The position numbers and the translations under genes were made by a program. Below are positions 1-64,000 of a stretch of DNA of 64,000 nt, in pieces. Within the stretch, counting starts at the first letter, position 1. Every line of letters starts with the position of its first letter. The DNA is from a virus: IMG/VR virus record IMGVR_UViG_3300017963_000203, positions 1 through 64,000 of that record; one strand, given 5' to 3'. The notes below the pieces were generated by a model. That model was not told where the DNA came from, searched no databases, and was given only the letters and a program-made list of their open reading frames with translations.

Positions 1-26
1 CGAAGAAGCAATACTTCAAGGTAGAC

Positions 27-962
27 GTGCGAATTGCCAACCTTCCTGAGACGGTGCTCACGAAGGCGCAGAAGATGTACCTCAGCAAACTGGACTTCCG
101 GTGCAACCACAAACGAATCTGCTGGTGGCCCAACAAGAAACTCGCAGAGGACGAGGGCCGGTGTGTCCGTACAATCCAGTATTGGAACCAGAAACTCGCC
201 GGCCTGGGTCTCATCGAGATCCAGCGCTCGGAGGGTGGCGGCGTGAATGTGATTCACGTCCCCGAGTTCGACGACGACGTTCTTTGGAACCTCGGATCTC
301 GGTGGAACCAGAACGCCGGAATCGACGAAACGGATTGCATGGGGGGGTGCAACGGATTGCATGGGGGGGATGCAACGGATTGCACCCCCATCTTAAAAGG
401 AAAAGGTAAAACCAAAATGAAAACCGACGGGAAGAAAACCTTTGACGAAGTCAATGAGGATGAGCAGGTCAAAGATTCGGCGAAGCGCGCCGAAGGCTAC
501 GTCAAGAAGCGGAAGCCTCACACCGTCGTGTCTCCTGAAGCAGAGACTCCTCTCATGGAGAGGATGTGGTCTCCTGAGCCGACAGGAGGGATGCCCGACG
601 AGGCCCAACTGAGCAAGTGGTCTGCTCGGGCATGGACGGACGAGTTCATCTCCAGAATGCGGAAGAGGGGCTACCAGGTTGCCTACCCTCCTCCGAAATA
701 CAAGGCATCAGTCAACCACATCGCAGCAGTCAAAGATCACCTCAGAAATACCGGACTTTCGTATAGAAAGATTTATAGATTTCTGTTAATGTGGTTTCCC
801 GACTCCTACGAGAAGATCTGCGAGACGGAGTTCAAGCAGGACCCGGACGATTTCATGTTTTCCGTGGCCTGGATGGAGCCCCGTCTGAGTAGACTTGTGA
901 AGTTGTTCAAGGAAGGAGACGGCGCGCCGAAGCGCACGTCGAAGAAAAGGAAAGCCCTTTAG
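27..962 (+). CDS. HTH-domain phage replication initiator
   Basis: N-terminal winged-HTH pattern (CWWPNKKLAEDEGRCVRTIQYWNQKLAGLGLIE); internal direct repeats as in lambda O-type initiators; heads the replication cluster. Confidence 0.65.
   Translation: MRIANLPETVLTKAQKMYLSKLDFRCNHKRICWWPNKKLAEDEGRCVRTIQYWNQKLAGLGLIEIQRSEGGGVNVIHVPEFDDDVLWNLGSRWNQNAGIDETDCMGGCNGLHGGDATDCTPILKGKGKTKMKTDGKKTFDEVNEDEQVKDSAKRAEGYVKKRKPHTVVSPEAETPLMERMWSPEPTGGMPDEAQLSKWSARAWTDEFISRMRKRGYQVAYPPPKYKASVNHIAAVKDHLRNTGLSYRKIYRFLLMWFPDSYEKICETEFKQDPDDFMFSVAWMEPRLSRLVKLFKEGDGAPKRTSKKRKAL
329..425. repeat. iteron-like repeats plus A-rich tract, candidate replication origin
   Basis: AACGGATTGCATGGGGGGG(A)TGC at 329 and 351, partial copy AACGGATTGCA at 374, then A-rich 393-423. 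Confidence 0.6.
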
Positions 963-972
963 AGGAGGACTG

Positions 973-2025
973 ATGCTGCTCTCAATCTTGGATGAGAAGA
1001 CGTTCATGATCGGAACCACGACCTTCAAGGTGGGCGAGAAGGTCAATCTCGGTGAGATGGCACCCATCGTTTTCCCGTGGGGAACGACGACGGTGTCCGC
1101 GCTCAACGAGCACCTCTCCCAGATCGCCAAGCGGCTACGGGAGACGAGGAACGCCCTGTCGAACAGGCTCCACGTTTCGGAGGAGGCCTTCGACGAAGAG
1201 GCGGCCAACCTGGCCCTCGACTACGAGTCCCTGGAGCGGGACTGGCTCTACTACAGCGACCTGTTCTACAAGGCGATTCAAGCCAACGTCGGGGGCAACC
1301 TGCCCCTCATCCGCAATCCCGACAACGGAGAGATCACCATCCGGGCCAAGCAGCCCAACGAGACCCTCAACTATCTCCGTGACGTGTGCTCCCAGCGCGT
1401 CCGCTTCTACAACTACGAGGCGCCAAGGCACTTGGCCATGCACTTGGCCGGGAACAAGAGGGACAACGTCTCCATCGAATCCGAGCTCCACATCGACACC
1501 CAGGTCCCCATCGTGAGCGCGACCTTCGAGAACCTGGACGCGGAAAGAACCAGGTCCTGGATGGAGAAAGCCGTTCGCGCCACCTACGATCAGGTGATTC
1601 GGTACGGCGCGGTGGCCGGCATCCTGTGGGTCACCGAAGACCGTGCCTACTTCCTGAACGCAGGAGCGCTTTTGCGCGCGGGACAGGGGGATCCGAAGCT
1701 GGCCCTCACCACGGCGATCCAGCGATGCCAGGGGAAGCTTCCCGTTCCAGAGGCCCTGGGCTTCTTCATCTACGGGAACATGCCCATCGTGGACGAGAAG
1801 GCCCGTGGCGTTCTCCTCTCGTGCCTCTTCGATAAGGGCGAAGGCGCTTTCTACAAGATTCTCACGGTCGACCAGACCCAGAGCCTGCGCCTCAAGGAGG
1901 AGGGGGACGACCCCACGAATCTCGAAGTCTCCCAGGAAGGGGACGAGGCCAAGCTGGACGATGCGATCATCGAAGTCGCCAAGGCCGCCATGAACCCGCC
2001 CAAGGAGGAACCCAAGGAGGAATAG
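973..2025 (+). CDS. hypothetical protein
   Basis: 350-aa ORF, GAGGAGG RBS, genome-typical codon usage. Confidence 0.8.
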   Translation: MLLSILDEKTFMIGTTTFKVGEKVNLGEMAPIVFPWGTTTVSALNEHLSQIAKRLRETRNALSNRLHVSEEAFDEEAANLALDYESLERDWLYYSDLFYKAIQANVGGNLPLIRNPDNGEITIRAKQPNETLNYLRDVCSQRVRFYNYEAPRHLAMHLAGNKRDNVSIESELHIDTQVPIVSATFENLDAERTRSWMEKAVRATYDQVIRYGAVAGILWVTEDRAYFLNAGALLRAGQGDPKLALTTAIQRCQGKLPVPEALGFFIYGNMPIVDEKARGVLLSCLFDKGEGAFYKILTVDQTQSLRLKEEGDDPTNLEVSQEGDEAKLDDAIIEVAKAAMNPPKEEPKEE

Positions 2026-2661
2026 ATGCTCGCGTTCGTAGACGGCGCCGTGGACATCAACCGGCGCCTGGACCAGGGCGGCGCGACCTTCGGAGGTGCT
2101 GGCGTCGTCCTGGTCCAACAGGACGCAGACAGCCTAACCTCCTACAGGGTCATCGGAGTTCCGTTCTGGCCCAACTCACTTCTCATCACCAACAACACCA
2201 TGGAGGTCATGGCCGCGAAGATCGCCTGCGACCTCTGGAAGCCGGAGAAGTCCGGCGAGATCCTTCACGTCTGGACCGATTCGGCGTACGTGAAGAACAT
2301 GCTCTCTTTCGGAACGGGGTATTCAGCCCAGAAAAACAAGGAGCTGATCGAGTACGCTCGACGCTTCTCATCTCGCGAAGACGTGATGTTTCATCACGTT
2401 CGCGGTCACAACGGATTCCCGTGGAACGAAATGGCAGATTTGTCGGCGAGGAAAGCCGTGACTCTCAAGAAGGGGTTCGACAAGACCTACGCCTGCAACA
2501 TCAGCCTCCTGTGTTTCCGATGTCGACGGTTCCCTTGCACAGGGGACAAGACCTTCGGCACAAAGAACGTGGCACTCGCCACTCCGAACGGTTACGCGGG
2601 AATCAGTGAGTGCGATCGCTATCAGATGGCGGACGTGGAAGGGTTCGGATCATGGGTGTAG
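2026..2661 (+). CDS. rnhA: ribonuclease HI
   Basis: VDGA, NNTMEVMAA, WTDSAYV, HVRGHNG.PWNEMADLSA catalytic motifs; Cys-rich C-terminal extension. Confidence 0.9.
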   Translation: MLAFVDGAVDINRRLDQGGATFGGAGVVLVQQDADSLTSYRVIGVPFWPNSLLITNNTMEVMAAKIACDLWKPEKSGEILHVWTDSAYVKNMLSFGTGYSAQKNKELIEYARRFSSREDVMFHHVRGHNGFPWNEMADLSARKAVTLKKGFDKTYACNISLLCFRCRRFPCTGDKTFGTKNVALATPNGYAGISECDRYQMADVEGFGSWV

Positions 2662-3032
2662 AGGAAAGGATTACCCTGCAAGAGTGGGTTGAGGCCATAC
2701 AGGATGTGGCCAGCATCGAGAGGGCGTTGCGGGAGACGTCGAACCCTCAGAAGCAACACCTTCTGTTTCGGGCAAGGCAGGAAGCGGTGGAACGTGTCCT
2801 GGCCATGCGCTACCTGACCGGGGCCACCACGGATCGGATCGAGGCGATCCTCGAAACCGAGCAGTGGGCGGCCGCCTTCTATCAAGAACTCTCGGAGGAG
2901 CCGTCGGATGATATGGGTGAAGCCTATTCACGACTTGAGAAACACGGAGAGTCGCCTCCTGACGCCGGGGAAGTTTCCTCCTGGTATAGCAGCGCATCTC
3001 CCTTGCGTAGAGAACCTGAAAAGCAGGGATAG
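2652..3032 (+). CDS. hypothetical protein
   Basis: ORF coupled to the rnhA stop; start chosen at ATG 2652. Confidence 0.6.
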   Translation: MGVEERITLQEWVEAIQDVASIERALRETSNPQKQHLLFRARQEAVERVLAMRYLTGATTDRIEAILETEQWAAAFYQELSEEPSDDMGEAYSRLEKHGESPPDAGEVSSWYSSASPLRREPEKQG

Positions 3033-3378
3033 AACCAGGAATACACTCTACGAAACGCCAACCACCGAATCACAAGCACGCTGCGTACGCGGCTGGGCGC
3101 CGCACATCGATACAGCGTTCTGCATCTCGGCATTTCACATTTCCTCGTTCTCGGTTCTTGACGACTGGGTTGAGTTCTTCGAGAAGTCTGTTCGGAAGAT
3201 CATTCGGAGCACCGATCTGCTGCTCGTCGTTGCCGTTCAGCGCGCCAGAACGGAAGACCTTCTCTTCCTGACTGACCTGCTGGACGCGAGAGCCAGGAAC
3301 GGTTTACCGACGATGGTGGACGACGGACGAGGAGACCGGTGGGTGGATGTCTACGAACAGGTCATCGAGGTGGGATGA
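2908..3378 (+). CDS. degenerate DnaC/IstB-like helicase loader
   Basis: C-terminal half resembles DnaC (STDLLLV...LTDLLDARARNGLPTMV), lies directly upstream of DnaB; no Walker A visible; start uncertain. Confidence 0.45.
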   Translation: MIWVKPIHDLRNTESRLLTPGKFPPGIAAHLPCVENLKSRDRTRNTLYETPTTESQARCVRGWAPHIDTAFCISAFHISSFSVLDDWVEFFEKSVRKIIRSTDLLLVVAVQRARTEDLLFLTDLLDARARNGLPTMVDDGRGDRWVDVYEQVIEVG

Positions 3379-4664
3379 TGGCGAAGAGGAAGCCGACGAT
3401 CGAGTCAAATCTTCTGACGCGCGTCGCCTGGAACCCGGAAGAAATGAAGGATCTCGAGCTTCGTGGCTTCGATCCGAATGCCTTGAGCGCACCCTATGCC
3501 GCCGCGTTCAAGGAGGCGACACGTTTCATGGTCATGTACGGAGAGTTCCCATCGGCCCAGACTCTGATGAGCCGGGTCAAGGGAATCGAAATTCAGCGGT
3601 CCTGTCCGAAGAGGAAAGCGATCGTCTACTGGGAGACCATTCGGTGGTGGCAATGGCGCAACGACCTGGTCGGCGTCATCCAGGAGGTCTCCGAGATGTT
3701 CCCGGACGAGCTGAAGGACAGTGACCAGTCGCTCGACCTTCCTATGATCACCCAGGCCGGCCTCACGAAGTTCTCGGAGGTGTCGGCCAAGTACGCCAGC
3801 GAAACGGAACGGCCGATCCTTCTCGCGGATGCAGTGGACGATCTGGTCCGGGAACAAGAAGATGCTGGGAGCATGCTCGCAATCCCCATCCCGTTCGAAT
3901 TCATTCAAGAGGAAATTCGCGGATTCAAGGCGGGCCAACTCTACATCGTTGCCGGCCGTCCCAAGACCGGCAAGACCTGGTTCGCTCTCATCTGCGCAGC
4001 CCACGCCCTGTCCCAGGGCTACAAGGTCCTGCTCACCTCCCTTGAGATGCGGTACATCGAAATCGCCAGACGCATGGCGTGCATCATCGGAAAGGTGTCC
4101 TACAACCGATGCGTCAAGCGATCATGGCGTCCGCGGGAGAAGAAGCGGTATTACGAAGTGCTGCGAAGCATCAAGAAAGGGAAGATCGGCCAGAGACTAC
4201 AGATCGTAGGGCCTGGGGTGGCGAAGGGTCCAGAAACCGTGGGCACGTTACACAAGGCGTTCGGTGCTCACTTCGTGGTCGTGGACGCCTTCTACAACAT
4301 GCAGTCCTCCGGGGAGAAGGAGTGGGAGCGCGTTCTTGCACTCATGCGCAAGTACCGACGCGTATCCCTACCGTCCGAGGCCGCGTGGATGCTCGTCACG
4401 CAATTCAACCGGGGCGGCCGCAGCCGGCGAGGGGCCAACCTGGACAACCTGGGCTTCTCCGATGCCATCGGGCAGGACGCCAACGCCCTCATGTACGTCG
4501 TGCGCCCAAATCACTTGAAGAAGGCCCGGCAGGTCGACCTGATCCTGGGCGAGGCACGGGAGGCCGACGACGCCGTCGCCTTCCGCCACTACTGGGACTT
4601 TGTGGAGATGAACTGGGAACCTGTAGGGGCCGTAGCCTACGGCTCTGACGACGAGGAGGTCTAA
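3375..4664 (+). CDS. dnaB: DnaB-like replicative helicase
   Basis: Walker A GRPKTGKT, SLEM, VVVD, QFNR, SDAIGQDA. Confidence 0.92.
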   Translation: MMAKRKPTIESNLLTRVAWNPEEMKDLELRGFDPNALSAPYAAAFKEATRFMVMYGEFPSAQTLMSRVKGIEIQRSCPKRKAIVYWETIRWWQWRNDLVGVIQEVSEMFPDELKDSDQSLDLPMITQAGLTKFSEVSAKYASETERPILLADAVDDLVREQEDAGSMLAIPIPFEFIQEEIRGFKAGQLYIVAGRPKTGKTWFALICAAHALSQGYKVLLTSLEMRYIEIARRMACIIGKVSYNRCVKRSWRPREKKRYYEVLRSIKKGKIGQRLQIVGPGVAKGPETVGTLHKAFGAHFVVVDAFYNMQSSGEKEWERVLALMRKYRRVSLPSEAAWMLVTQFNRGGRSRRGANLDNLGFSDAIGQDANALMYVVRPNHLKKARQVDLILGEAREADDAVAFRHYWDFVEMNWEPVGAVAYGSDDEEV

Positions 4665-5767
4665 TGGACGCCGCTAATCTGCGGAGCGTACTGGAGATGA
4701 TGGGGGCACGGCAGATCCGTCCGTCTGGCGCTGCCAGTTACTCCATCCACTGTTTCTTCCCAGGCCGACACAAGGGTGGCCGGGACCGCAAGCCGTCGAT
4801 GATCGCGTCCATCGACCCCACCGGAGCTTCCTGGTTGAAATGCTTCACATGCGGATACAACAAGACGCTCGCTCGAACCGTGAGAGAGATGTCGAGCCAA
4901 ACCCCCGGGGGCCGTCTCGCCGATCTCGCCGACTGGGTAGAGCGGAACGACGGAAAGATCCGTGGTGGCCCCATGGAGTTCCAAGAGAACAAGAGGAACT
5001 ATACGGAGCAGGCAAGAAGGCTCCTCGGCGTAAGAATGCCCCAGAGGGCCGTCGATTTTCTCAAGGAGAAAGGCATCTATGTCCGGGCCATCGTGGATCG
5101 ATACCTTCTGTGGGAGCCGGAAAAACGGGTCATCATCTTCCCCCACATCGTACGCCGTAAGGGACAGACCATCGTCATCGGTGCGCAGTGCAGAAAGCCC
5201 AGAAAGCCCAAGGGGGGCACGTCCAAGTACTGGCACCACTGGGAATACGACGCAAGATACCACCTCTACGGAGAGCATCTCCTGTCCGGCTGGCGCGGAG
5301 GCGTGATCCTCCTTGTTGAGGGTCAGCTCGATACCCTGCACTGCTGGCAGGAGAACGTGCCGGCCGTGGGGAACCTCGGGAAGGGATGGAACAGGTCCAA
5401 GGGCAAACTTCTCAGGAAATCCGGCATAAGAAGAGTGGTCCTGTTTTTTGACCCAGACGTCTACGAAGAGGAAGAATTTCCCATGGTCGTGTCCGATACG
5501 TTGAAACAGCTTCGCGAGGAGGGCATCGAGGCCGTGGAATACCGCGGAACCAAGGATCCCAAGTACTGTTCGCAGGACGAACTCCTGCATGCGCTGGAAA
5601 CCCCGTTGTTCAAAGGAGGAGTACATGGCCAAGAGGAAGGCAAGCGGTCTGGCCGGCATCAAGAACAAGATGAAGGAACGGCTCGACCCGAAGAACATGC
5701 CCGAAGAGCTGGGCATGATGGCCGGCGGCGCCCAAGACGCCGAAAACCAAGGCAGCTTCGGCCCTGA
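4664..5767 (+). CDS. dnaG: DNA primase (Zn finger + TOPRIM)
   Basis: CFFPGRH...CFTC zinc motif, VEGQLD and FDPD TOPRIM motifs; follows the helicase. Confidence 0.85.
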   Translation: MDAANLRSVLEMMGARQIRPSGAASYSIHCFFPGRHKGGRDRKPSMIASIDPTGASWLKCFTCGYNKTLARTVREMSSQTPGGRLADLADWVERNDGKIRGGPMEFQENKRNYTEQARRLLGVRMPQRAVDFLKEKGIYVRAIVDRYLLWEPEKRVIIFPHIVRRKGQTIVIGAQCRKPRKPKGGTSKYWHHWEYDARYHLYGEHLLSGWRGGVILLVEGQLDTLHCWQENVPAVGNLGKGWNRSKGKLLRKSGIRRVVLFFDPDVYEEEEFPMVVSDTLKQLREEGIEAVEYRGTKDPKYCSQDELLHALETPLFKGGVHGQEEGKRSGRHQEQDEGTARPEEHARRAGHDGRRRPRRRKPRQLRP

Positions 5768-7247
5768 CATCTGGAGCCGTATCTGGCCCCACAGGTCGCC
5801 GTCCATCCCCAACAGCAAGGGGGAGCGAGCCAAGTCCTGGGAATGGTCCCTGAGCGAAGGCGAGGATGGCGACTGCGTGCTCGCAGAGATGCCGCGGCCC
5901 ATCCCGGTCCACCAGGTGTTCATCGGGTGGAAGGAGACGAAGAAGGGCAACTGGTTCGTGAAGGAATACGTGCGTTGCCTCGCCCGCAAGTACGTCTACG
6001 ACAAGACGGCCAAGGTCAGCGTCCAGACGCCGACGAAGGTCGCCTGTCCCTTCTGCCAGGTCCTGGGCGAGGACCGCTGGAGGGCGATCCAGGTCGGCGG
6101 CGTGGTGGACATGCGCGACCAGGACGAACCCTTCGTGGACGCCAACGGAACCCAGATCGAGACTCCGCCTCGGATGCTCCTCCTCATCAACGACGCCGCG
6201 CAGAAGGCGGTCCTCATGGGCCTCCGGGAGCGGGCGGCTCGGAAGAAGAACCTGATCGGAACCATCTTCCACGTGACTCGGGCAACCGGCAAGAACACGT
6301 CGAGGGTGGGGACGAACTGGATCCCCGACCTGGACGAGGAAGTCCCCATCAAGGACATCAAGCAGGTCTACTTCCCGATCGACCTGGACATGGCGTATCC
6401 GATCTTCCACGAGAAAGCGCGCCACCCGTTCAACAAGGGCGAGATCAAGGAGCTGCTCGACCACATGCTCGAGCGCCACGTCATGCTCTCCCTGAAGCAC
6501 GGACACAAGGTTCGGAAGGGCTTCGTGGGGTTCGACGCCCACGGCGCGGCGTCCTACGGCATCGACCTGGACGCCCTGAGGGAGGCGGACGACGGAGAGG
6601 AAGCGCCCTCCAGCGAGGACACGGAGCACGACGTTCCGGCCAAGCGCGGCCTCCGCATCATGGGGAGCGCGAGCGACGGACCGAGCCTCAACGATCTCAC
6701 CGACAAGGGAGACGACGAGGAGAGCTCCGATGAGGAGAGATCCGAGGAACCCGAGGGAAGCAGCGACGAGGGCATGCTCGATCCCGAGGACGTGGCCAAG
6801 TACAACAACGACGAGATCAAGGCTCTCGCCAAGGAGTGGGGCATCAGCCTCAAGGGCGCCGGCCGCTCGGTGGACGCCAAAAGGCTCGTCGTCCTGACAA
6901 GCTCCGAGGGCTTCGACATGGAGGAGGGCGAGGCGAAAGCGTTGCTCGGACTGGTGGAGGAGGAAGCCGAGGAGGCCGAGGGAGAGAGCGAAGGCGAAGG
7001 CGAGGAGGAAGGCGAAGGCGAGGAGGAAGGCGTCGACGTGGACGCGCTCGCCGTGAAGCTCCTGAACAAGGACGAGACCTCCATCACGGAGGTACGGGAG
7101 GCCGCCGAGAAGTACGGCGCGGAGGTCGCTCGTGACGGCAAGGGCCGAGTCCTGCGGAAAAAGACCGTGGAGAACCTGGTCGCGCACCTGGGCGGCAACG
7201 GAGAGGGCTCCGAAGCGCCGAGCGACCACAACCCCTGGGACGACTGA
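5625..7247 (+). CDS. single-stranded DNA-binding protein (gp32-like) with long acidic C-terminus
   Basis: AGGAGG RBS; H...C...CPFC Zn site; acidic tail ending NPWDD; between primase and polymerase. Confidence 0.6.
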   Translation: MAKRKASGLAGIKNKMKERLDPKNMPEELGMMAGGAQDAENQGSFGPDIWSRIWPHRSPSIPNSKGERAKSWEWSLSEGEDGDCVLAEMPRPIPVHQVFIGWKETKKGNWFVKEYVRCLARKYVYDKTAKVSVQTPTKVACPFCQVLGEDRWRAIQVGGVVDMRDQDEPFVDANGTQIETPPRMLLLINDAAQKAVLMGLRERAARKKNLIGTIFHVTRATGKNTSRVGTNWIPDLDEEVPIKDIKQVYFPIDLDMAYPIFHEKARHPFNKGEIKELLDHMLERHVMLSLKHGHKVRKGFVGFDAHGAASYGIDLDALREADDGEEAPSSEDTEHDVPAKRGLRIMGSASDGPSLNDLTDKGDDEESSDEERSEEPEGSSDEGMLDPEDVAKYNNDEIKALAKEWGISLKGAGRSVDAKRLVVLTSSEGFDMEEGEAKALLGLVEEEAEEAEGESEGEGEEEGEGEEEGVDVDALAVKLLNKDETSITEVREAAEKYGAEVARDGKGRVLRKKTVENLVAHLGGNGEGSEAPSDHNPWDD

Positions 7248-8554
7248 TGAACGAATTGCGAATCCTCTACAACCTGATCGAGAGAGCAGGCGGGTTCGCT
7301 TTCGACTTCGAGGCAGTGGACGAGGAGGGTAAGCCGACCACGAATCCGCTTCGTGCGAAGCCTACCCTCCTGTCCATTGCCACCGGGGACAGGAAAGTCG
7401 TGGCCCTCTGCCTGGAGTGGAGCGACGAGGCGAAGAGATACCTCCGGTATCTTCTTAGCCAGCCCCACCTCGTGGCGGTGGCCCACTACGGTAACTATGA
7501 CTTTCCCGTAGCCCACTGGAACGGCATCGACCTCGAGGAGTCGGAGGCGACGTGGTCTGATACACGGCTTCTATGCTGGCTCCAGTTCGAGGACGACGAT
7601 CTCGGGCTGAAGCACCAGGTAATGAAACATCTCGACTACAAAATGCAGAGCTTCAAAAGCGCTGCCGAGTCGGACTTCGCCCAGCGTGCGAAGGACTTGA
7701 AGAAAGAGCTCAAGAGGCTCCCCATCGAGATGAGGAAACAACTTCAAGCAGCAAAACGGGATCTCAAGGCGCAACTGAAGGAGGAGAAACACGCCATCGA
7801 TACGGCGTGGCGAGGAAAGATCAAGGTCAAGGAGATCAACGCCAAGAAGAAGGAGGCGGCCGCCCATACAGATCTCATGATCTCCGACACAGAACTTCGT
7901 CTCCAAGAGGCAGCGGATGCCCGGGCCAAAGAGATCAAACACCTCATCAAGGAGAACGAAGCACTCTCCTGGAAGGTATTCCGGAAGTACGCTGTCGATG
8001 ACGCCAAGCAAACCTGGCGGCTATTCCGGAAGATGATGTCCTGGGTGAAGAAGGAGAAGATGCACCGTTGGCTCGACGTGGAGTTGGTGAACTATCGTGA
8101 ATCGATCATGATGGGAATTCGAGGGTCTTACGTGGACCAGACCCTCGCCGAGGAGATGATCGACGTGTCCGAGCCACTCCTCGATGAATTCCAGGCCAAC
8201 GTCTTCAACATGGCCAAAAGGGAGTTCAATCTCAACTCGGCCGTTGACATGGCCGAAGTGCTCTACCGTGATCTCGGGATTCGACCCCTCCCAGGAACTG
8301 GGCGTTCTCGACTGCCTGGGCTTCTCGACAAGCCATGGGGGTTCAACGCAGACAAGGAGGTCCTCGAGAGGCTCGACCATCCGATTGGGCAGGCCATTCT
8401 CGACTTTCGCTCCGTCCACACCATCTTCTCGAACTTCATGAAGGGGTTCCTGAAGCAAGCCCAAGAGGACCCGCTGGGCAAGAGCCGGGTCCACGTAAAT
8501 TTCAATTCCACCGGAACTGTGACCGGACGCTGGTCGTCCAGTACGCAGTCGTAG
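7247..8554 (+). CDS. polA: family A DNA polymerase, N-terminal chain (3'-5' exonuclease + thumb)
   Basis: ExoI FDFE, ExoII HYGNYDF, ExoIII YAVDDA, EFNLNS, ADKEVLE, ends RVHVNFNSTGTVTGRWSSSTQS*. Confidence 0.9.
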   Translation: MNELRILYNLIERAGGFAFDFEAVDEEGKPTTNPLRAKPTLLSIATGDRKVVALCLEWSDEAKRYLRYLLSQPHLVAVAHYGNYDFPVAHWNGIDLEESEATWSDTRLLCWLQFEDDDLGLKHQVMKHLDYKMQSFKSAAESDFAQRAKDLKKELKRLPIEMRKQLQAAKRDLKAQLKEEKHAIDTAWRGKIKVKEINAKKKEAAAHTDLMISDTELRLQEAADARAKEIKHLIKENEALSWKVFRKYAVDDAKQTWRLFRKMMSWVKKEKMHRWLDVELVNYRESIMMGIRGSYVDQTLAEEMIDVSEPLLDEFQANVFNMAKREFNLNSAVDMAEVLYRDLGIRPLPGTGRSRLPGLLDKPWGFNADKEVLERLDHPIGQAILDFRSVHTIFSNFMKGFLKQAQEDPLGKSRVHVNFNSTGTVTGRWSSSTQS

Positions 8555-8562
8555 GAGGGCCC

Positions 8563-9435
8563 ATGAGGATCATGAACGACCCGTTCATCACGGGACCTGA
8601 CAACATCATCCAGAACGACGGCGAACTGGACATCATCTTCCTTGGCGTGGGCTCGGCCTTCGCCAAGGAACACTTTCAGACGAGCATCCTCATCGTGAAG
8701 GGAAAGACCCACGTGCTCGTCGACTTCGGCATGGACGGCCCGCGCGCTCTCGCGAAGGTGGGCCTCGGCATGCAGGACATCGTGAACTTCCTCCCGACGC
8801 ACTCCCACTCCGACCACGTGGGCGGCGTCGAATCCCTGGCCCTGTTCAACCGCTACGTGGCGCAGCGGTTCATGAATAAGCCCAAGCTCAACTGCATCAT
8901 CACACCCGAGTACCAGAGGATTCTCTGGGACTACACGCTTCGTGGCGGCTTGGAGTGGAACGAGGAGCAGGCCGACGGACGCCGGCGACTGAGCTTCGGG
9001 GATTTCTTCAAGATCACAACACCCCGTTGGAAGACATCCATGCCCAGGGAGATCCACGAAGTGGGCGTCGGGGACCTGAAGCTGGAACTGTTTCGAACCA
9101 ACCACATCCCCGAGCAGGCGCCGAACTGGGAGGCGTCGTTCGTCTCCTACGGCCTGTTCATCGACGACCGTGTCTTTTTCTCCAGCGACTCCCAGTTCGA
9201 CCCGGAGCTCGTGCGCTACTACGACCAACAGTGCGGCCACAGGCACGTCGAGCACTTCTTCCACGATGTTCAGTTCTTCCCCGGCGCCGTGCACGCGCCA
9301 CTCGCTGATCTCAAGACCCTTCCTGCTGACATCAAGAAAAACATGACCCTCATGCACTATTCCGACGATTGGGGAAAGCAGGACATCTCTGACTTCGCCG
9401 GATGGGCCCAGGAAGGCGCCGCGTACCGTTTCTGA
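8563..9435 (+). CDS. apyc1: metallo-beta-lactamase-fold hydrolase, Apyc1-like (anti-Pycsar)
   Basis: GVGSAF, LVDFG, THSHSDHVGGVE, LW..TLRGGL, FFSSDSQFD, FHDVQFFPGAVHA, LMHY, colinear with the Apyc1 sequence as recalled; AGGAGG RBS. Confidence 0.8.
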   Translation: MRIMNDPFITGPDNIIQNDGELDIIFLGVGSAFAKEHFQTSILIVKGKTHVLVDFGMDGPRALAKVGLGMQDIVNFLPTHSHSDHVGGVESLALFNRYVAQRFMNKPKLNCIITPEYQRILWDYTLRGGLEWNEEQADGRRRLSFGDFFKITTPRWKTSMPREIHEVGVGDLKLELFRTNHIPEQAPNWEASFVSYGLFIDDRVFFSSDSQFDPELVRYYDQQCGHRHVEHFFHDVQFFPGAVHAPLADLKTLPADIKKNMTLMHYSDDWGKQDISDFAGWAQEGAAYRF

Positions 9436-9445
9436 GGATGGATCA

Positions 9446-9790
9446 ATGCCCCAATCGCCAGATCCGTACCCGATGTTCCTCGAGGCCATGAAGAAGGCAA
9501 CGTCGGGGATCGGAGAGAATATGCAGGGATTCTCCGTGTGCTTCGCCGCCAAGAAGATCGACCACCCAGACGGCGACAACTTCCCCGGAGTCCCTGACGA
9601 CCAGCTCGTCTACACATGGGCCCAAGGCGGGCCGCCGGTAGTCGTGAATATGATCTACCTCGAACTCGCTGTCAACCTGCTCGAGCAGTTCATACAGAGC
9701 AACCGTGGGAACCTCTACATCGCCATGGAAATGATGAAGGCGAAGGTTCTCGAGAAAATGATGGGCAGGGAACGACAAAGGAGACCCTGA
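9446..9790 (+). CDS. hypothetical protein inside the polA insertion
   Basis: 114-aa ORF with GAGG RBS; stop overlaps the next start (TGATG). Confidence 0.75.
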   Translation: MPQSPDPYPMFLEAMKKATSGIGENMQGFSVCFAAKKIDHPDGDNFPGVPDDQLVYTWAQGGPPVVVNMIYLELAVNLLEQFIQSNRGNLYIAMEMMKAKVLEKMMGRERQRRP

Positions 9791-10887
9791 TGGCGCAGTT
9801 GCAGAACGTACCATCGAGGTCCAAGCCGCAGGAGTATGACGAGAGGATACAAAAATTGGGGCCGCGCATCCGCATGATGTTCGTGGCCCCGCCTCCGGAC
9901 GAATTCTCGCCGGAGGGATACGATCTCATCGTCATTGACGAATCGCAGCTTGAACTCAGGCTCGGAGCCCAGTTCACCAAGGACCCGACTCTTCTTTCCG
10001 TCTACAAGCGGTTCGTGGACGTGGGCGGAATGGTCTTTTACGTCGGCGACATCCACGCCGAAACAGCGCATCGAATGGAGGTGCCAAGGAAGCTGGCGAA
10101 GAACCTCAACTTCGGGCTCATGTACGGAATGAGTCCGGCCAGCTTCGCGAGGTATGCCAAGCTCTACGTTCCTGGGACGAAAACCTACGACGTGCGATCC
10201 GCTGAGGTGTACGTCCAGGGCTTCCGTCGAACCTATTCGGGGGTCTTCAACTACCACGAGAAACTGCGAAGGCGCTGGAACGAAGGGAAGCGATCATTCC
10301 TCATGCTCAGTGGACGGTACCGCCACTTCCCCAAGTGGGCCCGCGTCTCCCCCGGTACCGTGTATAACTCGAAGATTCAGGGCTCGGCTGCCGACGTCAT
10401 GAAAGTCCAACTCTGGGCCATCAAGAAGTGGATCCTGTCCAATCCAGAATTCGAGGGACTAAAACCCTTGATTCAGGTTCACGACGAGTTTATCTTCGAG
10501 GTTCCAAAGCGGATCTCACAGAAGGCGGCTGTGGCGTTGAAATACGTCATGGAGTACCCGTTCTTCGATATGGACGTTCCGCTGCTGGCGTCAGCCAAGG
10601 TGTGTCAGAACTGGGCAGCCAAGGATGACGACAGCATCCCGGAGATAGGCACGTTCTACGCGCAAATCGACGGGAAGGACCGGCTATTCAGGCCGGACCA
10701 ATGGAAGAAGTATCTCGCTGTGGAAGAGAAGACCACGCAGAAGTCTTGCGTGGCCATGCTCTCCCCGAGACAGAAGGCGTGGGCCAGAACGCTCCTGCCC
10801 AAGAGCATTCCTACGTTCGGGGGGCGGAGCAAGGGGCTCAGTATCATGTCCCTCGATGAGTACAGGAAGAGAAAGGAGAGCCAATGA
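9790..10887 (+). CDS. polA: family A DNA polymerase, C-terminal chain (palm/fingers)
   Basis: Starts MAQLQNVP with own AAGGAG RBS; motif A DESQLELR, GDIH, motif B RKLAKNLNFGLMYG, IQGSAAD, motif C VHDE. Confidence 0.92.
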   Translation: MAQLQNVPSRSKPQEYDERIQKLGPRIRMMFVAPPPDEFSPEGYDLIVIDESQLELRLGAQFTKDPTLLSVYKRFVDVGGMVFYVGDIHAETAHRMEVPRKLAKNLNFGLMYGMSPASFARYAKLYVPGTKTYDVRSAEVYVQGFRRTYSGVFNYHEKLRRRWNEGKRSFLMLSGRYRHFPKWARVSPGTVYNSKIQGSAADVMKVQLWAIKKWILSNPEFEGLKPLIQVHDEFIFEVPKRISQKAAVALKYVMEYPFFDMDVPLLASAKVCQNWAAKDDDSIPEIGTFYAQIDGKDRLFRPDQWKKYLAVEEKTTQKSCVAMLSPRQKAWARTLLPKSIPTFGGRSKGLSIMSLDEYRKRKESQ

Positions 10888-11396
10888 TCACGGAACTCGA
10901 CGAGGCAAAAGGGCGTGTAGATGAGGTGATCCGGGACACGGAGCGATCAATCCGTGACGCCAAGGCACGCGGCGCTACCACGAAGCTCCTCTCCTACGAA
11001 GACATGTTCCGCCGCATCCTCGAGAACGCCAGGAAGGATCCGAGGATCGGCCCCAAATACCGGAAGGCGCTCAACGAGTACGCTGAGAGCGAGTACAAGA
11101 AACTCGCCCGGGCGGAGGGATTCAGCGAGCACGTGGTCACGGACGCAAGCGTGTTACGCGGGTACGTCGTCCACCTCCTGATTCGCGTGACGAGCGGAGA
11201 GATCGAAGAGATCACGCCATACGCCGACGAGCGAATCGCAATCGCCAAGTTCAACGAGTGGGCAAAGGAATACGGCCTTCCCACCGCCCAGGAGATCCGC
11301 ATCTTCGAGGCCAAGAAGGACGCCGAAGAGAAGGATCACCCGTTGTACGTCTCTGACCACATGGGAAGCGGGGTGTTCACATGCCCGATCCAGTAG
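10884..11396 (+). CDS. hypothetical protein
   Basis: AGGAG RBS, ATGA-coupled to polA. Confidence 0.75.
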   Translation: MITELDEAKGRVDEVIRDTERSIRDAKARGATTKLLSYEDMFRRILENARKDPRIGPKYRKALNEYAESEYKKLARAEGFSEHVVTDASVLRGYVVHLLIRVTSGEIEEITPYADERIAIAKFNEWAKEYGLPTAQEIRIFEAKKDAEEKDHPLYVSDHMGSGVFTCPIQ

Positions 11397-11785
11397 ACGT
11401 CGAGAAGGATCTGTTCGGCCACCTCGCGGCGGCACATCTCAGAACAGGGAACATGATCCGACTTCGCAGCAGGACCGATCACCGGGATCTGGTCCTGCTC
11501 TCGACCGAGGACAACGTGGAGTACCGCGTCAAGGAGATCGACACCAAGAACGAGTGCGATCTCGTAAACACTCCGTTCGGGTCCGCCAGAGACGCCGTGA
11601 GCCGGCTCTTCGACGTCAACCGTCAGTGGCGAGTCCCGCTGGGAGACGTGGAGTTCACGGACCGCGAGGGCGGCATAGCCGTCACCTGGCGGCACCTGAA
11701 AGCCAACATGCGTACACTCAAATGGATCCTGGAGGATGACGGCTCCGTCTTCTCCGAAATCTTGGGGGGCGCCAAGAAGGCATGA
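11381..11785 (+). CDS. hypothetical protein
   Basis: Tightly packed operon ORF. Confidence 0.65.
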   Translation: MPDPVDVEKDLFGHLAAAHLRTGNMIRLRSRTDHRDLVLLSTEDNVEYRVKEIDTKNECDLVNTPFGSARDAVSRLFDVNRQWRVPLGDVEFTDREGGIAVTWRHLKANMRTLKWILEDDGSVFSEILGGAKKA

Positions 11786-12027
11786 GGGTTCGTCCAGAAG
11801 TCCGGGACCATTTGGTGAGGAACCGAGAGTCCCTGGTTCGCGAGGTGCTCAAAGCGGCGGGGCACCTGAGAACAGGACCTCTCCAGAGAACGGTCGTCGG
11901 GTGCGCCAAAGTGCTCGGCGATCGTTTCGGACGGGTCACGCGGGATGAGTTGTACGTCGCGGTCATGGTGGTCCAATTCCAATGCGCACTTTCAATGAAG
12001 AAATACAAAACCTCGGACAGCGCCTGA
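11782..12027 (+). CDS. hypothetical protein
   Basis: ATGA-coupled 81-aa ORF. Confidence 0.5.
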   Translation: MRVRPEVRDHLVRNRESLVREVLKAAGHLRTGPLQRTVVGCAKVLGDRFGRVTRDELYVAVMVVQFQCALSMKKYKTSDSA

Positions 12028-12713
12028 ACGAGAGTCCTGTCAGCGGCGGCTTCCAGATCCAGCACGTGACGGGCTTCTTCGATCCCCGCAAGTGGGGGTC
12101 GGCCCTGAACGAGTTCAATCGGCTCATGAAGAGCGGCAAGTATCGAGCAGCCTATCGACGGCTCAACCGGATCGCTGACTTTCACGCCAAACGGCTCAGA
12201 AACGTCATCGAGAAGACCCAGAAGTTCCCGGTCGCCTGTGGCGATACGGGGTGTAACCATTGCTGTCGCGTGCTCATGACAACGGCCTCCAGGCTCGAGG
12301 CGAGTGTTATCCGGGGGTCGTACCGCCGCTTACCTCAGGACGTCCAGGCTTACGTGGACGACCGTGCCCGTGATGAGGAGAAGATCCTCAACCGAGCAGC
12401 GGCCATTCTTGGATGGCCCAACGGAGTGACGCGTCAGAACAGAGATGCCGTGGCCGATCTCTATACATCCATCGGTGGCCGATGCATCTTTCTCGGCCGA
12501 GACGGAGGATGCCTGATCTACCAGGACCGCCCGTGGGTGTGCCGGATCATCCAGATCATCGGGCCCAGGTGTTTGATGGGTCAGATGCGCCAAGCGCCAA
12601 TCCACTACGGACTCGTTCAGTTCCTGAACTCCGTAGCTGAGAACAGCGGCGAAGAACCCAACCACTTCGTGGAGATCGTCCGCGCCATGAGCCGGATCGT
12701 TCTCCCGTCGTGA
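11982..12713 (+). CDS. YkgJ/FliB-family CxxxCxxCC cysteine-cluster protein
   Basis: CGDTGCNHCC ... CIFL..DGGCLIYQDRPWVCR. Confidence 0.8.
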   Translation: MRTFNEEIQNLGQRLNESPVSGGFQIQHVTGFFDPRKWGSALNEFNRLMKSGKYRAAYRRLNRIADFHAKRLRNVIEKTQKFPVACGDTGCNHCCRVLMTTASRLEASVIRGSYRRLPQDVQAYVDDRARDEEKILNRAAAILGWPNGVTRQNRDAVADLYTSIGGRCIFLGRDGGCLIYQDRPWVCRIIQIIGPRCLMGQMRQAPIHYGLVQFLNSVAENSGEEPNHFVEIVRAMSRIVLPS

Positions 12714-12745
12714 CCAAGACGAGGCCAATCAGGGTAGGAGGCAGC

Positions 12746-14296
12746 ATGGCCTTCAAGAGACAGGGTGCGCTCATCGTACCCGAATCTGAGTTCACTCGGC
12801 GCCTGGAGAAGCGCCTGAGCGTGTCTGGAACCGATTACATGGGCAAAGAGTACTCGTTCCAAGTGTTTCGATATCGAAATGGCGGTGTGCTCGTACCCAG
12901 GTACACCCTCGGTCCGGGACATGCCATCCTGGCGTCTGGCGGTACACTGCGCCCCACACCAGAGTTCCCACGATTCAAGGGGCATCTGTGGCCAGAGCAG
13001 ATGGAGGGGGCCGAGAGGGCGTTCAGCTACCTCAAAACGGAGCATGGCGTCTTCCTCAACGCCGAGCCGGGGAGCGGAAAGACGGTAGCAGCCATTTGGC
13101 TGGCTGCGGTGCTGAAGCCAAATCGTGTTCTGGTCTTGGTCGATCAGGACAACCTGGCTGACCAGTGGACGAAACGAATCCTCGAGTACGCTCCTGATGC
13201 AACTGTCACCTACATCATGCCCCTCGCCTCTCAGCGCATGCTTCACAAGAAGTACGATCAGCGGAGGATGCTGGCCGGCATCCAACGTCACGATCTGCGC
13301 GGAGACTATATCATCTGCATGACGCAGAGCCTCATTGCTCATCCACGCAGCATCCAGGCCGATCTGCTCATCGTGGACGAGTGTCACGTCTTCTCTGCGC
13401 CCACCTTCAGCAACGCCATCTTCAACATTGACTTCTATTACTCCCTCGCCCTCAGCGCCAACAACACGCGTCCAGACGGGCTCGAGTGGATTTTTCGAGA
13501 GATGCTTGGGCACACCAAGGTCGAGATGAAAGGAAAGCGTCTGCCAGCCCGCGCGGAGTTTTACCCCGTCTCGACCCAGTTCCTTAGCTGGGACGACCCC
13601 GTCGTCAGCGACATGGGAAACTGGTTTCGGAAGCTGTGGTGCACTCGGTACAAGAAGCAGACCACGCGATACGATTGCAGCCTCTGCCACATGACGAAGG
13701 AGTTTGGAAGCACGGAGCTCTCGGTCATCACCCGCAGATGTGGGAGCTTCTGGAAACACGACGAATGGGACGAGAATTCTCTCGAGCGTCACCTCGGTCG
13801 TGATCCGAAATACACCGGGTGGCTTCTCGACACGCTCTCCACATTTCTCAAGGCCAAGCGAGACATCTTCGTTTTCACCAGGCTGCGCGAACCCCTGGAG
13901 CGCCTGCATGGCCTCATAGGGATGGACCTCGGCCCTGTGTCTGGACTCTACATGGGCCACGCAACATCTGCCAAAGACCGCGACCGCAACGCCAGAGCGC
14001 TCAGGAAGCCCATCACCCTGTGCACGTATCAAAAAGCGGGCAAGGGCCTCGACGTGGCTCACAAGGATGGGATCCTCTTCGCCAGTCCCGTGTCCAAAAG
14101 TCGGCTCAATCAGGTCATAGGAAGAGTGGAGAGGGCTCTCCGCGGGAAGAGCCGGCCAGTCGTAATACACCCGATCGTGCCTTTCGTGACGAGCAAAGCC
14201 CGTCTGCGAGGGTGCGTGAAGTGGTATCAGGAGAACCAGTATGACCACAAGATCCACCCAGTTCTCGCCGGTTGTTTTAGAAATGACCGCTACTAA
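12746..14296 (+). CDS. superfamily 2 DNA helicase (UvsW/XPB-like)
   Basis: PGSGKT, DECH, LSA, GLD, QVIGRVER; AGGAGG RBS. Confidence 0.9.
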   Translation: MAFKRQGALIVPESEFTRRLEKRLSVSGTDYMGKEYSFQVFRYRNGGVLVPRYTLGPGHAILASGGTLRPTPEFPRFKGHLWPEQMEGAERAFSYLKTEHGVFLNAEPGSGKTVAAIWLAAVLKPNRVLVLVDQDNLADQWTKRILEYAPDATVTYIMPLASQRMLHKKYDQRRMLAGIQRHDLRGDYIICMTQSLIAHPRSIQADLLIVDECHVFSAPTFSNAIFNIDFYYSLALSANNTRPDGLEWIFREMLGHTKVEMKGKRLPARAEFYPVSTQFLSWDDPVVSDMGNWFRKLWCTRYKKQTTRYDCSLCHMTKEFGSTELSVITRRCGSFWKHDEWDENSLERHLGRDPKYTGWLLDTLSTFLKAKRDIFVFTRLREPLERLHGLIGMDLGPVSGLYMGHATSAKDRDRNARALRKPITLCTYQKAGKGLDVAHKDGILFASPVSKSRLNQVIGRVERALRGKSRPVVIHPIVPFVTSKARLRGCVKWYQENQYDHKIHPVLAGCFRNDRY

Positions 14297-14696
14297 GGTC
14301 GAGACCTTCGGAAAGACCGAAAGGCGGACGGAACTTCTTCACGAAAGGGAGGAAATAGGTATGTGCCAGGATGCCAATGGCCACTGCACCGTGTTCAACG
14401 AGATCAAGATCGCAAACGTGTTCGGACAGTACACGTCCCTGCTGACCGGGATCTCCGTCACGTTCCCATGCGATCCCGACAACTTCGAAGAGGAGGCGAA
14501 GGGATACCATTCACGGATTACCAGGACCATCCAGTCGTTCCAGAACCGCACCCTCGAGGCCGTGGGCAAAGAGAAGGTCTGGCACGGAAAAGGCGGAGCA
14601 GTTCCGGCCGGCGAGACGAAGTCCGTCAAGAAGGCCGTGAAGAAGAAGTCCGGGAGTAAGGCCGTCGCCAGGAAGCGCGTTCCGAGGAAATCCTGA
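14283..14696 (+). CDS. hypothetical protein with Lys-rich C-terminus
   Basis: Fills the gap between helicase and recA; KKAVKKK tail. Confidence 0.65.
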   Translation: MTATKVETFGKTERRTELLHEREEIGMCQDANGHCTVFNEIKIANVFGQYTSLLTGISVTFPCDPDNFEEEAKGYHSRITRTIQSFQNRTLEAVGKEKVWHGKGGAVPAGETKSVKKAVKKKSGSKAVARKRVPRKS

Positions 14697-16228
14697 TGGC
14701 AAAGAAGAAGGCCAAGAAAGCGGTCAAGAAGTCTGCCGCGAAAAAACGAGCGAAGTCCAGGACTCCGCTCAAGGACCGAGACGACATCGAGACGCCGGCG
14801 CCTGCGGCGCGAACCACCTGGGCGGAGGTCGCGGCTGCGGAAGCCGACCAGAGCTGGCTGTCAGAGATGACGGCCATGGAAACGGCCCGCTATCCCAGGA
14901 TCTTCACCGGCCTCATCGACGTGGACACCCTGTTCGCCCCCACCGTGGGCGAACGCATCGAGATCGCCGGAGGAGCCCACAACGGAAAGTCCACGATGTC
15001 CTACATCATGATCGGCACACTCCTGCGTACCTGTCGTCGGTGCTTCACGTTTTCCGTGGAGTGGCTGGACGAAGAGACAGGGGAGATCAAGGAGACCTGC
15101 CGGTGCGGCGCCAACGACCACATGGAGGGGGTGCTGGTCGACATAGAGCGTGCAGCCGATCCCGTGTGGCTTGATACGTGGGGCTGTCGTACTGGGGAGT
15201 CATTCCGGAAGCGACTCCACGGAAGCGGCGCGTTCGAGGTACTCGAGTCCGAGAAACAACGCCGGCTGCACATCATCTACCCCATCAGCGGCGGCCCCAT
15301 GTACACGTTCCTCCAGAAGGCCGTGGCTCAGGGCGCTGTGGACTTCGTGGTCATCGATTCGATCAATTCCCTGATGTCCGACGAGGCGCTCGCCAAAGAC
15401 GCCGGCAGGCGCAACATCGGAGACCGGGCCCGGATGAACTGGGACGGTCTCCGACGCATCACAAGCGCCCAAAACCAGCACACCAACAAGTTCGGTGGAA
15501 AGGCCACTGTGGTGTGGACCAATCACCTCATCGTAGATGTGGGCTCTCAGTGGGGTGGCGACACTGAGGCGGGTGGTCGTGGGGCGAAAATCATGCCGGA
15601 TCAGAAAATCCGGTTCCTGTTCTCGAAGGTGAACGACGGAAAAAAGGCAGAACTCGCCTACCACTCCTATCGGGACACCTTCTTCAACGTCACCAAAAAC
15701 CGGAGTGGCTTCATCGGTGGCGGCAGCGGTTCTTTCCGACTCTTCCTCAACGAGGTCCAGCACAACCGGGTCACCTACTGGCCCGGTGACACGGACGATC
15801 CGGAGAGAATGCTCGGTCTTCTCCGAGACCTCGGCCTGTTCGAGAGTCTGAAGAGCAAGTACCGCGTCCTTGGCAGGGAGTTCAAACGGGTCCAAGAGAT
15901 CAAGGACTTCCTGAATCGCGAAGACATCAAGATGGAATGCCGCTTCTGGCTTGGAGCCATGCGGATGCCCACCATCGCTCGAGCCCACCTGCGGTTCGAA
16001 GACTACTGCTACAGCCCGTTCGAGAGCACCAGGAGAGCGTATGAGCGCACGGCGGAAGAAATCGAAAAGAAAATCCCGGGACTCAACATCGGGGCTGCTC
16101 TCTCAACTGGTGAAGGACCAGGGGAGCCTGGCGGGAAGCCATCTGGGAGCGGAGGCTCTCGAGGCGGCGGACGCAAGGGGAAAGAAAAAGCCACCGACTC
16201 CAGCCTCGAAGATGTCTTCGACTCGTAA
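14696..16228 (+). CDS. recA: RecA/UvsX-like recombinase
   Basis: TGLIDVD, Walker A GAHNGKST, VDIERA.DP, Walker B VVIDSI, IGDRAR, AGGRG, VTKNR. Confidence 0.85.
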   Translation: MAKKKAKKAVKKSAAKKRAKSRTPLKDRDDIETPAPAARTTWAEVAAAEADQSWLSEMTAMETARYPRIFTGLIDVDTLFAPTVGERIEIAGGAHNGKSTMSYIMIGTLLRTCRRCFTFSVEWLDEETGEIKETCRCGANDHMEGVLVDIERAADPVWLDTWGCRTGESFRKRLHGSGAFEVLESEKQRRLHIIYPISGGPMYTFLQKAVAQGAVDFVVIDSINSLMSDEALAKDAGRRNIGDRARMNWDGLRRITSAQNQHTNKFGGKATVVWTNHLIVDVGSQWGGDTEAGGRGAKIMPDQKIRFLFSKVNDGKKAELAYHSYRDTFFNVTKNRSGFIGGGSGSFRLFLNEVQHNRVTYWPGDTDDPERMLGLLRDLGLFESLKSKYRVLGREFKRVQEIKDFLNREDIKMECRFWLGAMRMPTIARAHLRFEDYCYSPFESTRRAYERTAEEIEKKIPGLNIGAALSTGEGPGEPGGKPSGSGGSRGGGRKGKEKATDSSLEDVFDS

Positions 16229-16586
16229 CCGCCTCCAGGGTCAAGAGCACGAGGAGAGCATGCAGGAGCGCCACCGCATGGAGCCTACCATCGCCAGCGG
16301 GTGCGGGAAAAAGGAGAAGGGCGACGCCAAGGACGGCGAGTGGTGCGGAGAGGGCAAGAGCAGCCGCGGAAACAAGGGCATCACCATCACGGAGGACATG
16401 CTCGACAAGCTCTGGAAAGACGCGAAGCACATGGACGCGATCCCGTTCCTCGACCTGGACTTCACCAACGAGGCGAAGACGAGGAGGCCCCGGCATTGGG
16501 TGGTGGTGCCGGGGCCAGTGTTCCAGCAACTCAAGCACATGCTGAAGTTCCTGACCCCTGGTCAGCGAGAGGATCTGAAGCCATGA
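16212..16586 (+). CDS. PD-(D/E)xK nuclease, putative Holliday junction resolvase
   Basis: E...SG.....KGD.......EGK pattern; adjacent to recA. Confidence 0.6.
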   Translation: MSSTRNRLQGQEHEESMQERHRMEPTIASGCGKKEKGDAKDGEWCGEGKSSRGNKGITITEDMLDKLWKDAKHMDAIPFLDLDFTNEAKTRRPRHWVVVPGPVFQQLKHMLKFLTPGQREDLKP

Positions 16587-16843
16587 GACAGAAGTACGTT
16601 CGTCACTCTACCGAAGGATTCATCGTCTGGCATAAGCGACCAGGCGATAGCGGGATCTGGCACAAGGAAATGACCCGCATGTTCCCGACTACTGGTGAGA
16701 TTCTCTCTGCTGGATTCGTGACCTTCGACGAGAATCATCTCCCGGTATGCCGTGGGTACTCTGAAAGCCTGGACCTGGGAAGTCGCCCCGAAGACACCAA
16801 CGCTCTCCGCGAGCAGTGGGGGTTACCCCCGAGTGAGGACTAA
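16583..16843 (+). CDS. hypothetical protein
   Basis: ATGA-coupled 86-aa ORF (SAGFV..C.GYSESLDLGSRPED). Confidence 0.65.
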   Translation: MRQKYVRHSTEGFIVWHKRPGDSGIWHKEMTRMFPTTGEILSAGFVTFDENHLPVCRGYSESLDLGSRPEDTNALREQWGLPPSED

Positions 16844-16847
16844 GAAC

Positions 16848-17405
16848 ATGGGTAGTAAACGCCGTTTCTGGTACGACACGGAGTTCATCGAGTACCCCAA
16901 CACCATCGACCTGATCAGCATCGGAATCGTGAGCGAGAGCGGCGAGGAGTTCTACGGCATCAACTACGAGTGCAATTACGACGCAGCCAACGAGTGGGTC
17001 AGGGAAAATGTGATCGCCGAGCTGCCCCCGCTCCTCCACCCCTCCTACGTGAACACGCCCGACAGCCCTTGGATGACGAAGATCGTCATCGCCCAGAAAG
17101 TTCTGGGGATGCTCAAGCCCTCCAAGGAAGATCCGGTCGAGCTCTGGGGATACTACTCGGCATACGACCACGTCGCGCTGTGCTGGCTCTTTGGGCCGAT
17201 GATCAACCTCCCGCCGGGGATGCCCATGCTCACGCTGGACATCAAGCAGCTCTGCCTCGACCTGGGCGATCCTCGCCTCCCGGAACAAGGGAAGGGCGAG
17301 CACGACGCCCTGGCCGACGCTCGTTGGAACAAGAAGGCTTGGGAGTTCCTCGAGCATCTCAATCGACCCAAGGTGCGGCCACCGCCGCTGGAAATAGAGG
17401 ACTGA
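16848..17405 (+). CDS. DEDDh 3'-5' exoribonuclease (RNase AS/DUF5051-like)
   Basis: YDTEF, LISIGIV, WGYYSAYDHV, DIKQ, HDALADARW. Confidence 0.85.
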   Translation: MGSKRRFWYDTEFIEYPNTIDLISIGIVSESGEEFYGINYECNYDAANEWVRENVIAELPPLLHPSYVNTPDSPWMTKIVIAQKVLGMLKPSKEDPVELWGYYSAYDHVALCWLFGPMINLPPGMPMLTLDIKQLCLDLGDPRLPEQGKGEHDALADARWNKKAWEFLEHLNRPKVRPPPLEIED

Positions 17406-17408
17406 CCC

Positions 17409-17909
17409 ATGGGACTCCTCGACTACGAAGGTCTGGTCTGCGGATGGTGCGGCAGCACCGACATCGGGATGATTCCCCTCGCCACTGTAAGCGTGAAAGG
17501 ACCCGCGCTCGTGTTCCCCATCGCGTACTGTCGCGATTGTGGGGCCCCCTTCGTACCGCCGGAGGGGGTAATCGAGGAGAAACGAGAGGAGTGGGGTGAC
17601 GCAATCCGGAAAGAGTCAAGATCGACCCGCATCAAAAAGAAAGCCCCCACCACGAAAGAACCACCCACACCGGACAAAAAGGAAAAGAAAGACGACAAGC
17701 CTACGTGTGAGAAGTGCGGAAAGAAGATGAGCGTCGATCACACGTCCAAGGCTCGGTACACGACCTTCGTACTTTGGAAGTGCCGGTGCGGCCACACGTG
17801 GCTGGAGAAGCGCCACTATGGTCCCCCGCTCAGTGAGAGCGAATCCGAGAGAGATCCGGAGCCACTCGACCCTGAATCGTTCCCAGAGGTAGACGAGGAT
17901 TTGTCATAA
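17409..17909 (+). CDS. double zinc-ribbon protein
   Basis: CGWC/CRDC and CEKC/CRC pairs. Confidence 0.7.
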   Translation: MGLLDYEGLVCGWCGSTDIGMIPLATVSVKGPALVFPIAYCRDCGAPFVPPEGVIEEKREEWGDAIRKESRSTRIKKKAPTTKEPPTPDKKEKKDDKPTCEKCGKKMSVDHTSKARYTTFVLWKCRCGHTWLEKRHYGPPLSESESERDPEPLDPESFPEVDEDLS

Positions 17910-17934
17910 GAGAGGTGGAGGAAGTCTATTTTTA

Positions 17935-18411
17935 ATGGAGGGACCTATGCCTCTCGGCTGGATCGACCCGGAAGTGGCCCTGGTTCATCGGGGCGTGCCC
18001 ATCTACCACACGTACAAGGACGACGACATCGAAAACAGGATGGAGTACTGGTACTCGTTTTACGTGGCGAGCGAGACGGAGGCCTTCGACGTTCGGAACC
18101 TCGTGGCCGACGGGCGGGACGGGGACGTCACGAAGGAAGACGAACGCCAGAAGATCATTCGACTGGCGATCGAACAGGGTGCCTTGGCGGTTCCCGACGA
18201 CTGCAAACCCGACTGCCCGCACGAGAACCTCTGCGTAGACGAGTACGCGGTGTCGGGCGCAGCCGCCTGCGCTACCCTCGACCGGGATGCGCACACCGGA
18301 CAGGTCATCGGGTTCCAGGTGAACCGGCTCGATGGCGAGATGAAGGAGGTCCACTTCTACTGCGAGGACTGTGGGGAGAGTTTCAAATGGGGCGAAGTCC
18401 AAAACTTCTGA
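17935..18411 (+). CDS. hypothetical protein with C-terminal zinc ribbon
   Basis: CPH...CEDC; upstream GGAGG. Confidence 0.7.
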   Translation: MEGPMPLGWIDPEVALVHRGVPIYHTYKDDDIENRMEYWYSFYVASETEAFDVRNLVADGRDGDVTKEDERQKIIRLAIEQGALAVPDDCKPDCPHENLCVDEYAVSGAAACATLDRDAHTGQVIGFQVNRLDGEMKEVHFYCEDCGESFKWGEVQNF

Positions 18412-18998
18412 AGATGGAACGCCTGTGGAATCGTGTCAAGACGTGCGTTCGATGCGATCGCGAGTACGTGAACAAGTACGTGTTCGGCGACGGCAGCGTG
18501 AACGCCCGTGTCATGATCGTGGGCGAAGGTCCTGGAGAAGAGGAGGACGCGACGGGCCATCCCTTCGTGGGGGAAGCCGGAGAGCTCCTCACAGACATCC
18601 TGAACATGGCTGGCTTTCCTCGCAGAGAGGAACTGTTCATCGCCAATGCCGTCAAGTGCAGACGTACGAGCCGACGAGGCGACAGGCTCAAGAACAAGAA
18701 GCCGAGCGACGGGGAGGTCGCCAGATGCAGTGTGTTCCTCCAGAATCAGCTCGAAATCGTGAAGCCCAGGGTGGTGGTCGGGCTCGGTGGAACGGCCATC
18801 GCCTCCTTGAAGGGGCTGAAGACCAAGGACGTCAAGTCCACGCAGATGGCAGGCCTGACCGAGAAGGGCCCGAACTGCTGGTACCTATGGACGTACCATC
18901 CTGCTTTCCCGATCTACCGCGGGAGAGACGTGGCTATCATTGAACAGATGGTGAGCCACTTCAAGAAGGCGAAGGAGCTGAGCCGTGGAAGAATCTGA
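18387..18998 (+). CDS. uracil-DNA glycosylase, family 4
   Basis: CVRC, GEGPGEEED..G.PFVGEAG, NAVKCR, LG.TA, TYHPA. Confidence 0.93.
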   Translation: MGRSPKLLKMERLWNRVKTCVRCDREYVNKYVFGDGSVNARVMIVGEGPGEEEDATGHPFVGEAGELLTDILNMAGFPRREELFIANAVKCRRTSRRGDRLKNKKPSDGEVARCSVFLQNQLEIVKPRVVVGLGGTAIASLKGLKTKDVKSTQMAGLTEKGPNCWYLWTYHPAFPIYRGRDVAIIEQMVSHFKKAKELSRGRI

Positions 18999-19230
18999 AA
19001 ACGCCGGGCCCGAACTTTTGCTGACCGACAGAGAGTCAGCGATGTTCCAGCGAATCCTTCGAGCGTCCCGTCGGGACGTGGAGAAGATCGACATCGAAGA
19101 GGAGAAGAACCTGGTGACAATCCGGTGCAAGCTCATGATCGATGTGCTCACTGTGGATCTGGACAAGGCCCTGGTAATGACTGATGACGCGTGGGCCGCT
19201 TTCTTCGCCAAACACAAACCGTTGATCTGA
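18985..19230 (+). CDS. hypothetical protein
   Basis: AAGGAG RBS before GTG. Confidence 0.6.
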   Translation: MEESENAGPELLLTDRESAMFQRILRASRRDVEKIDIEEEKNLVTIRCKLMIDVLTVDLDKALVMTDDAWAAFFAKHKPLI

Positions 19231-19237
19231 GGTGACC

Positions 19238-20203
19238 ATGAAGGATCTTGCGGACACCCTTGGTGAATTCATCGGGGGCCTGCTACCGGAACCACCGCTT
19301 GCAGCGGACATCAACCTGGACGAGATCGCAGAGGCGGGGCGGCTCGATCTGTGGCGCAAAGAGCAGAGAAAGCTCGACGCCAACTTCCATCCGTCATCCC
19401 TGTCCGATCCGTGCATGCGGTTCGACGTGGTCCGTCTCATGGTCGTCGGCAAGACCTGGGACAACGAGAAGCACCCGATCGCTATGACGATCAATCCCGA
19501 CCCCGACCCGAATCTGTTCGACTACATTCTGCATCGCCGGTTCGACACGGGCACGGCACTCCACGAGATGGAGCAGGATCGATACTTCGGGCGCACCCCG
19601 AAACTCCTCGGCTGGTGGCGCTGTACGAGCTGCAACCGTATCGTCCGTACGGCGCAGACACGCCCCAAGGACCGCTGCGACAACATCGTGACGGTGCGCT
19701 ACCCCAACGGGAAGCTCGCCGAGGAACGGTACTGCCAGAAGCATGGAGACTGGGAGTACCAGGAAATCCACATGCAGCACAAGGACCTCGCTATTCGGTC
19801 CCGCATCGACTTGCCCATCATCCACCAGGGTCGCGTCTACATCGGTGACCTGAAGACCCTCGGGACCGGGCGGTGGGACCAGCTCCAGAGATTCGGGCGT
19901 CCGTTCCAGAAGGACGAGACCCAGGTCAAGATCTACATCTTCCTGGCCGTCGAAGGAGGGTACTTCAATTTCCCGGTGGGGGGAGGTATACTGCGCTACG
20001 TTCACCAGGGGGACCCCGAGGCGAAGCCGATTCACTTCGGCGTTGCTCGTGACCCGGCCGTAGAGAACTGGCTTCACGAGTACATAGGCACCGTGCGTAA
20101 ACTCGCCGTCGAGGGCCGCTGGGAAGTTGCGACCTGTTTCTGTCAGAAGAAGACCCAAGCCAGAGCGAAGAGATGTGCGCTCCGGCCACTATGTTTTCAG
20201 TAG
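19238..20203 (+). CDS. Cas4-like PD-(D/E)xK exonuclease
   Basis: HPSSL..CMR, GTALHE, RIDL...DLKT, Q...Y, C-terminal Cys cluster. Confidence 0.8.
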   Translation: MKDLADTLGEFIGGLLPEPPLAADINLDEIAEAGRLDLWRKEQRKLDANFHPSSLSDPCMRFDVVRLMVVGKTWDNEKHPIAMTINPDPDPNLFDYILHRRFDTGTALHEMEQDRYFGRTPKLLGWWRCTSCNRIVRTAQTRPKDRCDNIVTVRYPNGKLAEERYCQKHGDWEYQEIHMQHKDLAIRSRIDLPIIHQGRVYIGDLKTLGTGRWDQLQRFGRPFQKDETQVKIYIFLAVEGGYFNFPVGGGILRYVHQGDPEAKPIHFGVARDPAVENWLHEYIGTVRKLAVEGRWEVATCFCQKKTQARAKRCALRPLCFQ

Positions 20204-20212
20204 GAGGAGTCC

Positions 20213-21922
20213 ATGGCCAAGAAATCGGTGAAGAAGGCGTCCAAGAAGAAGGCCGCGAAGTCCAAGACCAAGTCGGCCCCCAGAAAGCCTGCGAAGGGGA
20301 AGAAGGCCCCCAAGCAGGCCGCACCCGCGACAACGGTGGAGCAACGGGCCGGAGAGATCGACATCAACTCCATGGACTACCTGCGCTCCTTCGGGTTCCC
20401 CATTCCCGGCACCTTCGAGGCCCAGAAAAAGCGGATCCTCGAGCTGCGCGAACGGGGTGAGGAGTCCCAGAAACACCTGGGCATTCTGCTGACCGTGATG
20501 CATCACAACCAGGTGCACCTCAACGAGGGTTTCGACAAGTTTCTCGAGTTCGTGGCCGACCGACTGGGCCTCGCATCCGGGTCCGCGAAAAACGCCATGG
20601 CCACCCTGGACATGCACGCCAAGATGGGGATCGCCCCCGACGTGTTCAGGAAGATCGGTCAGGGACACATCCACCAGCTCTTCCGTGCGTTCTCGAAGGG
20701 CGTCATCAACAAGGCCGGTGTCCGGAAGCTGCTCCCTCTCGCTACCATGGGCCACAAGAAGTACATTTCTCGGGATCGGTTCAAAACCCGTATCGACGAG
20801 ATGCTCGGTGAGATGGCCGGGAAGACCGGAGCGGTCCTGAAGTCCTTCGCGCTCAAACCCGAGAGCGGAGAGGCCCAGGAGATGATCGAATCGTGTCTCG
20901 GGACGCTGAAGAAGCATCCCGTGTACCGCGACTTCAGCCAGAGCCAGATCCTCGAGAAGGCTCTGGTGGAGTTCTCCGCAAACCACAGCGGAGACGAGGG
21001 GGCAGCCAAGTTCGCCACCCTCGCGAGCTCCTACGAACTGACAGCATCGCTCACACCCCCGGGCGCTGCCCCCGTCATGATCGTCATGGACCCCGAGAGA
21101 GCCGTCAAGGCCGGCCTCGGCAAGGTGAAGGCCAAGATGGTCGAGCGCGCCTACATGGGGTTCGGCAAGGGGGACTACGCCCAGAAGCTCGTTCTCACCA
21201 CCACGAAGGAGCGCGCGGCCAAGATCATGGGGATTCCCGAGAAACAGGTCCGCGAACTCCCCTTCCAGGTGGACCCGGCCGTTCTGCCGAAGATGCTGAG
21301 CCAGCACTTCGAGACGGTCTCGGTCATGCCCCAACCTGACGAAGCGGCCGCACCCGACCTCATCGAGGCCGCACGCCTGGTGAAGATGTCCGTCGAGGAC
21401 ATCCGCAAGTACGCCGATCAGCTCGGCTACGACGTGCAGAAGAGCGCAAAGAAAGAGCCCCTGCTGAGGATTCTCCTCGCCGACCAGGAGCTCTATGGAT
21501 TCACCGACCAGGCCATCGAGGAACTCCTGGCCCAGAACCCTGACCGCAAGAAGAAGGCCTCCAAGAAGCCCGGCAAGAAGAAGGCCTCCAAGAAGAAGAA
21601 GCCCAAGCCGGAGGAAGAGCCCGATCCTGAGCCCGAAGAGGAGGGCGAAGAGGAGGGCGAAGAGGAAGGAGAGCCCGAGGGCGAAGAGGAAGAGAGCGCC
21701 GAGGAGGACGTCACCAACGAGAAGAAGGTGCGCCACAATCTCGACGTCCTCAAGGCCAACGGGGTCATCACCAGGGCCGATTTCGCGGAGAAGTACAACT
21801 CCCTTCCGCAGAGCATGACCGACGACGAGAAGTACGCCAAGATCTACGAGTGGACCAAGGAGGTCTCGCAGACTCCGCGTGCGAAGAAGATCATCAAGGA
21901 GAAAGGGCTCGAGATCCTGTAG
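20213..21922 (+). CDS. hypothetical nucleic-acid-binding protein (Lys/Ala-rich tails, HeH/Rho-N-like motif, acidic linker)
   Basis: AGGAGG RBS; MSVEDIRKYADQLGYDV..SAKKEPLL; 569 aa. Confidence 0.75.
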   Translation: MAKKSVKKASKKKAAKSKTKSAPRKPAKGKKAPKQAAPATTVEQRAGEIDINSMDYLRSFGFPIPGTFEAQKKRILELRERGEESQKHLGILLTVMHHNQVHLNEGFDKFLEFVADRLGLASGSAKNAMATLDMHAKMGIAPDVFRKIGQGHIHQLFRAFSKGVINKAGVRKLLPLATMGHKKYISRDRFKTRIDEMLGEMAGKTGAVLKSFALKPESGEAQEMIESCLGTLKKHPVYRDFSQSQILEKALVEFSANHSGDEGAAKFATLASSYELTASLTPPGAAPVMIVMDPERAVKAGLGKVKAKMVERAYMGFGKGDYAQKLVLTTTKERAAKIMGIPEKQVRELPFQVDPAVLPKMLSQHFETVSVMPQPDEAAAPDLIEAARLVKMSVEDIRKYADQLGYDVQKSAKKEPLLRILLADQELYGFTDQAIEELLAQNPDRKKKASKKPGKKKASKKKKPKPEEEPDPEPEEEGEEEGEEEGEPEGEEEESAEEDVTNEKKVRHNLDVLKANGVITRADFAEKYNSLPQSMTDDEKYAKIYEWTKEVSQTPRAKKIIKEKGLEIL

Positions 21923-21935
21923 GGGAGGGAGACGC

Positions 21936-22436
21936 GTGATCCCAGTACGACTGTTCACCGACGCCGTCGTGGCCAAATCAGGTCCCGGCGGCGTCGGCTT
22001 CGTACTCCTCAGCGAAGAGGAGGAGAAGCCTTTCTATTACGAACACAAACACCCGATCCCGGATGGAATGATGCAGATCGATGCCGAGCTGTATGGGATC
22101 CTGTCTGGCCTCGAATCCATCGAGCACGTCCTCTTCTCCCACAACCTTCGTCCGAAGGATGTCTTCGTGAGCATCTATACGGATTGCCGACCAGCAATCC
22201 ACGCCCTCAACACCGCTCACGGCCAGGAGGACGACCTGACCAGGATCCTCTGCAAGAGGATCATCCGACTCACCTCCGGCCAGTACGTCGATCCGCACGG
22301 TGGCGGATCAGGCTGGTACTTCCTGTCTGCCAAGAAACCAAAGGTACCGCCGAAACTGCGAAGATTCTACGCGCACATGGTACGGGCCCACGAGCTATCA
22401 AGGGCTGCAAAGGCCGCATTCAAGGGACTATTGTGA
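21936..22436 (+). CDS. second RNase H-like protein
   Basis: LFTDA..GGVG, AELYGIL, IYTDC; last acidic residue replaced (AHELS). Confidence 0.7.
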   Translation: MIPVRLFTDAVVAKSGPGGVGFVLLSEEEEKPFYYEHKHPIPDGMMQIDAELYGILSGLESIEHVLFSHNLRPKDVFVSIYTDCRPAIHALNTAHGQEDDLTRILCKRIIRLTSGQYVDPHGGGSGWYFLSAKKPKVPPKLRRFYAHMVRAHELSRAAKAAFKGLL

Positions 22437-22446
22437 GGGACTGACG

Positions 22447-22860
22447 ATGGGCAAGAAACCATCGAATGAACACGCCGAGTCTTTCTGGACGATCCTCCTC
22501 TCGGAGGTATCTCTCCAGAAAGGCCAATACAGGGTGAAGGGACACTTCGCCTACGTCACCCTCCGTATCCAGGGAGGCACCAAGAAAATGTCTCTTTCTT
22601 GGCTCACACCAGAAGATCGACCGTTCGAGTTCGATCTACCTCCGCACCTCTTCCCAGGAAAGCGGTTCGACAAGATCTCGCCGCTGGATGTCGAGCTTCG
22701 TTTCGTCGAGCTCTTCGACCAGGTTCCGGTGTCGACCATCATGGAAGCACCCATCAACCTCCCCATCGAGAAGCTGCCGCCCAGGAAGAGGCGGCGCGCA
22801 CTCATGGCGGCGAAGAAGAAGAGAGAAAAGCAGATTTGGAACCCGCCTCATGTCGAATAA
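22447..22860 (+). CDS. hypothetical protein
   Basis: GAGGGA RBS; fills the operon. Confidence 0.65.
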   Translation: MGKKPSNEHAESFWTILLSEVSLQKGQYRVKGHFAYVTLRIQGGTKKMSLSWLTPEDRPFEFDLPPHLFPGKRFDKISPLDVELRFVELFDQVPVSTIMEAPINLPIEKLPPRKRRRALMAAKKKREKQIWNPPHVE

Positions 22861-23377
22861 ACTACGCATCCTGGGACTGGATACATCATCTCAAAAGGTT
22901 GGTTGGGCAGTGGTCGGCCAGGGCAAGGAACGCCCCGTCCTGGTCGACCACGGTCTACTCGTTCTGCAAAAGAAGTTGCGGCACCCGGCGAGGATGTGCC
23001 GCTTTGAGAATTTCGTCAAGGAACTCATCAAGACCCATGATGTCCACGATGTCGCCATCGAGGACCTGAAGTCGATCCAGAACGCGAAGACCGTTCGGAT
23101 CCTTCAGAACTACATTGCCGCGGCCACACTGGCGACCTGGAAGATGCTCCGCCGCGACGCCATACTCATCCCGCAATCCACAGCCCACAAGAGAATCGGA
23201 GTGAAAACCTTGACGCCAAAGGAGAAAAAGAAACTCACGAAGAAAGAGATTACCGAATACAACAAGAAAGCTGTACTGACCAAAGTGAACAGGGCGTTTA
23301 ACCTGGAATTAGGCGAACAGCACTACGACGTGAGCGATGCGATCACGATCGGCTTGGCCGGATTAGCGGGCCCATAG
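22850..23377 (+). CDS. ruvC: RuvC-like Holliday junction resolvase
   Basis: ILGLDTSSQKVGWAV, VAIED, DVSDAITIG. Confidence 0.8.
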   Translation: MSNKLRILGLDTSSQKVGWAVVGQGKERPVLVDHGLLVLQKKLRHPARMCRFENFVKELIKTHDVHDVAIEDLKSIQNAKTVRILQNYIAAATLATWKMLRRDAILIPQSTAHKRIGVKTLTPKEKKKLTKKEITEYNKKAVLTKVNRAFNLELGEQHYDVSDAITIGLAGLAGP

Positions 23378-23396
23378 GGGCCCGCAGCCAAGTTTT
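23353..23396 (+). terminator. probable intrinsic terminator
   Basis: GCGGGCCC-ATAG-GGGCCCGC with outer CTTGGC/GCCAAG, then TTTT. Confidence 0.55.
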
Positions 23397-23444
23397 ACCC
23401 AGAGGAAATACCTTCAAAATCTCTACCGCATACGTCATAAGAAT

Positions 23445-23790
23445 AGTGCAGCAGGAGTCCATTCTTCGCGCCAGCTCTCAGGGAAGATGGGCGCCACCAC
23501 CGGACATCCCCCAGTAGGGGAGACTCTCACGTCGATCCAAAAAAAGCCCTCCTTCGGGCAAGTCCCAGTAGCCGCGAGTTGGCATCGTGGTGAAAGCCGG
23601 CCTGAAGGAGACGCCGATCGACCGGGTTGGACGCCCGCACGAGAGGTCGGACGGGGCCTGTGCCCCCCGGGGACTTGCCGCAGACGAGGTTGCACAGAGC
23701 CTCGTCACACTACGAAACGAACTCCCCGGCTCGCGCCTCCGTGCGACAGGCCTTCCATTCAAACCCTCATTTGCTCGAGCCGGGGTTTTT
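23445..23790 (+). ncRNA. unidentified structured RNA (copy 1)
   Basis: Intergenic; stems GGCAAGTCCC/GGGACTTGCC, GACGAGG/CCTCGTC, CCCCGGCTCG/CGAGCCGGGG + T5; motifs shared with 28516-28812. Confidence 0.6.
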
Positions 23791-23877
23791 GAATCTGATG
23801 CTGGACGCAGATCCTCTTCACGATACACTGGTGTGTACGAGCCTTTTTTCCGTTTTCTCTGACGAAAGGAGAATGAC

Positions 23878-24315
23878 ATGAGGACCACTCTGGGGCTCCT
23901 GACGGCCCTGCTGGTGGTGTTCGTGGCTTGCTTCGCGACACAGATGGTGTCCGAGCAGCCTCGGGCTCCCGGTGCAGGGGAGGACGACTTCTGTATGAGA
24001 GAGGACATCCGCACGGGCATCGCCCACACCGACGGGGAGCCGGCCATCCCCTGGTCAAGGACGTACGTCATCGCCTACTTGAGCGACGGCGGCGCCCCGA
24101 CCATGGCCGAACAGGACATCATCGACTTCGAGATGTACGACGGGAAACCTCGCTCCAACGAGGCTTGGTGCCAGGAGGTCACCTTCCCGCGGCGGACCTG
24201 CTCAGAACAGATTCGCGAAAGAAAGATGAATCTGGATGCGCAGCACGCCACGGGCATCAACACCCTCATGGCCATCTTCGCCACCGGCAGGAAGAGCAGG
24301 AGGGCCGGGGTCTGA
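23878..24315 (+). CDS. hypothetical secreted/membrane-anchored protein
   Basis: AAGGAG RBS; N-terminal hydrophobic signal-like stretch. Confidence 0.7.
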   Translation: MRTTLGLLTALLVVFVACFATQMVSEQPRAPGAGEDDFCMREDIRTGIAHTDGEPAIPWSRTYVIAYLSDGGAPTMAEQDIIDFEMYDGKPRSNEAWCQEVTFPRRTCSEQIRERKMNLDAQHATGINTLMAIFATGRKSRRAGV

Positions 24316-24346
24316 ACTGGCGCCGATGGCGCCGGGTCTGTACACT

Positions 24347-24388
24347 GAGCCCCGGGCGGACTTCGGTCTGCTCGGGGCTTTCTTTTTT
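24347..24388 (+). terminator. intrinsic terminator
   Basis: GAGCCCCGGGCGGAC-TTCG-GTCTGCTCGGGGCTT + T-run. Confidence 0.8.
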
Positions 24389-24397
24389 CAAGAATAC

Positions 24398-24759
24398 GGG
24401 GGCGTAAAGGGTTCGACTGGGTAGTGAAAGGATACCTTGCGTGCCGTGGTTGGTCGGTCACCACGTTAAAAGCCGCCCACACTTTTAAGTGCCAATCCAA
24501 ACACTGGGAGCTTCACCGCTCCCCTCGCAGCGGTCGCTTAGACCCCTGCCCTCAAACCGGCGAGGTTCCGTAGCTGGGGCGAGGCCGTTCACGGGACTGG
24601 ATCGGCAGAGCTGGTCGTCTGCTGGTTGAGAAAAGACCTGGCTTCGTCGGGTGGAAAGAACCCGAATAGGTTGCCGGCTCTCGAAAGAACCGGATACGCG
24701 CGTAGACAGGTACTGGAAACTGCTTCAGGACGTGGGTTCGATTCCCACCGCCTCCACCA
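24398..24759 (+). ncRNA. ssrA: tmRNA
   Basis: 5' GGGGGCG..GGTTCGAC pairs with 3' CGCCTCC-ACCA (G3:U Ala determinant); T-arm GTGGGTTCGATTCCCAC; tag frame 24491-24541 ANPNTGSFTAPLAAVA*. Confidence 0.95.
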
Positions 24760-24763
24760 GCAC

Positions 24764-24788
24764 AGCCGAGCGCAACGCTCGGCTTTTT
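24764..24788 (+). terminator. tmRNA terminator
   Basis: AGCCGAGCG-CAA-CGCTCGGCT-TTTT. Confidence 0.85.
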
Positions 24789-24820
24789 CACTAACACCTT
24801 CCTGTTTGAAAGGGAGTCCT

Positions 24821-25831
24821 TTGCTAAAAGCAAGCAATCTCAAAGTATGTCCCGTATGCGGGAAGAGGAAATACTCGAAGAAGAAAGACCCTGTTGGAAA
24901 TAAGTGGCACCAGCATGTGACGGCCTGCATTCGATTCAATGAGAAATACGCAGGCGGCTGTGCCTGCGGAAAGATGCCATCGGACTTTCGCAGTAACGCT
25001 GGTTTTGCAAGCCACTTTTCTCGATGTAAATCAGCAGCAGTCGTGAAGAACCTCCCCACATGTAACTGCGGGAAAACTCGGGAGGATTTTTCCTCTCCTC
25101 AAGCATTCGGCGGTCACGTAAGCTCGTGCGGAATTCGCAAGGACAGTCCTGCCGCAGTCAAGGTCAGGTCCGTTAAAGTAGCAAAACCCTTCCGATGCCC
25201 AGAGTGTTCTAAGTCTTTTGCCACGAAACGGCAGCTAACCGCACATTCGTGGATACACAATAGCGAGGGGTGGGGGGATAAGGATTCGGTTCGACAGGCC
25301 CTACAAACAATCGCCGCATCCAGGATCAAACGGCTCCCCGTCAAAAAAAGAGTAGCCATCTGTCTTCCCGGAAACCGACCCGACAACGAAACGAAACTAC
25401 TCGCAGATCCCGGCTTCCACAGGATTCACATGGTCGAGTGCGACAGGGACAAGTTCCTGGTCGGAAGAGACATGGGATTCGACGTTGAACACGGCGATTT
25501 TCTGGAAGTCATGACTCGCTTAGTGAACGAAGGGACTAATTTCTCTCTTATTGACTACGATCTGTGCGGTACTCTGACGTATGCAGACGGCTCGACGATT
25601 CTCGATGCAATTAGGTTAGGAGGTCTGGCCGATATTGCGGCCGTTAGAATTACGTGTTGCCGACGTAATCACAAAAGGGACGGTCAACTCGACATTGCTG
25701 CATTTGATCGGGATGTCAACCATGCCCTCCCGCCTGGCTATTCTGTGACCGGACGGGCATGGCTTAATTATGTGGGCAAGGATAGATCATCGATGGCTAC
25801 ACAGCAGTGGTTGATCGAGAAAGGGGTGTGA
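24821..25831 (+). CDS. multi-zinc-finger protein with C-terminal SAM-methyltransferase-like fold
   Basis: TTG start after GGGAG; repeated CxC...F..H...C fingers; C2H2 KPFRCPECSKSF..RQLTAHSWIH; VECD, GDFLE, IDYDLCG; lower GC. Confidence 0.6.
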   Translation: MLKASNLKVCPVCGKRKYSKKKDPVGNKWHQHVTACIRFNEKYAGGCACGKMPSDFRSNAGFASHFSRCKSAAVVKNLPTCNCGKTREDFSSPQAFGGHVSSCGIRKDSPAAVKVRSVKVAKPFRCPECSKSFATKRQLTAHSWIHNSEGWGDKDSVRQALQTIAASRIKRLPVKKRVAICLPGNRPDNETKLLADPGFHRIHMVECDRDKFLVGRDMGFDVEHGDFLEVMTRLVNEGTNFSLIDYDLCGTLTYADGSTILDAIRLGGLADIAAVRITCCRRNHKRDGQLDIAAFDRDVNHALPPGYSVTGRAWLNYVGKDRSSMATQQWLIEKGV

Positions 25832-26091
25832 TGTTCAAGTGCAACCTATGTCATAAGGAATTCGAGACGGAGAGATCCCTGAACAGCCATCGAGCTTGGC
25901 ACTCAGGAAAATTGAAGGCTTGGAAAGATGCTTCACTTCTTGAGTACCCAGTGAGCAAAACAAAATGGCGAAGAAAAGGGACCAGGCTCATCCGGGAATT
26001 TCTACGTAAACTGCTGAATCCTGATATGCCTGTCGAAGATCGTGAAGACCTCATCAAGATGATCCACATGGAGATCGAAAAGCATCTCTGA
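25831..26091 (+). CDS. C2H2 zinc-finger protein
   Basis: FKCNLCHKEFETERSLNSHRAWH; TGATG coupling. Confidence 0.7.
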   Translation: MFKCNLCHKEFETERSLNSHRAWHSGKLKAWKDASLLEYPVSKTKWRRKGTRLIREFLRKLLNPDMPVEDREDLIKMIHMEIEKHL

Positions 26092-26099
26092 ATAGTAAC

Positions 26100-26242
26100 T
26101 CACCACCACGGTCGGGCTTGGCTGAGGAGGTTCAGCCTGACATACTTGTGTGGTGTCCTTCATCGGCACCACTCCTTTCCCTGGCGGGGGTCTTCGGGCC
26201 CCCGCGAATCAGTCAAGAGCGAGGCTTCGGCCTCGCTTTTTT
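26100..26242 (+). ncRNA. candidate small RNA (hairpin array ending in a terminator)
   Basis: GGCTGA/TCAGCC, GTGGTG/CACCAC, GCGGGGGTC-TTCG-GGCCCCCGC, AGCGAGGC-TTCG-GCCTCGCT-T5. Confidence 0.45.
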
Positions 26243-26295
26243 ATTGAGGGTGTCGTGCCTGCTGTCAAAGTCGCCATCGAGAAGAAGGAAGAAGA

Positions 26296-26463
26296 GTGAA
26301 GGAGATCGCCACAGAGTTCTTTTGGGGATTCGTGCTGCTCGTCCCCACGCTCGTCATCACCATGCTCGTCCTGGGCTCCATAGGGTATGTCCTGGAGAGC
26401 ATCGCCAAACTGTGGAAGAGGAGGTCAAGTGAACACCAAGACCCTGGAGAAAAAGATTCGTAA
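26296..26463 (+). CDS. small single-pass membrane protein (55 aa, below the ORF-track cutoff)
   Basis: MKEIATEFFWGFVLLVPTLVITMLVLGSIGYVLESIAKLWKRR...; AAGGAAG upstream. Confidence 0.55.
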   Translation: MKEIATEFFWGFVLLVPTLVITMLVLGSIGYVLESIAKLWKRRSSEHQDPGEKDS

Positions 26464-28258
26464 GGCCCGCGTAGCCTACTACAACGGAGAGCCCATCATG
26501 TCGGACAAGGAGTTCGACGAGCTCATGGATCATCTCCGGAACGCAGCCCCGACCAGCCGCGTCCTGAAGGAGGTGGGCGCAAAGCCGATGGGCACCACCG
26601 GAAAGCACTCCATCCCCATGGGAAGCCTGAAGGAAGCCAAGACCCCGGAGGAGATGGAGTCGTGGATGAAGGGGATCAAGCGTGGATTCCTGGTCATGGC
26701 CAAGGTCGACGGGCTCAGCCTGTCCTTGGACTATCGCGCCGGCATGCTCGTACAGGCGCTCACCCGCGGCAACGGCCGAGAAGGGGAGGAGGTGACCGCT
26801 AACGTGCTGGAAATGCAGAACGTCCTCGAAGAGATCCCGGGCTTCGACGGCACTCTGCGCGGCGAAGCGTACCTTCCCGTGGCCACCTTCAAGGAGAAGT
26901 ACGAGGGCGACTACGCCAACCCCAGGAACACCTGCGCCGGCATCGTGCGCCGGCACAGCGGTGAAGGATCTTCAGACGTGCACCTGGCTTACTTCTTCCT
27001 CGAGGAAACGGATCGGTTCTTCGCCACCAAGAGCGAGATGCTGGCACGCATCAAGGAGCTGGGACTCAAGACCGTCGACTCGTTCAAGACGAAGGGAATC
27101 ACGAGCCTCTGGCACGCATGGAACGGTGTGGTGAAGACTCGCTACGAACGAGCCTACGAGATGGACGGCATCGTAGTGTACGTCGACCGTGTAGGCGAGA
27201 GGGATCCAGGAGATCCCTTCCTGCCCGACGACGCCTTCGTCTACAAGTTCAATCCGGACGTGGCCGAGACCCAAGTCACCGAGATCGAGCACGTCGCCGG
27301 CCGGTCCGGGAGGGTCAACCCGAGAGTCCACGTCGAGCCGGTGAAGGTGGGGGGCGTCACAGTCACCCACGCGACGGGGAACAACTATCCCTGGCTGAAG
27401 AACCTGGGCGTGGGCGTTGGGGCCCTGGTCGAGATCTCGCGCCGCGGCGACACCATTCCAGCAGTGGAGAAGGTCCTCAAGGCCGGCGCACCCCTGGTTA
27501 TCCCCGGGTCGTGTCCAGCCTGCAAGAGCGTCCTCGAGAGGGACGGGGCCTACCTCAAGTGCAAGAACCTGGCCTGCGAAGCCAAGGACTCCGGAAGCGT
27601 TGCCCACTGGCTGCGCCTCATCGAGCTGAAGGGCGTCGGAAAGAGGACCTTGGAGAAGCTCGTGGAGATGGGTGTCCGACGTCCCTACCAGCTCTACAAC
27701 CAGCGGTTCGAGTTCTGGCAGGAGTTCGGAGCCAACGGGAGGAAGGTCTTCCAGCAGCTCATGCTGAAGAAGACCGTGAAGCCCGAGTACATCTTGGCCG
27801 CCCACGTCCCCAACGTGGGGCGCCGGCGCTTCCGAGCGCTCATCGACGCCGGCTTCTCCATCGACCACATCCTGCTGAACCGCTCGCCGTTGGCCTACAC
27901 CAACGTGGACGGCATCGGTGAGGAGATGGTCAAGACCATCGACGAAGGAATGAAACAGGAGGCCGCCAACATCCAACGCCTCCTCAACCATGTGAATCCG
28001 GAGGTACCCATGCCGAAGGGAGGAAACCTGGACGGATGGGCCGTCAAGTTCACAGGAAAGATGACGCGGAAGCGGAACGACCTCGAAGACCTCGCCATGG
28101 AGAAGGGAGCGCGCATCGGTTGGCAAAAGGGCAAGAAGAACGTCCTGATCATCGCCGACCCCAACTCCACGAGCACCAAGGCTCAGGCCGCGCGCAAGGC
28201 CGGGCACGAGATCATGTCCGAGGAGCAGTTCCTGGCGGCCGCGGGGGAGGCGGTATGA
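26429..28258 (+). CDS. ligA: NAD-dependent DNA ligase
   Basis: YY..SDKEFD, KVDG, TRGNG..GE, RGE, NPRN, DGIV, CPAC..C....C, HhH, BRCT (FTGKM); GAGGAGG RBS. Confidence 0.95.
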   Translation: MNTKTLEKKIRKARVAYYNGEPIMSDKEFDELMDHLRNAAPTSRVLKEVGAKPMGTTGKHSIPMGSLKEAKTPEEMESWMKGIKRGFLVMAKVDGLSLSLDYRAGMLVQALTRGNGREGEEVTANVLEMQNVLEEIPGFDGTLRGEAYLPVATFKEKYEGDYANPRNTCAGIVRRHSGEGSSDVHLAYFFLEETDRFFATKSEMLARIKELGLKTVDSFKTKGITSLWHAWNGVVKTRYERAYEMDGIVVYVDRVGERDPGDPFLPDDAFVYKFNPDVAETQVTEIEHVAGRSGRVNPRVHVEPVKVGGVTVTHATGNNYPWLKNLGVGVGALVEISRRGDTIPAVEKVLKAGAPLVIPGSCPACKSVLERDGAYLKCKNLACEAKDSGSVAHWLRLIELKGVGKRTLEKLVEMGVRRPYQLYNQRFEFWQEFGANGRKVFQQLMLKKTVKPEYILAAHVPNVGRRRFRALIDAGFSIDHILLNRSPLAYTNVDGIGEEMVKTIDEGMKQEAANIQRLLNHVNPEVPMPKGGNLDGWAVKFTGKMTRKRNDLEDLAMEKGARIGWQKGKKNVLIIADPNSTSTKAQAARKAGHEIMSEEQFLAAAGEAV

Positions 28259-28515
28259 CCGACCCGAACGCCGTCTTCGCACTTCTCGGAAATCTCGATG
28301 ATCGCCGCCGGAGTACGATGAACATGCTGAACCGAATCGTCGACGGAGAGCCGAGCGATCGTTCAGTTCTCGCCGAAGTGCTTCTGAATCACACTGCGAT
28401 CATGCGCGGTCAGCAGATCATCATCAGCCTTTTAACCGACCAAGGCTTGGCCACACGGAGTATGGCCAGGGACGCCCTGCCCGACTACCAAAAAGGGCAT
28501 GCTGATCAGTCATAA
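28255..28515 (+). CDS. hypothetical protein
   Basis: GGAGG RBS, ATGA-coupled to the ligase. Confidence 0.65.
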   Translation: MTDPNAVFALLGNLDDRRRSTMNMLNRIVDGEPSDRSVLAEVLLNHTAIMRGQQIIISLLTDQGLATRSMARDALPDYQKGHADQS

Positions 28516-28812
28516 GAAACTCGGTAGGAACCTTTCATTCATTCACAACTCTGTCGTGGCCCATAAGGGCTTAAAGGAAGCACCGTAGGGAGCACCAGGT
28601 TGACCGTCGATCAAGCAGCCGCTTGAGAGATGGGGTACGGGCCAAGGAGACGGGATACCTGATCGGCACGCGCAGCCGTGACGGGGAACCGACCTGCTTG
28701 GTCAAGGAGGGGTCAGCCGCCGAAACGTAAGACGTGTAGGCGGGATCGAGGTGTGCACGCCACGATCGGTTCCGGAAGAGACTCGATACCCGCGCGGATC
28801 GAGTTTCTTTTT
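28516..28812 (+). ncRNA. unidentified structured RNA (copy 2)
   Basis: Intergenic; TTGACC/GGTCAA, AAGCAG/CTGCTT, GTCGATCA/TGATCGGC; terminator GAGACTCGAT/ATCGAGTTTC + T5; motifs shared with copy 1. Confidence 0.6.
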
Positions 28813-28820
28813 ACTCAGCG

Positions 28821-28897
28821 AAAATCAAGTTCGTATTTTATATTTTCGTGGAAATTTTCACGAAAAGTCGATATGCTCAAAAACGACCCTTGATTTT
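28821..28897. promoter_or_regulatory. AT-rich nested inverted repeat (operator/promoter candidate)
   Basis: TTTTCGTGGAAA|TTTTCACGAAAA (28843-28866, one mismatch) inside AAAATCAAG...CTTGATTTT. Confidence 0.5.
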
Positions 28898-28914
28898 TCA
28901 CTCGGAGTGGTCAC

Positions 28915-29127
28915 GTGGAAAAGTACGGCGCAATTCAATGTCCGAAGTGCAAGAGCATGAATGTGATCGAGGAGGGTGCTGAGAAGATCGCGGTCGAGCA
29001 CAACGATCTGATCAAGACGGCCTCCGAGAACATGGGGGGCTCGTTCCTTTGCCAGGACTGCAAGCACAGATTCAGCAAGGTGACCGGGTCCGCCGCCTGC
29101 TTGCCGGACGAAAAGTCGGGCACCTGA
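28915..29127 (+). CDS. zinc-ribbon protein
   Basis: CPKC...CQDC; GGAG RBS before GTG. Confidence 0.7.
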   Translation: MEKYGAIQCPKCKSMNVIEEGAEKIAVEHNDLIKTASENMGGSFLCQDCKHRFSKVTGSAACLPDEKSGT

Positions 29128-29582
29128 TTCGTGTCCGCCTGTCCGACAGCACAAAGGATCTACTGGATCGAGTAAGCAGAGACTCGAGCCGGCCCCTCGT
29201 CGACATCGTTTCTGCCGCCGCCAAGAACTACCTCGAGAACCCCTCCTACTACAAGCCCCGCATCCTCGAATCTCAAGAAGAGCAACCCCACATCATCAGC
29301 GTCCGGGTGAGCAAGGGAGTCTCGGATTTCTTTCTCGATGAAGCTTTTGTCGCGCCCATCCGGGCGCGTCTTCATTTCATGGGCCTGGTCGTCGGCTTCT
29401 TTTTACGAAGATACCCGTACAGGGATCTCGTGACCGCACTCCATTCGTACGCCGACGTTATCGGGCCAATGCTGAGGGAGAGGCAGAATGGGAAATCTAA
29501 GCTCAAAACCACGCAAGACCCCGAAGATCATCCAACCCGGCGATCCCGACTACGCTCGTCTCGTAGGAACAGTCACCGATGA
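29049..29582 (+). CDS. ribbon-helix-helix DNA-binding protein (start uncertain)
   Basis: LIRVRLSDSTKDLLDRVSRDSSRPLVDIVSAAAKNYL and a second IISVRVSK strand. Confidence 0.55.
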   Translation: MPGLQAQIQQGDRVRRLLAGRKVGHLIRVRLSDSTKDLLDRVSRDSSRPLVDIVSAAAKNYLENPSYYKPRILESQEEQPHIISVRVSKGVSDFFLDEAFVAPIRARLHFMGLVVGFFLRRYPYRDLVTALHSYADVIGPMLRERQNGKSKLKTTQDPEDHPTRRSRLRSSRRNSHR

Positions 29583-29964
29583 GGATGTGGCGACGCTTCA
29601 AGAGAGCGTCGACCAGACCATCCACGGCGACGACATCTTCATCCCCTTCAAGAAGATGTCCCTGCGCCAGGGCGTCCTGGAGTACGGTGTGATCGAGATC
29701 GCACCGGACGTCTGCAAGCTCATCTTTCACTTCGAGAACGTCTCCAAGAACTTCGCCAATCAGCTTGGCCGGTTCTTCTGGGAGAAGGTACGCAGGAAGA
29801 TCATCACGGACGCGGACCTCATGGCCGGGGCATCCGTAGAGGCGGGTGAGAACCCCATCTTCAGAAGCAACTGGGACGTGACCATTCTCAACATCAGCGC
29901 TCTCGTCGCCCAGGCGAAGCTCAATCTCATCGTCGATAGTCTGAAAAAGGAGTTCCCTGTATGA
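29488..29964 (+). CDS. hypothetical protein
   Basis: GGAGAGG RBS; ATGA-coupled to the sigma gene. Confidence 0.7.
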   Translation: MGNLSSKPRKTPKIIQPGDPDYARLVGTVTDEDVATLQESVDQTIHGDDIFIPFKKMSLRQGVLEYGVIEIAPDVCKLIFHFENVSKNFANQLGRFFWEKVRRKIITDADLMAGASVEAGENPIFRSNWDVTILNISALVAQAKLNLIVDSLKKEFPV

Positions 29965-30923
29965 AAAAGACAAGCGCTGATTTCAGAGAGTACTACACGC
30001 AGTTTCGTGCCTATCCTCCTCTTCGCCCCACCGAGGAACGCCGCCTGCTGCACGTGATCAAAGGCCTGCAACCGCCAGTGGACTACGACGGCATGGAGCG
30101 AATGTGGGGAAAGCACAAGGAGAACGGGACCAAGGGCGCCATCGATGATCTGTGGCTCTCGCTCGACGAGAAGATGTGGGGCGTCAAACAGGAGAACCCA
30201 TTCCCAGTCAACGGAACCTGCCGGCGGCCAACGCGACAGGAAATGAAAGAGGCCCTCGAGCGTTTCGTCATGCACAACATGCGCCTGGTCCTGTCGAGAG
30301 TGCTGAAGTTCAGGCACCAGGAGGACCCAGACGTCATGGAGATCGTCTCCTACGGGACCGACGGTCTTTACCGAGCCATCGAGCTCTTCGACCTATCCCG
30401 CGGGACGAGGTTCTCCACCTACGCCGTCCACTGGATTGAGTCTCAGATCAGGAAAGGCCTCAAGTTCGTCGAAGGGCAGAAACCCCCTCTCCTGAAGAAA
30501 CTGACGAGCACGTTCAAGAGGGCCGAGAAAGACCTCACCACGGACGACGGCATTCGCCCGACGAACGAGGACGTGGCCGAGCACCTGAACTGGGGGCGAA
30601 AGACCCTGCACATCTACCAGACGTCAGGAATCTCCAATACGCCGATAGAGACCTTCGACCGCGAGGACGAATCGTGCGAACCCATACCCGATGACATCGT
30701 GCAGAGGGAGATTGTGAACGCTCTACACGACAACATGGGTGTTCTGGAGCCGTTCGAGGAGGACATCATCAGGAGGCACTACGGACTCGGCTACCCGGAG
30801 GAGACCCTACAGAAGCTGGCAGCCAGGTACGGCGTGACCAAGGAGCGCATCCGGCAGATTGAGAACGGCGGCCTCGAGAAGCTCTACATGGCCCTCCGCG
30901 CCTTCCGCGATCCGGACGATTAA
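29961..30923 (+). CDS. sigma-70 family RNA polymerase sigma factor
   Basis: Region 2 HNMRLV, GLYRAIELFD.SRGTRFSTYAVHWI; region 4 TLQKLAARYGVTKERIRQIE. Confidence 0.92.
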   Translation: MKKTSADFREYYTQFRAYPPLRPTEERRLLHVIKGLQPPVDYDGMERMWGKHKENGTKGAIDDLWLSLDEKMWGVKQENPFPVNGTCRRPTRQEMKEALERFVMHNMRLVLSRVLKFRHQEDPDVMEIVSYGTDGLYRAIELFDLSRGTRFSTYAVHWIESQIRKGLKFVEGQKPPLLKKLTSTFKRAEKDLTTDDGIRPTNEDVAEHLNWGRKTLHIYQTSGISNTPIETFDREDESCEPIPDDIVQREIVNALHDNMGVLEPFEEDIIRRHYGLGYPEETLQKLAARYGVTKERIRQIENGGLEKLYMALRAFRDPDD

Positions 30924-30954
30924 AAAGAAAGACGGGCCCCGAAGGACCCGTCTT
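30922..30954. terminator. terminator at the convergence of the two arms
   Basis: AAGACGGG...CCCGTCTT stem preceded by an A-run (U-tail on the - strand). Confidence 0.65.
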
Positions 30955-30995
30955 CCCACCGATGGAATCCAGCGTTCGGAGTCTGGATTTCTTAC

Positions 30996-31760
30996 CTACG
31001 CCGCCAGGCTGAGTTGCGTCCCCACGCTCACGAGCTGCACCGGGGCCACCTGGTCGAACTGCCCGTTCACGCCTTCCGCGATCACCACGTTGTTCGCGTC
31101 GACGCCCATCGAGTGCGCTTCGATGTAGCAGTCCTGGAGGTAGCATGCCCCGTACGGCCTGTTCTTCGCATCCTTGAAGATGACGGAGATCCCGAAGGGA
31201 ATCTGGAACAGGTCCGAGGCCAGGTTGATGAAGAAGTCCCGGTTGTCCTCGCCGGTCGCCCCGCCATAGCCCGGCGGGAGCAGGTACTTGCTCGGGAACA
31301 GATCCGCGTACAGGGGGGGCGTGACCAGGCCCGCGCTCTGGAGAGACGAACCGGTCGTGCCCTCGCGGATGAACTTGAACTCGTTCCCGCCGAAGCCCGG
31401 CCGGTTGGGCGCCAGGGAGTAGAGCAGCCTCATGAGGGACGGCCCGAAGAACATCACGCGGTTGATCTGGAAATTCGCCGCCAGACGCCCCGTGACGAAG
31501 TAGGCTCGCTTCGACCCGATCTCGAAGAGACGGGTAAGGAACCTGTTCTGGGCCATCATGAAGTTCTGCACGAGGCCGATCGGGTAGAGGTTGCTCTTCA
31601 CCGACTCGGGCGTGCTGTTTGCTCCGACCAGGTACTCGAGCCGCGCAGGACCTGCCAGGAGGAGGGTGGACTCGGCCGAGATGTACTCGCCATTGACCAG
31701 CTCCGCCTGAACGTGCTCTGCCGCCCAGTTCCAGTTCAGGAAATTCGTGCCTTCGGCCAT
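30996..31760 (-). CDS. tail tube protein (putative)
   Basis: PIGLVQN..Q.R.L.RLFEIGS...YF..G pattern; downstream of the sheath. Confidence 0.65.
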   Translation of the reverse strand: MAEGTNFLNWNWAAEHVQAELVNGEYISAESTLLLAGPARLEYLVGANSTPESVKSNLYPIGLVQNFMMAQNRFLTRLFEIGSKRAYFVTGRLAANFQINRVMFFGPSLMRLLYSLAPNRPGFGGNEFKFIREGTTGSSLQSAGLVTPPLYADLFPSKYLLPPGYGGATGEDNRDFFINLASDLFQIPFGISVIFKDAKNRPYGACYLQDCYIEAHSMGVDANNVVIAEGVNGQFDQVAPVQLVSVGTQLSLAA

Positions 31761-31781
31761 TTCCAGTCTCCTCCTCGGATG

Positions 31782-32006
31782 TTACTTGTTCATCTTCTTG
31801 AGAGTCTCGGCGAGACGCGCCCTCTTTCCGAGCTTCCCCGGGGCCTCAGCCGCCCGAGCCAAGGTCTTGGCCGGAATCTTCTTCCCCTGGGGAATGCCGA
31901 GCTGCTTGTGGAGTGCTCCGGGCTTCTTGATCGCCCGCTGGATCCACTTGCCCGCTCCTTGCTTCTCCAATTCGTCGAAGAAGCCGTAGATGAAAGGTGC
32001 GCTCAT
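31782..32006 (-). CDS. small basic virion protein with N-terminal tag
   Basis: FIYGFFDELEKQG then KWIQRAIKKPGALHKQLG..GKKIP...GKLGKRARLAETLKKM, a small basic phage protein type. Confidence 0.8.
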   Translation of the reverse strand: MSAPFIYGFFDELEKQGAGKWIQRAIKKPGALHKQLGIPQGKKIPAKTLARAAEAPGKLGKRARLAETLKKMNK

Positions 32007-32338
32007 CGGTTCCTCCCGAACCAGGTCTTGACTCGCTGAACGAGTCCGGGTTTCCGTTGCCGGAACGACGCGTATCTGCGCCGCATAGGCTTCAGCGACT
32101 TGATCCGTTTTCCAACGTCGCTTGCCATGCTCTTGGCCGACTCCATCACGGACCCGGACTCGATTGGTTTTTCCTCAGAACCACCCCCGGGGGTGGGAAC
32201 TACTTCGACCTGCGGAGCCTTCGTGTAGCCCCTGTATACCTCTTTCAGTTTACTCTGAAGGTCTCGAAGTTCCTTCTTTCCGAAGAACGCATTCTTCTCG
32301 AGCTCATCCAGAAATCCTGTTATGAAAGCTTCGTTCAT
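32003..32338 (-). CDS. tagged basic virion protein
   Basis: MNEAFITGFLDELEKNA tag; basic C-terminus. Confidence 0.75.
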   Translation of the reverse strand: MNEAFITGFLDELEKNAFFGKKELRDLQSKLKEVYRGYTKAPQVEVVPTPGGGSEEKPIESGSVMESAKSMASDVGKRIKSLKPMRRRYASFRQRKPGLVQRVKTWFGRNR

Positions 32339-33483
32339 CAGGCTGCCACGCCGCGACCCTGAATCTTCGCCGCGGTCCTCTTGGCCCACGGAATGGCTGC
32401 ACCCCACCCGCCACCGGGCGGCTTCGCTGCGGGAGGTGCGCCCACTCCTGCGCCGGCCGCAGCCCTGCCCAAGATGCCTGTGGGCTTCGACGGAGGAGTC
32501 CCGGTCGACGGTGTCGAGCCGATTCCCTTCGCCGCGCCCGCCATGACACCTGTGGGTTTCGCTGGCGCGCCGGCCGGACCGCCGCCGGGGCCAAACCTTC
32601 CGGCCGCGATGTTCCGTTCACGGATTTTTGCGCCTGCGGAAGCGACCGATGGAGCAGCGGGCTTCGCCAACGGTTTCGCCGGCGTGGCCGCATCGATCTT
32701 CCGGAACCTGGCCACGTCCTCACGGCCGCTGGCCCTCGCCGCGGCCCTGAGCTCGTTGCGACGCCGGATTTTCTTTCCGAGCGCAGCGAACGGATCGGCT
32801 TTCGGCTGGGCAGCCGCCGGAGGTGCCGTCTTCTTGGCCGCTTGAAGATCCTTCCAGCTCTTTGCTCCCCATCCGGACATGGGCCGGCTGCTGACCTTCT
32901 TTCCGGTATCGGCCACAGCCGGAGCCTTCTTGGGCTGCGCCACGGGAGGTGTGGCCTTCTTCGCTCCGATCTGGCGCGTGCCCACCCCCGGAATGGAGTA
33001 GGTGCCCTTTCCGGGCTTGCCCTTCCCCAGTCCGTGGCGCCCCATGATGCGCTTGGCACGCCCTGTCCGTACACGACCCACCGTGGCCTGGTCGGTTCCT
33101 TTGATGCGTCCGAAACGCAAGGAGCCGCCTTCAGCCGTGGATTTGAAGCCGCCGGTGCCTGTGGTCTTGCCGCCGGTGGCCAAGAGTTTCTTCGCGGCCG
33201 CCTGGCGAGCGCCGCCGATGCTGGCCTTGGCCCGGGACATGAACCGCTGCTTGGCCGCTCCGGAGAGATCCCGCCAGCCGGCGCTCTTCTCGAGCTCGTC
33301 GTAAAGGCCGGCGAAGAAGGCCTCCTCGAGGGAAGACATGGGGCCCTCTTCGTCCTCCGAAGCGAACTTGCTGAAGAACCCCGCCATGAAGATGTCCTCG
33401 GCGGTCGGTGCCGGGTCGGCGGGCGCGTCTGCCGCCTTCTCGAGCTCGTCCACGAGCCCACCCAGGAACACGTCGTAGTTCAT
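32338..33483 (-). CDS. Ala/Gly/Lys-rich virion protein with three N-terminal tags
   Basis: VFLGGLVDELEKAA, IFMAGFFSKFA, AFFAGLYDELEKSA then a low-complexity basic region. Confidence 0.8.
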   Translation of the reverse strand: MNYDVFLGGLVDELEKAADAPADPAPTAEDIFMAGFFSKFASEDEEGPMSSLEEAFFAGLYDELEKSAGWRDLSGAAKQRFMSRAKASIGGARQAAAKKLLATGGKTTGTGGFKSTAEGGSLRFGRIKGTDQATVGRVRTGRAKRIMGRHGLGKGKPGKGTYSIPGVGTRQIGAKKATPPVAQPKKAPAVADTGKKVSSRPMSGWGAKSWKDLQAAKKTAPPAAAQPKADPFAALGKKIRRRNELRAAARASGREDVARFRKIDAATPAKPLAKPAAPSVASAGAKIRERNIAAGRFGPGGGPAGAPAKPTGVMAGAAKGIGSTPSTGTPPSKPTGILGRAAAGAGVGAPPAAKPPGGGWGAAIPWAKRTAAKIQGRGVAA

Positions 33484-33492
33484 GTCGGCCTC

Positions 33493-36400
33493 TTAGATGT
33501 AGATGTAGACCTCGCCCTCGGCCGCGGAGACGTACGGGGTCACGCGGCACTTGATGATGAAGGTGTCCGGACGGTCCGGATCCTCCTCGATGCTCAGGAG
33601 CACGACGTCGCGCAGCTCCTTGTTCTGCTCGACCACGTCCTTCCGGACGGCCTCGAAGTTGTTGCTCACCAGGTCGAAGAAGGGCTCGTCAATCACGAAG
33701 GGCCCGAGCAGCGGCTTGAGCTGGCTTCGCAGCTTCCTGGCGAACGAGTCCACCTGGACCGCCACGTTGTCCTCGGCCTTGTAGATGTCGGTGACGTCCG
33801 TGGAGAGCGCCCGGATGGCGTAGGGTTCCAGGTCGTCGCCGTCGTGGATGATGTAGTAGTTCCCGCCGTCGATGATGATGTCCTGGTAGGCCTCGATGTC
33901 CCCCATGGGATCCAGGATGCGGTAGATGGAGCCCCTCTTGAATCCGGTCAGGGGCTGTTTGGGGTTCTCGTTGGACCGCTTCCCGGCCTCGATGACGGTG
34001 AGGTACTCGGCCCCCAGAGTGGCGATCTGGTCGCCGCCCCCGAAAGGCCCCGTAGTGGCGTCCTCGCCCGCGATCTCGTCCGTGAACCGCATCATGACCG
34101 TATCGGGCCAGATGTTCCGGAAGCGACGGTTGGGGATGCTCTGGGCGTAGGCCGCCTGCTGGTTGGCTCGCTCGAGCAGCGAGAGATTCTTGCTCTTGAT
34201 GTCCCACGAACTCGCGGTTCCGCTCGACGGAGAGGGCACCGTGGGGTCGGCCACGATCCGCATGGTGCTTTGCCCCGACGCCGGTGTGGATCCCTGGATC
34301 GAGATGATCCTGGCGTTGGTGATCGGGTAGTCCGTCGTTCCGTCGTTGAGCGTGCCATTGAAGACGTCGCCCACGACCACTCCGTAGCTCGTCAGATCAC
34401 GAGTGGTGGAGACGACGGTGGTGATCCCGGTGGCCGTCTTGCCGTAGGTGACCGCGTCGCCCAGACTCTCACTCGTACGCGTGGTCTGCACGACCTCCTT
34501 GTGGGAGAAGTAGGTGATCCGCTCCCGCTTCTCCTCGGGCTCGCTCATGAGCGACACGTGGGTCCGCAGGAGGGCCAGGACATCCTCCCTCTGGGTGAGG
34601 ACGATGGGGATGTAGACCTCGTCGCTCTCGGCGACCGTCAAGCCGTCCGTCCAGTCGGCCACGGTATCGTCCGTGACCTGGATGGCGAAGGCGCTCGCGC
34701 CCAGAACCGTGAAGAGAGTCTGGGCAGCCAGGGCCAGATCGTTGCCGGGGACCGGCGCCCCCAGAATGGCCTCGAAGTTGTTCTCGTCGATGGGCACCCG
34801 CTGGTTGAGGAGGTCGTTCCTCTTGGCCGCGTAGGTGCACAGGACGTCTCCCTGGAGAGGCGACCCGGTGACCGTCTTCTTGATCCGGTAGTTGATGTCC
34901 TGCCCCGTGTCGGGGAAGGTGACGGCGTTGATGAAGAGGCCCGCGTAGGCTCCCGCACCCGGAGACCCCACCAGCTCGTTCTTGACCGTGAGCTGTGTGT
35001 CCGAGTCCACCGAGATCACCTCGAGGATCGCGGCGTTCTGGTCCAGCACGTTGAACGCGAAGCGCGTGTCGCTCGCGGAGGCCGGGGGGTTGCCCGGGAT
35101 GATGTTCACCACGTCCAGCGTGCCTACGCCCGCCGGGTGCACCGTCACAACGGTGAAGAGCGTAGTCCCGGTGACTACGTCCTGGATCCAATCCCCCGGG
35201 ACCACCCCGGCCGTCGCGAAGTCCACGCCAGCGGCGGTGATCCGACGTTCGGTCGGACCGCCAGCACCGGTGCCCTCGGCGAGGTAGGAGCCGGCCGTGT
35301 TCCCCGTGATGCTGGTCGGCGTCCTGATCTCGTAGGAGACGAAGGACGGGTTGATGGCGGTGGCGGTGGGATTCGGATCGGTGCTGTCGTGCTGCGACAC
35401 GACCAGTTCCGTGGCTGAAGGCACCCCCTGAACGATGAAGATCGGCGGGTTCCCCACTCCCAGGTACGGGGCCGGTCCCGCCAGGTTGTCGATGATGATT
35501 TCGTCACCGATGGCGATCGGCGTAGCGAGAAAATTGGCCGTAGCATCGTGAAAAATCCTCTGACCGGCAGGAGGCGCGGGCTGTCCCCACGCAGCGACAC
35601 CGTCAGCGTCGTACTCACCAACCAGGGAAAAGATCCCTGGACCGAGATTCTTGGGCGCGCCGTAGCGCACAATGTCGTAGGGGACGCCAACGGCCGCGGC
35701 CGTCAGAGCCGGATTTGGCACCGGCAGCGTGACGATGTTCTCGCAGTCGTCGATGAGGATTTCGCTCGCCACGCTGTTGACCAGGAAGAAGGGAACCCAG
35801 TCTCCCAGAGCGTCCGCAGAGAAGATGATGTCGTTGGCGAGCACAGGACCCGCGGTGATGAAAAGAGCGGCCGCATCGGAGAAGGACCGACTCGTGGCCG
35901 GCGCTCCCGTCCCCGTCCCCACCGCTCCGTAATCGCCGCCCAGGACGCTGATGATGGCGTCCCAGCCGTCGATGGTGCACAGGTCGCCCACGTCCACACC
36001 GTTCTGCTCGAACTGCTGGTTCGAGCTGCTGAGGATGCGGAAACCGTAGGCGTCCTCCGCGCCGAGAACGGCGTCGGGCACCAGAGGGGTCACGGCCTTG
36101 TTCCGGCGCACCACGTCGAGCTGGCTGTCCGAAATGATGTTCACCACGTCGAAGGACGGGTAGTAACTCCCGTCCGAATGAAGCGTCTCGATGACGTCGT
36201 TCGTGGCGACCTCGGCGTCGATGAAGTCCTCCTCGGCGTCGGTGAAGTATCCCGACACGGCCGAATAGGCTCCGTCTTCCCCTTCCACGATGGTGAAGAC
36301 CACCGAAGCTCCGGCCGCAATGTCGAAATGCGGCGGGTCGGCCACGAAGTCGTAGGACAGGTCCGGTGAGAGGACCTCGCCCAGGCCGTAGTTGTTCGAG

Positions 36401-36669
36401 ATGAAGACGTGCGGCTCGAGGACGTCCGGGAACTCGAGAACATCCAGGACGGCTCCGGGCTGCTCCACCGTCGAGCCCGCGATGAGGTCGGGGAAGTAGT
36501 AGCGCTGGCCCGGCTGACCTCCGACGAAGGAACCGGCGTTTCCGCGCCAGACGAACTGGCGGTTCAAGCCGATGAGCGCCACAGGGAGATTCGTCGCGGG
36601 CACGATGGGTGCCTGCGTCTCGAAGATCTGGAAGACCGTGATGTCCGGTCGAAGGCCGCTCAGTGCCAT
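33493..36669 (-). CDS. contractile tail sheath protein
   Basis: 1058 aa; N-terminal RPDITVFQ...PVALIG; C-terminal IRALST...E.....VD...LG.F.I...D..RPD.....V.PY. Confidence 0.8.
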   Translation of the reverse strand: MALSGLRPDITVFQIFETQAPIVPATNLPVALIGLNRQFVWRGNAGSFVGGQPGQRYYFPDLIAGSTVEQPGAVLDVLEFPDVLEPHVFISNNYGLGEVLSPDLSYDFVADPPHFDIAAGASVVFTIVEGEDGAYSAVSGYFTDAEEDFIDAEVATNDVIETLHSDGSYYPSFDVVNIISDSQLDVVRRNKAVTPLVPDAVLGAEDAYGFRILSSSNQQFEQNGVDVGDLCTIDGWDAIISVLGGDYGAVGTGTGAPATSRSFSDAAALFITAGPVLANDIIFSADALGDWVPFFLVNSVASEILIDDCENIVTLPVPNPALTAAAVGVPYDIVRYGAPKNLGPGIFSLVGEYDADGVAAWGQPAPPAGQRIFHDATANFLATPIAIGDEIIIDNLAGPAPYLGVGNPPIFIVQGVPSATELVVSQHDSTDPNPTATAINPSFVSYEIRTPTSITGNTAGSYLAEGTGAGGPTERRITAAGVDFATAGVVPGDWIQDVVTGTTLFTVVTVHPAGVGTLDVVNIIPGNPPASASDTRFAFNVLDQNAAILEVISVDSDTQLTVKNELVGSPGAGAYAGLFINAVTFPDTGQDINYRIKKTVTGSPLQGDVLCTYAAKRNDLLNQRVPIDENNFEAILGAPVPGNDLALAAQTLFTVLGASAFAIQVTDDTVADWTDGLTVAESDEVYIPIVLTQREDVLALLRTHVSLMSEPEEKRERITYFSHKEVVQTTRTSESLGDAVTYGKTATGITTVVSTTRDLTSYGVVVGDVFNGTLNDGTTDYPITNARIISIQGSTPASGQSTMRIVADPTVPSPSSGTASSWDIKSKNLSLLERANQQAAYAQSIPNRRFRNIWPDTVMMRFTDEIAGEDATTGPFGGGDQIATLGAEYLTVIEAGKRSNENPKQPLTGFKRGSIYRILDPMGDIEAYQDIIIDGGNYYIIHDGDDLEPYAIRALSTDVTDIYKAEDNVAVQVDSFARKLRSQLKPLLGPFVIDEPFFDLVSNNFEAVRKDVVEQNKELRDVVLLSIEEDPDRPDTFIIKCRVTPYVSAAEGEVYIYI

Positions 36670-36670
36670 G

Positions 36671-37342
36671 TCACTTCACCTCATGGATTGGTTCATCCTC
36701 CCCGGGAAGGAAGAACTGGTACTCGAATCTGCCGAACCTCAAGGACTTCTTCACCACCCACCTGCTCGCCTGGTCCACGACCATCGAAACCGGGGTCAGG
36801 AACAAGTCGGCCTGTGAATCCGCCTTCACAACGATCGGCGCGCCCACTCTCGGGTCGCTCAGTTTCTGGACGTTGATCCGTTTCCGGATCTCCTCCTTGA
36901 AGTAGCGAATCAGACCTGTGACCGCCCAGGCCAGGTCCTCGGACTCTGTGTCCCGTCTCGAGATGCAGTTGAGGATCACGGGCATTTCGGTCATGTCCGC
37001 GTAGGTCTTCTTCTGCCCCAGGTACGAGACCGTGTTCTGCTTGCCACCGATTCCCAAGTTGAGGAAACCGAAGTCGCCTCGGCTCACGATGATCATGGGC
37101 CTCGGCTCCGTTTGCTCGAGCTCATCCGAGTAGGTGTCCGCCAAGACGAGCTTCGAGGCCGAAGAGATCTCCCCTTTCTCGAAGTCGAACACGAAGAGGA
37201 ACGGGTTCTTCCCGTCCAACAGCTCCGGCTCCGAGAAGGCACTCGCGAGGATCTGGAGGAGCACGCGCCGCGGGTACCGCAGAGGGTTGCCCACGGGCGT
37301 GGTCAGATCCTTTACCTCCGGAGTGCCAAACTTGGTCGTCAT
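36671..37342 (-). CDS. tail terminator/completion protein (putative)
   Basis: Directly upstream of the sheath; RPMIIVSRG, LNCISR..ESEDLA. Confidence 0.5.
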   Translation of the reverse strand: MTTKFGTPEVKDLTTPVGNPLRYPRRVLLQILASAFSEPELLDGKNPFLFVFDFEKGEISSASKLVLADTYSDELEQTEPRPMIIVSRGDFGFLNLGIGGKQNTVSYLGQKKTYADMTEMPVILNCISRRDTESEDLAWAVTGLIRYFKEEIRKRINVQKLSDPRVGAPIVVKADSQADLFLTPVSMVVDQASRWVVKKSLRFGRFEYQFFLPGEDEPIHEVK

Positions 37343-37346
37343 GGGC

Positions 37347-37640
37347 CTACTCCAAGCCGAGGAGTTTCCTCGCGATGGGCACCCACTCGTCCGCCGTTTT
37401 CTCGAGCTCGAAGTTGACCCCGGCCTTGAAATTGGGGTCTTCCATGATCTGCTCGACCGGCATGGAGGTGAGCGACGCCACCTTCTGGAGGCCCGGGAAG
37501 ACGTCCTGCACGTCGGCGTCGAGCCGGCCCTGGGCCTCGAGCTCCGCGCCTCGTGCGGAAGCGAGCTTCTCGGGGTCCGCCCCCGTGATGGCGATGAGCT
37601 CCATCTGGAGCCTTTCTTCCGCCGTCATTTCTCCGTTCAT
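37347..37640 (-). CDS. small acidic virion/assembly protein with KxA sites
   Basis: EKLA, QKVA, FKAGVNFELEKTA. Confidence 0.7.
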   Translation of the reverse strand: MNGEMTAEERLQMELIAITGADPEKLASARGAELEAQGRLDADVQDVFPGLQKVASLTSMPVEQIMEDPNFKAGVNFELEKTADEWVPIARKLLGLE

Positions 37641-37649
37641 GGCTTGCTC

Positions 37650-38102
37650 CTATCCAACGTCGATGACCGTGAGGGGAGGCTTCACAACTCTGAAGGAGAT
37701 GGGCTCGTCCATCTTCTTCCGGGCCAGATGCGCTCCCTTCTCCACGAAAGCCTTCCCGGGAGTCCCGGGGAACTGCCATTTCCCTTCAAGGATCGACTTC
37801 AGGGTCACCTTTCGGAAGACCGTCGTTCCTGAGAGTTTTATCGGCACCACCCGGTTTATCAAGTTCCACATGATGCGCGGCCGGCTTCCTTTATCCACCT
37901 CTTCGGCGTACGGAGCCGAAGAAACCACCCGGATTGTTCGGGGACCGATATCCTGTATGGAGATGCTGTCCGCGAGATTCCCTGTGGGGCTCTTGCATAC
38001 ATTCCGAATGGCATCCGAAATCCCCGGCTTGAGCCGCTCCTTGAACTGAGCAATGGCCTCCTCAGAAGCGTCCTCGTCGATAATGATGATGGCCAGTGAC
38101 AT
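37650..38102 (-). CDS. neck/tail-completion protein (HK97 gp10-like)
   Basis: TGNLADSI...PYAEEVDKG, PG..GK.FVE. Confidence 0.55.
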   Translation of the reverse strand: MSLAIIIIDEDASEEAIAQFKERLKPGISDAIRNVCKSPTGNLADSISIQDIGPRTIRVVSSAPYAEEVDKGSRPRIMWNLINRVVPIKLSGTTVFRKVTLKSILEGKWQFPGTPGKAFVEKGAHLARKKMDEPISFRVVKPPLTVIDVG

Positions 38103-38344
38103 CAGTATTTGAGTTTCTTTCTGATGAACGTGGTGATCGCCTTGGGGGGTCGAATCCGCATGGCTTCGGCCCAATCCTTGACAGAACCGGGCCCGGATTC
38201 GTCGTCTGTCTGCGGCTTCACAGCCTCCACTCTGGCCTTGTCCGTTGTGCCTATACCCCGTATAGCCATCTTCTGCGCCTTACGGAGTTTGTCGAGGCTC
38301 ATCTTGACGGAGGCTCTCTGGATTGAATCTCTGAACAGGTTCAT
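38102..38344 (-). CDS. hypothetical protein
   Basis: Coupled at both ends within the operon. Confidence 0.6.
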   Translation of the reverse strand: MNLFRDSIQRASVKMSLDKLRKAQKMAIRGIGTTDKARVEAVKPQTDDESGPGSVKDWAEAMRIRPPKAITTFIRKKLKY

Positions 38345-39261
38345 GCGACCACCACGATGAAATCCACGTCTTCCGGATCCTTTCCCTCCTGATCTTCTTC
38401 AGGCGTCGTTTCGTAGTCCTGGACGACGGGTCGCTGCGCGTACCGCCTGTTGTCTCGCCACTCCCTGATTACGGGGGTCAGGTTAGACGGGATGGGGAGT
38501 TTGTGCTCGATGTCCCCTGTGTTCAGCTCGATCATCTGGAGATCTTGGTGAATCGTGACTCGATGATGCTCCGTCGGAGACACGCTGACCAGGCGCCACC
38601 GCTTCCCCGTGTTCACCTCGTAGATGAGATCCCTGGGGCTTACGATGGGGAGGAAGCTGCACATACCGGTAGTCTGAGAAACCTGACGCAAGGTGTCCCC
38701 TGGCTCATTGACCTTGGCCACAGGATTGATCTTCACCTGGGTCAGGATGGGAGAATAAAAGCCCCCGAGGCGGCCTGTGTTAAAACAGCGCGGGCACGTG
38801 GACGACATGACCTTCTGTAGTACCGGGTCCCAGCAGTCTGGGCACCTTTCGCCCTCTCCACGTCGAACGTAGATCAGGCAGGGTACACCCTCGAAGCGGA
38901 GGGCGATGTCTGTCCTTCTTCGCGTTGCAACCGTTTCAAGAGTAGGTTGCGACGCTACTCCAAATGCCTCGCTCTCGTCAACGCTGCCGTCCGGACTTGT
39001 TACTCGCAGCTTGTAGTAAACCTCCCGCCACTTGTCCCGAATTAGCGCGCCCGAATCCCGGAAATACTGCTGTGTTCCCGGCACGTCTGCGATGGATTCG
39101 AACGGACCTTCGGAAGAGTATCCGCGGAAGACTGTAACGGCCGTCTGATCGAGATCCTCGTTGGTGGGTTGAATCCACCACGACACGATCACCGCCTCTC
39201 GGCTGGCGATTTCCACGAACACTGCGTGCTCGAGTGTCTCGAGTTTATCGATCCTGACCAT
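38341..39261 (-). CDS. head-closure/neck protein with FnIII-like domain and Zn finger
   Basis: VFRG.S.EGPF..IA...YYKLRV; RCPDCWD...CPRCFNTG..GGFY; start may extend to 39333. Confidence 0.55.
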   Translation of the reverse strand: MVRIDKLETLEHAVFVEIASREAVIVSWWIQPTNEDLDQTAVTVFRGYSSEGPFESIADVPGTQQYFRDSGALIRDKWREVYYKLRVTSPDGSVDESEAFGVASQPTLETVATRRRTDIALRFEGVPCLIYVRRGEGERCPDCWDPVLQKVMSSTCPRCFNTGRLGGFYSPILTQVKINPVAKVNEPGDTLRQVSQTTGMCSFLPIVSPRDLIYEVNTGKRWRLVSVSPTEHHRVTIHQDLQMIELNTGDIEHKLPIPSNLTPVIREWRDNRRYAQRPVVQDYETTPEEDQEGKDPEDVDFIVVVA

Positions 39262-39348
39262 GTCACAAGCCACAGGGCGCGCCTCAGCCCAGATACGGAA
39301 GGCCACCTCGGGGAACAGCGGGGTGACGCACAACCTCCGCTGTCAAAC

Positions 39349-39978
39349 TCAATCTCTGGTAAAACTGATCGTAATCTCTATTCCTTCGTCGTCGGCCAAG
39401 GCCTCCCTTGGATCTTCTGTGGCCTTTTTCCACTCCCCAGGGGGTGGGCCAACGGCGTCGTAGATCACAAAATCGCCCTTCACGAAAGCGATCGGACCCG
39501 CGCCGAAGTTGACGGCACCGGCATCCTTGGCGTAGAAGTACTGCTTGTCGGAGCCGACCCCATTCACAAGCGTTGGCGTATTGGTCGAGGCTGCCCAATC
39601 CCCCAAATACCTTCCGGCGCTTCCTTTGTCCGTTCCGAGCCTGATGGGGGTCACTCCCTTCCAGCTCGACAAGTATCTGGGATTGTAGGGCTTCCTGAAA
39701 TAAATGTTGGTCGCTGCCGGATCGGGTGGCACGGGAACCGCGATGCGGACCTGGCCGAGAGGTAGTCTCGATGGAGGCTGGATTACATGCCACGTCCCCA
39801 CTGTCCCGTACCAGCTCCACCACATCCGCTGAAAGGGGGCGCTTCCGCGATGGATCTCTGCGTGCGTACTGCCGGCAATGATCGCCACCAGTGTGTCGTA
39901 CCGAGCGTCGAAAGCCGCCTGCATGTCCGCGTTGGGGTTGCCGAGAACCGTGATGGTGCCTTGCTGCTCCGTAGGCAT
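39349..39978 (-). CDS. virion structural protein, paralog of 39989-40378 with an inserted domain
   Basis: Shares GNP..MQAA, HRGSAP.QRMWWS, RKPYNPR with its neighbour; insert YLGDWAASTNTPTL...GDFVIY. Confidence 0.75.
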   Translation of the reverse strand: MPTEQQGTITVLGNPNADMQAAFDARYDTLVAIIAGSTHAEIHRGSAPFQRMWWSWYGTVGTWHVIQPPSRLPLGQVRIAVPVPPDPAATNIYFRKPYNPRYLSSWKGVTPIRLGTDKGSAGRYLGDWAASTNTPTLVNGVGSDKQYFYAKDAGAVNFGAGPIAFVKGDFVIYDAVGPPPGEWKKATEDPREALADDEGIEITISFTRD

Positions 39979-39988
39979 TCCGCTCTCC

Positions 39989-40378
39989 TTAGTCCTGTGT
40001 GAAGGTCACGACGATCTCGACGATCCTATCGTCCGCCTTCCCACGAAGATCGGAGTAGACAGGAATGAGATCCTTCCGCTCTTCCAGGTGCCGCGGATTG
40101 TACGGCTTTCGAAGATAGAACTTCGTAGCACCGGCGAGAGCGACTCTGAGCGGCCCCATGGGCAGCCGAGAAGGTTCCTGAATCGGGAACCATTCGTTCG
40201 CGAGCCCAGTGAAGCTCCACCACATCCTCTGCCACGGAGCGCTTCCACGATGAACTTCCACGTGTGTGGCACCAGCAGGGATCGTAACCTCGGTGTCGTA
40301 GGTGAGATTCACAGCCGCCTGCATGTTCACGTCCGGATTTCCGTGGACCGAAACGGTCCCTTCGACTTCGACCGGCAT
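39989..40378 (-). CDS. virion structural protein (paralog pair)
   Basis: See paralog; AGGAG RBS. Confidence 0.75.
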   Translation of the reverse strand: MPVEVEGTVSVHGNPDVNMQAAVNLTYDTEVTIPAGATHVEVHRGSAPWQRMWWSFTGLANEWFPIQEPSRLPMGPLRVALAGATKFYLRKPYNPRHLEERKDLIPVYSDLRGKADDRIVEIVVTFTQD

Positions 40379-40388
40379 GGGCCTTCTC

Positions 40389-40898
40389 CTATACGATCAC
40401 CGAGATGAACCCCGTTCCTCCGACCCTGTAGCCGTCCCAGAGTTCCGAGGGGACGACTCCCCAGGCGAGATCGCAGTTCTGGTTAATTTTAAGTTCCTTG
40501 ACGAGCTTGTCGAACCCGTTGCCTGCGTCCCCTCCGCGCAATCTGGCGATCGTGGTGTTGTAGAACTGCCACTTGTCGTTGATCATCTTCCGCACGTTTC
40601 CATCCGTCACATCCAGCATGTTCCGCTGCATTCGGATGGACACGGAGGTGAGGGTCCTGGCCGCCGCTTCATCGACGACCAGAAGGGCTTGGGGACCGGT
40701 GAGACTTTCGATGGAGATGTCCAGGCCCGGGCCGCTGGGCTCGATGAGGTTGTACCGATGAACGGCGTCCACGAGCATCTCAGCCAGAAAGGTGTCCGGA
40801 GACTCCTCCGTCTCGATGAGCTCGTTGGCCTCCTTGTAGTCCTGGAGAAAGCGTCGAAGCTTTCCCACGAGGCTCACGGGGACCTTGTATTCCGGCAT
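40389..40898 (-). CDS. head-tail adaptor (putative)
   Basis: LRRFLQDY.EAN.LI, RN.L..TDG pattern; downstream of the capsid gene. Confidence 0.55.
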   Translation of the reverse strand: MPEYKVPVSLVGKLRRFLQDYKEANELIETEESPDTFLAEMLVDAVHRYNLIEPSGPGLDISIESLTGPQALLVVDEAAARTLTSVSIRMQRNMLDVTDGNVRKMINDKWQFYNTTIARLRGGDAGNGFDKLVKELKINQNCDLAWGVVPSELWDGYRVGGTGFISVIV

Positions 40899-41494
40899 CA
40901 GAACATCTCCATCAGATCGTCAGCCGCGCTCTTCTTGGCCGGAGCTTTCTTCTTGGCTGGAGCTTTCTTCCCCACCTTCTTCGGAGGCCTGTTGGCGATT
41001 CTCTTCCGCTTCTTCTCTTTCTTGGAAGCGGCCTTCGGCTTCTCCTCGGACTTCTTGGGGATCTCCACCGTCACGACAGCCTCTTCCGCAGGAACCTCGG
41101 GCTTGTCCGTGACCTTGACTGTGGTGGGCTCCCGGTCCAGAGGCTTCTCCTTGGCCTCCATCTTGGCCGCCATGACCCCGGCCTGGACGATCCTGGGCTC
41201 GGCGCCGGTGTCGTCCAGAGCGTAGCCTGGCGGGACCCTCACGTCGAATCCGGGCACGCGCAAGATCTGCGGATTCACGCCGATGACCTCCTTGGCCACC
41301 GAATCGGGAACCATGGCTCCGATGTTGATGATCAAGCCGTCGGGGCCGACAACCAGGAACCTGTCCCCGTATCGCCGGCGCTCGTCCGGAAGGATGTCGT
41401 CCAGGCGCGTCTTCACGGACGTGCCCGGCTTGAACCTCCGGATTTGGAGGTTCAGCGGCCCTTCCCCGTAATAGGTGATCTGTGCGGTTTTCAC
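40898..41494 (-). CDS. hypothetical protein with Lys-rich C-terminus
   Basis: AAGGAGG RBS before GTG; KKAPAKKKAPAKK. Confidence 0.7.
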   Translation of the reverse strand: MKTAQITYYGEGPLNLQIRRFKPGTSVKTRLDDILPDERRRYGDRFLVVGPDGLIINIGAMVPDSVAKEVIGVNPQILRVPGFDVRVPPGYALDDTGAEPRIVQAGVMAAKMEAKEKPLDREPTTVKVTDKPEVPAEEAVVTVEIPKKSEEKPKAASKKEKKRKRIANRPPKKVGKKAPAKKKAPAKKSAADDLMEMF

Positions 41495-42750
41495 GACGCC
41501 TCCTTTGATCTCCTCGTGAGATGAGCGAATTGAATCGAGCCACTCAGGAGTCCCTTCGCCTTTGGGACATCCGTCGTGCGTTTCTTGCCCGATACAAGTT
41601 TACGCCCGGTCTCGAGACGAAGGAACGGATTCTTTCTGAGGACCGGGCTTTTCTTCACGTTGGGATCCAGAAGCATCTTCGCGCCGGCGGCAAACTTGTC
41701 GAGGTACGATGCCTTCTTCTCCTGGCCCGTTCTTCGACGACCCTGGAGCCACTGCTGGATCTTACGACCGAGCAGCGCGCCCCCAATCGTGCCGCCCAGG
41801 GCGCCAATCCCAGGAGCGATTCCTGACGCTCCGGACATGCCTCGACGTGCGAGCGCGTCACCGACAGCACTCCCGGCAAGGCCGCCACCGATCATCCCTG
41901 CTGGAGCGAGGGCTGCACCCGGAAGACCTCCGACAGCGCCACCGCCACCAGCACCCAGGCCGAGGAGCATCATCAGTTCGATGAGCGTGAAGCCCTTCTT
42001 CTCGAGCTCGTCCTCGAAACCTTGCAGGAAGGCGGTCTTCTTCATCCTTCCGAATCTCCTCACGCGCGTCGTCTTCTCGATCATCACACCGCTGGGCGTG
42101 GGCTTGAATTCGGACTTGAGGGTCTCCCATCCCTCATTTCGAGGGCCCAAAGCGATGTCCTTGTCGCTGAATTTCTGTCCCCTGAAAACCCTGGCCACCT
42201 CCTCCTCAGACCCCTGTTTCTTCATGCGCTCGATGTCCTTCGTGTCCTTCTCGCGCCCCATTCTACGCTTGAAGTCCAGGGTCGTGGGAACGTCCCAGTG
42301 CTTGAGGCCGCGAAGCGTGGTCGTGGGCACGTTGCTGAAGTCACGACCACCGACGTACCACCGACCGGTGAAGACGGTGATCGGGCCGTAGTTGGTCCTG
42401 ATGGTGAGCATGGGGGAGCCGATTGGACTCCGCCCCGGGACTGCGCCGGGAAAGGAGGACATCTTCTTGAACGCTTCCTCCGGTACCTGAACGTCGAGAT
42501 CGTTGATCTCTCGCAGGCCCAAAGCGCCGAGGAGTGCGCTCCCCCCCAGGACCACATCGCTCTTCGGGACGCCGGCATGAGCCAGGATGCGCTCGAGCAT
42601 GGCCGTAAGCTGGATGTACTTCGTCGCCTGGCCCTTCTTCTCCATGCGCCTTCTCCGTCGTCGCTTGGGGATGATCTTCCGGACAGCCTGCATCATGTCC
42701 TGGGCCGTGTCCGGGTCGAACCGTCGCCGATGCTTCGGGTATCGTGGCAT
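41491..42750 (-). CDS. modular virion polyprotein: nucleotidyltransferase domain + pilin-like/glycine-zipper segment
   Basis: GGSALL...REINDLDV and GREKDTKD NTase motifs (42211-42630); AFLQGFEDELEKKG|FTLIELMMLL; modules bounded by Kx[AG]. Confidence 0.75.
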   Translation of the reverse strand: MPRYPKHRRRFDPDTAQDMMQAVRKIIPKRRRRRRMEKKGQATKYIQLTAMLERILAHAGVPKSDVVLGGSALLGALGLREINDLDVQVPEEAFKKMSSFPGAVPGRSPIGSPMLTIRTNYGPITVFTGRWYVGGRDFSNVPTTTLRGLKHWDVPTTLDFKRRMGREKDTKDIERMKKQGSEEEVARVFRGQKFSDKDIALGPRNEGWETLKSEFKPTPSGVMIEKTTRVRRFGRMKKTAFLQGFEDELEKKGFTLIELMMLLGLGAGGGGAVGGLPGAALAPAGMIGGGLAGSAVGDALARRGMSGASGIAPGIGALGGTIGGALLGRKIQQWLQGRRRTGQEKKASYLDKFAAGAKMLLDPNVKKSPVLRKNPFLRLETGRKLVSGKKRTTDVPKAKGLLSGSIQFAHLTRRSKEAS

Positions 42751-42765
42751 GGCCGATCTCCGACG

Positions 42766-42805
42766 AAAAAGCCCCACCCGCCTCAGAGCCGGGCGGATGG
42801 GGCTC
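42766..42805 (-). terminator. terminator after the major capsid gene
   Basis: AGCCCCATCCGCC...GGCGGGTGGGGCT-TTTT on the - strand. Confidence 0.75.
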
Positions 42806-42837
42806 TCTCAGTTATCGTGGGCAGCTCGCCTCGTGGC

Positions 42838-44028
42838 TTACACCACGGCCGGCAGCGCCGCCTGGAGGTTGTCGTTGATGATGGTGAAGTTCCCGGCCGA
42901 GGCCGTGACGCCCGCGGGCGTCTGGAACGTCACCGGCAACGTCATCCTGGCTCCCTTGAGCAGGATGGCGCCGAGGGCGCGGATGTTGCCGAAGCCGGCC
43001 CCGACGTCCTCCCAGGCCTCCATCTCGATCCAGCGGCTCCGCTTGTCGATGAAGAACTTGGTGTTCTCCAGGACCATGAAGCGGCCGATGAACTCGGGGG
43101 CCGGGAACACGTAGATGACGCCCGGCTCGACGAGGTCGTCGTTGTCCCGGATCGTGGTCACGAAGGTGTAGCCGCCCACGGTCGTGTACTTGTACCCGTC
43201 GCGGACGATCTCGCTCGTGATCTCGAGGCCGGCCTCCGTCAGCGACCACGCGACGGTGTCGGTCCAGGTGACCTCGTGGAGGAGGAAGGTACGCGCCTTC
43301 TGCTGGCGCGCGGCGGGGATCTTCACGAGGTCCTTCAGGACCACGCGGTTCCAGTCGTCCTCGTCGGAGAGGATGATGTTGGAGTAGATCGCGTCCGCCC
43401 GGTTGAGGTTGGCCGTGGGAATCGGGGCCCACGCGCCGGCGCCCTTGGCCCTCTGGAAGAGGAAGCGCATGAACTCGGCCTGATCGCCGAAGTTCCTCGT
43501 GCCGCCGGCGACGACGCCGCGCTGCACGAGCTTGTTGTAGTTGTACCGGGTGCCCAGGAAAAGCCCCGACTTCACGTGCTGCATGAACGTGAAGTCCTCC
43601 TGCTCCTGGATGTCCTTGGCGATGTTCTGCTCCAGGATCTTGGTGAGGGGCATGCGGTAGGAGCGGAGCTCCTGCTCGGACTTGATGATCTTGTCCGAGG
43701 AGATCGTGTGAAACACGATCTTGTACCGCGGAGCCTGGATGTAGGTCTTCTCCGGCTCGCCGCGCCAGTTGATGTGCATGGCGATGGAATCCGGCTCGAG
43801 GTCGTCGATGTACTCGAGACCTTCGTCCTCGATCCTCCGCTGGCACTCCTTCTCCGTCACGACCTTCGGAGGCAGGATCTTGCGGCAGAAAGCGTTCTCA
43901 CGGAGCTTCTGCTGGATGTACAGGCCGCTGGCCTGTCCGAGCTTCGTGAGCGCCTCGCCGCCGACCTCGAGGGTCTGCCCGAACAGCGTGTTGAACTGCT
44001 CGGCGTTGAACGCGCCCGTATCCGACAT
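42838..44028 (-). CDS. major capsid protein
   Basis: 396 aa, strongest codon bias, AGGAGG RBS, KLRENAFCRKILPP, DIQEQED..F, own terminator; follows protease/scaffold genes. Confidence 0.8.
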   Translation of the reverse strand: MSDTGAFNAEQFNTLFGQTLEVGGEALTKLGQASGLYIQQKLRENAFCRKILPPKVVTEKECQRRIEDEGLEYIDDLEPDSIAMHINWRGEPEKTYIQAPRYKIVFHTISSDKIIKSEQELRSYRMPLTKILEQNIAKDIQEQEDFTFMQHVKSGLFLGTRYNYNKLVQRGVVAGGTRNFGDQAEFMRFLFQRAKGAGAWAPIPTANLNRADAIYSNIILSDEDDWNRVVLKDLVKIPAARQQKARTFLLHEVTWTDTVAWSLTEAGLEITSEIVRDGYKYTTVGGYTFVTTIRDNDDLVEPGVIYVFPAPEFIGRFMVLENTKFFIDKRSRWIEMEAWEDVGAGFGNIRALGAILLKGARMTLPVTFQTPAGVTASAGNFTIINDNLQAALPAVV

Positions 44029-44092
44029 GTCAGTTCCTCCTATTGAGAACCTTTCTCCCGGAACCCTACTTCACCGTCGAGACAATCGCGGC

Positions 44093-44623
44093 TTAGTACT
44101 GGGTGCCGATGGAGTTGTACATGAAGAAGATGGTGTCTCCCCTGAGCTTGGTGATCACGCCGAAGCTGACCTTGCCGCCGATGGCGCCCGCCGCCACGGC
44201 CTGGGGCTTCCCGTGGTCCGCGGCCGGAGCCGCGTTCGGGGTGATCGTGACGTGCTTGCCCACGGCCGGATCGTTGGCCGGGGACGCCGCCACGTACCAG
44301 CGATCGAGCGGGATGGCCAGCTCGATGCCGCCGCCCTGGATGCCCGAGAGACCGCCGGCCAGGAGAGCCTGGTTGGGCGCGCTCGGGTCGAACGGATCCG
44401 TCTGCGAGTCCTGGGCGGACGGCGCGCTCGACACCAGGAAGTTGACGTAGGCGACGAGGTCGTTCTCGTCGGCGAGGCGCGCGTAGCCCGTGGTGTCGTG
44501 GGTCACGAAACGCCCTTCCTCGACCGTCGAGGTCAGATCACGCCAGTTCAGCTTCTCGAAGTTGAAGGAGCTGAACTTCGCGTTGATCGTGACGATCGAC
44601 TCGCTCTTTCTCTCCTGAGTCAT
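44093..44623 (-). CDS. capsid decoration/cement protein (putative)
   Basis: Immediately upstream of the capsid gene; beta-rich; high codon bias. Confidence 0.55.
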   Translation of the reverse strand: MTQERKSESIVTINAKFSSFNFEKLNWRDLTSTVEEGRFVTHDTTGYARLADENDLVAYVNFLVSSAPSAQDSQTDPFDPSAPNQALLAGGLSGIQGGGIELAIPLDRWYVAASPANDPAVGKHVTITPNAAPAADHGKPQAVAAGAIGGKVSFGVITKLRGDTIFFMYNSIGTQY

Positions 44624-44645
44624 GGCTTTTCACTCCTTCTGATTT

Positions 44646-45035
44646 CTACCCGATGACACCCCGATCGAGGAGATCGCTGAAGCAATCCGCAATCGGGTTT
44701 TTGCCACCGCTCTTGGGCTGTGACTCGGACACCGGTTCTCCCAGACGGGTCTCGAAACGATCGATCCCCAGTTCGTGTGCCGATTTGGTGACTTGAAACC
44801 TCATGGGATCGGCCATGAACTCCGCGACCTTGTCAGTCGCATCGTTCGGGTCGATCTGGCCTTCGGCGATGAGTTGCAGCACGCCCTTTGTGATCTCCAG
44901 TTCCTGTTGAATGGCTGCCACCTTTTCCATCGCCTCCTGGGCCTTCTCTTCGGCGGTCTTGACCAGGACTTCCTGATTCCTCAGTTTGTCCCGAATCCTC
45001 GCCGCCACCTCCGTATCCAGAACGACTTTGCCCAT
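44646..45035 (-). CDS. scaffolding-like coiled-coil protein
   Basis: VKTA, EKVA, TKSA; helical; head module. Confidence 0.55.
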   Translation of the reverse strand: MGKVVLDTEVAARIRDKLRNQEVLVKTAEEKAQEAMEKVAAIQQELEITKGVLQLIAEGQIDPNDATDKVAEFMADPMRFQVTKSAHELGIDRFETRLGEPVSESQPKSGGKNPIADCFSDLLDRGVIG

Positions 45036-45036
45036 C

Positions 45037-45279
45037 TCACGGTTCCAGTGAGACCAGGGCGTCGAGAGCCGCAAGCCATCCGGCCATTGTCAGGTCCTCA
45101 CGACGCTCCAGGTACGCCTTCTTTTCCAGCCCCCGCTGAACCTCGGAGTTCCCCATGGCGTCCGTCAGCGACCCGATGACCTCGTCGAGATCGGGGTCCG
45201 CCTGTGCTTCCTTCCGGAAGCGCTCCCTGGACCGGGCTTTGATCTGGTCCAGGGCTGACTGAACAGCCGCAACGTCCAA
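45037..45279 (-). CDS. small head-assembly protein
   Basis: TTG start after GGAGG; RKEA, EKKA. Confidence 0.6.
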   Translation of the reverse strand: MDVAAVQSALDQIKARSRERFRKEAQADPDLDEVIGSLTDAMGNSEVQRGLEKKAYLERREDLTMAGWLAALDALVSLEP

Positions 45280-45282
45280 GGG

Positions 45283-45756
45283 TTACTCCTCCTCGGCGGA
45301 TTCCTCGCCGAGCTCGAGCAGGATGTTGGCCGCCAAGCGGCCGAGCTGCTCGGATTCCTCGTCCGAGGCGACCTTCTCCAGGTCCTCCTCGGAGATGCCC
45401 GCCATCTGGAGGGCCTCGCCCGCGAGGGCGCCGAGCTCCGCGAGCTCTTCGGCGGCTTCCTTGGAGAGCTCTTCTTCGCCCTCCTCGACGCCCGCCGTCT
45501 TCTCCTCGCCCCCTTCGGGCTCGGAGTGCGCCGCGATGTGCTCTTCGACCAGTTGGGCCGCGGCCGACAGCATGCCCGAGTCGGACATGGGGGCCACCTC
45601 GCCGTTGGCCTCGGCCACCTTCAGCAGGTCGACAGCCTCGTCGAGGAGCTGCTGGCGGAGCTCGTCGCCTTCGTACGCGGCTTCGATGGCCGCGAGCTTG
45701 ACGTTGAACTCCTGCTGGTCCAGGGCCTGGACGATGTCGCTGAGTCTCGTCTCCAT
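45283..45756 (-). CDS. acidic scaffold/core protein
   Basis: Very acidic; VKLA, LKVA, EKTA, SKEA, EKVA. Confidence 0.65.
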   Translation of the reverse strand: METRLSDIVQALDQQEFNVKLAAIEAAYEGDELRQQLLDEAVDLLKVAEANGEVAPMSDSGMLSAAAQLVEEHIAAHSEPEGGEEKTAGVEEGEEELSKEAAEELAELGALAGEALQMAGISEEDLEKVASDEESEQLGRLAANILLELGEESAEEE

Positions 45757-45850
45757 CTCGTTCTTCCTCCTGGATGTCTTTCGGTCACTCCTCGACTGTT
45801 CGAGGAGAGTCTCACACCGGGCGAACGGAGATCAATCCCGGGAAGGCGAC

Positions 45851-46270
45851 TTAGCCTCCGCGGGTCTCCGCCGGGTTCGGGTTCTTGGACTGCGGGGGAG
45901 CCACCGCGCCGTAGGTCACGTTGGGGTTGGCCCCCTCGATCTTCTTCTCGGTGACCCCGCCGCCCCCGGTCTCGCCGATCGTGGCGCCGGCCGGCCCCGC
46001 GCCGTGGCGCTCCTGGACCTTCTTGGCCACGTTCTTGAAGACCGACTGGTCGTTTTCGGGGTTGGCCTGGGAAGACTCGACGGTGCCGCCTTCGGCCGCC
46101 GTCTTCTTGAGTTCCGCGACGAAGCCCTTGGCGAACATGCGCCCGCCGGCGAAGAGGTCTTCCGCGACCTTCATCATGGGATCGTCGGCCTTGCCGGCGG
46201 AAGCGTTCTTCTCCAGGCTCCCGTCGGTCTCGAGTTCCTCGAGCAGACTGTCGATGTTGATGCCGTTCAT
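45851..46270 (-). CDS. head core protein with tag
   Basis: LEKNA, MKVA, MFAKGFVAELKKTA. Confidence 0.7.
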   Translation of the reverse strand: MNGINIDSLLEELETDGSLEKNASAGKADDPMMKVAEDLFAGGRMFAKGFVAELKKTAAEGGTVESSQANPENDQSVFKNVAKKVQERHGAGPAGATIGETGGGGVTEKKIEGANPNVTYGAVAPPQSKNPNPAETRGG

Positions 46271-46283
46271 GTCGAACGCTCCT

Positions 46284-47819
46284 TCAAACCTTTTTCATCT
46301 TCAACCCGACCAGGAAAGGCGTCACCGGCCGGAACCTGTCACTCGCAGTTTTAATCCCCGCCAAAGCATTTTCAACCGCGTCGGGGTCACGAATCAGCAA
46401 AGTTTTCTCTGCTGCTTTCACCAGGTCTTCGACATCCAGTCGCCCGAGTGCTTCCAGGTACTTGTCGTAGACTTCGCTTGCCCCCTTGTCAAGAGCCGCC
46501 CCCGGCTTTGGTCCTGAGATTCTTATAATCCTGACCACGCGTTTGGCAAATGGCGGATCAAACAAACTCCTGCTCGGGATCAACTCTTTGAACTTCGATA
46601 GGAGTCTGGGGAGTACTGAATCCAAGTCAAGTCGTTCCGGAACTTTCTCCGAGTCTCCCTCTGTGATGATCTCCACTTCGGGTTTCTTGAGAAGGATACC
46701 CGATGCTGTTGCGCCGTTAAAGATTTCCTCCGGAGACATCGTTTGGCGCATCGATTTGAGGGACACGGCCGGAATGCACCTCGACGCGTTGTCATCCTCT
46801 TTCACGAGGTTCGAGAGGATTTTCTGTGCCTTCGGCTTGAGCAGAGTCTTGCCGAGATTGTCCTGGCCAGGTTCGGCTGGGACTTCTTTGCTGATCTCGC
46901 CAAGCTTGAAGATCGTTCTTTTCTTTCGCATGGATTCCTGCGCCGAGGCAACCTTCACGAAGTCGACACTACGAATGGTGTAATCTTCGTGACGTTGGAC
47001 AACCGTGGGGTCGGCTGTTGGAAGATGAACGCCGGCGACTTTTCGAAGGGAATACGCTGGAGCGAATGCTGGCGTGATTACTCTCGAAATATCGAAGAAC
47101 CTCGGGAACCAGTTTTCTGCCGCGACCTTTCTTCCGTCTGGAAGCGTGACGTTCAACAGCGTCCGAAGATGCTCACAGTACTGGTTCCGATTCTTCGCCA
47201 CATTCTTGCAGATGGAGCAAACGTCGAACGCGACCTTGCAACCCATGGACCACGGAATGGGCTCACCACGGTCGATCATGCCCACGAGATCCGGGGCGGA
47301 AAGACCAACGCCGTCCCTTGGTGGATCCTTTCGAATGAAAACGATGAGCTCTCCGCGGCGCATCTTCTCGTTGTATGCCGCGCAAATCACCTTCTCCCCG
47401 ATGGAGAACTTCGGGTCTTTGTTGTTGTGAAGGACGAACGGGTAGGCATAAGTCTCGAAGGTGCTGATACCGTACTCCGGAGGAATCGGACGGCCGGTCT
47501 TTCTGAGGAACGCCTGGATGTCCGGAGGGGGCGGCTCATGAAGGAGAGACCACTCCCAGAAGCTGTCGCCGTTCTTGTTGCTCCCCCATGCCTCGGTAGC
47601 ACCCACGGCGTTGATGTGCACGTATCTACCGTCTTCCCTCGGAGAGAGGGAGGCCGCAGCTTTGATGAGACGCTCCGGAATGTAGACCTCGGACGCTGTC
47701 TTCTCGAAGACGCGCGAATGGATCGGGAGATAGGACGGGCCCCACCTGGCATCGTATGCGGGGGCCACGTGCTTCTCCATCTCCGGAGAGAGGATCAGAT
47801 TTGCTCTCTTGTCGATCAT
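46284..47819 (-). CDS. prohead maturation protease
   Basis: NKNGDSF, His (VLHNNKD), Ser (WSMGC), CSIC..CEH Zn insertion, FFDISRV..PA; upstream of scaffold/capsid genes. Confidence 0.75.
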   Translation of the reverse strand: MIDKRANLILSPEMEKHVAPAYDARWGPSYLPIHSRVFEKTASEVYIPERLIKAAASLSPREDGRYVHINAVGATEAWGSNKNGDSFWEWSLLHEPPPPDIQAFLRKTGRPIPPEYGISTFETYAYPFVLHNNKDPKFSIGEKVICAAYNEKMRRGELIVFIRKDPPRDGVGLSAPDLVGMIDRGEPIPWSMGCKVAFDVCSICKNVAKNRNQYCEHLRTLLNVTLPDGRKVAAENWFPRFFDISRVITPAFAPAYSLRKVAGVHLPTADPTVVQRHEDYTIRSVDFVKVASAQESMRKKRTIFKLGEISKEVPAEPGQDNLGKTLLKPKAQKILSNLVKEDDNASRCIPAVSLKSMRQTMSPEEIFNGATASGILLKKPEVEIITEGDSEKVPERLDLDSVLPRLLSKFKELIPSRSLFDPPFAKRVVRIIRISGPKPGAALDKGASEVYDKYLEALGRLDVEDLVKAAEKTLLIRDPDAVENALAGIKTASDRFRPVTPFLVGLKMKKV

Positions 47820-48787
47820 CCGAACACCGTGGTCACTCGAGGTATAGCCACACTCGCCGTATTGGTCATTCCAGTGAGGGGCGCAGGTTGTGGCGCCGCC
47901 GCCGGGGGTGCAGCGGTCGGCATCTTCAGTCTACCGCGTTCCGCTCGCCGCATGAGAACATTTTGCAGGCGGGGGATGCCAGCCGACTCCTGAAGGATCC
48001 CAGGGAGCCCCTGCATCGCGATGAGCGGGAGCACACCGCCCAAGATCGGGCTGCGAACCCCCAGCCCATACATGATGGGTTCGATAGCGCTCATGGCAGC
48101 CATCTGGAGGAGCATGCTCCCCCAGGGGTTGTTCACGATCTTCGCCCACGGCCCCACCTTCATCCCCTGCTGCTGGGCGACGCCGAGAGGGTCGGCCTCC
48201 ACCGCCTTCTGCTGTCTGAGAATACTCTGGAACTTTTTCTGAGTAATTGGGGCCTGACTCGGTCTTGCTGCCTTGGGCACAGCAGGAGTGCCGGGCTTGG
48301 GAACCTTGAGCCCCGCCTGAAACTTCTTCCACATCGCCTCGCCACCCGGGACAGCCGATCCCGCTGGCTTGGACACGACAGGAGCCTTGGGCGGAGTGGC
48401 GGTCAGCCCCTTCAACCAATCGAGAGCCCCGCCCTCCTTGGATAGAGCATCCGTTCCATCCCCGACGAGGCTCACGTTCGTGTCGCCCCACTGTGGGATC
48501 GCTCTTGTGGAAAGAATTTTGTACTTGGATGCTTTCCGGCGCGTTGGTTTGACGCCGCCACCACGGACCACCTTGTCTCGGAGAGATCGGTCGTTAGCCT
48601 GGGCCTTGAGACCGATGCCGCGTAGGATCTCTTGGCGCTCCTGACGTGCAGGCGAAGGAACCTTGCGACCAGCTCCGGACTCGTACTCCTCTTGCGCGGA
48701 GATCTCGCTGGAGCCCTGAGCCTCGGGCTTGCTGAGCGTTGCGGGCCCGATTCGCCCGCGCCACGTGACCTGCATTCCGTCGCGCAT
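47816..48787 (-). CDS. internal virion protein (putative)
   Basis: SKEG|GALDWLKG site; hydrophobic C-terminal segments; start uncertain. Confidence 0.6.
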   Translation of the reverse strand: MRDGMQVTWRGRIGPATLSKPEAQGSSEISAQEEYESGAGRKVPSPARQERQEILRGIGLKAQANDRSLRDKVVRGGGVKPTRRKASKYKILSTRAIPQWGDTNVSLVGDGTDALSKEGGALDWLKGLTATPPKAPVVSKPAGSAVPGGEAMWKKFQAGLKVPKPGTPAVPKAARPSQAPITQKKFQSILRQQKAVEADPLGVAQQQGMKVGPWAKIVNNPWGSMLLQMAAMSAIEPIMYGLGVRSPILGGVLPLIAMQGLPGILQESAGIPRLQNVLMRRAERGRLKMPTAAPPAAAPQPAPLTGMTNTASVAIPRVTTVFG

Positions 48788-48799
48788 GCGTCTTCCGAT

Positions 48800-49729
48800 C
48801 TACTTGCTGCGGCCCGGGGTTCTTGCTCGCGCACTCCCACCACGCATCTCGATGATGGTCGGCGCGTGAATGGTCGTGCCTTTCTGCCTCGGCCCGAAGT
48901 TCTTCGCCACGTCGAGCATGGTGGTGGCCATTTGGTTGACCTGGCCCTGGGTGGTGCGCTCGATGTTTCCGCTCTGATTCTCGATGTCGAGCAGCTCCTT
49001 GATCATGCCCGGCTGGATGAGATCCGGGCCTGTCTCGTGCCACCGCTTCATGAGATTCCCCGCGAGAATCGGATTCTGGGCCACGTGCGGGGCGAAGGTC
49101 GTGAGAATCTGAAAGTAATGGCCCACGTTGGGGTCGTTCCTCAGCTCGGGATGCTGTCGGAGGATCCTGGTGAGCGAGTTCTTCAGATTGCCTGACTGCG
49201 TGATGGCTTTCACACCGGAGGCGATGACCGGAGCGGCGACGCCGCTGAGGGCCATGGCCGCCATGATCGGCTGCCAGTTCTTTCCCCACCACTGACCGCC
49301 TCGGACGATGCCTCCTGGCTTGCCAGGAGTGCCCTTGCCATGCCACGTGTACTTGGTGCCCCTACCAACTCCTCGACCCACATCCTTCAACGCCTGGAGC
49401 ATCTTGTCTGCGATGCCGGCAGTCTTCTCGATGTGAGGGGACAATTTCTCGAGAGCCGAGAACGCCTCCTTCGTGATGTGCCGGTCGACGGCCGCGCGCT
49501 CGTGGTCTTCTCCACGGAAAGCGATATAGGTGGTGACGCGGCCGATCTTCTCGATGAGATCGTCGGACGCGTAGGCCAGGTGCTGCTCGACGAGGCGCGA
49601 CATGCCCTCACGATCCCCAGCCTGGGCGCATTTCAGCATCCCGGCCACGAACTTGCCGATCTCCGCGCGCTCGTCCTCGTTGAAGTTCCGCTCGTTGTAA
49701 AGCGCAGCGAATTTTTCGAAGATGGACAT
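48800..49729 (-). CDS. internal virion/ejection protein (putative)
   Basis: EKFA, LKCA, EKIG, TKEA, EKTA then amphipathic and TM-like segments. Confidence 0.7.
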   Translation of the reverse strand: MSIFEKFAALYNERNFNEDERAEIGKFVAGMLKCAQAGDREGMSRLVEQHLAYASDDLIEKIGRVTTYIAFRGEDHERAAVDRHITKEAFSALEKLSPHIEKTAGIADKMLQALKDVGRGVGRGTKYTWHGKGTPGKPGGIVRGGQWWGKNWQPIMAAMALSGVAAPVIASGVKAITQSGNLKNSLTRILRQHPELRNDPNVGHYFQILTTFAPHVAQNPILAGNLMKRWHETGPDLIQPGMIKELLDIENQSGNIERTTQGQVNQMATTMLDVAKNFGPRQKGTTIHAPTIIEMRGGSARARTPGRSK

Positions 49730-49738
49730 GGTAAACCT

Positions 49739-50992
49739 CTACATCTGGAAGGGCGGCGCGTAGGCCTGGTTCCCGTAGAACGAGCCAACCGGGGCCTGCG
49801 GCCCTTGGACCTGAGCCTCAGGACTCCACCCTGCCCGGCCCTCACGCCCGAACGCGCGCCCGAAGCCTCGACCCACCGCCTTGAGAATCGAAGGACCGAA
49901 GAGGAGGGCAGCCAGAAGTGGAACCCCACCGCCGACCATGGCCGTACCCTTTCCCATCCTCCAGGCCTTGCCCAGGACACCGGACTGCTTCACGGGCGCC
50001 TTGGTCGCCGCCGCGATCTTTCGGATCTCGACAACCTTGTGGAAGAGGTCCTCGTCCGCCATGCTCGACGCCTTCTTCGCCAGGTTCTCCACCTCCGACA
50101 TCAGGTACTCCTGCGTGTCCAGGTTGTCGGTGAAGGAGTTCGTACCGACTTCGACCGGGTCCGGAGCGTCGTTCAGCATCTGGATCGCTCCTCGAACGGA
50201 GTCGGTCTCGCTGATTTTCTTCCGGAAGGTATCGAGGTCCACCTGGAATGCGTGGCGCCCGTTGATGACCTGCCACTCGCCGTTGGGGATCTCCACGTTC
50301 TGCGCGAGGATCTTCTTGTCCACGGGATGGCCGAGCTTGGTCAGATCGTCCTTGACCGCCTCGAAGACCTTGAGCCAGAGCCGATCGTTCCCTGGGAACG
50401 CGGCGCAGGCGTACTTCATGAGATCCTGAATCTCGCCGCCGTCGAGAAGGACGTGGTTTCGCGCTTCCTCCCGAATCTTGGCGTAGGCCTTGTGCGTGGC
50501 GTCCTCTGATGCCTGCTTCTGGAGGGCCAGCTCACCAACCCTCTTTCGAAGCTCAGAGAGGACGACACCGGCGCTGTGCTCGGCGCGCTTCTCCATGAGC
50601 TCCTCGGCTTCCTTCACGAACGGACGCGCGCTGGCGACCTTCTCGATCCCCTCGAGAACGGTCTGCTTGAAAGCGGACTCGTCCCGCATGGGCTCGAACA
50701 CGGACATGACAGAGGCCGTTTTCACGGTACTGGCCTTGTCGGGATGCAGGATTGCCTGCACGCCGGCCAAGGATGCCAACGGGAAAGTGAACGTCTTGTC
50801 GCCAGCGGTCTTGAACAGACGCTCGTTGGCATCCAGATTCGTGAGCTCCACGACTCTCTGGATCTGGACCGGCGAGAGATTGTTCTTCTCGGCGAGCTTC
50901 GCGATGGTGTCGTTGAGTGGCACGTTCTTCTCTACGAACTGCTCCGAGGCCATCTTGGCGAAGTCGGCGAAACGGATCGGATTGATATCCAT
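49739..50992 (-). CDS. internal head protein
   Basis: KLAEKNNLSPVQIQRVVELTN; many KxA sites; C-terminal TM-like GGGVPLLAALLFGP. Confidence 0.75.
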   Translation of the reverse strand: MDINPIRFADFAKMASEQFVEKNVPLNDTIAKLAEKNNLSPVQIQRVVELTNLDANERLFKTAGDKTFTFPLASLAGVQAILHPDKASTVKTASVMSVFEPMRDESAFKQTVLEGIEKVASARPFVKEAEELMEKRAEHSAGVVLSELRKRVGELALQKQASEDATHKAYAKIREEARNHVLLDGGEIQDLMKYACAAFPGNDRLWLKVFEAVKDDLTKLGHPVDKKILAQNVEIPNGEWQVINGRHAFQVDLDTFRKKISETDSVRGAIQMLNDAPDPVEVGTNSFTDNLDTQEYLMSEVENLAKKASSMADEDLFHKVVEIRKIAAATKAPVKQSGVLGKAWRMGKGTAMVGGGVPLLAALLFGPSILKAVGRGFGRAFGREGRAGWSPEAQVQGPQAPVGSFYGNQAYAPPFQM

Positions 50993-51001
50993 GATCCTCT
51001 C

Positions 51002-51889
51002 CTATCTGATGGATCCCGAAAGCGACGTCTTCCCGATCTGTTTCGAGATCGCGGCCGGCCCCTCTCCCTTCGGGATCGGGCCGATGATCTGCTTTCGGAT
51101 GGCTTTGCTTCTCTTCAGCCGCGTCTGTAGATTGCCGTTTGGAGGGCCCGCCACCCTCTGGTTTGGGGCCATCTGAGGGGTTGGCATCTTGGGTCTCATG
51201 CTCTTCGGGAGAGACGCGCCAACCTTGTCAAGCTCGTCCAGGAAGCCGTCCAAGAAGGCTTCAGCGGCGCTCTTGCGGAAGAACTGGCTCACCCCGGGGA
51301 CTTTGACGCCCTTCGAGATTGCCGACCGACTCCGCGAAAGGGCCCTCTCGGAGAACCCGCCCTTCGGCGCCAGACTACTGGGCAACTTGGTCTTGGCCAT
51401 GACCACCCGTGGAATTCTCTCTCCCTTGGGTCCGGTGGTCTCCGGGTACACCTCTTTCACAGAGACCTTGCCCCCAAGACGATGCGCTCGCTGAGCAGAT
51501 TCACGCTCGACTGGATGCCAACCACCGCTCCTCAACTTCTTCCCCTGCTGCATGAAGCTGGAGAGTCCGCTCTCGGCTTCCTTCTCGATACCGGCGAGAA
51601 ATCCAGCGGTAAACGCCTCCTCCGCCTGCTTGATGGTGGAGTTCTTAGCCCTCGTCATGAAGACGTTCTTGTTGATCTTGGGCTCCTCAGGGCCTTTCAC
51701 GCACTTTCCACTGTCGAAGGTCAGCTTGTTGGGCTCCTTGCTTGGAAGGTCCGGCTTCTCCTTCGAGTCGTGACTCGGCGCTCCCTGAGAGGCGTTGACG
51801 TCGGCTTGAGACGGAAGAACGCCGCCGGCCCCCAGCCGATCCTCTGCCATCTTGGCGAATCTCGCCAGAAGATCCTCGTAGGTGATCAT
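51002..51889 (-). CDS. tagged modular virion protein
   Basis: KQAEEAFTAGFLAGIEKEA and KSAAEAFLDGFLDELDKVG separate basic modules. Confidence 0.75.
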   Translation of the reverse strand: MITYEDLLARFAKMAEDRLGAGGVLPSQADVNASQGAPSHDSKEKPDLPSKEPNKLTFDSGKCVKGPEEPKINKNVFMTRAKNSTIKQAEEAFTAGFLAGIEKEAESGLSSFMQQGKKLRSGGWHPVERESAQRAHRLGGKVSVKEVYPETTGPKGERIPRVVMAKTKLPSSLAPKGGFSERALSRSRSAISKGVKVPGVSQFFRKSAAEAFLDGFLDELDKVGASLPKSMRPKMPTPQMAPNQRVAGPPNGNLQTRLKRSKAIRKQIIGPIPKGEGPAAISKQIGKTSLSGSIR

Positions 51890-51942
51890 GCTCTTCTCCG
51901 TCAAATGTAGTCCTCTAAGGTTTACTCAGGGGACCCATGATT

Positions 51943-53820
51943 TCAAGACCGAACAGCCGGAACGATCGTCCTGGCGTAGTCCCCGTAATACTGCTTGGCT
52001 GCCAGCCAGCAGTACATCGTCGCCTGAAAAGCATCGTCGGGGAGCGTGTGGTCGTAGCGCATGGTCTGATGATAGTCGTCGTACTCGATGAAGATCGAGG
52101 TGAAGTCGTCGATCATGGGCATCTTGGGGCTGGGGTCGTTCTTCATGAGTTCGAAGCAAGGGAACCGGATGCGGGCCTTCTTGATCGTGTCGATCACATC
52201 CCGCATGTTCTGGAACCGGTCGATCAGGTATCGGCCGTACTTGCCCGCCTTGGGATCGAACTTCACAAGGGCGCGCTGCTGCGTGGACTGGAACTCGAGC
52301 AAGACAGGATCCGGTGTGCCCACATCCACCGGTTTCCACCCGTAGTTGTCCACGAGGTGCTCGTTGTTGATGTGGCCGAAACCATAGTCCGATCCGCAGA
52401 AGGCCACCTGGAACTGCCTGGCGAGCTTGTCGAAATGGAAGGGCTGCTGAACCAGGTCCGATTTCTCGCCCAGGTACTTCTCCATGTAATGAATCCGGAA
52501 CTTCTCGTCGGCGCCGAACGTACCGACGACCACCACGGTGAACGCACGTTTCTTCCTCTTCTTCCCCTGCGTGTCCGTAGATCGAAGACCGGTACCGTGG
52601 TCGATGCCCATGAACATCGGCCGCCCTACCCGGCGAAGACCATCTGGACGGTCCCACGACTTCCGCTCCTCCTCGCAGGCATTTCGGATGTCCTGTTCGG
52701 TGAGGACAAGCTCGCCCTCCTCGCTGGGGAGGCCGAGCGCTTCATTCTGGAAAATGGAGAAAGGGACCTCTGGATCGTGGAGTTTGGAGTGAACTCGCTT
52801 GAATGACTGGAAGGGGACCTGGATCTGGCTGATCCTGAAGCCGAAGCTCTCGTCCAGCTTGCTCGGCCGCATGGCCACCCACTCACCGCCGAAATCATTC
52901 GGGTCCCGCGGATTCTTGTGCTTCTTCGGAAAGATTTCCTTCCCGCATCGCGTGCAGATGAAGAAGAAGTCGCCGATGACGTTTTCGTCCAGGTAGTTCC
53001 AGTGAGAGCAGTGGCTGCACTTGACCATCCACTCGAACTGGCTCGTCTGATCGTAGCGCCTGGGCAGCACGTTCATCTTCGACTTTGGCGTCCCCGTATA
53101 GATCCGGAAGAACCGATCTGGTAGGGCGTGTGACTGGGTCTCCTCGATAACGGGAATTTCGTCGGAGATGATGTCCTGAATCTCGTCGATGTTGACCAGA
53201 TCGGCCGAAACACCGCGAGTGGCGTCGGCTGTCAAATAGCAGGATCGAAAGTTCGCATAGGCTCCGTTGTTGAACTCCTTCATCCCCACCTGCCAGATGT
53301 TCATGGTGGAGAGCATCTCAGCAGCAATACGCGGAGAGTCCTCAGCGATCTTCTTGAAACGCTGCTGGCTGAAGACGGAGACCTGGCTGAACCTGGGCTG
53401 GATGAACAGGGCCTTCATGTTGGGCATGGAGGCCATGAGGGCGATGGACTTACAGGCCGCGGTCGTGCTCTTCTCGCACTGCCGAGCCCACATGAGCACC
53501 ATGTTCCGCGAGCCCTCTGGATGCTTGACGCTCAGGTCGTAGATGGGTTTGAGGTAGGAACGATCGTGACGAATGACCGAGCCGTCCATCTGCTTGATGT
53601 GATCGACGTATCGGAACGGCCAGCCCTTCTCGACGTGGATGATTTCCGGAATGAGATCAGAGAGTGTGGTTACATCCCGTGTAGCCTCTTCATCGTAGAG
53701 AGACTCCTGCTCTGCCTCCCCCATGCCGATGATCAGATTTCCATCTTCGTCGACGAAGTTAATCTCTCGAGGATTGACCGTGCCGTCCTCGATAAACCAG
53801 CCGTCGTTATGACCTGCCAT
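51943..53820 (-). CDS. terL: terminase large subunit
   Basis: ARQCEKST Walker A, RG.SAD...IDEIQD, GTPK, CSHC..CTRC, NEALGLP, nuclease GIDHG, DDAFQA. Confidence 0.9.
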   Translation of the reverse strand: MAGHNDGWFIEDGTVNPREINFVDEDGNLIIGMGEAEQESLYDEEATRDVTTLSDLIPEIIHVEKGWPFRYVDHIKQMDGSVIRHDRSYLKPIYDLSVKHPEGSRNMVLMWARQCEKSTTAACKSIALMASMPNMKALFIQPRFSQVSVFSQQRFKKIAEDSPRIAAEMLSTMNIWQVGMKEFNNGAYANFRSCYLTADATRGVSADLVNIDEIQDIISDEIPVIEETQSHALPDRFFRIYTGTPKSKMNVLPRRYDQTSQFEWMVKCSHCSHWNYLDENVIGDFFFICTRCGKEIFPKKHKNPRDPNDFGGEWVAMRPSKLDESFGFRISQIQVPFQSFKRVHSKLHDPEVPFSIFQNEALGLPSEEGELVLTEQDIRNACEEERKSWDRPDGLRRVGRPMFMGIDHGTGLRSTDTQGKKRKKRAFTVVVVGTFGADEKFRIHYMEKYLGEKSDLVQQPFHFDKLARQFQVAFCGSDYGFGHINNEHLVDNYGWKPVDVGTPDPVLLEFQSTQQRALVKFDPKAGKYGRYLIDRFQNMRDVIDTIKKARIRFPCFELMKNDPSPKMPMIDDFTSIFIEYDDYHQTMRYDHTLPDDAFQATMYCWLAAKQYYGDYARTIVPAVRS

Positions 53821-54835
53821 CAGCCAACTGCCCCTGAATCTCCGCGTTGATGGATTTGAACTCCCTGTCGGAAGCGACGATGGAAATGTTCTGGAAGAAC
53901 GAGCCACCTTGGACAGGCTTGTCCACGTCTCCGCGCGTCACACCCACCTTGGTGTAAGAGTTGAGGTGCTGGTGAACGTGCTTGAATCCTTCCCCCTTCA
54001 TAGCCAACGTCGCGAGAATCTTCTTCTCGAGATCGACAGCCACGATGCGCAGCGTCTCCTGGAAGTGAGGCTCCTTCCCTTCGCGAATACGCAGTTCGCC
54101 TGTGGTCATCCCCCTGGCTTTGCTCTTCGCCTTCCTCTCGGTGGGTAGGATGATGCCCAGGTAGTACCGCCAGTCACGCTCGGTCATGGGCGCGATGTCG
54201 TAAAAAACAGACATGTAGAGGTCGAGCGCCACATTCTTCCACTGCTGTCCGGAGAGCTCCTCCATAGCGGCCTGATGGTCGGCCCGGGTCCCTCGCGTGG
54301 TCACAACGCTCTCTATGATGTTCTTGGTTTTGGCGTCACCCAGGAACGAAAAGAAATTATCCATCCACAAGGGGTTCGAATACGGGACGATGACGCCGAT
54401 GACCCGAAGGAGCATCTCATAGGCGCCTTTCTGCTTCGCCGACGGAGCCTTGCGTTTCTTCACCGTGTCCTTGAGTTCCTTCGGGATCCTGGACAGGAAC
54501 CGCTTCTCGAGCTTCTTGTAGTAACCGAGCCCGAACTTGGGGGACGCGAGGTTGCGCTGATGGATCTCGGCCACGGCCTCCTTCTGTGGTGTGGTGAGGA
54601 ACTTGAGGCAGAGGAAACGGTGGAACGGAAGAATGTGGCCGTTCTCGCGCCCGCTCCCCCCGAAACTGTAGATGTGATTCTTGGCGCATCTGAGGATGAA
54701 GTCGTCGCGTGGATCGATCTTGTAGAGGATGCGGCCGTGTTTCGCCTGCGGCTTCGCCTTCAAGAGATCCTGGACCTCATTGAAAGTGGCCGGCGAAATG
54801 CCGTACTTCTCGCAGATTTGGACTCGTGTAATCAT
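53807..54835 (-). CDS. hypothetical DNA-binding protein (terminase small subunit candidate)
   Basis: N-terminal HTH-like TRVQICEKYGISPATF; directly upstream of terL. Confidence 0.5.
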   Translation of the reverse strand: MITRVQICEKYGISPATFNEVQDLLKAKPQAKHGRILYKIDPRDDFILRCAKNHIYSFGGSGRENGHILPFHRFLCLKFLTTPQKEAVAEIHQRNLASPKFGLGYYKKLEKRFLSRIPKELKDTVKKRKAPSAKQKGAYEMLLRVIGVIVPYSNPLWMDNFFSFLGDAKTKNIIESVVTTRGTRADHQAAMEELSGQQWKNVALDLYMSVFYDIAPMTERDWRYYLGIILPTERKAKSKARGMTTGELRIREGKEPHFQETLRIVAVDLEKKILATLAMKGEGFKHVHQHLNSYTKVGVTRGDVDKPVQGGSFFQNISIVASDREFKSINAEIQGQLADGRS

Positions 54836-55335
54836 CGCATGTGAATGACGTACTCTGTCTTATCATAACCAAACAGAGAATTTTCCAAAGCCTTTCGGTT
54901 TGAAGATGGCGTAGATCTGATGTGCTCCAGGTTCGCAAAAAGGTGAGATTCGACCCCATCGTCGAGAATCGAGGCCATGAACAGGCCGCCACCTTTTTTC
55001 TTCACGACGATGATTTCCACCTCCCCGTACATCTCGGCCAGGTCACGCCACAAGTATGCCCAGTCGTCTGAACGACCGCACCCGGAAGCCGCTGTGATCC
55101 ACGGCCGCTGAGAGAACCCGAACCACCGCAACGAGACTTCGTCGCAAGAAAACCCGCGCTGATCCATATCGGAAGACACGAGGCCCCAACGTGGAGCGCG
55201 GGTCCGCAGATACCGGAGGACCCCGAGACCACGGTGCTCAATATCGCTTGAGAGCCACGCCTGAAACGCCGATGGAATCACGCCCCAGGCTGGTCTCACG
55301 TAGCGAAACCAGGCGCTGGTGATCAGACGTATCAA
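54832..55335 (-). CDS. hypothetical protein
   Basis: Coupled at both ends. Confidence 0.55.
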   Translation of the reverse strand: MIRLITSAWFRYVRPAWGVIPSAFQAWLSSDIEHRGLGVLRYLRTRAPRWGLVSSDMDQRGFSCDEVSLRWFGFSQRPWITAASGCGRSDDWAYLWRDLAEMYGEVEIIVVKKKGGGLFMASILDDGVESHLFANLEHIRSTPSSNRKALENSLFGYDKTEYVIHMR

Positions 55336-56879
55336 CCCTCGCTTTCCATGATGGTGTGGCTGTACTGCCGCAGGTCACGTTCCGCGTTGTCCAAGGCGTA
55401 CATGGCCGTCTTCAGGGGCTCCTGGGAGACGGGCAGGCCCAGCCTCGACGCCAGGAGGAGTTTCGCGCACGCCTCCTTCGCCTGACCGAGCTTCTCGATC
55501 TGGTCCACGAACTTGTAGGCATTCTCCTCGGTGATGAAGTTCAACCCGAGCATGGCGTCGACGGTGTTCTTCGCCTCGTCGTCGTCCACGTCCAGGGCGA
55601 TCTTCACGAATTTCTGGCCGTCCACCGTGGAGAGGGGCAGCCACTTGCCGCTCACCGGCTGAACGAAGGCTGCCTCTTTCATGAGGTTGGGGTAGGAGCC
55701 TCGGAACGCCGGTCGCGGCTGTTCCTTCGCGCTGGCGTCTTTCTCCATGGTCACGGGCTCGTAAGAACCGAGCTTCGCCATCTTCGAGCAGGGAACGAAA
55801 GACCAGTCCTGGCTGATGAAGAGACCACCCTGGTCGTCCATGTGGATGTTCTTGATGTTGGGCGAGACGTGAATCTCCCGCGTGCCGTAAATGGAGTCCA
55901 CCGCGATCTTGTCGATGCCGCCCGGCATCGTTGCGCGACCCACCACTTTCACGGGCTCGGTGGCGATGATGCTTCCGTTCTTCTGGAGAACGAAGGCGCC
56001 CCACCCGTTGGGGTCCTTCCCGAAAGAGGCGGTCTTGTCGAGGGCCACCTCTTCACCGAAGATCGGGTCGCTGGCGTAGTAGTACCGATCTCCGCCGAGT
56101 TCGAAGACGCCCATGACGCCGTCTCGCACCTTCCCGTCCAGACCGAAGATGTGATCGGCCACGATGCACGTGGTGTCTTCGTTGCCCATGGCGACCTTGA
56201 AGACGCCGGCCTTCGTGATCTGAGGCTTCCGGATCTTCACCGGGAGCGCCTTGCGCTTGAGCATGTCCGTGGCCTTGGGGCCGGCCACTGCCGACGTCTT
56301 CTCGGCCTCTTTCGACGCACGAGCATTGTCGGCGAAGACCTGGCGGAACGAGGCGTTCTTTCGCATGGCCCACTCGAGCGCTTCCTGAGATCCGAAGGCG
56401 AGCTGGGCTTCCCTCTCGAAAGACTCGAAGGGAAGGTCGATCTTGGCCGCATAGACGTAACGGCCATCGTAGGGCGGCTGCGTCCGGGAGAAGAGGGCCA
56501 TGTCGCTCGCGGCACCCTCCCCGGGCTCCACGGGCTTGCCCAGGGTCGTTCCCTGAACGATCTCCTGGAGCGACGACTTGGTGAGCGGATGGAGCCTTCC
56601 GTTCACCCAGAAAACGTCGAGTGGGGAGAGGCGGAAGTTGTCCACCACGAGAGGGATCGATACCTTGTCATCGAGCTGGATCTGCCCGACGCCGGCACCG
56701 TTCTCCGCGTCCACCCGGTTGAAGTTCACCTGGACCTTGGCGTTGGCGAGCCACGGATAGGACTGGTGGAGGAACTTCACCACCTCCTGCATCCACTCGT
56801 CCGGGTTCTTGCTCAGCTTGACGTTGGCTTCCTTCTCGAAGGTGCCGAGCACTTTCTCCGTGATGAAGAGATTTTCCAT
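55332..56879 (-). CDS. internal virion protein with many KxA sites
   Basis: EKEA, SKEA, DKTA, DKIA, EKDA, MKEA, VKIA; TVDAMLGLNFITEEN. Confidence 0.75.
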   Translation of the reverse strand: MENLFITEKVLGTFEKEANVKLSKNPDEWMQEVVKFLHQSYPWLANAKVQVNFNRVDAENGAGVGQIQLDDKVSIPLVVDNFRLSPLDVFWVNGRLHPLTKSSLQEIVQGTTLGKPVEPGEGAASDMALFSRTQPPYDGRYVYAAKIDLPFESFEREAQLAFGSQEALEWAMRKNASFRQVFADNARASKEAEKTSAVAGPKATDMLKRKALPVKIRKPQITKAGVFKVAMGNEDTTCIVADHIFGLDGKVRDGVMGVFELGGDRYYYASDPIFGEEVALDKTASFGKDPNGWGAFVLQKNGSIIATEPVKVVGRATMPGGIDKIAVDSIYGTREIHVSPNIKNIHMDDQGGLFISQDWSFVPCSKMAKLGSYEPVTMEKDASAKEQPRPAFRGSYPNLMKEAAFVQPVSGKWLPLSTVDGQKFVKIALDVDDDEAKNTVDAMLGLNFITEENAYKFVDQIEKLGQAKEACAKLLLASRLGLPVSQEPLKTAMYALDNAERDLRQYSHTIMESEG

Positions 56880-56888
56880 GACTCGCTC

Positions 56889-58316
56889 CTACGACAGCGT
56901 TTTCGAAGTCAGTACCTTGCTCGACGACGATGCCTGCGGCTGATCCAACGTCTGCTGGATGTCCGTTGACTGAAGGGCCGTCGGCGGCGTACCGGGCGTG
57001 ATGAGAACGGGATGAGTGTGCAGTTTAATGGCGCTCATGTCCGCATCGTACTTGGTCAGGAACCTCTCGTCCACGAGACCCATACCCCTGACCGAAAGAT
57101 CCGTGTTCAGATTGATCGCCATCAGCTCCCCGCTTCCGCTGATGTCCAGCTTGTCACCAGACACCTGGTACGTCAGGTTGGGCACCCCGTCGGTGCCCTC
57201 CGGAACCTGAATGCTTTCGCCGTCCACCACGAGCGACGACGCCATGGGCGACTGGCTGTTGAATTTTAGCTGGCCGCCCACGATCTCGAGCATCCCAGCG
57301 ATCTGAACACCCTTGTCCGTCAGAGCGATGAACTTATCGCTGGCCCACGTGAGTGAGATGCGCTTGTCGTCCATGAGAATCGAGCGACCTTTCCGCTTGA
57401 GCACAAGCATGCTGTCGCTCAGAACGACCTTGTTGTCCCCCCAAACGAGACCGATTTGGTTTTCGTTCATCCGGAACTGGGCATCCTTGCCGAACGTGTC
57501 CTGTCCGGCCTGAATCGCCACCTTAGAGAGTCTGACCTCTTTGGCCTGATTATCCACCTCGAGCAGCGCGTGCGTCCCCAAGAGCGCCCACACACCTTCG
57601 GAGATGGTCTGCCCCTTTGTCTCCACAGAGACGTTCTTGGTGGGGCGGTTCCCGTTCGAAACTGCGCCAGCGACGATATCCACGTCACGGTCAGCTTCGT
57701 CGGATGGATCACTGTTGATGCTGATGGTGGTCGTGGCCTGCTTGGTCTTGTCGTCGGTCTGGACCTTAAAGCTGTATCCGGCGAAGATCTGCCAGCAATC
57801 CTTGGCCCAAGTGACCGCAAGACTCTTCACCCGACTCAGAAGACGGAAACAGAAGTTCGAGGCCAGGGAGAGGATGTCACCGTTCTCGTAGATCTGGTGA
57901 TAACTACGAGGATCATCCCGGTTCTGCATGACCACATCGCCCTCCAACGGTGGGTCAATAACATATTCCCCGAAGTCAGCCATGTCGATGCTGTATCGGT
58001 CGTGGAGGGCCCTACGAAGCTCGAGGTCCTTCTGGTACACGGCACCCGCAGGAGATTCTCTTTCCTTCGTGGGCGCCCTTGACGAAGCAACTTCGCCGAG
58101 AATGAGCCAGCTTGACGTGGCAAACTTGATACAGGCCACCCGAGTGCCGACAGGGTACGGCTTGTAGGCACCGCTCATGATTGGGCGAGCGATCCCCTCA
58201 CTTTTCCCATCGAGAGCGATTCGGTACGTGTTCACGCCGGGATCGTACGTGCGCACGAAACCCATGTTGAACGCCGCTTCTTGCGCTGAATCGCCGAACA
58301 GTCCCGATCGCAGCAT
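56889..58316 (-). CDS. baseplate spike/hub protein (gpV/gp5-like)
   Basis: N-terminal OB-like G.V..YDP...PVGTRV, beta-repeat stalk, C-terminal HTH(P) metal-binding motif. Confidence 0.65.
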   Translation of the reverse strand: MLRSGLFGDSAQEAAFNMGFVRTYDPGVNTYRIALDGKSEGIARPIMSGAYKPYPVGTRVACIKFATSSWLILGEVASSRAPTKERESPAGAVYQKDLELRRALHDRYSIDMADFGEYVIDPPLEGDVVMQNRDDPRSYHQIYENGDILSLASNFCFRLLSRVKSLAVTWAKDCWQIFAGYSFKVQTDDKTKQATTTISINSDPSDEADRDVDIVAGAVSNGNRPTKNVSVETKGQTISEGVWALLGTHALLEVDNQAKEVRLSKVAIQAGQDTFGKDAQFRMNENQIGLVWGDNKVVLSDSMLVLKRKGRSILMDDKRISLTWASDKFIALTDKGVQIAGMLEIVGGQLKFNSQSPMASSLVVDGESIQVPEGTDGVPNLTYQVSGDKLDISGSGELMAINLNTDLSVRGMGLVDERFLTKYDADMSAIKLHTHPVLITPGTPPTALQSTDIQQTLDQPQASSSSKVLTSKTLS

Positions 58317-58317
58317 C

Positions 58318-61300
58318 TCACTCCTCGAGCTTGTCCACAAGTTCCTGTAGAGCCGCACTCACGTCCCCGTCGAGATCGGAATGAACAACCTCTTCGGGCT
58401 CGACCATCAGGGACATTATAGAGTCGATCTCACGGGTGAGAGCCACCTTGGACATGTTCTGGTCCACTTTCGTGTTGAAGTACTTTCCGAAAGCGTACGT
58501 AGCAATGGGATGGCCACCAGGACCGATGTTGGAAACGGCTCCGAGCCCCGGGGCGGCCTTGAGTGTCTGGTGGGGCCGCTCGGCTACGAGCTGACCGATG
58601 AAGTCGTTCGCGTATTGAGGAGCCTTCCTGATGGACAAGAGCGTAGGCGTGAACACAATGGGCTGCTTTCCCTTCTTCCGCAGCTTCTTGTTCATGGCCT
58701 CCAGATTGTTCACGGAGATCACGTCGCCTCGGTGCACCCCGAACTCCACGTCTGCATCGCCCGGCTCGTCCACTTGGGCCCGTGTCGTGAGTGGATGGAT
58801 GGCAGTCTCGAAGATCTTCCGCTTCACCCGGACGCCGGCGTCGGTGAAGACCCGGCTCATGTCACCGATCATTCTCTCCTGAACGACGTGGATGTCGTTG
58901 GTGGCCGCGAGGACATCCTGAGGCTTGACAGCCCCGCCAGCCGAGAGCATCTGACCGGCTCGAACGGATTGACCCTTCTTCACGCCCAGACCGACCTCCT
59001 TGGGCACGAAGTGTCGCATTCCCGCGACACTCACGTTCCAGCCGCCAGCGGCGGAAGTCTCTATGCTGTCGATCTTTCCGCCCTGGAGTGCCAAAATGGC
59101 ACGGCCCTTCACATTGGTGGGCATCTCAAGGATCTGTTTCAGCCTGGGGTAGCCCAAACTTGCACCGCCCAGGGCGCCGCCCGTGTGAAACGTCTTCATC
59201 GTGAGCTGCGTTGCCGGCTCCGAAATCGTTTGACCGGCGAGTGTTCCGACATGGTAACCCACGTTGGGGAGGTTTCCGTTCTCCAACGGACCAAAGCACA
59301 TGGCGCAGACGCCCCGAGTGGCCTGGCACCGTAGGGGAGACCGAACCTTGATCTTCTTCACGCCGCGCGCCTTGAGGTTCCTGATGAGCTGCGGGTCGGT
59401 GATCTTCCCGCGGTATGGCCCACTGGCCACGACCCGGTCAAGCGCTTCTGGATCCGTGATGCCCATTTCGATACCCATGGTCGTCCCGCAATCCCGCGCT
59501 GAGATGGTCGTGTCCACTGTAGCGGCGATGAGCGCCTTTCCGAATGCGCCGGTGTCAGCCGTCGAAAGCGTACGGTCCATGAGGCCCTTCCGGGAGCCGG
59601 GGATCATGGCCCAGAAGCTGCCCATGTCCATGCCCTCGGAGAAGGACTTCTCGATGGGCACCTCGATGATCTTCCCCTCGTGATCTGTCACGGCCACGGG
59701 CGAGGCGACCATCTGGGTGATCATATTGGACTTCCCGAAAGCCCCGGAGAGTGGACCTCCGATGACCATCCGGTTGTCCACCTTGGCCTTGACCGCACGC
59801 TCCATCTCCTTCTGGGCCCGCCCGTAGGCCTTGGCGAAGCCCATGGTCTTGGCGTTCTTCTTCGCCTTGGCCAAAATGGAGTCGCGCTCGTTCTTCGGGA
59901 AGGAGAGATCGCCCAGGTCGAAAGACCATCCAATCTCGGTCACGTACTTGTTCCCGAGATCCTTGATCTTCGAAATCACCTGGCCGGCCACGGCCGGCTT
60001 CTTCCTGGCAACGTCATGGATGATCTTCATGAGCTTCCCCTTGTCGACCGAGATGTTTCCCGGTTTGAATCCGACAGGGAACGCCTGGTTGAAGATGATC
60101 TGCCCTGCGCAAATCCGATTCCCGTGAATTGACACCGCTTGATTGGCTTTGATGCGGCCGCTCCGGTACATCTGGAGAACCTCGTTCTCTGAGCTCGCCT
60201 TAGTGACCGCTGCGCCTTTCGGGGTGGTCATGAGGTAGACCCCGAGAACCATTTCCATCGATGGAGAGTGGATCAGGCTGTTATCCCGGGGACTGAAGAG
60301 GTTGTTGCTCGGGAGCAGATTTGTCGTAGCCTCGCGGCGAGCATCCTCCGACACCGGTACGTGGACCTGCATGGCGTCGCCATCGAAATCGGCGTTGAAC
60401 CCCTTCACCACGAGAGGGTTGATCTCGATGGCCTTACCCTTCGTGAGCATGGGCTTGAAGGAGAGAAGGCTGAATTTGTGGAGGGACGGGGCTCGGTTCA
60501 GCACGACCGGCCGCTCCCGGACTACGGCCTCGAGTGCGGAGAGGGCTGAAGGATCTCGCTTCTCGATCAGTTCCCTGGCCTTCAGTGGCGGATACCCGAG
60601 CATCCCCATCCTCTGGACGATGAAAGGCTTGTAGATGGTGAAGGCCATTTCCTCGGGAATCTTCGCCTCATCGATGCCGAGTTTGGGGTCCGGGATGATC
60701 GTGGACCGGCCGGTGAGGTCCTGCCTGCGCTTCAGCACACGACCTTGAAAGAGGCCGTACTTGTTCTGCTGTCCCTTGATGGTGGCCAGGAATCCCTTGA
60801 AATTCTGGCTTCTGGTCAGAGGCTCCTGCAACCCCACCAGCCCACGGACCGCACCGTAGAGCTGCGCCCGGAGTGGAGCAAGGTTCTTGTCGTCCACACC
60901 CAAGCTCTTGAGGTCCTTGATCTGGTTGTTCACCATGAGGACCTCTCGGTAGCCGTGTACGGGATCCGCCACGTTCAGCGTTCCGTCCGGATTGGGGTAG
61001 ATGGGGCGCATCTTGGCCGGAACGACGGGCACCTTCGAGTTGAGGTACGCCTTCGCCGGCGTCAGGTTCACAGCCTTGAGCGCACGGAGATATCGGAGCT
61101 TCTTGATGGCTACGTCACGCCGATCCCCCTTCAACCCGCTGACCTGGCGCCGCAAACTCCTCAGCTCTCCGTCCACGTCGATCTTCGATAGAAGAATCTT
61201 GAGACCTTCGCCGCCCGTCTTGTTCTGAGGTGCGTGATCGTGGGTGATCTCTCCCTCCGGCGTGACCCACAACGTGCCGTTGATGAGTCCGTTAAACTGC

Positions 61301-63999
61301 GTTCGCTTGAACGGACGCCCGGGCTGGCTGAGAACGCCCATGATAGCCTGATCCATGAGTGGATTGGCGATGGGTCCCTCGAGGTCGATGTGATTCCAGT
61401 AGTTCCCGTCGAAACCGCCTGTCAACCCTCGATCAAAGAGGCCCCGCGGCTCGGGGGCCAAGTCGTTGGCCCGCACTACGCCAGGACTCGTGATGGCCCC
61501 GTTGCTCTGGTCGAGGATATCCTCGTCAGTGAGCGGGAGTGCCTTGAGCTTCTTGCCCTCCTGCTTCACGTTGATCCCGGCGCCCTTCATGTAAGCCATG
61601 AACTTGTTCACCACGAAGGGCGACTTCGGTGGCGGCGTCGGGAGGCCGAGCTGGATGGCACGCCAGAACTCGTCGTTCTTCTGGGACTTGATCGTGGCCG
61701 CATCCCGCAGAAACGCCGTGCCTCCGGAAGAAAGGAGCGAGTAGAGCTCCATCATCCCGATGGCCATGGGGCTGGCGTGAGGTTCACGTGCCGGAGATTC
61801 GTCGTGGGTATACGTCGTGTGGCCACGGGCGCTCAGCTTCTTCGAGACCTGGTGGCGCAACTTCACGAAGTGCAGATTTCCCGTCTGCACATTGTCGTGG
61901 TACTTGTTCGTGGTCGGATCGTGGAGACGTTCGGCACTGTTACGGTTGAGACCGTTGGCCTCGAGCTGCTGACGAATGTGCTCCGTGGCGTCTGCCACAC
62001 CACCGAAGTTCTGGACGAGGTACGGCTTCCCCGTCTTCTCGGCGATCTTCCCCGCGGACGCTTCGAGATACGCCCCGGGATTGGCCCGGCCAAGGACTCC
62101 GGACGGATTGAAGAGGACGTCGAGGGGCTTGCCATCCTCGCCGTGATACATCTCCTTGTCCGGAAGGATCATCGTGACGATGCCCTTTCCGCCGTGCCTC
62201 TGAGAGAGCTTGTCTCCGACCTCCAACGTCTCCTCGGTCTTCACATAGACGGTGATGAACTTTCGCGTCTTGACCACGTTCATCACCTCGGCCGGGTATT
62301 CGCTGTCCCACCGAACCGACACATCCTGCCACTGGTGCTTCAGAGACCGGTGCAAACTGGCGTAGCTGAATTCCTCGTGGACCTTTATCTTTCTCACGGC
62401 TGGAATCGCCACATCACCCATCTGGAGGACGGCGCCAGTCTTCACAATCCCGTTGGGGCCGTACTTCGACCGGTCCAACCCCTCGGCCTCAGCGGGGAAG
62501 TGAGCCAGGAATACCGGAAGCCCCACGCTGATCGTAGAGTCCAGGTTCAGGGTCATCTCGTGTTTATGCACCGAGGTGAGTTTCTTGGCCGCAGTCTCCG
62601 AGACGACGATACCGTCCTCGAAGTTGTACCCCTTGTAAGGCATGAATCCCGTTCGAAGGCTCTTCCCGAGAGCCAAGGCGCCGTTACGCGTGAAGTCGGA
62701 ATCGGCCACCGGCTGACCCTTCCGCACACGGTCTCCCGTCTTCACAATCGCCTTCTCGTTCAGGAAAGCGTTCGAATTGAGCGGGTAGTGATCGTGGAGC
62801 GGGACGGTGTACGTCTGCCCATCGTTCCCTTGAATCGTGATCTTCTTCGAAGTGACACGCTTCACCACACCGTCCACTGGAGCCTGGGGCACGATACGCT
62901 CGCCAACAGCCGTCTCGTAGCCCCGCGCTCCGAACTTGGACTGAACGAGGGGCACGTCCGGGTCCTTCAACGGCACGGCCTGGGTGATGTGATGACTCGC
63001 CATGAGGATCCGGTTGGGGCTGTTCGTGTGAACGAAGGGGACGGCATTGGCCGCGAAACTGAGGATCTTGGAGGCGCTGTCCACGATGTAATCCACCTGA
63101 CGTGCGGGGATCATCTTGAACTCGCCTTTGTACCGGGCCTTGACCGGATCTCTCCGCGCTTTCGGCGGCGTCCTGGTGGTGTCGAACTCATCGTTGAACG
63201 CGAGCACCTTGTCCTCGAGGTCGAAGGCTTTCTTCGTCTCTCTCGCGCCCGTCTTGGCGTTGATCACCGTCAGCCCAATGTCGTTCCCGATCTTCTTGGA
63301 ACCGAGAGCGAGATGGGCATTGATGCCGATCTTGCTCGACTCTGGCGTCTGAACAGGGTCGAAGATCCCCAGGTGGCTCGGGTGCAGGGCACGGAGTCGG
63401 TCACTTACCGCGTGTACGGAGGAGATGCCTCCCTCGCCCATGGACGTGACCAGGGACTGCACGCCCACCATGTCGAGGGGATTATTCTGGTCGCTGTATC
63501 GAGAGAACTCGCTTGTGGTGAAGAACCGCTGCACGGGCTTGGTAAAAAGAGAAGGTGGAAGCACGTCGACCACTGACGGCCGGCGATCGATCTGGAATCG
63601 AATCGACCTCTCGGCTGTCGGTACGTTCTGCTCGAGCTTCTCGACGATGAAATCGTCCACCGAATGCAGGGACTTGTAGGCCAGGTTCTCAGTGTCGTCG
63701 GCCTTCACCTCTCCGCGAGCCAGAGCCAGGGCCTTCTCGCTCGAAGCCACAAGGACCTTGGGCTCGATGCGGCTGTATCGGGTCCCAAGCGTCAGCTTCG
63801 TGATGTTCGGATCCAGCGGTTTGCTGGCAAAGAACTTTCCGATGGCCTCGGCCAAGGCTTCCTGACCCTCCGGCTGGTCGGCGTAGGGTCGCATCTTTTT
63901 GTAGAGCTTCGCCAACTCAGCAGGGCGGTCGTACTTCCGATTCTCTTGGAGGATCTCGTCGCCCCAGATCTTCCGAAGGTCCACATCGGTGACGCCCAG
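58318..63999 (-). CDS. rpoBC: fused beta/beta' multi-subunit RNA polymerase (5'-truncated by the window edge)
   Basis: beta motifs HPSH...TPES..IG, GYNFED, GDKLSQRHGGKG, KLRHQV; beta' motifs NRAPSLH, NADFDGD, GQTISEPATQLTMKTFHTGG in one frame; frame open to the window end. Confidence 0.95.
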   Translation of the reverse strand: MGVTDVDLRKIWGDEILQENRKYDRPAELAKLYKKMRPYADQPEGQEALAEAIGKFFASKPLDPNITKLTLGTRYSRIEPKVLVASSEKALALARGEVKADDTENLAYKSLHSVDDFIVEKLEQNVPTAERSIRFQIDRRPSVVDVLPPSLFTKPVQRFFTTSEFSRYSDQNNPLDMVGVQSLVTSMGEGGISSVHAVSDRLRALHPSHLGIFDPVQTPESSKIGINAHLALGSKKIGNDIGLTVINAKTGARETKKAFDLEDKVLAFNDEFDTTRTPPKARRDPVKARYKGEFKMIPARQVDYIVDSASKILSFAANAVPFVHTNSPNRILMASHHITQAVPLKDPDVPLVQSKFGARGYETAVGERIVPQAPVDGVVKRVTSKKITIQGNDGQTYTVPLHDHYPLNSNAFLNEKAIVKTGDRVRKGQPVADSDFTRNGALALGKSLRTGFMPYKGYNFEDGIVVSETAAKKLTSVHKHEMTLNLDSTISVGLPVFLAHFPAEAEGLDRSKYGPNGIVKTGAVLQMGDVAIPAVRKIKVHEEFSYASLHRSLKHQWQDVSVRWDSEYPAEVMNVVKTRKFITVYVKTEETLEVGDKLSQRHGGKGIVTMILPDKEMYHGEDGKPLDVLFNPSGVLGRANPGAYLEASAGKIAEKTGKPYLVQNFGGVADATEHIRQQLEANGLNRNSAERLHDPTTNKYHDNVQTGNLHFVKLRHQVSKKLSARGHTTYTHDESPAREPHASPMAIGMMELYSLLSSGGTAFLRDAATIKSQKNDEFWRAIQLGLPTPPPKSPFVVNKFMAYMKGAGINVKQEGKKLKALPLTDEDILDQSNGAITSPGVVRANDLAPEPRGLFDRGLTGGFDGNYWNHIDLEGPIANPLMDQAIMGVLSQPGRPFKRTQFNGLINGTLWVTPEGEITHDHAPQNKTGGEGLKILLSKIDVDGELRSLRRQVSGLKGDRRDVAIKKLRYLRALKAVNLTPAKAYLNSKVPVVPAKMRPIYPNPDGTLNVADPVHGYREVLMVNNQIKDLKSLGVDDKNLAPLRAQLYGAVRGLVGLQEPLTRSQNFKGFLATIKGQQNKYGLFQGRVLKRRQDLTGRSTIIPDPKLGIDEAKIPEEMAFTIYKPFIVQRMGMLGYPPLKARELIEKRDPSALSALEAVVRERPVVLNRAPSLHKFSLLSFKPMLTKGKAIEINPLVVKGFNADFDGDAMQVHVPVSEDARREATTNLLPSNNLFSPRDNSLIHSPSMEMVLGVYLMTTPKGAAVTKASSENEVLQMYRSGRIKANQAVSIHGNRICAGQIIFNQAFPVGFKPGNISVDKGKLMKIIHDVARKKPAVAGQVISKIKDLGNKYVTEIGWSFDLGDLSFPKNERDSILAKAKKNAKTMGFAKAYGRAQKEMERAVKAKVDNRMVIGGPLSGAFGKSNMITQMVASPVAVTDHEGKIIEVPIEKSFSEGMDMGSFWAMIPGSRKGLMDRTLSTADTGAFGKALIAATVDTTISARDCGTTMGIEMGITDPEALDRVVASGPYRGKITDPQLIRNLKARGVKKIKVRSPLRCQATRGVCAMCFGPLENGNLPNVGYHVGTLAGQTISEPATQLTMKTFHTGGALGGASLGYPRLKQILEMPTNVKGRAILALQGGKIDSIETSAAGGWNVSVAGMRHFVPKEVGLGVKKGQSVRAGQMLSAGGAVKPQDVLAATNDIHVVQERMIGDMSRVFTDAGVRVKRKIFETAIHPLTTRAQVDEPGDADVEFGVHRGDVISVNNLEAMNKKLRKKGKQPIVFTPTLLSIRKAPQYANDFIGQLVAERPHQTLKAAPGLGAVSNIGPGGHPIATYAFGKYFNTKVDQNMSKVALTREIDSIMSLMVEPEEVVHSDLDGDVSAALQELVDKLEE

Positions 64000-64000
64000 A

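Follow-up and report, generated by a model that had tools for sequence, protein, structure and literature searches.

In bacteriophage T4, proteins are directed to the capsid by a 10-residue targeting sequence that is cleaved off, and the internal proteins are variable (excerpts of PMC9026906). According to the same excerpts, the proteases of T4, phiKZ and SPN3US cleave after Glu; for SPN3US gp245, cleavage after A-X-E is described in the available part of PMC10052503. Another point of reference is the small protein PfsE, which sits in the inner membrane, binds to PilC and blocks type IV pili (excerpts of PMC8764522). Here we describe a gene for a modular protein in which elements reminiscent of these systems occur side by side. 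It is encoded on an IMG/VR virus record of 130,894 bp (IMGVR_UViG_3300017963_000203), of which the first 64,000 nucleotides are called the window hereafter. The initial annotation had seen in this gene a mimic of type IV pilins. We instead consider it about an even bet (probability roughly 0.5) that the product is a cargo polyprotein of the head module, in which a nucleotidyltransferase, a tag and a membrane cassette with a glycine zipper precede a basic tail, and which would be cut at the module borders by the phage's own gp21-like prohead protease, packaged and ejected. In the literature that we searched, a class III signal-like motif was not reported from within any virion or ejection protein of a tailed phage.

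Gene anatomy and neighbourhood

The gene directly follows the major capsid protein gene in the head module, a position that counts as evidence for the cargo polyprotein, and the same order of the two genes is kept in the syntenic relative L006. Residues are numbered throughout according to the 428-aa version of the protein (P0001). The features are:

42838..44028, (-) strand: major capsid protein gene (phrog_2522 major head protein, E 6.4e-6), directly upstream of the modular protein gene
42770..42790, (-) strand: terminator-like hairpin and T-run (7-pair stem, TTTTCG tail), between the stop of the capsid gene and the modular protein gene
41491..42777, (-) strand: modular protein gene as given in the ORF listing, start GTG 42777, 428 aa (P0001)
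41491..42750, (-) strand: modular head-module protein gene, 419 aa from ATG 42750
42211..42630, (-) strand: Module 2, aa 50-189, minimal (Pol-beta type) nucleotidyltransferase, bounded by the candidate sites MEKKG/ and MKKQG/
42031..42210, (-) strand: Module 3, aa 190-249, conserved domain (EVARVF..GPRNEGW..EKTTR) with invariant alignment columns, no fold assigned, ending in the candidate site M-K-K-T-A/
42043..42045, (-) strand: internal ATG, Met245, with GAGGAG at 42056-42061; Phi position of the candidate site at aa 249
41992..42030, (-) strand: tag copy F-L-Q-G-F-E-D-E-L-E-K-K-G, aa 250-262, its last residue being Gly(-1) of the pilin-like motif
41968..41991, (-) strand: pilin-like block F-T-L-I-E-L-M-M, aa 263-270, a class III signal look-alike
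41749..41991, (-) strand: optional glycine-zipper hydrophobic cassette, aa 263-343, 81 aa with three weakly hydrophobic segments
41689..41748, (-) strand: basic linker and degenerate second tag (..KKASYLDKFA/), aa 344-363
41494..41688, (-) strand: very basic C-terminal module, aa 364-428, conserved in alignments (..NPFLRLE..LVSG..SGSxQF..KEAS)
46284..47819, (-) strand: prohead protease (P0053), T4 gp21 / herpesvirus assemblin fold, AF2 pLDDT 73

ATG 42750 is preceded by GGAG with a 7-nt gap, and the basic N-terminus common to the relatives begins at its Met, while GTG 42777 falls within the terminator hairpin. The only usable part of the AF2 model of the whole protein is aa 50-165 (pLDDT ~80-90). 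This part matches nucleotidyltransferase folds (2ewr, Z 9.2 over 119 aligned residues; MenT1, 8an4, Z 8.3; ANT(2''), 4xje, Z 8.0) and phrog_12854 (E 3.3e-5), and the sequence GGS...DLDV can be read in it as the G-[GS] ... D-x-D motif, so that fold and motif are found together. The score with Pfam NTP_transf_5 stays at 12.9 bits, under the cut-off of 31.2. When the window protein was compared with 1.84 billion representatives, 41 of 50 hits matched the nucleotidyltransferase domain alone; the module is missing from P0004, P0006, P0008 and L006. In the C-terminal half the pLDDT drops to 25-36, which leaves the fold there unreadable, including the 85 residues after the cassette (22 K+R, net charge +16). 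We found no Pfam or NCBIfam family over the C-terminal part of the window protein, and no pilin domain in it. At the position of its degenerate second tag, P0007 has a full tag.

No close relatives were present in the phage GenBank set, in IMG/VR or in 185,579 species genomes; the modular family is known only from metagenome proteins and six metagenome loci. Six proteins in the databases searched carry the junction between tag and cassette, namely P0001, P0003, P0004, P0006, P0007 and P0008. The phage clade carries a single-chain RNA polymerase, a tmRNA and a gp21-like protease.

The pilin-like junction compared with genuine prepilins

The peptide ...AFLQGFEDELEKKG/FTLIELMMLLGLGAGGGG... is encoded within the ORF 41491..42777 (-), where DELEKKG/FTLIEL places G/F at 41992/41991 of the (-) strand. 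The Gly codon occupies 41994-41992 and that of Phe 41991-41989; as the initial annotation had it, a class III-type G/FTLIEL with Glu5 is present and is followed by a glycine zipper, with 13 GxxxG in the 81-residue cassette and 31% Gly. The coincidence of the G/F junction with the end of the tag likewise stands, since the tag ends in Gly(-1), a position held by Ala or Gly in 13/13 copies. In the window protein the likeness to pilins spans only ~8 residues. The suggested profile search did not bear out a prepilin, since the window protein scores 14.2 bits with N_methyl (E 0.032; Pfam cut-off 21.2) and 14.6 bits with NCBIfam TIGR02532 (cut-off 16.3), although it is the sole N_methyl candidate in six frames of the whole record (E 0.0018). 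Two relatives do exceed the curated cut-off of TIGR02532, P0004 with 19.4 bits (22/24 model positions) and P0007 with 17.9 bits, which counts against the cargo polyprotein; P0008 reaches 15.2 bits, and P0003 and P0006 have no match at E<=1.

The block was expected to be conserved in homologs if it mattered, and indeed G-[FL]-T-[LI]-[IP]-E is kept in all six proteins with the junction. Gly(-1), Thr(+2) and Glu(+5) are invariant and Phe(+1) is present in five, the exceptions being Leu at +1 in P0006 and, elsewhere in the block, Pro at +4 in P0008. Given that these six sequences share ancestry, conservation points to selection on the block and is not proof of pilin function.

As a control we used the 117 evaluable matches to K-G-F-T-L-I-E-L on IMG/VR contigs, of which 110 were taken as genuine prepilins. 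In 107 of these 110, a start codon lies <=16 residues upstream of the motif; in the window protein the motif is ~253 residues from the likely start, and in the relatives 92-270, so that it does not sit behind an N-terminal leader. The KD19 value after the junction is 1.43 in the window protein (1.17-1.86 across the family) versus 2.19-3.25 (median 2.69) in the control prepilins, and the cassette therefore lacks their strong hydrophobicity. The first 25 residues contain 4-9 Gly in the family, against a median of 1 and a maximum of 4 in the controls. Net charges of the C-terminal tail are +15 to +23 among the five relatives of full length and +6 in the truncated P0008, and the 20 residues preceding the Gly carry +1 to +4; these flank charges are wrong for an N-in/C-out topology.

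Cassette length varies from 20-25 aa (P0003, P0006, P0008) to 66-81 aa (P0001, P0004, P0007), and L006 has kept the gene with the cassette absent altogether. Segments similar to the cassette occur in four other head-module ORFs that are rich in the sequence Phi-x-K-x-[AG]. A PHROG tape-measure match at aa 286-355 is weak (E 9.8e-4), and PHROG tape-measure and tail-lysin matches over aa 199-364 are also weak (E 1e-3 to 4e-3), perhaps reflecting composition. In the protein atlas the top rows were hypothetical proteins of phages and a cluster in which 53% of the members carry Gly-zipper_YMGG; the best feature scores were 0.81-0.84, below the lead threshold of 0.9, and all structure rows had TM <0.4.

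Taken on these grounds, the motif-bearing protein is very probably not a prepilin and probably not a substrate of PilD.

Tag, candidate sites and competing explanations

The record contains 13 copies of the tag, and seven of these form the N-terminus of small ORFs. Read by eye, every copy ends in K-x-[AG]; more copies are found in the related loci L003 and L006-L008. Judged by this distribution, the tag is a portable unit, a short peptide shared by unrelated predicted head proteins. Phi-x-K-x-[AG] corresponds to its final five residues. In the window protein, this sequence stands at all five module borders (aa 49, 189, 249, 262 and 363), which is where the relatives gain or lose entire modules. 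Compared with composition shuffles, it is enriched in head-module ORFs with z up to 7.6, the ORF set being a crude one, composed of the longest ORFs after GC3 filtering and still including some antisense ORFs. The highest values are those of the ORFs 55332-56879 (12 observed versus 2.2 expected, z 7.6), 49739-50992 (11 versus 1.9, z 6.8) and 74801-75916 (9 versus 1.4, z 6.3), together with the prohead protease ORF (9 versus 2.1, z 5.3); none of the early or replication ORFs of the window, which lie at coordinates up to ~31,000, reaches z 2. The count in the window protein itself is not significant (5 versus 2.4 expected, z 1.7).

By its modelled structure, P0053 is a prohead protease of the gp21/assemblin fold encoded by the phage. 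The model matches 5jbl (Z 9.4, rmsd 2.7, 131 residues aligned) and 1vzv (Z 9.2), the next unrelated row being at Z 5.9, and many rows in BFVD are named 'Prohead protease'. Searches of PDB sequences with phmmer and with a profile gave no meaningful match for P0053, and the fold search alone succeeded. Relatives of the protease, at >=78% identity, imply roughly ten close genomes. A K-x-[AG] site would be unprecedented in this family, because cleavage by the characterised gp21-type proteases, as far as the excerpts cited above describe them, follows Glu and neither Ala nor Gly.

On the observed anatomy, conservation, motif enrichment and two domain folds, we would build the cargo polyprotein as follows. 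The chain would run from the basic N-terminus through the nucleotidyltransferase, the middle domain, the 13-residue tag, the optional cassette and the degenerate second tag to the basic C-terminal module. By analogy with the T4 capsid-targeting sequences and the ejection proteins of giant phages, we infer that the tag draws the protein into the prohead, where the prohead protease would then split the modules apart at the Phi-x-K-x-[AG] borders. The pieces would leave the capsid together with the DNA; the weakly hydrophobic glycine-zipper piece might insert into the host membrane, and the nucleotidyltransferase might act inside the host cell. Membrane anchoring during ejection, which the initial annotation had offered as one possible role, is compatible with this sequence of events. 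The pilin look of G/F-T-L-I-E-L would be a resemblance confined to the first turn of the cassette, the Gly coming from the tag and the rest being a conserved helix start. A plain helix does not account for the invariant Thr(+2) and Glu(+5) within a hydrophobic start, which counts against the cargo polyprotein.

The T-[LI]-x-E block could itself be a gp21-type site with a hydrophobic P3, cut after E267 and perhaps also after the D-E of the tag, in which case cleavage would remove the pilin-like end instead of creating one; we regard this as rather unlikely. The fold of P0053 is nearest to T4 gp21, and the proteases of T4, phiKZ and SPN3US are the Glu-cleaving enzymes introduced above, with 'LIE-9' quoted as matching the T4 logo in an excerpt of PMC9026906 and A-X-E given as the site of gp245 in the part of PMC10052503 mentioned. 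[LI]-x-E is present in all six relatives, including the L-P-E of P0008, which fits poorly into a pilin helix, and the N-terminal tags measure ~11 residues up to D-E, near the 10 residues of the T4 targeting sequence. However, x-x-E motifs are too common for an informative enrichment, and the enriched motif that was found is Phi-x-K-x-[AG]. Moreover, the P3 residue of the tag D-E is variable (L, F, V, Y, E, S, A, T, G), and a fold does not reveal specificity.

The cassette could also be a cleavable tether that keeps either the protein or the nascent prohead attached to the inner membrane of the producing cell until the protease frees the soluble modules, or, as a variant, a SAR-like or lysis-related membrane segment. 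Weakly hydrophobic segments rich in Gly and Ala are typical of releasable anchors, and the candidate sites at aa 262 and 363 flank the cassette. Release of the prohead from the inner membrane upon proteolysis is discussed for SPN3US and T4 (in an excerpt of PMC10052503). Nonetheless, KD19 values of 1.2-1.9 are marginal for membrane insertion, no topology meets the positive-inside rule because both flanks are basic, the gene in L006 does without the cassette, and lysis genes are not adjacent. We therefore consider a tether unlikely.

A genuine pilin mimic, as proposed in the initial annotation, would be freed by PilD or the phage protease as a mature-pilin-like piece starting with F-T-L-I-E, would insert into the inner membrane as mature pilins do, and would then jam or exploit type IV pili or the type II secretion system, for example in superinfection exclusion. 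It draws on the invariance of Gly(-1), Thr(+2) and Glu(+5) and the retention of Phe(+1) in five of the six proteins, on the two relatives above the TIGR02532 cut-off and on the junction being a candidate protease site. An optional cassette would suit an accessory, host-specific role. Precedents exist both for phage action on pili, in the binding of PilC by PfsE (PMC8764522, excerpts), and for working pilins encoded by a virus (PMC12426801, excerpts). Against this, the internal position of the motif, the hydrophobicity, the Gly content, the charge of the flanks and the absence of a recognisable pilin domain all set the cassette apart from the 110 control prepilins, and L006 lacks it. The strongly basic C-terminal tail would need to cross the membrane, the substitutions in P0006 and P0008 fall within the motif, and the tag already accounts for Gly(-1). 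The record (68% complete) contains no prepilin peptidase (Peptidase_A24) and no further N_methyl match. A pilin mimic is thus quite unlikely. A related idea dispenses with PilD: the prohead protease could cut after K-K-G within the capsid and leave a peptide of ~100 residues starting with F-T-L-I-E-L, a finished imitation of the first turn of a mature pilin carried on a glycine-zipper helix, which after ejection into the envelope could dock in the platform of type IV pili or type II secretion. There it could block pilus dynamics and exclude rival pilus-dependent phages, or use the platform for entry. We hold such a docking peptide to be very unlikely.

The initial annotation had further suggested that translation from the internal ATG (42045-42043) could yield a stand-alone prepilin-like protein with an 18-aa leader. 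The ATG, the GAGGAG at 42061-42056 and the 10-nt spacer are as described, and L003 has AGGAG at equal spacing. Across four distinct sequences the codon is ATG (window, L003) or TTG (L004/L005, L006), never CTG, although TTG accounts for just 7-15% of Leu codons, and a product from Met245 would look like the numerous N-terminally tagged small proteins. The codon pattern is weak evidence, because a single step from Met to Leu yields only TTG or CTG. Met is replaced by Leu in 3/6 of the junction-bearing relatives and is the Phi residue of the M/L-K-K-x-A site, which is kept in all six and in L006. L004/L005 and L006 have no Shine-Dalgarno-like sequence at this position, and TTG is retained in L006 despite the absent cassette. 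None of the 50 hits among the 1.84 billion representatives starts there. As far as these comparisons go, ATG 42045 is probably not a start codon, and a stand-alone product with an 18-residue leader appears highly improbable. Finally, we rejected a chance motif without constraint, given its retention in 6/6 junction-bearing relatives, and a captured fragment of a pilin gene, given the likeness stopping after ~8 residues in the window protein, beyond which the composition is unlike that of pilins.

Meaning and comparison with described systems

If the cargo polyprotein is real, this gene would be a compact example of how virion cargo is built in one clade of large phages, in which swappable modules joined by one tag-and-site unit deliver an enzyme and a membrane-active peptide. 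Phi-x-K-x-[AG] would then be a new specificity for a protease of the gp21/assemblin fold, and the mature virion proteome of these uncultured phages would become predictable. Were a pilin-mimic peptide made by the protease after all, it would be the first pilin mimic delivered by a virion. The family also calls for caution in annotation, given that the curated cut-off would name two relatives 'prepilin-type cleavage/methylation domain protein' when nothing else in them is pilin-like.

With PfsE of the filamentous phage Pf, the cassette has in common a small hydrophobic product that could act on the pilus machinery (excerpts of PMC8764522), and PfsE serves as the functional model for the docking peptide. 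PfsE differs in being the product of a stand-alone prophage gene made in the lysogen, and the two are likened by description, not by sequence. We know of no pilin-like motif in PfsE and of no packaging of it into virions. Segments of tape-measure and pilot proteins resemble the cassette in their repeated GxxxG, marginal hydrophobicity and location in a structural module, but the gene described here adjoins the capsid gene and not the tail module, and its cassette is flanked by the tag and candidate sites. Type IV pilins and pseudopilins share K-G/F-T-L-I-E-L, including Gly(-1), Phe(+1) and Glu(+5), and the hydrophobic stretch behind it, whereas an internal motif, a Gly-rich and weakly hydrophobic helix, a basic C-terminal tail, the absence of a recognisable globular pilin domain and a dispensable cassette are unlike them.

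The closest parallels are with T4 and the giant phages. Unlike in these, the tag can also stand inside a protein, and one protein has it twice; the candidate site reads Phi-x-K-x-[AG] and not x-x-Glu, and the predicted cargo is a multi-module chain with a hydrophobic cassette. As in T4 IPI-III and Alt and the ejection proteins of phiKZ and SPN3US, a short portable peptide is carried by unrelated, fast-evolving head proteins, a protease of the gp21/assemblin fold is encoded nearby and candidate sites lie at the module borders. Both systems would also include an enzyme in their cargo, a nucleotidyltransferase here and an ADP-ribosyltransferase (Alt) in T4.

The pilin-like motif in its gene setting

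The IMG/VR record (130,894 bp, estimated 68% complete, with the window as its first 64 kb) comes from a large phage, which encodes a single-chain beta/beta' RNA polymerase, a sigma factor, NAD ligase, a tmRNA and the large terminase. The tmRNA (24398-24759 (+)) carries the tag peptide ANPNTGSFTAPLAAVA according to ARAGORN, and could help name the host. A structural operon lies on the minus strand, as do:

42838..44028 (-), major capsid gene (phrog_2522), directly preceding the studied ORF
41491..42777 (-), studied ORF, P0001, 428 aa as listed

The protein is most likely 419 aa long, because GTG 42777 falls within a terminator-like hairpin that follows the capsid stop, ATG 42750 has GGAG 7 nt upstream, and the basic N-terminus common to the relatives runs from that Met onward. 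Residue numbering follows the 428-aa form throughout. The next gene (40898-41494 (-), 198 aa) begins at the P0001 stop; its product has a basic, Lys/Ala/Pro-rich, histone-like C-terminal tail and gave no match in a family search.

The initial annotation had pointed to a type IV pilin-like motif at a Gly/Phe junction in P0001, and all of its coordinates are correct (G/F at 41992/41991, ATG at 42045, GAGGAG at 42061-42056, spacer of 10 nt; slashes mark the junction). A word-indexed search gave four related proteins. Among 1.84 billion representatives, a profile search found 50 at E<=1e-3, of which 41 match in the N-terminal domain only and nine, the window's own protein among them, span the C-terminal half. 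Six related metagenome loci were fetched besides; relatives were absent from the phage GenBank records, IMG/VR and species genomes searched. The junction is present in six distinct proteins, reading G/F-T-L-I-E in P0001, P0003 and P0007, G/F-T-I-I-E in P0004, G/L-T-I-I-E in P0006 and G/F-T-L-P-E in P0008. Conservation is thus 6/6 for G(-1), T(+2) and E(+5) and 5/6 for F(+1), and the motif is both real and under selection. P0001 scores 14.2 bits with Pfam N_methyl (cut-off 21.2) and 14.6 bits with TIGR02532 (cut-off 16.3). The TIGR02532 cut-off is passed by P0004 and P0007, while P0008 falls below it and P0003 and P0006 have no match. In six frames P0001 is the sole N_methyl candidate of the record, and no Peptidase_A24 was found in the 68% that the record is estimated to cover.

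Prepilin identity and the internal start

Six lines of evidence agree that the protein is not a prepilin, and the pilin mimicry suggested for it is not supported. First, the glycine has another origin. The record holds 13 copies of a tag, F-h-x-G-[FL]-x-D-E-[LI]-x-K-x-[AG] (15 regular-expression matches, less those at 50368 and 104885, dropped by eye). Seven copies are at the N-terminus of small ORFs, and the tag is also found in related loci. In every one of the 13 copies the last residue, the second past the Lys, is Ala or Gly; Gly(-1) belongs to the tag.

Position and composition also differ from those of pilins. As a control, IMG/VR was scanned for DNA encoding K-G-F-T-L-I-E-L, giving at least 119 loci with at least 121 matches, of which 117 were evaluable. 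Among the matches listed, 110/117 are strongly hydrophobic after the glycine (KD19, the hydrophobicity measure of this segment, 2.19-3.25, median 2.69), and 107 of these 110 have a start codon <=16 residues upstream and are ordinary prepilin genes; the other seven evaluable matches listed have KD19 of 0.19-1.92. In the P0001 family 92-270 residues separate the motif from the N-terminus, KD19 is 1.17-1.86, and the first 25 residues hold 4-9 glycines, whereas the control matches listed have a median of 1 and at most 4. Ordinary N-terminal prepilin genes are common on IMG/VR viral contigs, with at least 119 loci for one exact 8-residue motif; some contigs bear two tandem copies (L024, L082), and these prepilins may be viral genes or host flanks.

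The flanks are also unlike those of a pilin. The 20 residues preceding the glycine carry a net charge of +1 to +4 and the tail past the cassette, the glycine-zipper hydrophobic segment, +15 to +23 in the five full-length relatives (+6 in truncated P0008), so that N-in/C-out insertion would require export of a basic tail. No pilin domain was found after the helix, the tail having no family match and low AF2 confidence. Finally, the cassette is optional: its length is 20-25 residues in P0003, P0006 and P0008 and 66-81 in P0001, P0004 and P0007, and in the syntenic locus L006 the gene keeps its place after the capsid gene, the first tag running directly into the second with the hydrophobic segment absent.

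A stand-alone prepilin starting at the internal ATG (Met245) finds no support either, as none of the 50 profile matches begins there. The window and L003 have ATG at this codon, L004/L005 and L006 TTG. TTG is rare (7-15% of Leu codons), and the pattern is weak evidence because one step from ATG to Leu allows TTG or CTG only. Only at an Arg-Arg pair encoded AGG AGA is a Shine-Dalgarno-like sequence present. The site motif treated below has one of its copies in M/L-K-K-x-A, and Met/Leu as the hydrophobic position of that copy is a better explanation than a start codon. P0038 is a stand-alone form of tag plus C-terminal module, without cassette.

A candidate cleavage motif in the head module

For the motif [LIVMFYW]-x-K-x-[AG], 200 composition shuffles were made of each of 140 crude ORFs, and the comparison shows strong enrichment in ORFs of the head module (window 44646-56879; whole record 74801-75916 and 119588-122428).

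Strongest excesses of the site motif (ORF; observed; expected; z)
55332-56879; 12; 2.2; 7.6
49739-50992; 11; 1.9; 6.8
74801-75916; 9; 1.4; 6.3
46284-47819 (protease); 9; 2.1; 5.3

Smaller excesses are seen at 44646-45074, 45037-45279 and 48800-49729. Elsewhere, two small ORFs have z >=3 on just 1-2 sites, and none of the window's early/replication ORFs (up to ~31,000) reaches z 2. Besides P0001, four site-rich head ORFs hold a marginally hydrophobic Gly/Ala-rich segment. The residue following the motif is most often S (16), A (12) or E (10) among 75 sites. P0001 has five sites where 2.4 are expected (z 1.7, alone not significant), after residues 49, 189, 249, 262 and 363, and these are the exact borders where relatives gain or lose modules; both this anatomy and the motif statistics are direct observations. 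The G/F junction coincides with the site after residue 262, which L006 lacks along with the cassette. Of the earlier reading, the coincidence of the junction with a candidate site stands and membrane anchoring is plausible; the mimicry and the stand-alone prepilin are not supported.

The product of 46284..47819 (-) (P0053, 511 aa) has a good AF2 fold (pLDDT 73). Its N-terminal domain aligns over 131 residues with gp21, the prohead protease of T4 (Z 9.4, rmsd 2.7), and also matches the protease of varicella-zoster virus (Z 9.2), while unrelated rows stay at Z <=5.9; many BFVD 'Prohead protease' rows match as well. The site motif is a candidate new specificity of a gp21/assemblin-fold prohead protease. 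At E<=1e-5 there are 306 relatives of P0053, on contigs reaching 190-217 kb; several of 855-887 aa have intein/homing-endonuclease domains (PF14528, PF05203, PF14890) inserted in the protease, and others carry PF18823.

Against a cut at this motif, and so against the cargo reading given below, gp21-type proteases with known specificity cleave after Glu, SPN3US gp245 after A-X-E, according to PMC10052503, and the T4 and phiKZ logos in PMC9026906, which names 'LIE-9' as consistent with the T4 logo, agree with this rule. A cut after Ala/Gly would therefore be unprecedented for that family. The conserved [LI]-x-E inside F-T-L-I-E fits a Glu-rule site in 6/6 relatives, L-P-E included; if that rule holds here, cleavage would destroy rather than create a pilin-like end. 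Alternatively, the cassette could serve the producing cell as a membrane tether that is later cleaved.

A proposed modular cargo chain and known systems

Residues 50-172 of P0001 are modelled by AF2 as a confident minimal nucleotidyltransferase fold, matching best to 2ewr (Z 9.2), the MenT1 toxin (Z 8.3) and ANT(2'') (Z 8.0), and the sequence shows a G-G-S ... D-L-D motif. The module (42211-42630 (-)) also occurs within giant proteins (2542 and 3662 aa) and in further fusions of 482-909 aa (P0009, P0015, P0017, P0020 and others), which points to a phage effector domain of MenT/ANT-like fold that has been widely shuffled. More distant relatives (L007 4725-5905, L008 1082) have N-terminal tags reading M-N-L-Y-E-A-F-I-D-E-M-Q-K-T-A, followed by a basic linker and a Gly/Ala-rich hydrophobic segment, the same layout without the pilin-like start.

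We infer packaging, cleavage and ejection of P0001 by analogy. As in T4, the tag would load the chain into the prohead, where the protease would split it into modules; the pieces would exit with the DNA, the Gly-zipper piece acting on the membrane and the nucleotidyltransferase in the cell. The conserved pilin-like motif is a curiosity and a trap for annotators, and the more interesting biology is the modular cargo system of tag and Phi-x-K-x-[AG].

Virus-encoded genuine pilins exist, as described for SNJ2 in PMC12426801, and our IMG/VR control gave many among the matches listed; all are ordinary N-terminal prepilins, whereas the P0001 motif is internal. PfsE is a small hydrophobic phage protein able to block pili via PilC (PMC8764522). 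In the literature searched, no class III signal look-alike was described in a tailed-phage head protein. The closest working model combines the T4 system, in which variable internal proteins are loaded by means of a capsid-targeting sequence of 10 residues that gp21 removes (PMC9026906), with the ejection proteins of giant phages, processed by gp21 homologues (PMC10052503). The P0001 phage differs from both in its internal and repeated tags and its other candidate site, and P0001 itself in joining several modules in one chain, a hydrophobic cassette among them.

Follow-up and report, generated by a model that had tools for sequence, protein, structure and literature searches.

The window, by which we mean the whole stretch of DNA analysed, comprises 64,000 nt (positions 1 to 64,000 of IMGVR_UViG_3300017963_000203). 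Within it, a module at positions 42211 to 42630 of the minus strand corresponds to residues 50 to 189 of a 428-codon ORF (41491–42777), with the motif EKKG (residues 46–49) preceding the module and KKQG (residues 186–189) closing it. The ORF coordinates bear out the original prediction, which had placed a nucleotidyltransferase (NTase) between these two motifs and in the gene right after the capsid gene. Indeed, the capsid gene lies directly upstream, and a gene for a basic 198-aa late protein lies downstream. The module-bearing gene falls between the capsid and neck genes, an order that is retained in two related loci (L001 and L002). The capsid gene product matches the major head protein family phrog_2522 (E 6.4e-6) and the HK97-fold capsid model NF042927 (E 3.6e-7, 29.4 bits for a cut-off of 80), both weakly.

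Gene callers begin the protein at M45 (P0002), which coincides with the EKKG edge. We consider M10 to be the more likely start because the basic leader is conserved in the related proteins P0004 and P0005. Read from this position, the carrier would be a minor late protein composed of a basic leader, the NTase cassette, a middle module, a tag helix, a Gly-rich hydrophobic segment, and a basic tail (Table 1). An AF2 model of the full-length protein, built from a four-row alignment, has a pLDDT of 46, and only the NTase part is folded. The Gly-rich stretch yields weak PHROG matches to tape-measure and tail-lysin proteins. For the ORF of the candidate head protease, there was no Pfam match, and a PDB sequence search returned nothing below E 0.3.

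Table 1. Positions of genes, protein segments, and motifs at the module-bearing locus of the window, with the basis for each.
Feature	Coordinates	Strand	Basis
Major capsid protein gene (HK97 fold)	42838..44028	-	directly upstream of module-bearing gene
Terminator-like GC hairpin and T run between capsid and cargo genes	42770..42790	-	sequence read; like hairpin at the same place in L002
Module-bearing gene, likely start ATG 42750 (M10), 419 aa	41491..42750	-	GGAG 7 nt upstream; conserved leader
Arg-rich basic leader, residues 10–44	42646..42750	-	conserved in P0004 (18/35 identical) and P0005
Predicted Pol-beta-fold nucleotidyltransferase cassette, residues 45–189	42211..42645	-	AF2, structural neighbours, phrog_12854, absence from P0004
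hG[GS] motif, L77-G78-G79-S80 (coordinates of G78-G79-S80)	42538..42546	-	G in 45/60 family rows, S in 48/60
[DE]h[DE]h motif, D93-L-D95-V (DLDV, 93–96; coordinates of D93-L-D95)	42493..42501	-	D in 55/60 and 57/60 rows
Third-motif strand P-I-T-V-F; T134 in place of Glu/Asp, P132 in place of frequent Glu/Asp	42370..42384	-	family row tallies
C-terminal motif K170..G-R175-E-K177-D178..D181	42235..42270	-	K 54, R 52, K 55, D 53, D 52 of 60 rows
Conserved middle module, residues 190–245	42043..42210	-	identity 77% to P0003, 57% to P0004
Tag KKTAFLQGFEDELEKKG, residues 246–262	41992..42042	-	motif recurrence; 88% identical to P0003
GFTLIEL prepilin-like start, then Gly-rich hydrophobic stretch, residues 263–345	41743..41991	-	TIGR02532 E 0.023, below cut-off
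Conserved basic C-terminal tail, residues 346–428	41494..41742	-	identity 64–66% to P0003 and P0004
Candidate head maturation protease, 511-aa ORF	46284..47819	-	phrog_18299 E 2.2e-4, residues 175–257 (weak)

The module is predicted to adopt a Pol-beta nucleotidyltransferase fold

An AF2 model of the module alone has a pLDDT of 95.3 and a pTM of 0.88, and the top Foldseek matches to it in the PDB are all NTases with a probability of 1.00. By structural alignment (VIA-align), the best match is TM1012 (Z 12.3, 136 of 145 residues aligned, rmsd 2.9), and MenT1 (Z 10.3, 131 aligned), LnuA (10.2), ANT(2'')-Ia (9.4), MenT3 (8.8, 135 aligned), and FKRP (7.7) also align. The PDB titles among the structural matches include that of a TglT E146Q mutant. 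Structural matches in BFVD include small proteins without a name from the jumbo phages RSF1, RP12, PhiEaH1, EL, and 201phi2-1, as well as LicD-family proteins of giant viruses. The original prediction had staked itself on an NTase fold and had proposed Foldseek as the check; as judged by the AF2 model, the Foldseek matches, and the alignment with TM1012, the fold holds.

The motifs that had first drawn attention to the module (GGS, DLD, and K..GREKD..D) are present at residues 77–80, 93–96, and 170–181. Pol-beta-like NTases have an alpha/beta core. They are defined by three motifs (PMC2794190): hG[GS], which opens the second helix; [DE]h[DE]h, carried by the second strand; and h[DE]h on the neighbouring strand, whose carboxylate is required for catalysis. 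At the last position of hG[GS], the family has Ser in 48 of 60 rows and Gly in nine of 60, and the C-terminal K..R.KD..D motif is nearly invariant.

Relatives of the module form an uncharacterised phage family

When 1.84 billion representatives were searched by phmmer with the module as query, 60 proteins were recovered at E<=1e-3, a set that includes the window's own protein and one spurious repeat protein. The family phrog_12854, whose function is unknown, is matched by the ORF (E 3.3e-5), by the module (E 9.3e-6, covering profile positions 10–129 of 137), and by 33 of 42 homologues (best 6e-26). Searches of Pfam, PADLOC, and NCBIfam gave no family for the module, the PADLOC search having been read to E<=1. 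Among the 42 members, the Pfam NTase matches are all sub-threshold (NTP_transf_5 in nine, DUF6036 in six), and none matches the LicD or aminoglycoside families of Pfam.

The original prediction had likened the module to AbiEii/MenT enzymes. This likeness stands at the level of the fold, given the structural scores for MenT1 and MenT3, but it does not extend further: TM1012 is nearer, PADLOC gave nothing, the AbiEii model PF08843 matches neither the ORF nor any of the 42 family members at E<=1, and no antitoxin gene (AbiEi or MenA) is present among the immediate neighbours of the module-bearing gene. On these profile comparisons, the module is a member of phrog_12854 and not of the AbiEii/MenT group.

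Relatives were reached only by sensitive searches. A word-indexed search for shorter proteins gave no homologues, and HMMER over all representatives was required. Use of tblastn with the module and P0058 against 50,697 GenBank phage records gave no match, and therefore no annotated or cultured relative was found. Related loci in viral contigs were recovered with the three-row alignment A5; the same search with alignment A1 or with P0012 found none. A PDB search with the 42-row profile returned nothing at E<=10, and the sole PDB match of the ORF sequence, a Gly-rich Hsp70, was set aside as spurious.

The window copy probably lacks the third catalytic carboxylate

The catalytic motif set described originally is borne out for GGS, DLD, and the C-terminal motif, but the third motif, h[DE]h, is missing, which had gone unnoticed. 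The family consensus at the corresponding strand is GEIEIF versus PITVF in the window, so that h[DE]h is replaced by I-T134-V. The column of T134 (module position 90) holds Glu in 45, Asp in five, and Thr in three of 60 rows, and two of the three Thr rows are the window copy and P0003. The column of P132 holds Glu in 20 and Asp in 10 of 60 rows. Position 90 was provisionally assigned as the third carboxylate on three grounds: no other conserved acidic column was tallied after DxD and before the C-terminal motif, the order of strands in the model agrees, and its distance from DxD (51 to 90 in module numbering) resembles that in ANT(2'')-Ia (46 to 86).

The third carboxylate belongs to the motifs by which the NTase fold is defined (PMC2794190), and the equivalent change D86A inactivates ANT(2'')-Ia (PMC4313920). 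P0003 has additionally lost the residues that are D49 and D134 in module numbering. Because Thr replaces the third Glu/Asp, and because the closest relative has lost further catalytic residues, the enzymatic activity of the window copy appears doubtful; the copy is a homologue by fold whose catalytic set is incomplete. Nevertheless, it keeps the other near-invariant residues (G, S, and module-numbered D49, D51, K126, R131, K133, D134, and D137) at only about 40% identity to its relatives. This retention suggests that the active site is still under selection and that Thr may be tolerated, which counts against the explanation that we prefer below.

The module is a cassette within its carrier protein

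P0004, the product of the orthologous gene that a related phage has at the equivalent site, lacks precisely residues about 45–185 and is otherwise homologous to the carrier protein. Its gene follows a capsid stop codon and hairpin and precedes homologues of the next two genes of the window. Because the absent segment corresponds so precisely to the module, we take the module edges to be real joints, and by this comparison the module is a true insertable cassette. The embedded module of the original prediction can thus be described as a movable unit, housed in a late gene of the head module. Between P0001 and P0003, identity is 54% in the module, 77% in the middle module, 88% in the tag, and 66% in the tail. 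The module within the carrier is known from three sequences only (P0001, P0003, and P0005), and any decay series drawn from them is therefore thin. An ESM Atlas search with the module-less carrier P0004 was uninformative (scores of about 0.8, TM <0.3, with a Gly-zipper lead).

Relatives join the module to nucleic-acid end-processing enzymes

Intact copies of the module occur in multi-domain proteins of three relatives, which are 768 aa (L003), 939 aa (L005), and 3474 aa (L004) in length. The module is N-terminal in the L003 protein, whereas the L005 protein carries LigD_N, ligase, DUF4269, NTase, and peptidase C39 domains. The L004 protein, which contains ligase, NTase, DJ-1, and LigD_N domains, is encoded after the terminase gene, the portal gene, and a 446-aa ORF. 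Further combinations are NTase with LigD_N and ligase (P0018), NTase with LigD_N (P0012), NTase with DUF4269 and InPase (P0017), and a P-loop kinase with NTase and sigma region 3 (P0006). The LigD-type phosphoesterase and DNA ligase partners point to work on nucleic-acid 3' ends, and these domain architectures lead us to favour nucleic-acid ends over proteins or signalling nucleotides as the target of the family. No ligase, LigD_N, or InPase was found in the window's record, which is only 68% complete, and the partner enzymes may therefore lie in the missing part.

A shared tag marks late proteins, and KK joints lie at module edges

A regular expression for the tag (aFxxGFxDELEK) has eight hits, all in late ORFs of the minus strand, versus 0.005 in shuffles, and KK.?[GA] occurs five times, always at joints, versus 1.18 in shuffles; both expressions were composed after the cases had been seen. 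The tag is common to ORFs that adjoin the terminase gene and the protease-like gene. Three joints read R-M-(E)KK, and their ATGs (42645, 42225, and 42045) have purine-rich GGAG/GAAGG-like stretches upstream, whereas P0003 and P0004 have Leu instead of Met at two joints. The ORF list of L001 gives the half with the tag as a separate ORF that starts from TTG.

We regard it as plausible that the protein is loaded into the capsid and cut at the KK-G/A joints; the context is that of a gene in the head module whose product has a basic leader and the shared tag. The tags follow neither the T4-type (L/I-x-E) nor the phiKZ-type (S/A/G-x-E) cut rule consistently. Given the C39 peptidase of L005, we also considered the tag and KKG as a double-glycine (C39) leader, and rejected this because the spacing of hydrophobic and acidic residues does not fit the rule for Gly-Gly leaders and no C39 peptidase was seen in the window.

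Discussion

With somewhat more confidence than doubt, we read the locus as a crippled NTase cassette, derived from a nucleic-acid end-repair family and carried in a late head-module protein. The family would most likely add nucleotides to the 3' ends of nucleic acids, within a putative kit for end repair or counter-defence that accompanies the DNA. The window copy retains the residues that hold the NTP (GGS, DxD, and K..R.KD..D) and would have lost the third metal-binding and base carboxylate (Glu to Thr), with Pro in place of the acidic residue two positions earlier. It is probably a weakened or dead transferase, a passenger that is either decaying or repurposed, and the path from such a copy may lead to more decay, as in P0003, or to deletion, as in P0004.

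Developed in full, the original prediction amounts to an active MenT/AbiEii-like enzyme that is packaged in the capsid, freed by the head protease at EKKG and KKQG, and, like T4 Alt, injected with the DNA; its targets for nucleotidylation would be tRNA, proteins, or signalling nucleotides of the host. The NTase fold with MenT1 and MenT3 among its best neighbours, the retained GGS, DxD, and C-terminal residues, the place of the gene after that for the capsid protein and within the head module, the enrichment of KK joints at module edges, and the tag common to late proteins are all consistent with it, and Alt is the textbook precedent for an enzyme delivered with the DNA (PMC5512222). However, we consider this account unlikely. 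The third carboxylate, whose loss kills ANT(2'')-Ia, is missing; P0003 lacks further catalytic residues, and P0004 lacks the whole module. The AbiEii model matches none of the 42 members, the partners of the family indicate DNA or RNA end repair and not host poisoning, and both cleavage and packaging are predictions. Less probable still is that the carrier stays in the cell as a late membrane-associated protein involved in assembly, lysis, or superinfection, its KK joints being fossil or live internal starts of once separate small genes rather than protease sites. The R-M-(E)KK joints with their upstream purine-rich stretches, the callers' start at M45, and the separate TTG ORF in L001 would accord with internal starts, but the Leu residues of P0003 and P0004 would not. 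Similarly, the Gly-rich hydrophobic segment with its prepilin-like GFTLIE and the unstructured model outside the NTase suit a membrane protein, although the conserved position between capsid and neck genes, the recurrence of the tag beside the terminase and protease-like genes, and the intact family member in a giant protein beside the L004 portal gene do not.

Structural neighbours such as LnuA, ANT(2'')-Ia, and FKRP, together with the LicD-family giant-virus proteins in BFVD, might also suggest a small-molecule or glycan transferase whose substrate would be a polymer of the cell envelope or a compound resembling an antibiotic, and TM1012 was the best template for fukutin/FKRP (PMC2794190). 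We judge this to be very improbable, since the partners identified for the family (ligase, LigD phosphoesterase, P-loop kinase, pyrophosphatase, and sigma region) include none that acts on sugars or the envelope and no LicD or aminoglycoside match was found in Pfam among the 42 members.

Returning to the crippled end-repair cassette, a broader and decidedly tentative extension can be proposed. TM1012-like phage NTases may be the nucleotide-adding arm of a capsid-borne "LigD-like" kit that forms part of giant, tag-jointed head proteins in a phage lineage with an RNAP of its own (phrog_24349/25354) and a terminase of phrog_675. Injected along with the genome, the kit would mend ends of DNA or RNA that host defences have cut. 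It would comprise the NTase, a 3'-phosphoesterase, and an ATP-dependent ligase, sometimes with a kinase, a pyrophosphatase, or a sigma factor, and in the window the module, as a free cassette, would have been moved into a small ejection protein active at the membrane, losing catalysis. Bacterial LigD, which acts in NHEJ, combines phosphoesterase, ligase, and polymerase activities. P0018, L004, and L005 resemble this three-activity end-repair layout in that LigD_N and an ATP-dependent ligase are joined with an NTase where LigD has its polymerase. They differ in that the nucleotide-adding part has a Pol-beta fold and not that of an AEP primase-polymerase, and the window's record is without ligase and phosphoesterase.

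Among known NTases, the Thermotoga maritima protein TM1012 (PDB 2ewr and 2fcl), a putative nucleotidyltransferase, is the best structural match and is likewise a single small NTase domain of near-equal length. However, identity is 12–16% with no sequence-level link, and TM1012 is a stand-alone bacterial protein and not a phage head-module cassette. MenT toxins add nucleotides to tRNA 3' ends, a chemistry akin to that suggested by the ligase and phosphoesterase partners. MenT1 and MenT3 (TglT, PDB 6j7s) share the fold, the hG[GS]...DxD arrangement, and a C-terminal K...R..D..D-type motif with the module. Unlike them, the module matches neither PF08843 nor PADLOC, has no antitoxin gene, is about half the size of MenT3, and here lacks the third carboxylate. 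LnuA (PDB 4fo1) and ANT(2'')-Ia (PDB 4xje) have a similarly small two-part NTase architecture, and in ANT(2'')-Ia, as in the module, the third carboxylate lies approximately 40 residues after DxD. However, the Asp86 reported as required there (PMC4313920) is Thr here, and nothing in the gene context relates to antibiotics.

As a delivery system, the locus recalls T4 Alt and the internal proteins IPI-III, in which an enzyme or basic protein is encoded with the head genes and a short peptide is common to late proteins; delivery with the DNA is proposed here as well. The T4 internal proteins carry a capsid targeting sequence (CTS) and are processed by gp21. By contrast, the tag found here is another peptide, lies downstream of the enzyme module and not at the N terminus, and is accompanied by a weakly identified protease. 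The relatives' proteins of 939–3474 aa, which chain many enzymes, also resemble phage-type polyvalent proteins (Iyer, Burroughs, Anand, de Souza, and Aravind 2017): one is encoded beside terminase and portal genes, one has an embedded peptidase, and in P0017 the module is fused to InPase, a domain that marks polyvalent proteins of the phage type. At least two effector domains per polypeptide are found in L004, L005, P0012, P0017, and P0018, whereas in the window's protein a single enzyme domain can be recognised alongside further modules. Encoding together with portal, terminase, or head genes is seen both in the window and in L004. The available text of the polyvalent-protein survey (Iyer et al. 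2017) places Pol-beta NTases in conjugative elements only and not in phage-type proteins, whereas the module is a TM1012-like form in phages.

Capsid-carried phage enzymes do their work ahead of all phage gene expression, and to our knowledge few have been characterised (T4 Alt, N4 vRNAP, and P1 Dar). The present analysis places an NTase family that has no Pfam model and belongs to a function-unknown PHROG in such a setting, and its recurrent fusions with phosphoesterase and ligase modules of the LigD type offer a testable function. For the window itself, caution is warranted: the eye-catching motif pattern is real, yet one of three catalytic carboxylates is missing. The succession from intact to crippled, more decayed, and deleted modules within one orthologous gene may illustrate, on a small scale, how cargo turns over in the head proteins of phages.

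Gene context of the nucleotidyltransferase module

The source record, 130,894 bases from an uncultured virus, has genes for a terminase (phrog_675, 5.8e-51) and for a very large protein resembling RNA polymerase. The motifs named in the original prediction, together with the EKKG and KKQG edges said to bound the module, were all found within one minus-strand ORF. The gene directly upstream is, as had also been proposed, the major capsid protein gene, judging from profile matches that are weak but consistent (phrog_2522, 6.4e-6; NF042927 HK97-fold capsid, 3.6e-7, short of its curated threshold). Gene callers start the module-bearing protein at M45, the 'MEKKG' edge (P0002, the protein as called). 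We place the start at the ATG that has GGAG 7 nucleotides upstream because two homologues (P0004 and P0005) share the protein sequence of the Arg-rich leader that precedes M45.

On its 3′ side, the gene is followed by one for a basic protein that is conserved in the related viral loci L001 and L002, and then by more late genes, one of which matches Neck1/tail-completion (phrog_5). The C-terminal tail of the basic protein is histone-like, rich in Lys, Ala, and Pro, and ends in DDLMEMF; the protein may be an internal component of the head that associates with DNA. Upstream of the head genes and on the same strand, a giant ORF that runs open off the window end strongly matches PHROGs for the beta-like part of phage multisubunit RNA polymerases (phrog_25354, 4e-113; phrog_24349, 1e-77), and the same genes occur in the related locus L005. 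Another ORF has a sigma-70 family look, as judged by eye from its translation.

Coordinates of features in the window and of two proteins in related loci
Feature	Position	Strand	Details
Module-bearing ORF	41491-42777	minus	428 codons
Module	42211-42630	minus	residues 50-189
EKKG			ahead of module
LGGS			residues 77-80
DLDV			residues 93-96
C-terminal motif			K170..G-R-E-K-D178..D181
KKQG			module end
Assigned start (ATG)	42750	minus	
GFTLIELMML	41962-41991	minus	residues 263-272
Capsid gene	42838-44028	minus	
GC hairpin and T run	42790-42770		between capsid gene and module-bearing gene
Basic protein, next gene	40898-41494	minus	198 aa
RNA-polymerase-like ORF	58318-63984	minus	at least 1888 aa
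Sigma-70-like ORF	29961-30923	+	320 aa
aFxxGFxDELEK starts	51613, 51256, 46135, 42030, 33468, 33318, 32326, 31994	minus	
ORFs with N-terminal aFxxGFxDELEK	32338-33483; 32003-32407; 31782-32006	minus	381 aa; 134 aa; 74 aa
L004 multi-domain protein	8957-19381	+	3474 aa
L005 multi-domain protein	8069-10888	+	939 aa

Fold and family

The module had no match in Pfam or PADLOC and none in sequence searches of PDB; its sole curated-library match was phrog_12854, whose function is unknown. A HMMER search of 1.84 billion representatives with the module recovered 60 proteins at E<=1e-3, among them the window's own protein and a spurious repeat protein (P0019) that was dropped. Stand-alone domain size (126-169 aa) accounts for 43 of the matches, and 15 others are longer. 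An AlphaFold model of the module, built from an alignment (A2) of 41 stand-alone homologues, reached a pLDDT of 95.3 and a pTM of 0.88, and every leading Foldseek match in PDB was a nucleotidyltransferase. VIA-align gave Z scores of 12.3 for TM1012 (136/145 residues, rmsd 2.9), 10.3 for MenT1, 10.2 for LnuA, 9.4 for ANT(2'')-Ia, 8.8 for MenT3/TglT, and 7.7 for FKRP. At the level of the predicted structure, the nucleotidyltransferase fold of the module is thus confirmed.

Sub-threshold Pfam matches among 42 members (NTP_transf_5, n=9; DUF6036, n=6; NTP_transf_2 and Polbeta, n=1 each) all point to nucleotidyltransferases and none to AbiEii (PF08843, 0/42), and therefore the fold idea stands and the family assignment fails. 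The AbiEii/MenT identity originally proposed was rejected: 33 of the 42 members match phrog_12854, and the module forms its own family, structurally nearer TM1012 than MenT. A limited literature search around TM1012 and capsid-targeted nucleotidyltransferases found no mention of this family.

Active site of the window's copy

The available text of Kuchta et al. (PMC2794190) gives the superfamily motifs as hG[GS], [DE]h[DE]h on strand 2, and h[DE]h, the third carboxylate, on an adjacent strand. Across 60 aligned domain rows (module numbering), the G-S motif has G in 45 and, at the next position, S in 48 or G in 9; D49 is present in 55, D51 in 57, K126 in 54, R131 in 52, K133 in 55, D134 in 53, and D137 in 52. 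The window's copy keeps all these near-invariant positions. In the stretch from the DxD to the C-terminal motif, the only conserved acidic positions tallied lie in the strand G-[ED]-I-E-I-F, where position 90 is E in 45 rows and D in 5, and 30 rows have E or D at position 88. The window's strand reads G-P-I-T-V-F, which puts T134 (ORF numbering) at position 90 and P132 two places before it, and the local alignment is unambiguous because G87, F92, T93, G94, and W96 all match.

In ANT(2'')-Ia, according to PMC4313920, Asp86 serves both as an Mg ligand and as the catalytic base, and the D86A change abolishes activity. The spacing from the DxD to this residue is 40 in that enzyme versus 39 here, and we infer that position 90 is the counterpart of Asp86. 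The predicted enzyme therefore stands as to fold and the GGS, DxD, and K..R.KD..D motifs but not as to its catalytic set, with Thr where 50 of the 60 rows have Glu or Asp, and the window's copy is probably catalytically impaired. Retention of all other invariant residues argues against simple decay and suggests that some nucleotide-binding role may persist.

Thr at position 90 occurs in only three rows: the window's, that of P0003 (the nearest full-length relative of the window's protein), and P0041, from which the DxD and the KD motif are gone as well. P0041 belongs with P0026, P0029, and P0034 to a stand-alone sub-group lacking the DxD and/or K..R.KD motif; inactive forms therefore recur outside the window's lineage.

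A portable cassette in a shared carrier

Four proteins share the carrier, a leader, middle module, tag, Gly-rich segment, and basic tail. The module in P0005 has all motifs intact, that of the window carries E90T, and that of P0003 carries E90T, D49S, and D134S and lacks D137. P0004 has no module, and its leader joins the middle module directly. In L001 and L002, the P0004 gene follows directly on the stop codon of the capsid gene and a similar hairpin, and the two genes behind it are homologous to those that come next in the window; gene and location are therefore the same, with the cassette missing. When the window's protein is compared with P0003, identity is 54% in the module versus 77% in the middle module, 88% in the tag, and 66% in the tail, so the module is diverging faster than the protein that carries it. 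It is a portable cassette from an uncharacterised phage family.

Delivery of the module with the capsid, as originally proposed, is plausible, as the gene lies just behind that for the capsid protein and its product begins with a basic leader. Two patterns, both composed after seeing the cases, also speak for a link to the head: the tag peptide aFxxGFxDELEK occurs eight times (0.005 in shuffles), always in minus-strand late ORFs, and KK.?[GA] occurs five times in the carrier protein (mean of 1.18 in shuffles, 0.4% of which reached 5), each time at a joint set by homologue indels. The tag is internal in ORFs other than the three it begins, including one adjoining a protease-like gene; the candidate protease is weakly identified by PHROG. 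Rather than cleavage sites, the KK joints could be fossil or internal starts, an alternative suggested by an ATG just before three of them and purine-rich stretches upstream. With the tag downstream of the nucleotidyltransferase, cleavage at KK|TA, if it occurs, would yield an enzyme fragment left with the basic leader alone.

Right after another EKKG, the segment GFTLIELMML looks like a site of prepilin cleavage/methylation (sub-threshold TIGR02532 match, E 0.023) and is conserved in P0003 and P0004.

Fusion partners in relatives

In longer homologues, the domain is fused to nucleic-acid enzymes: P0018 adds a LigD_N phosphoesterase and an ATP-dependent ligase, P0012 (2542 aa) LigD_N, P0017 DUF4269 and InPase, and P0006 a P-loop kinase and sigma-70 region 3. 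The window's record, 68% complete (CheckV), holds one nucleotidyltransferase copy, and no ligase, LigD_N, or InPase was found in it. Three IMG/VR relatives (L003, L004, and L005) share the window's terminase PHROG or RNAP PHROGs, and the GEIE motif is complete in all three. In L004, a terminase, a portal, and a 446-aa ORF are followed by a protein with ligase (27-209), nucleotidyltransferase (352-489), a weak LigD Prim-Pol match, DJ-1/PfpI, and LigD_N, which amounts to a LigD-like repair set within a giant head-module protein. The L005 protein, next to RNAP genes, carries LigD_N, ligase, DUF4269, nucleotidyltransferase, and a C-terminal peptidase C39 that may serve in self-processing. In L003, the nucleotidyltransferase stands at the N terminus of a 768-aa protein, near a terminase and an InPase protein.

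These multi-domain proteins are of the same type as the phage polyvalent proteins of Iyer et al., who argue in the available text (PMC5512222) that such proteins are packaged and freed by embedded peptidases; relative to that text, the association of this nucleotidyltransferase with phages appears new. The LigD-like trio suggests that the family adds nucleotides to nucleic-acid 3′ ends.
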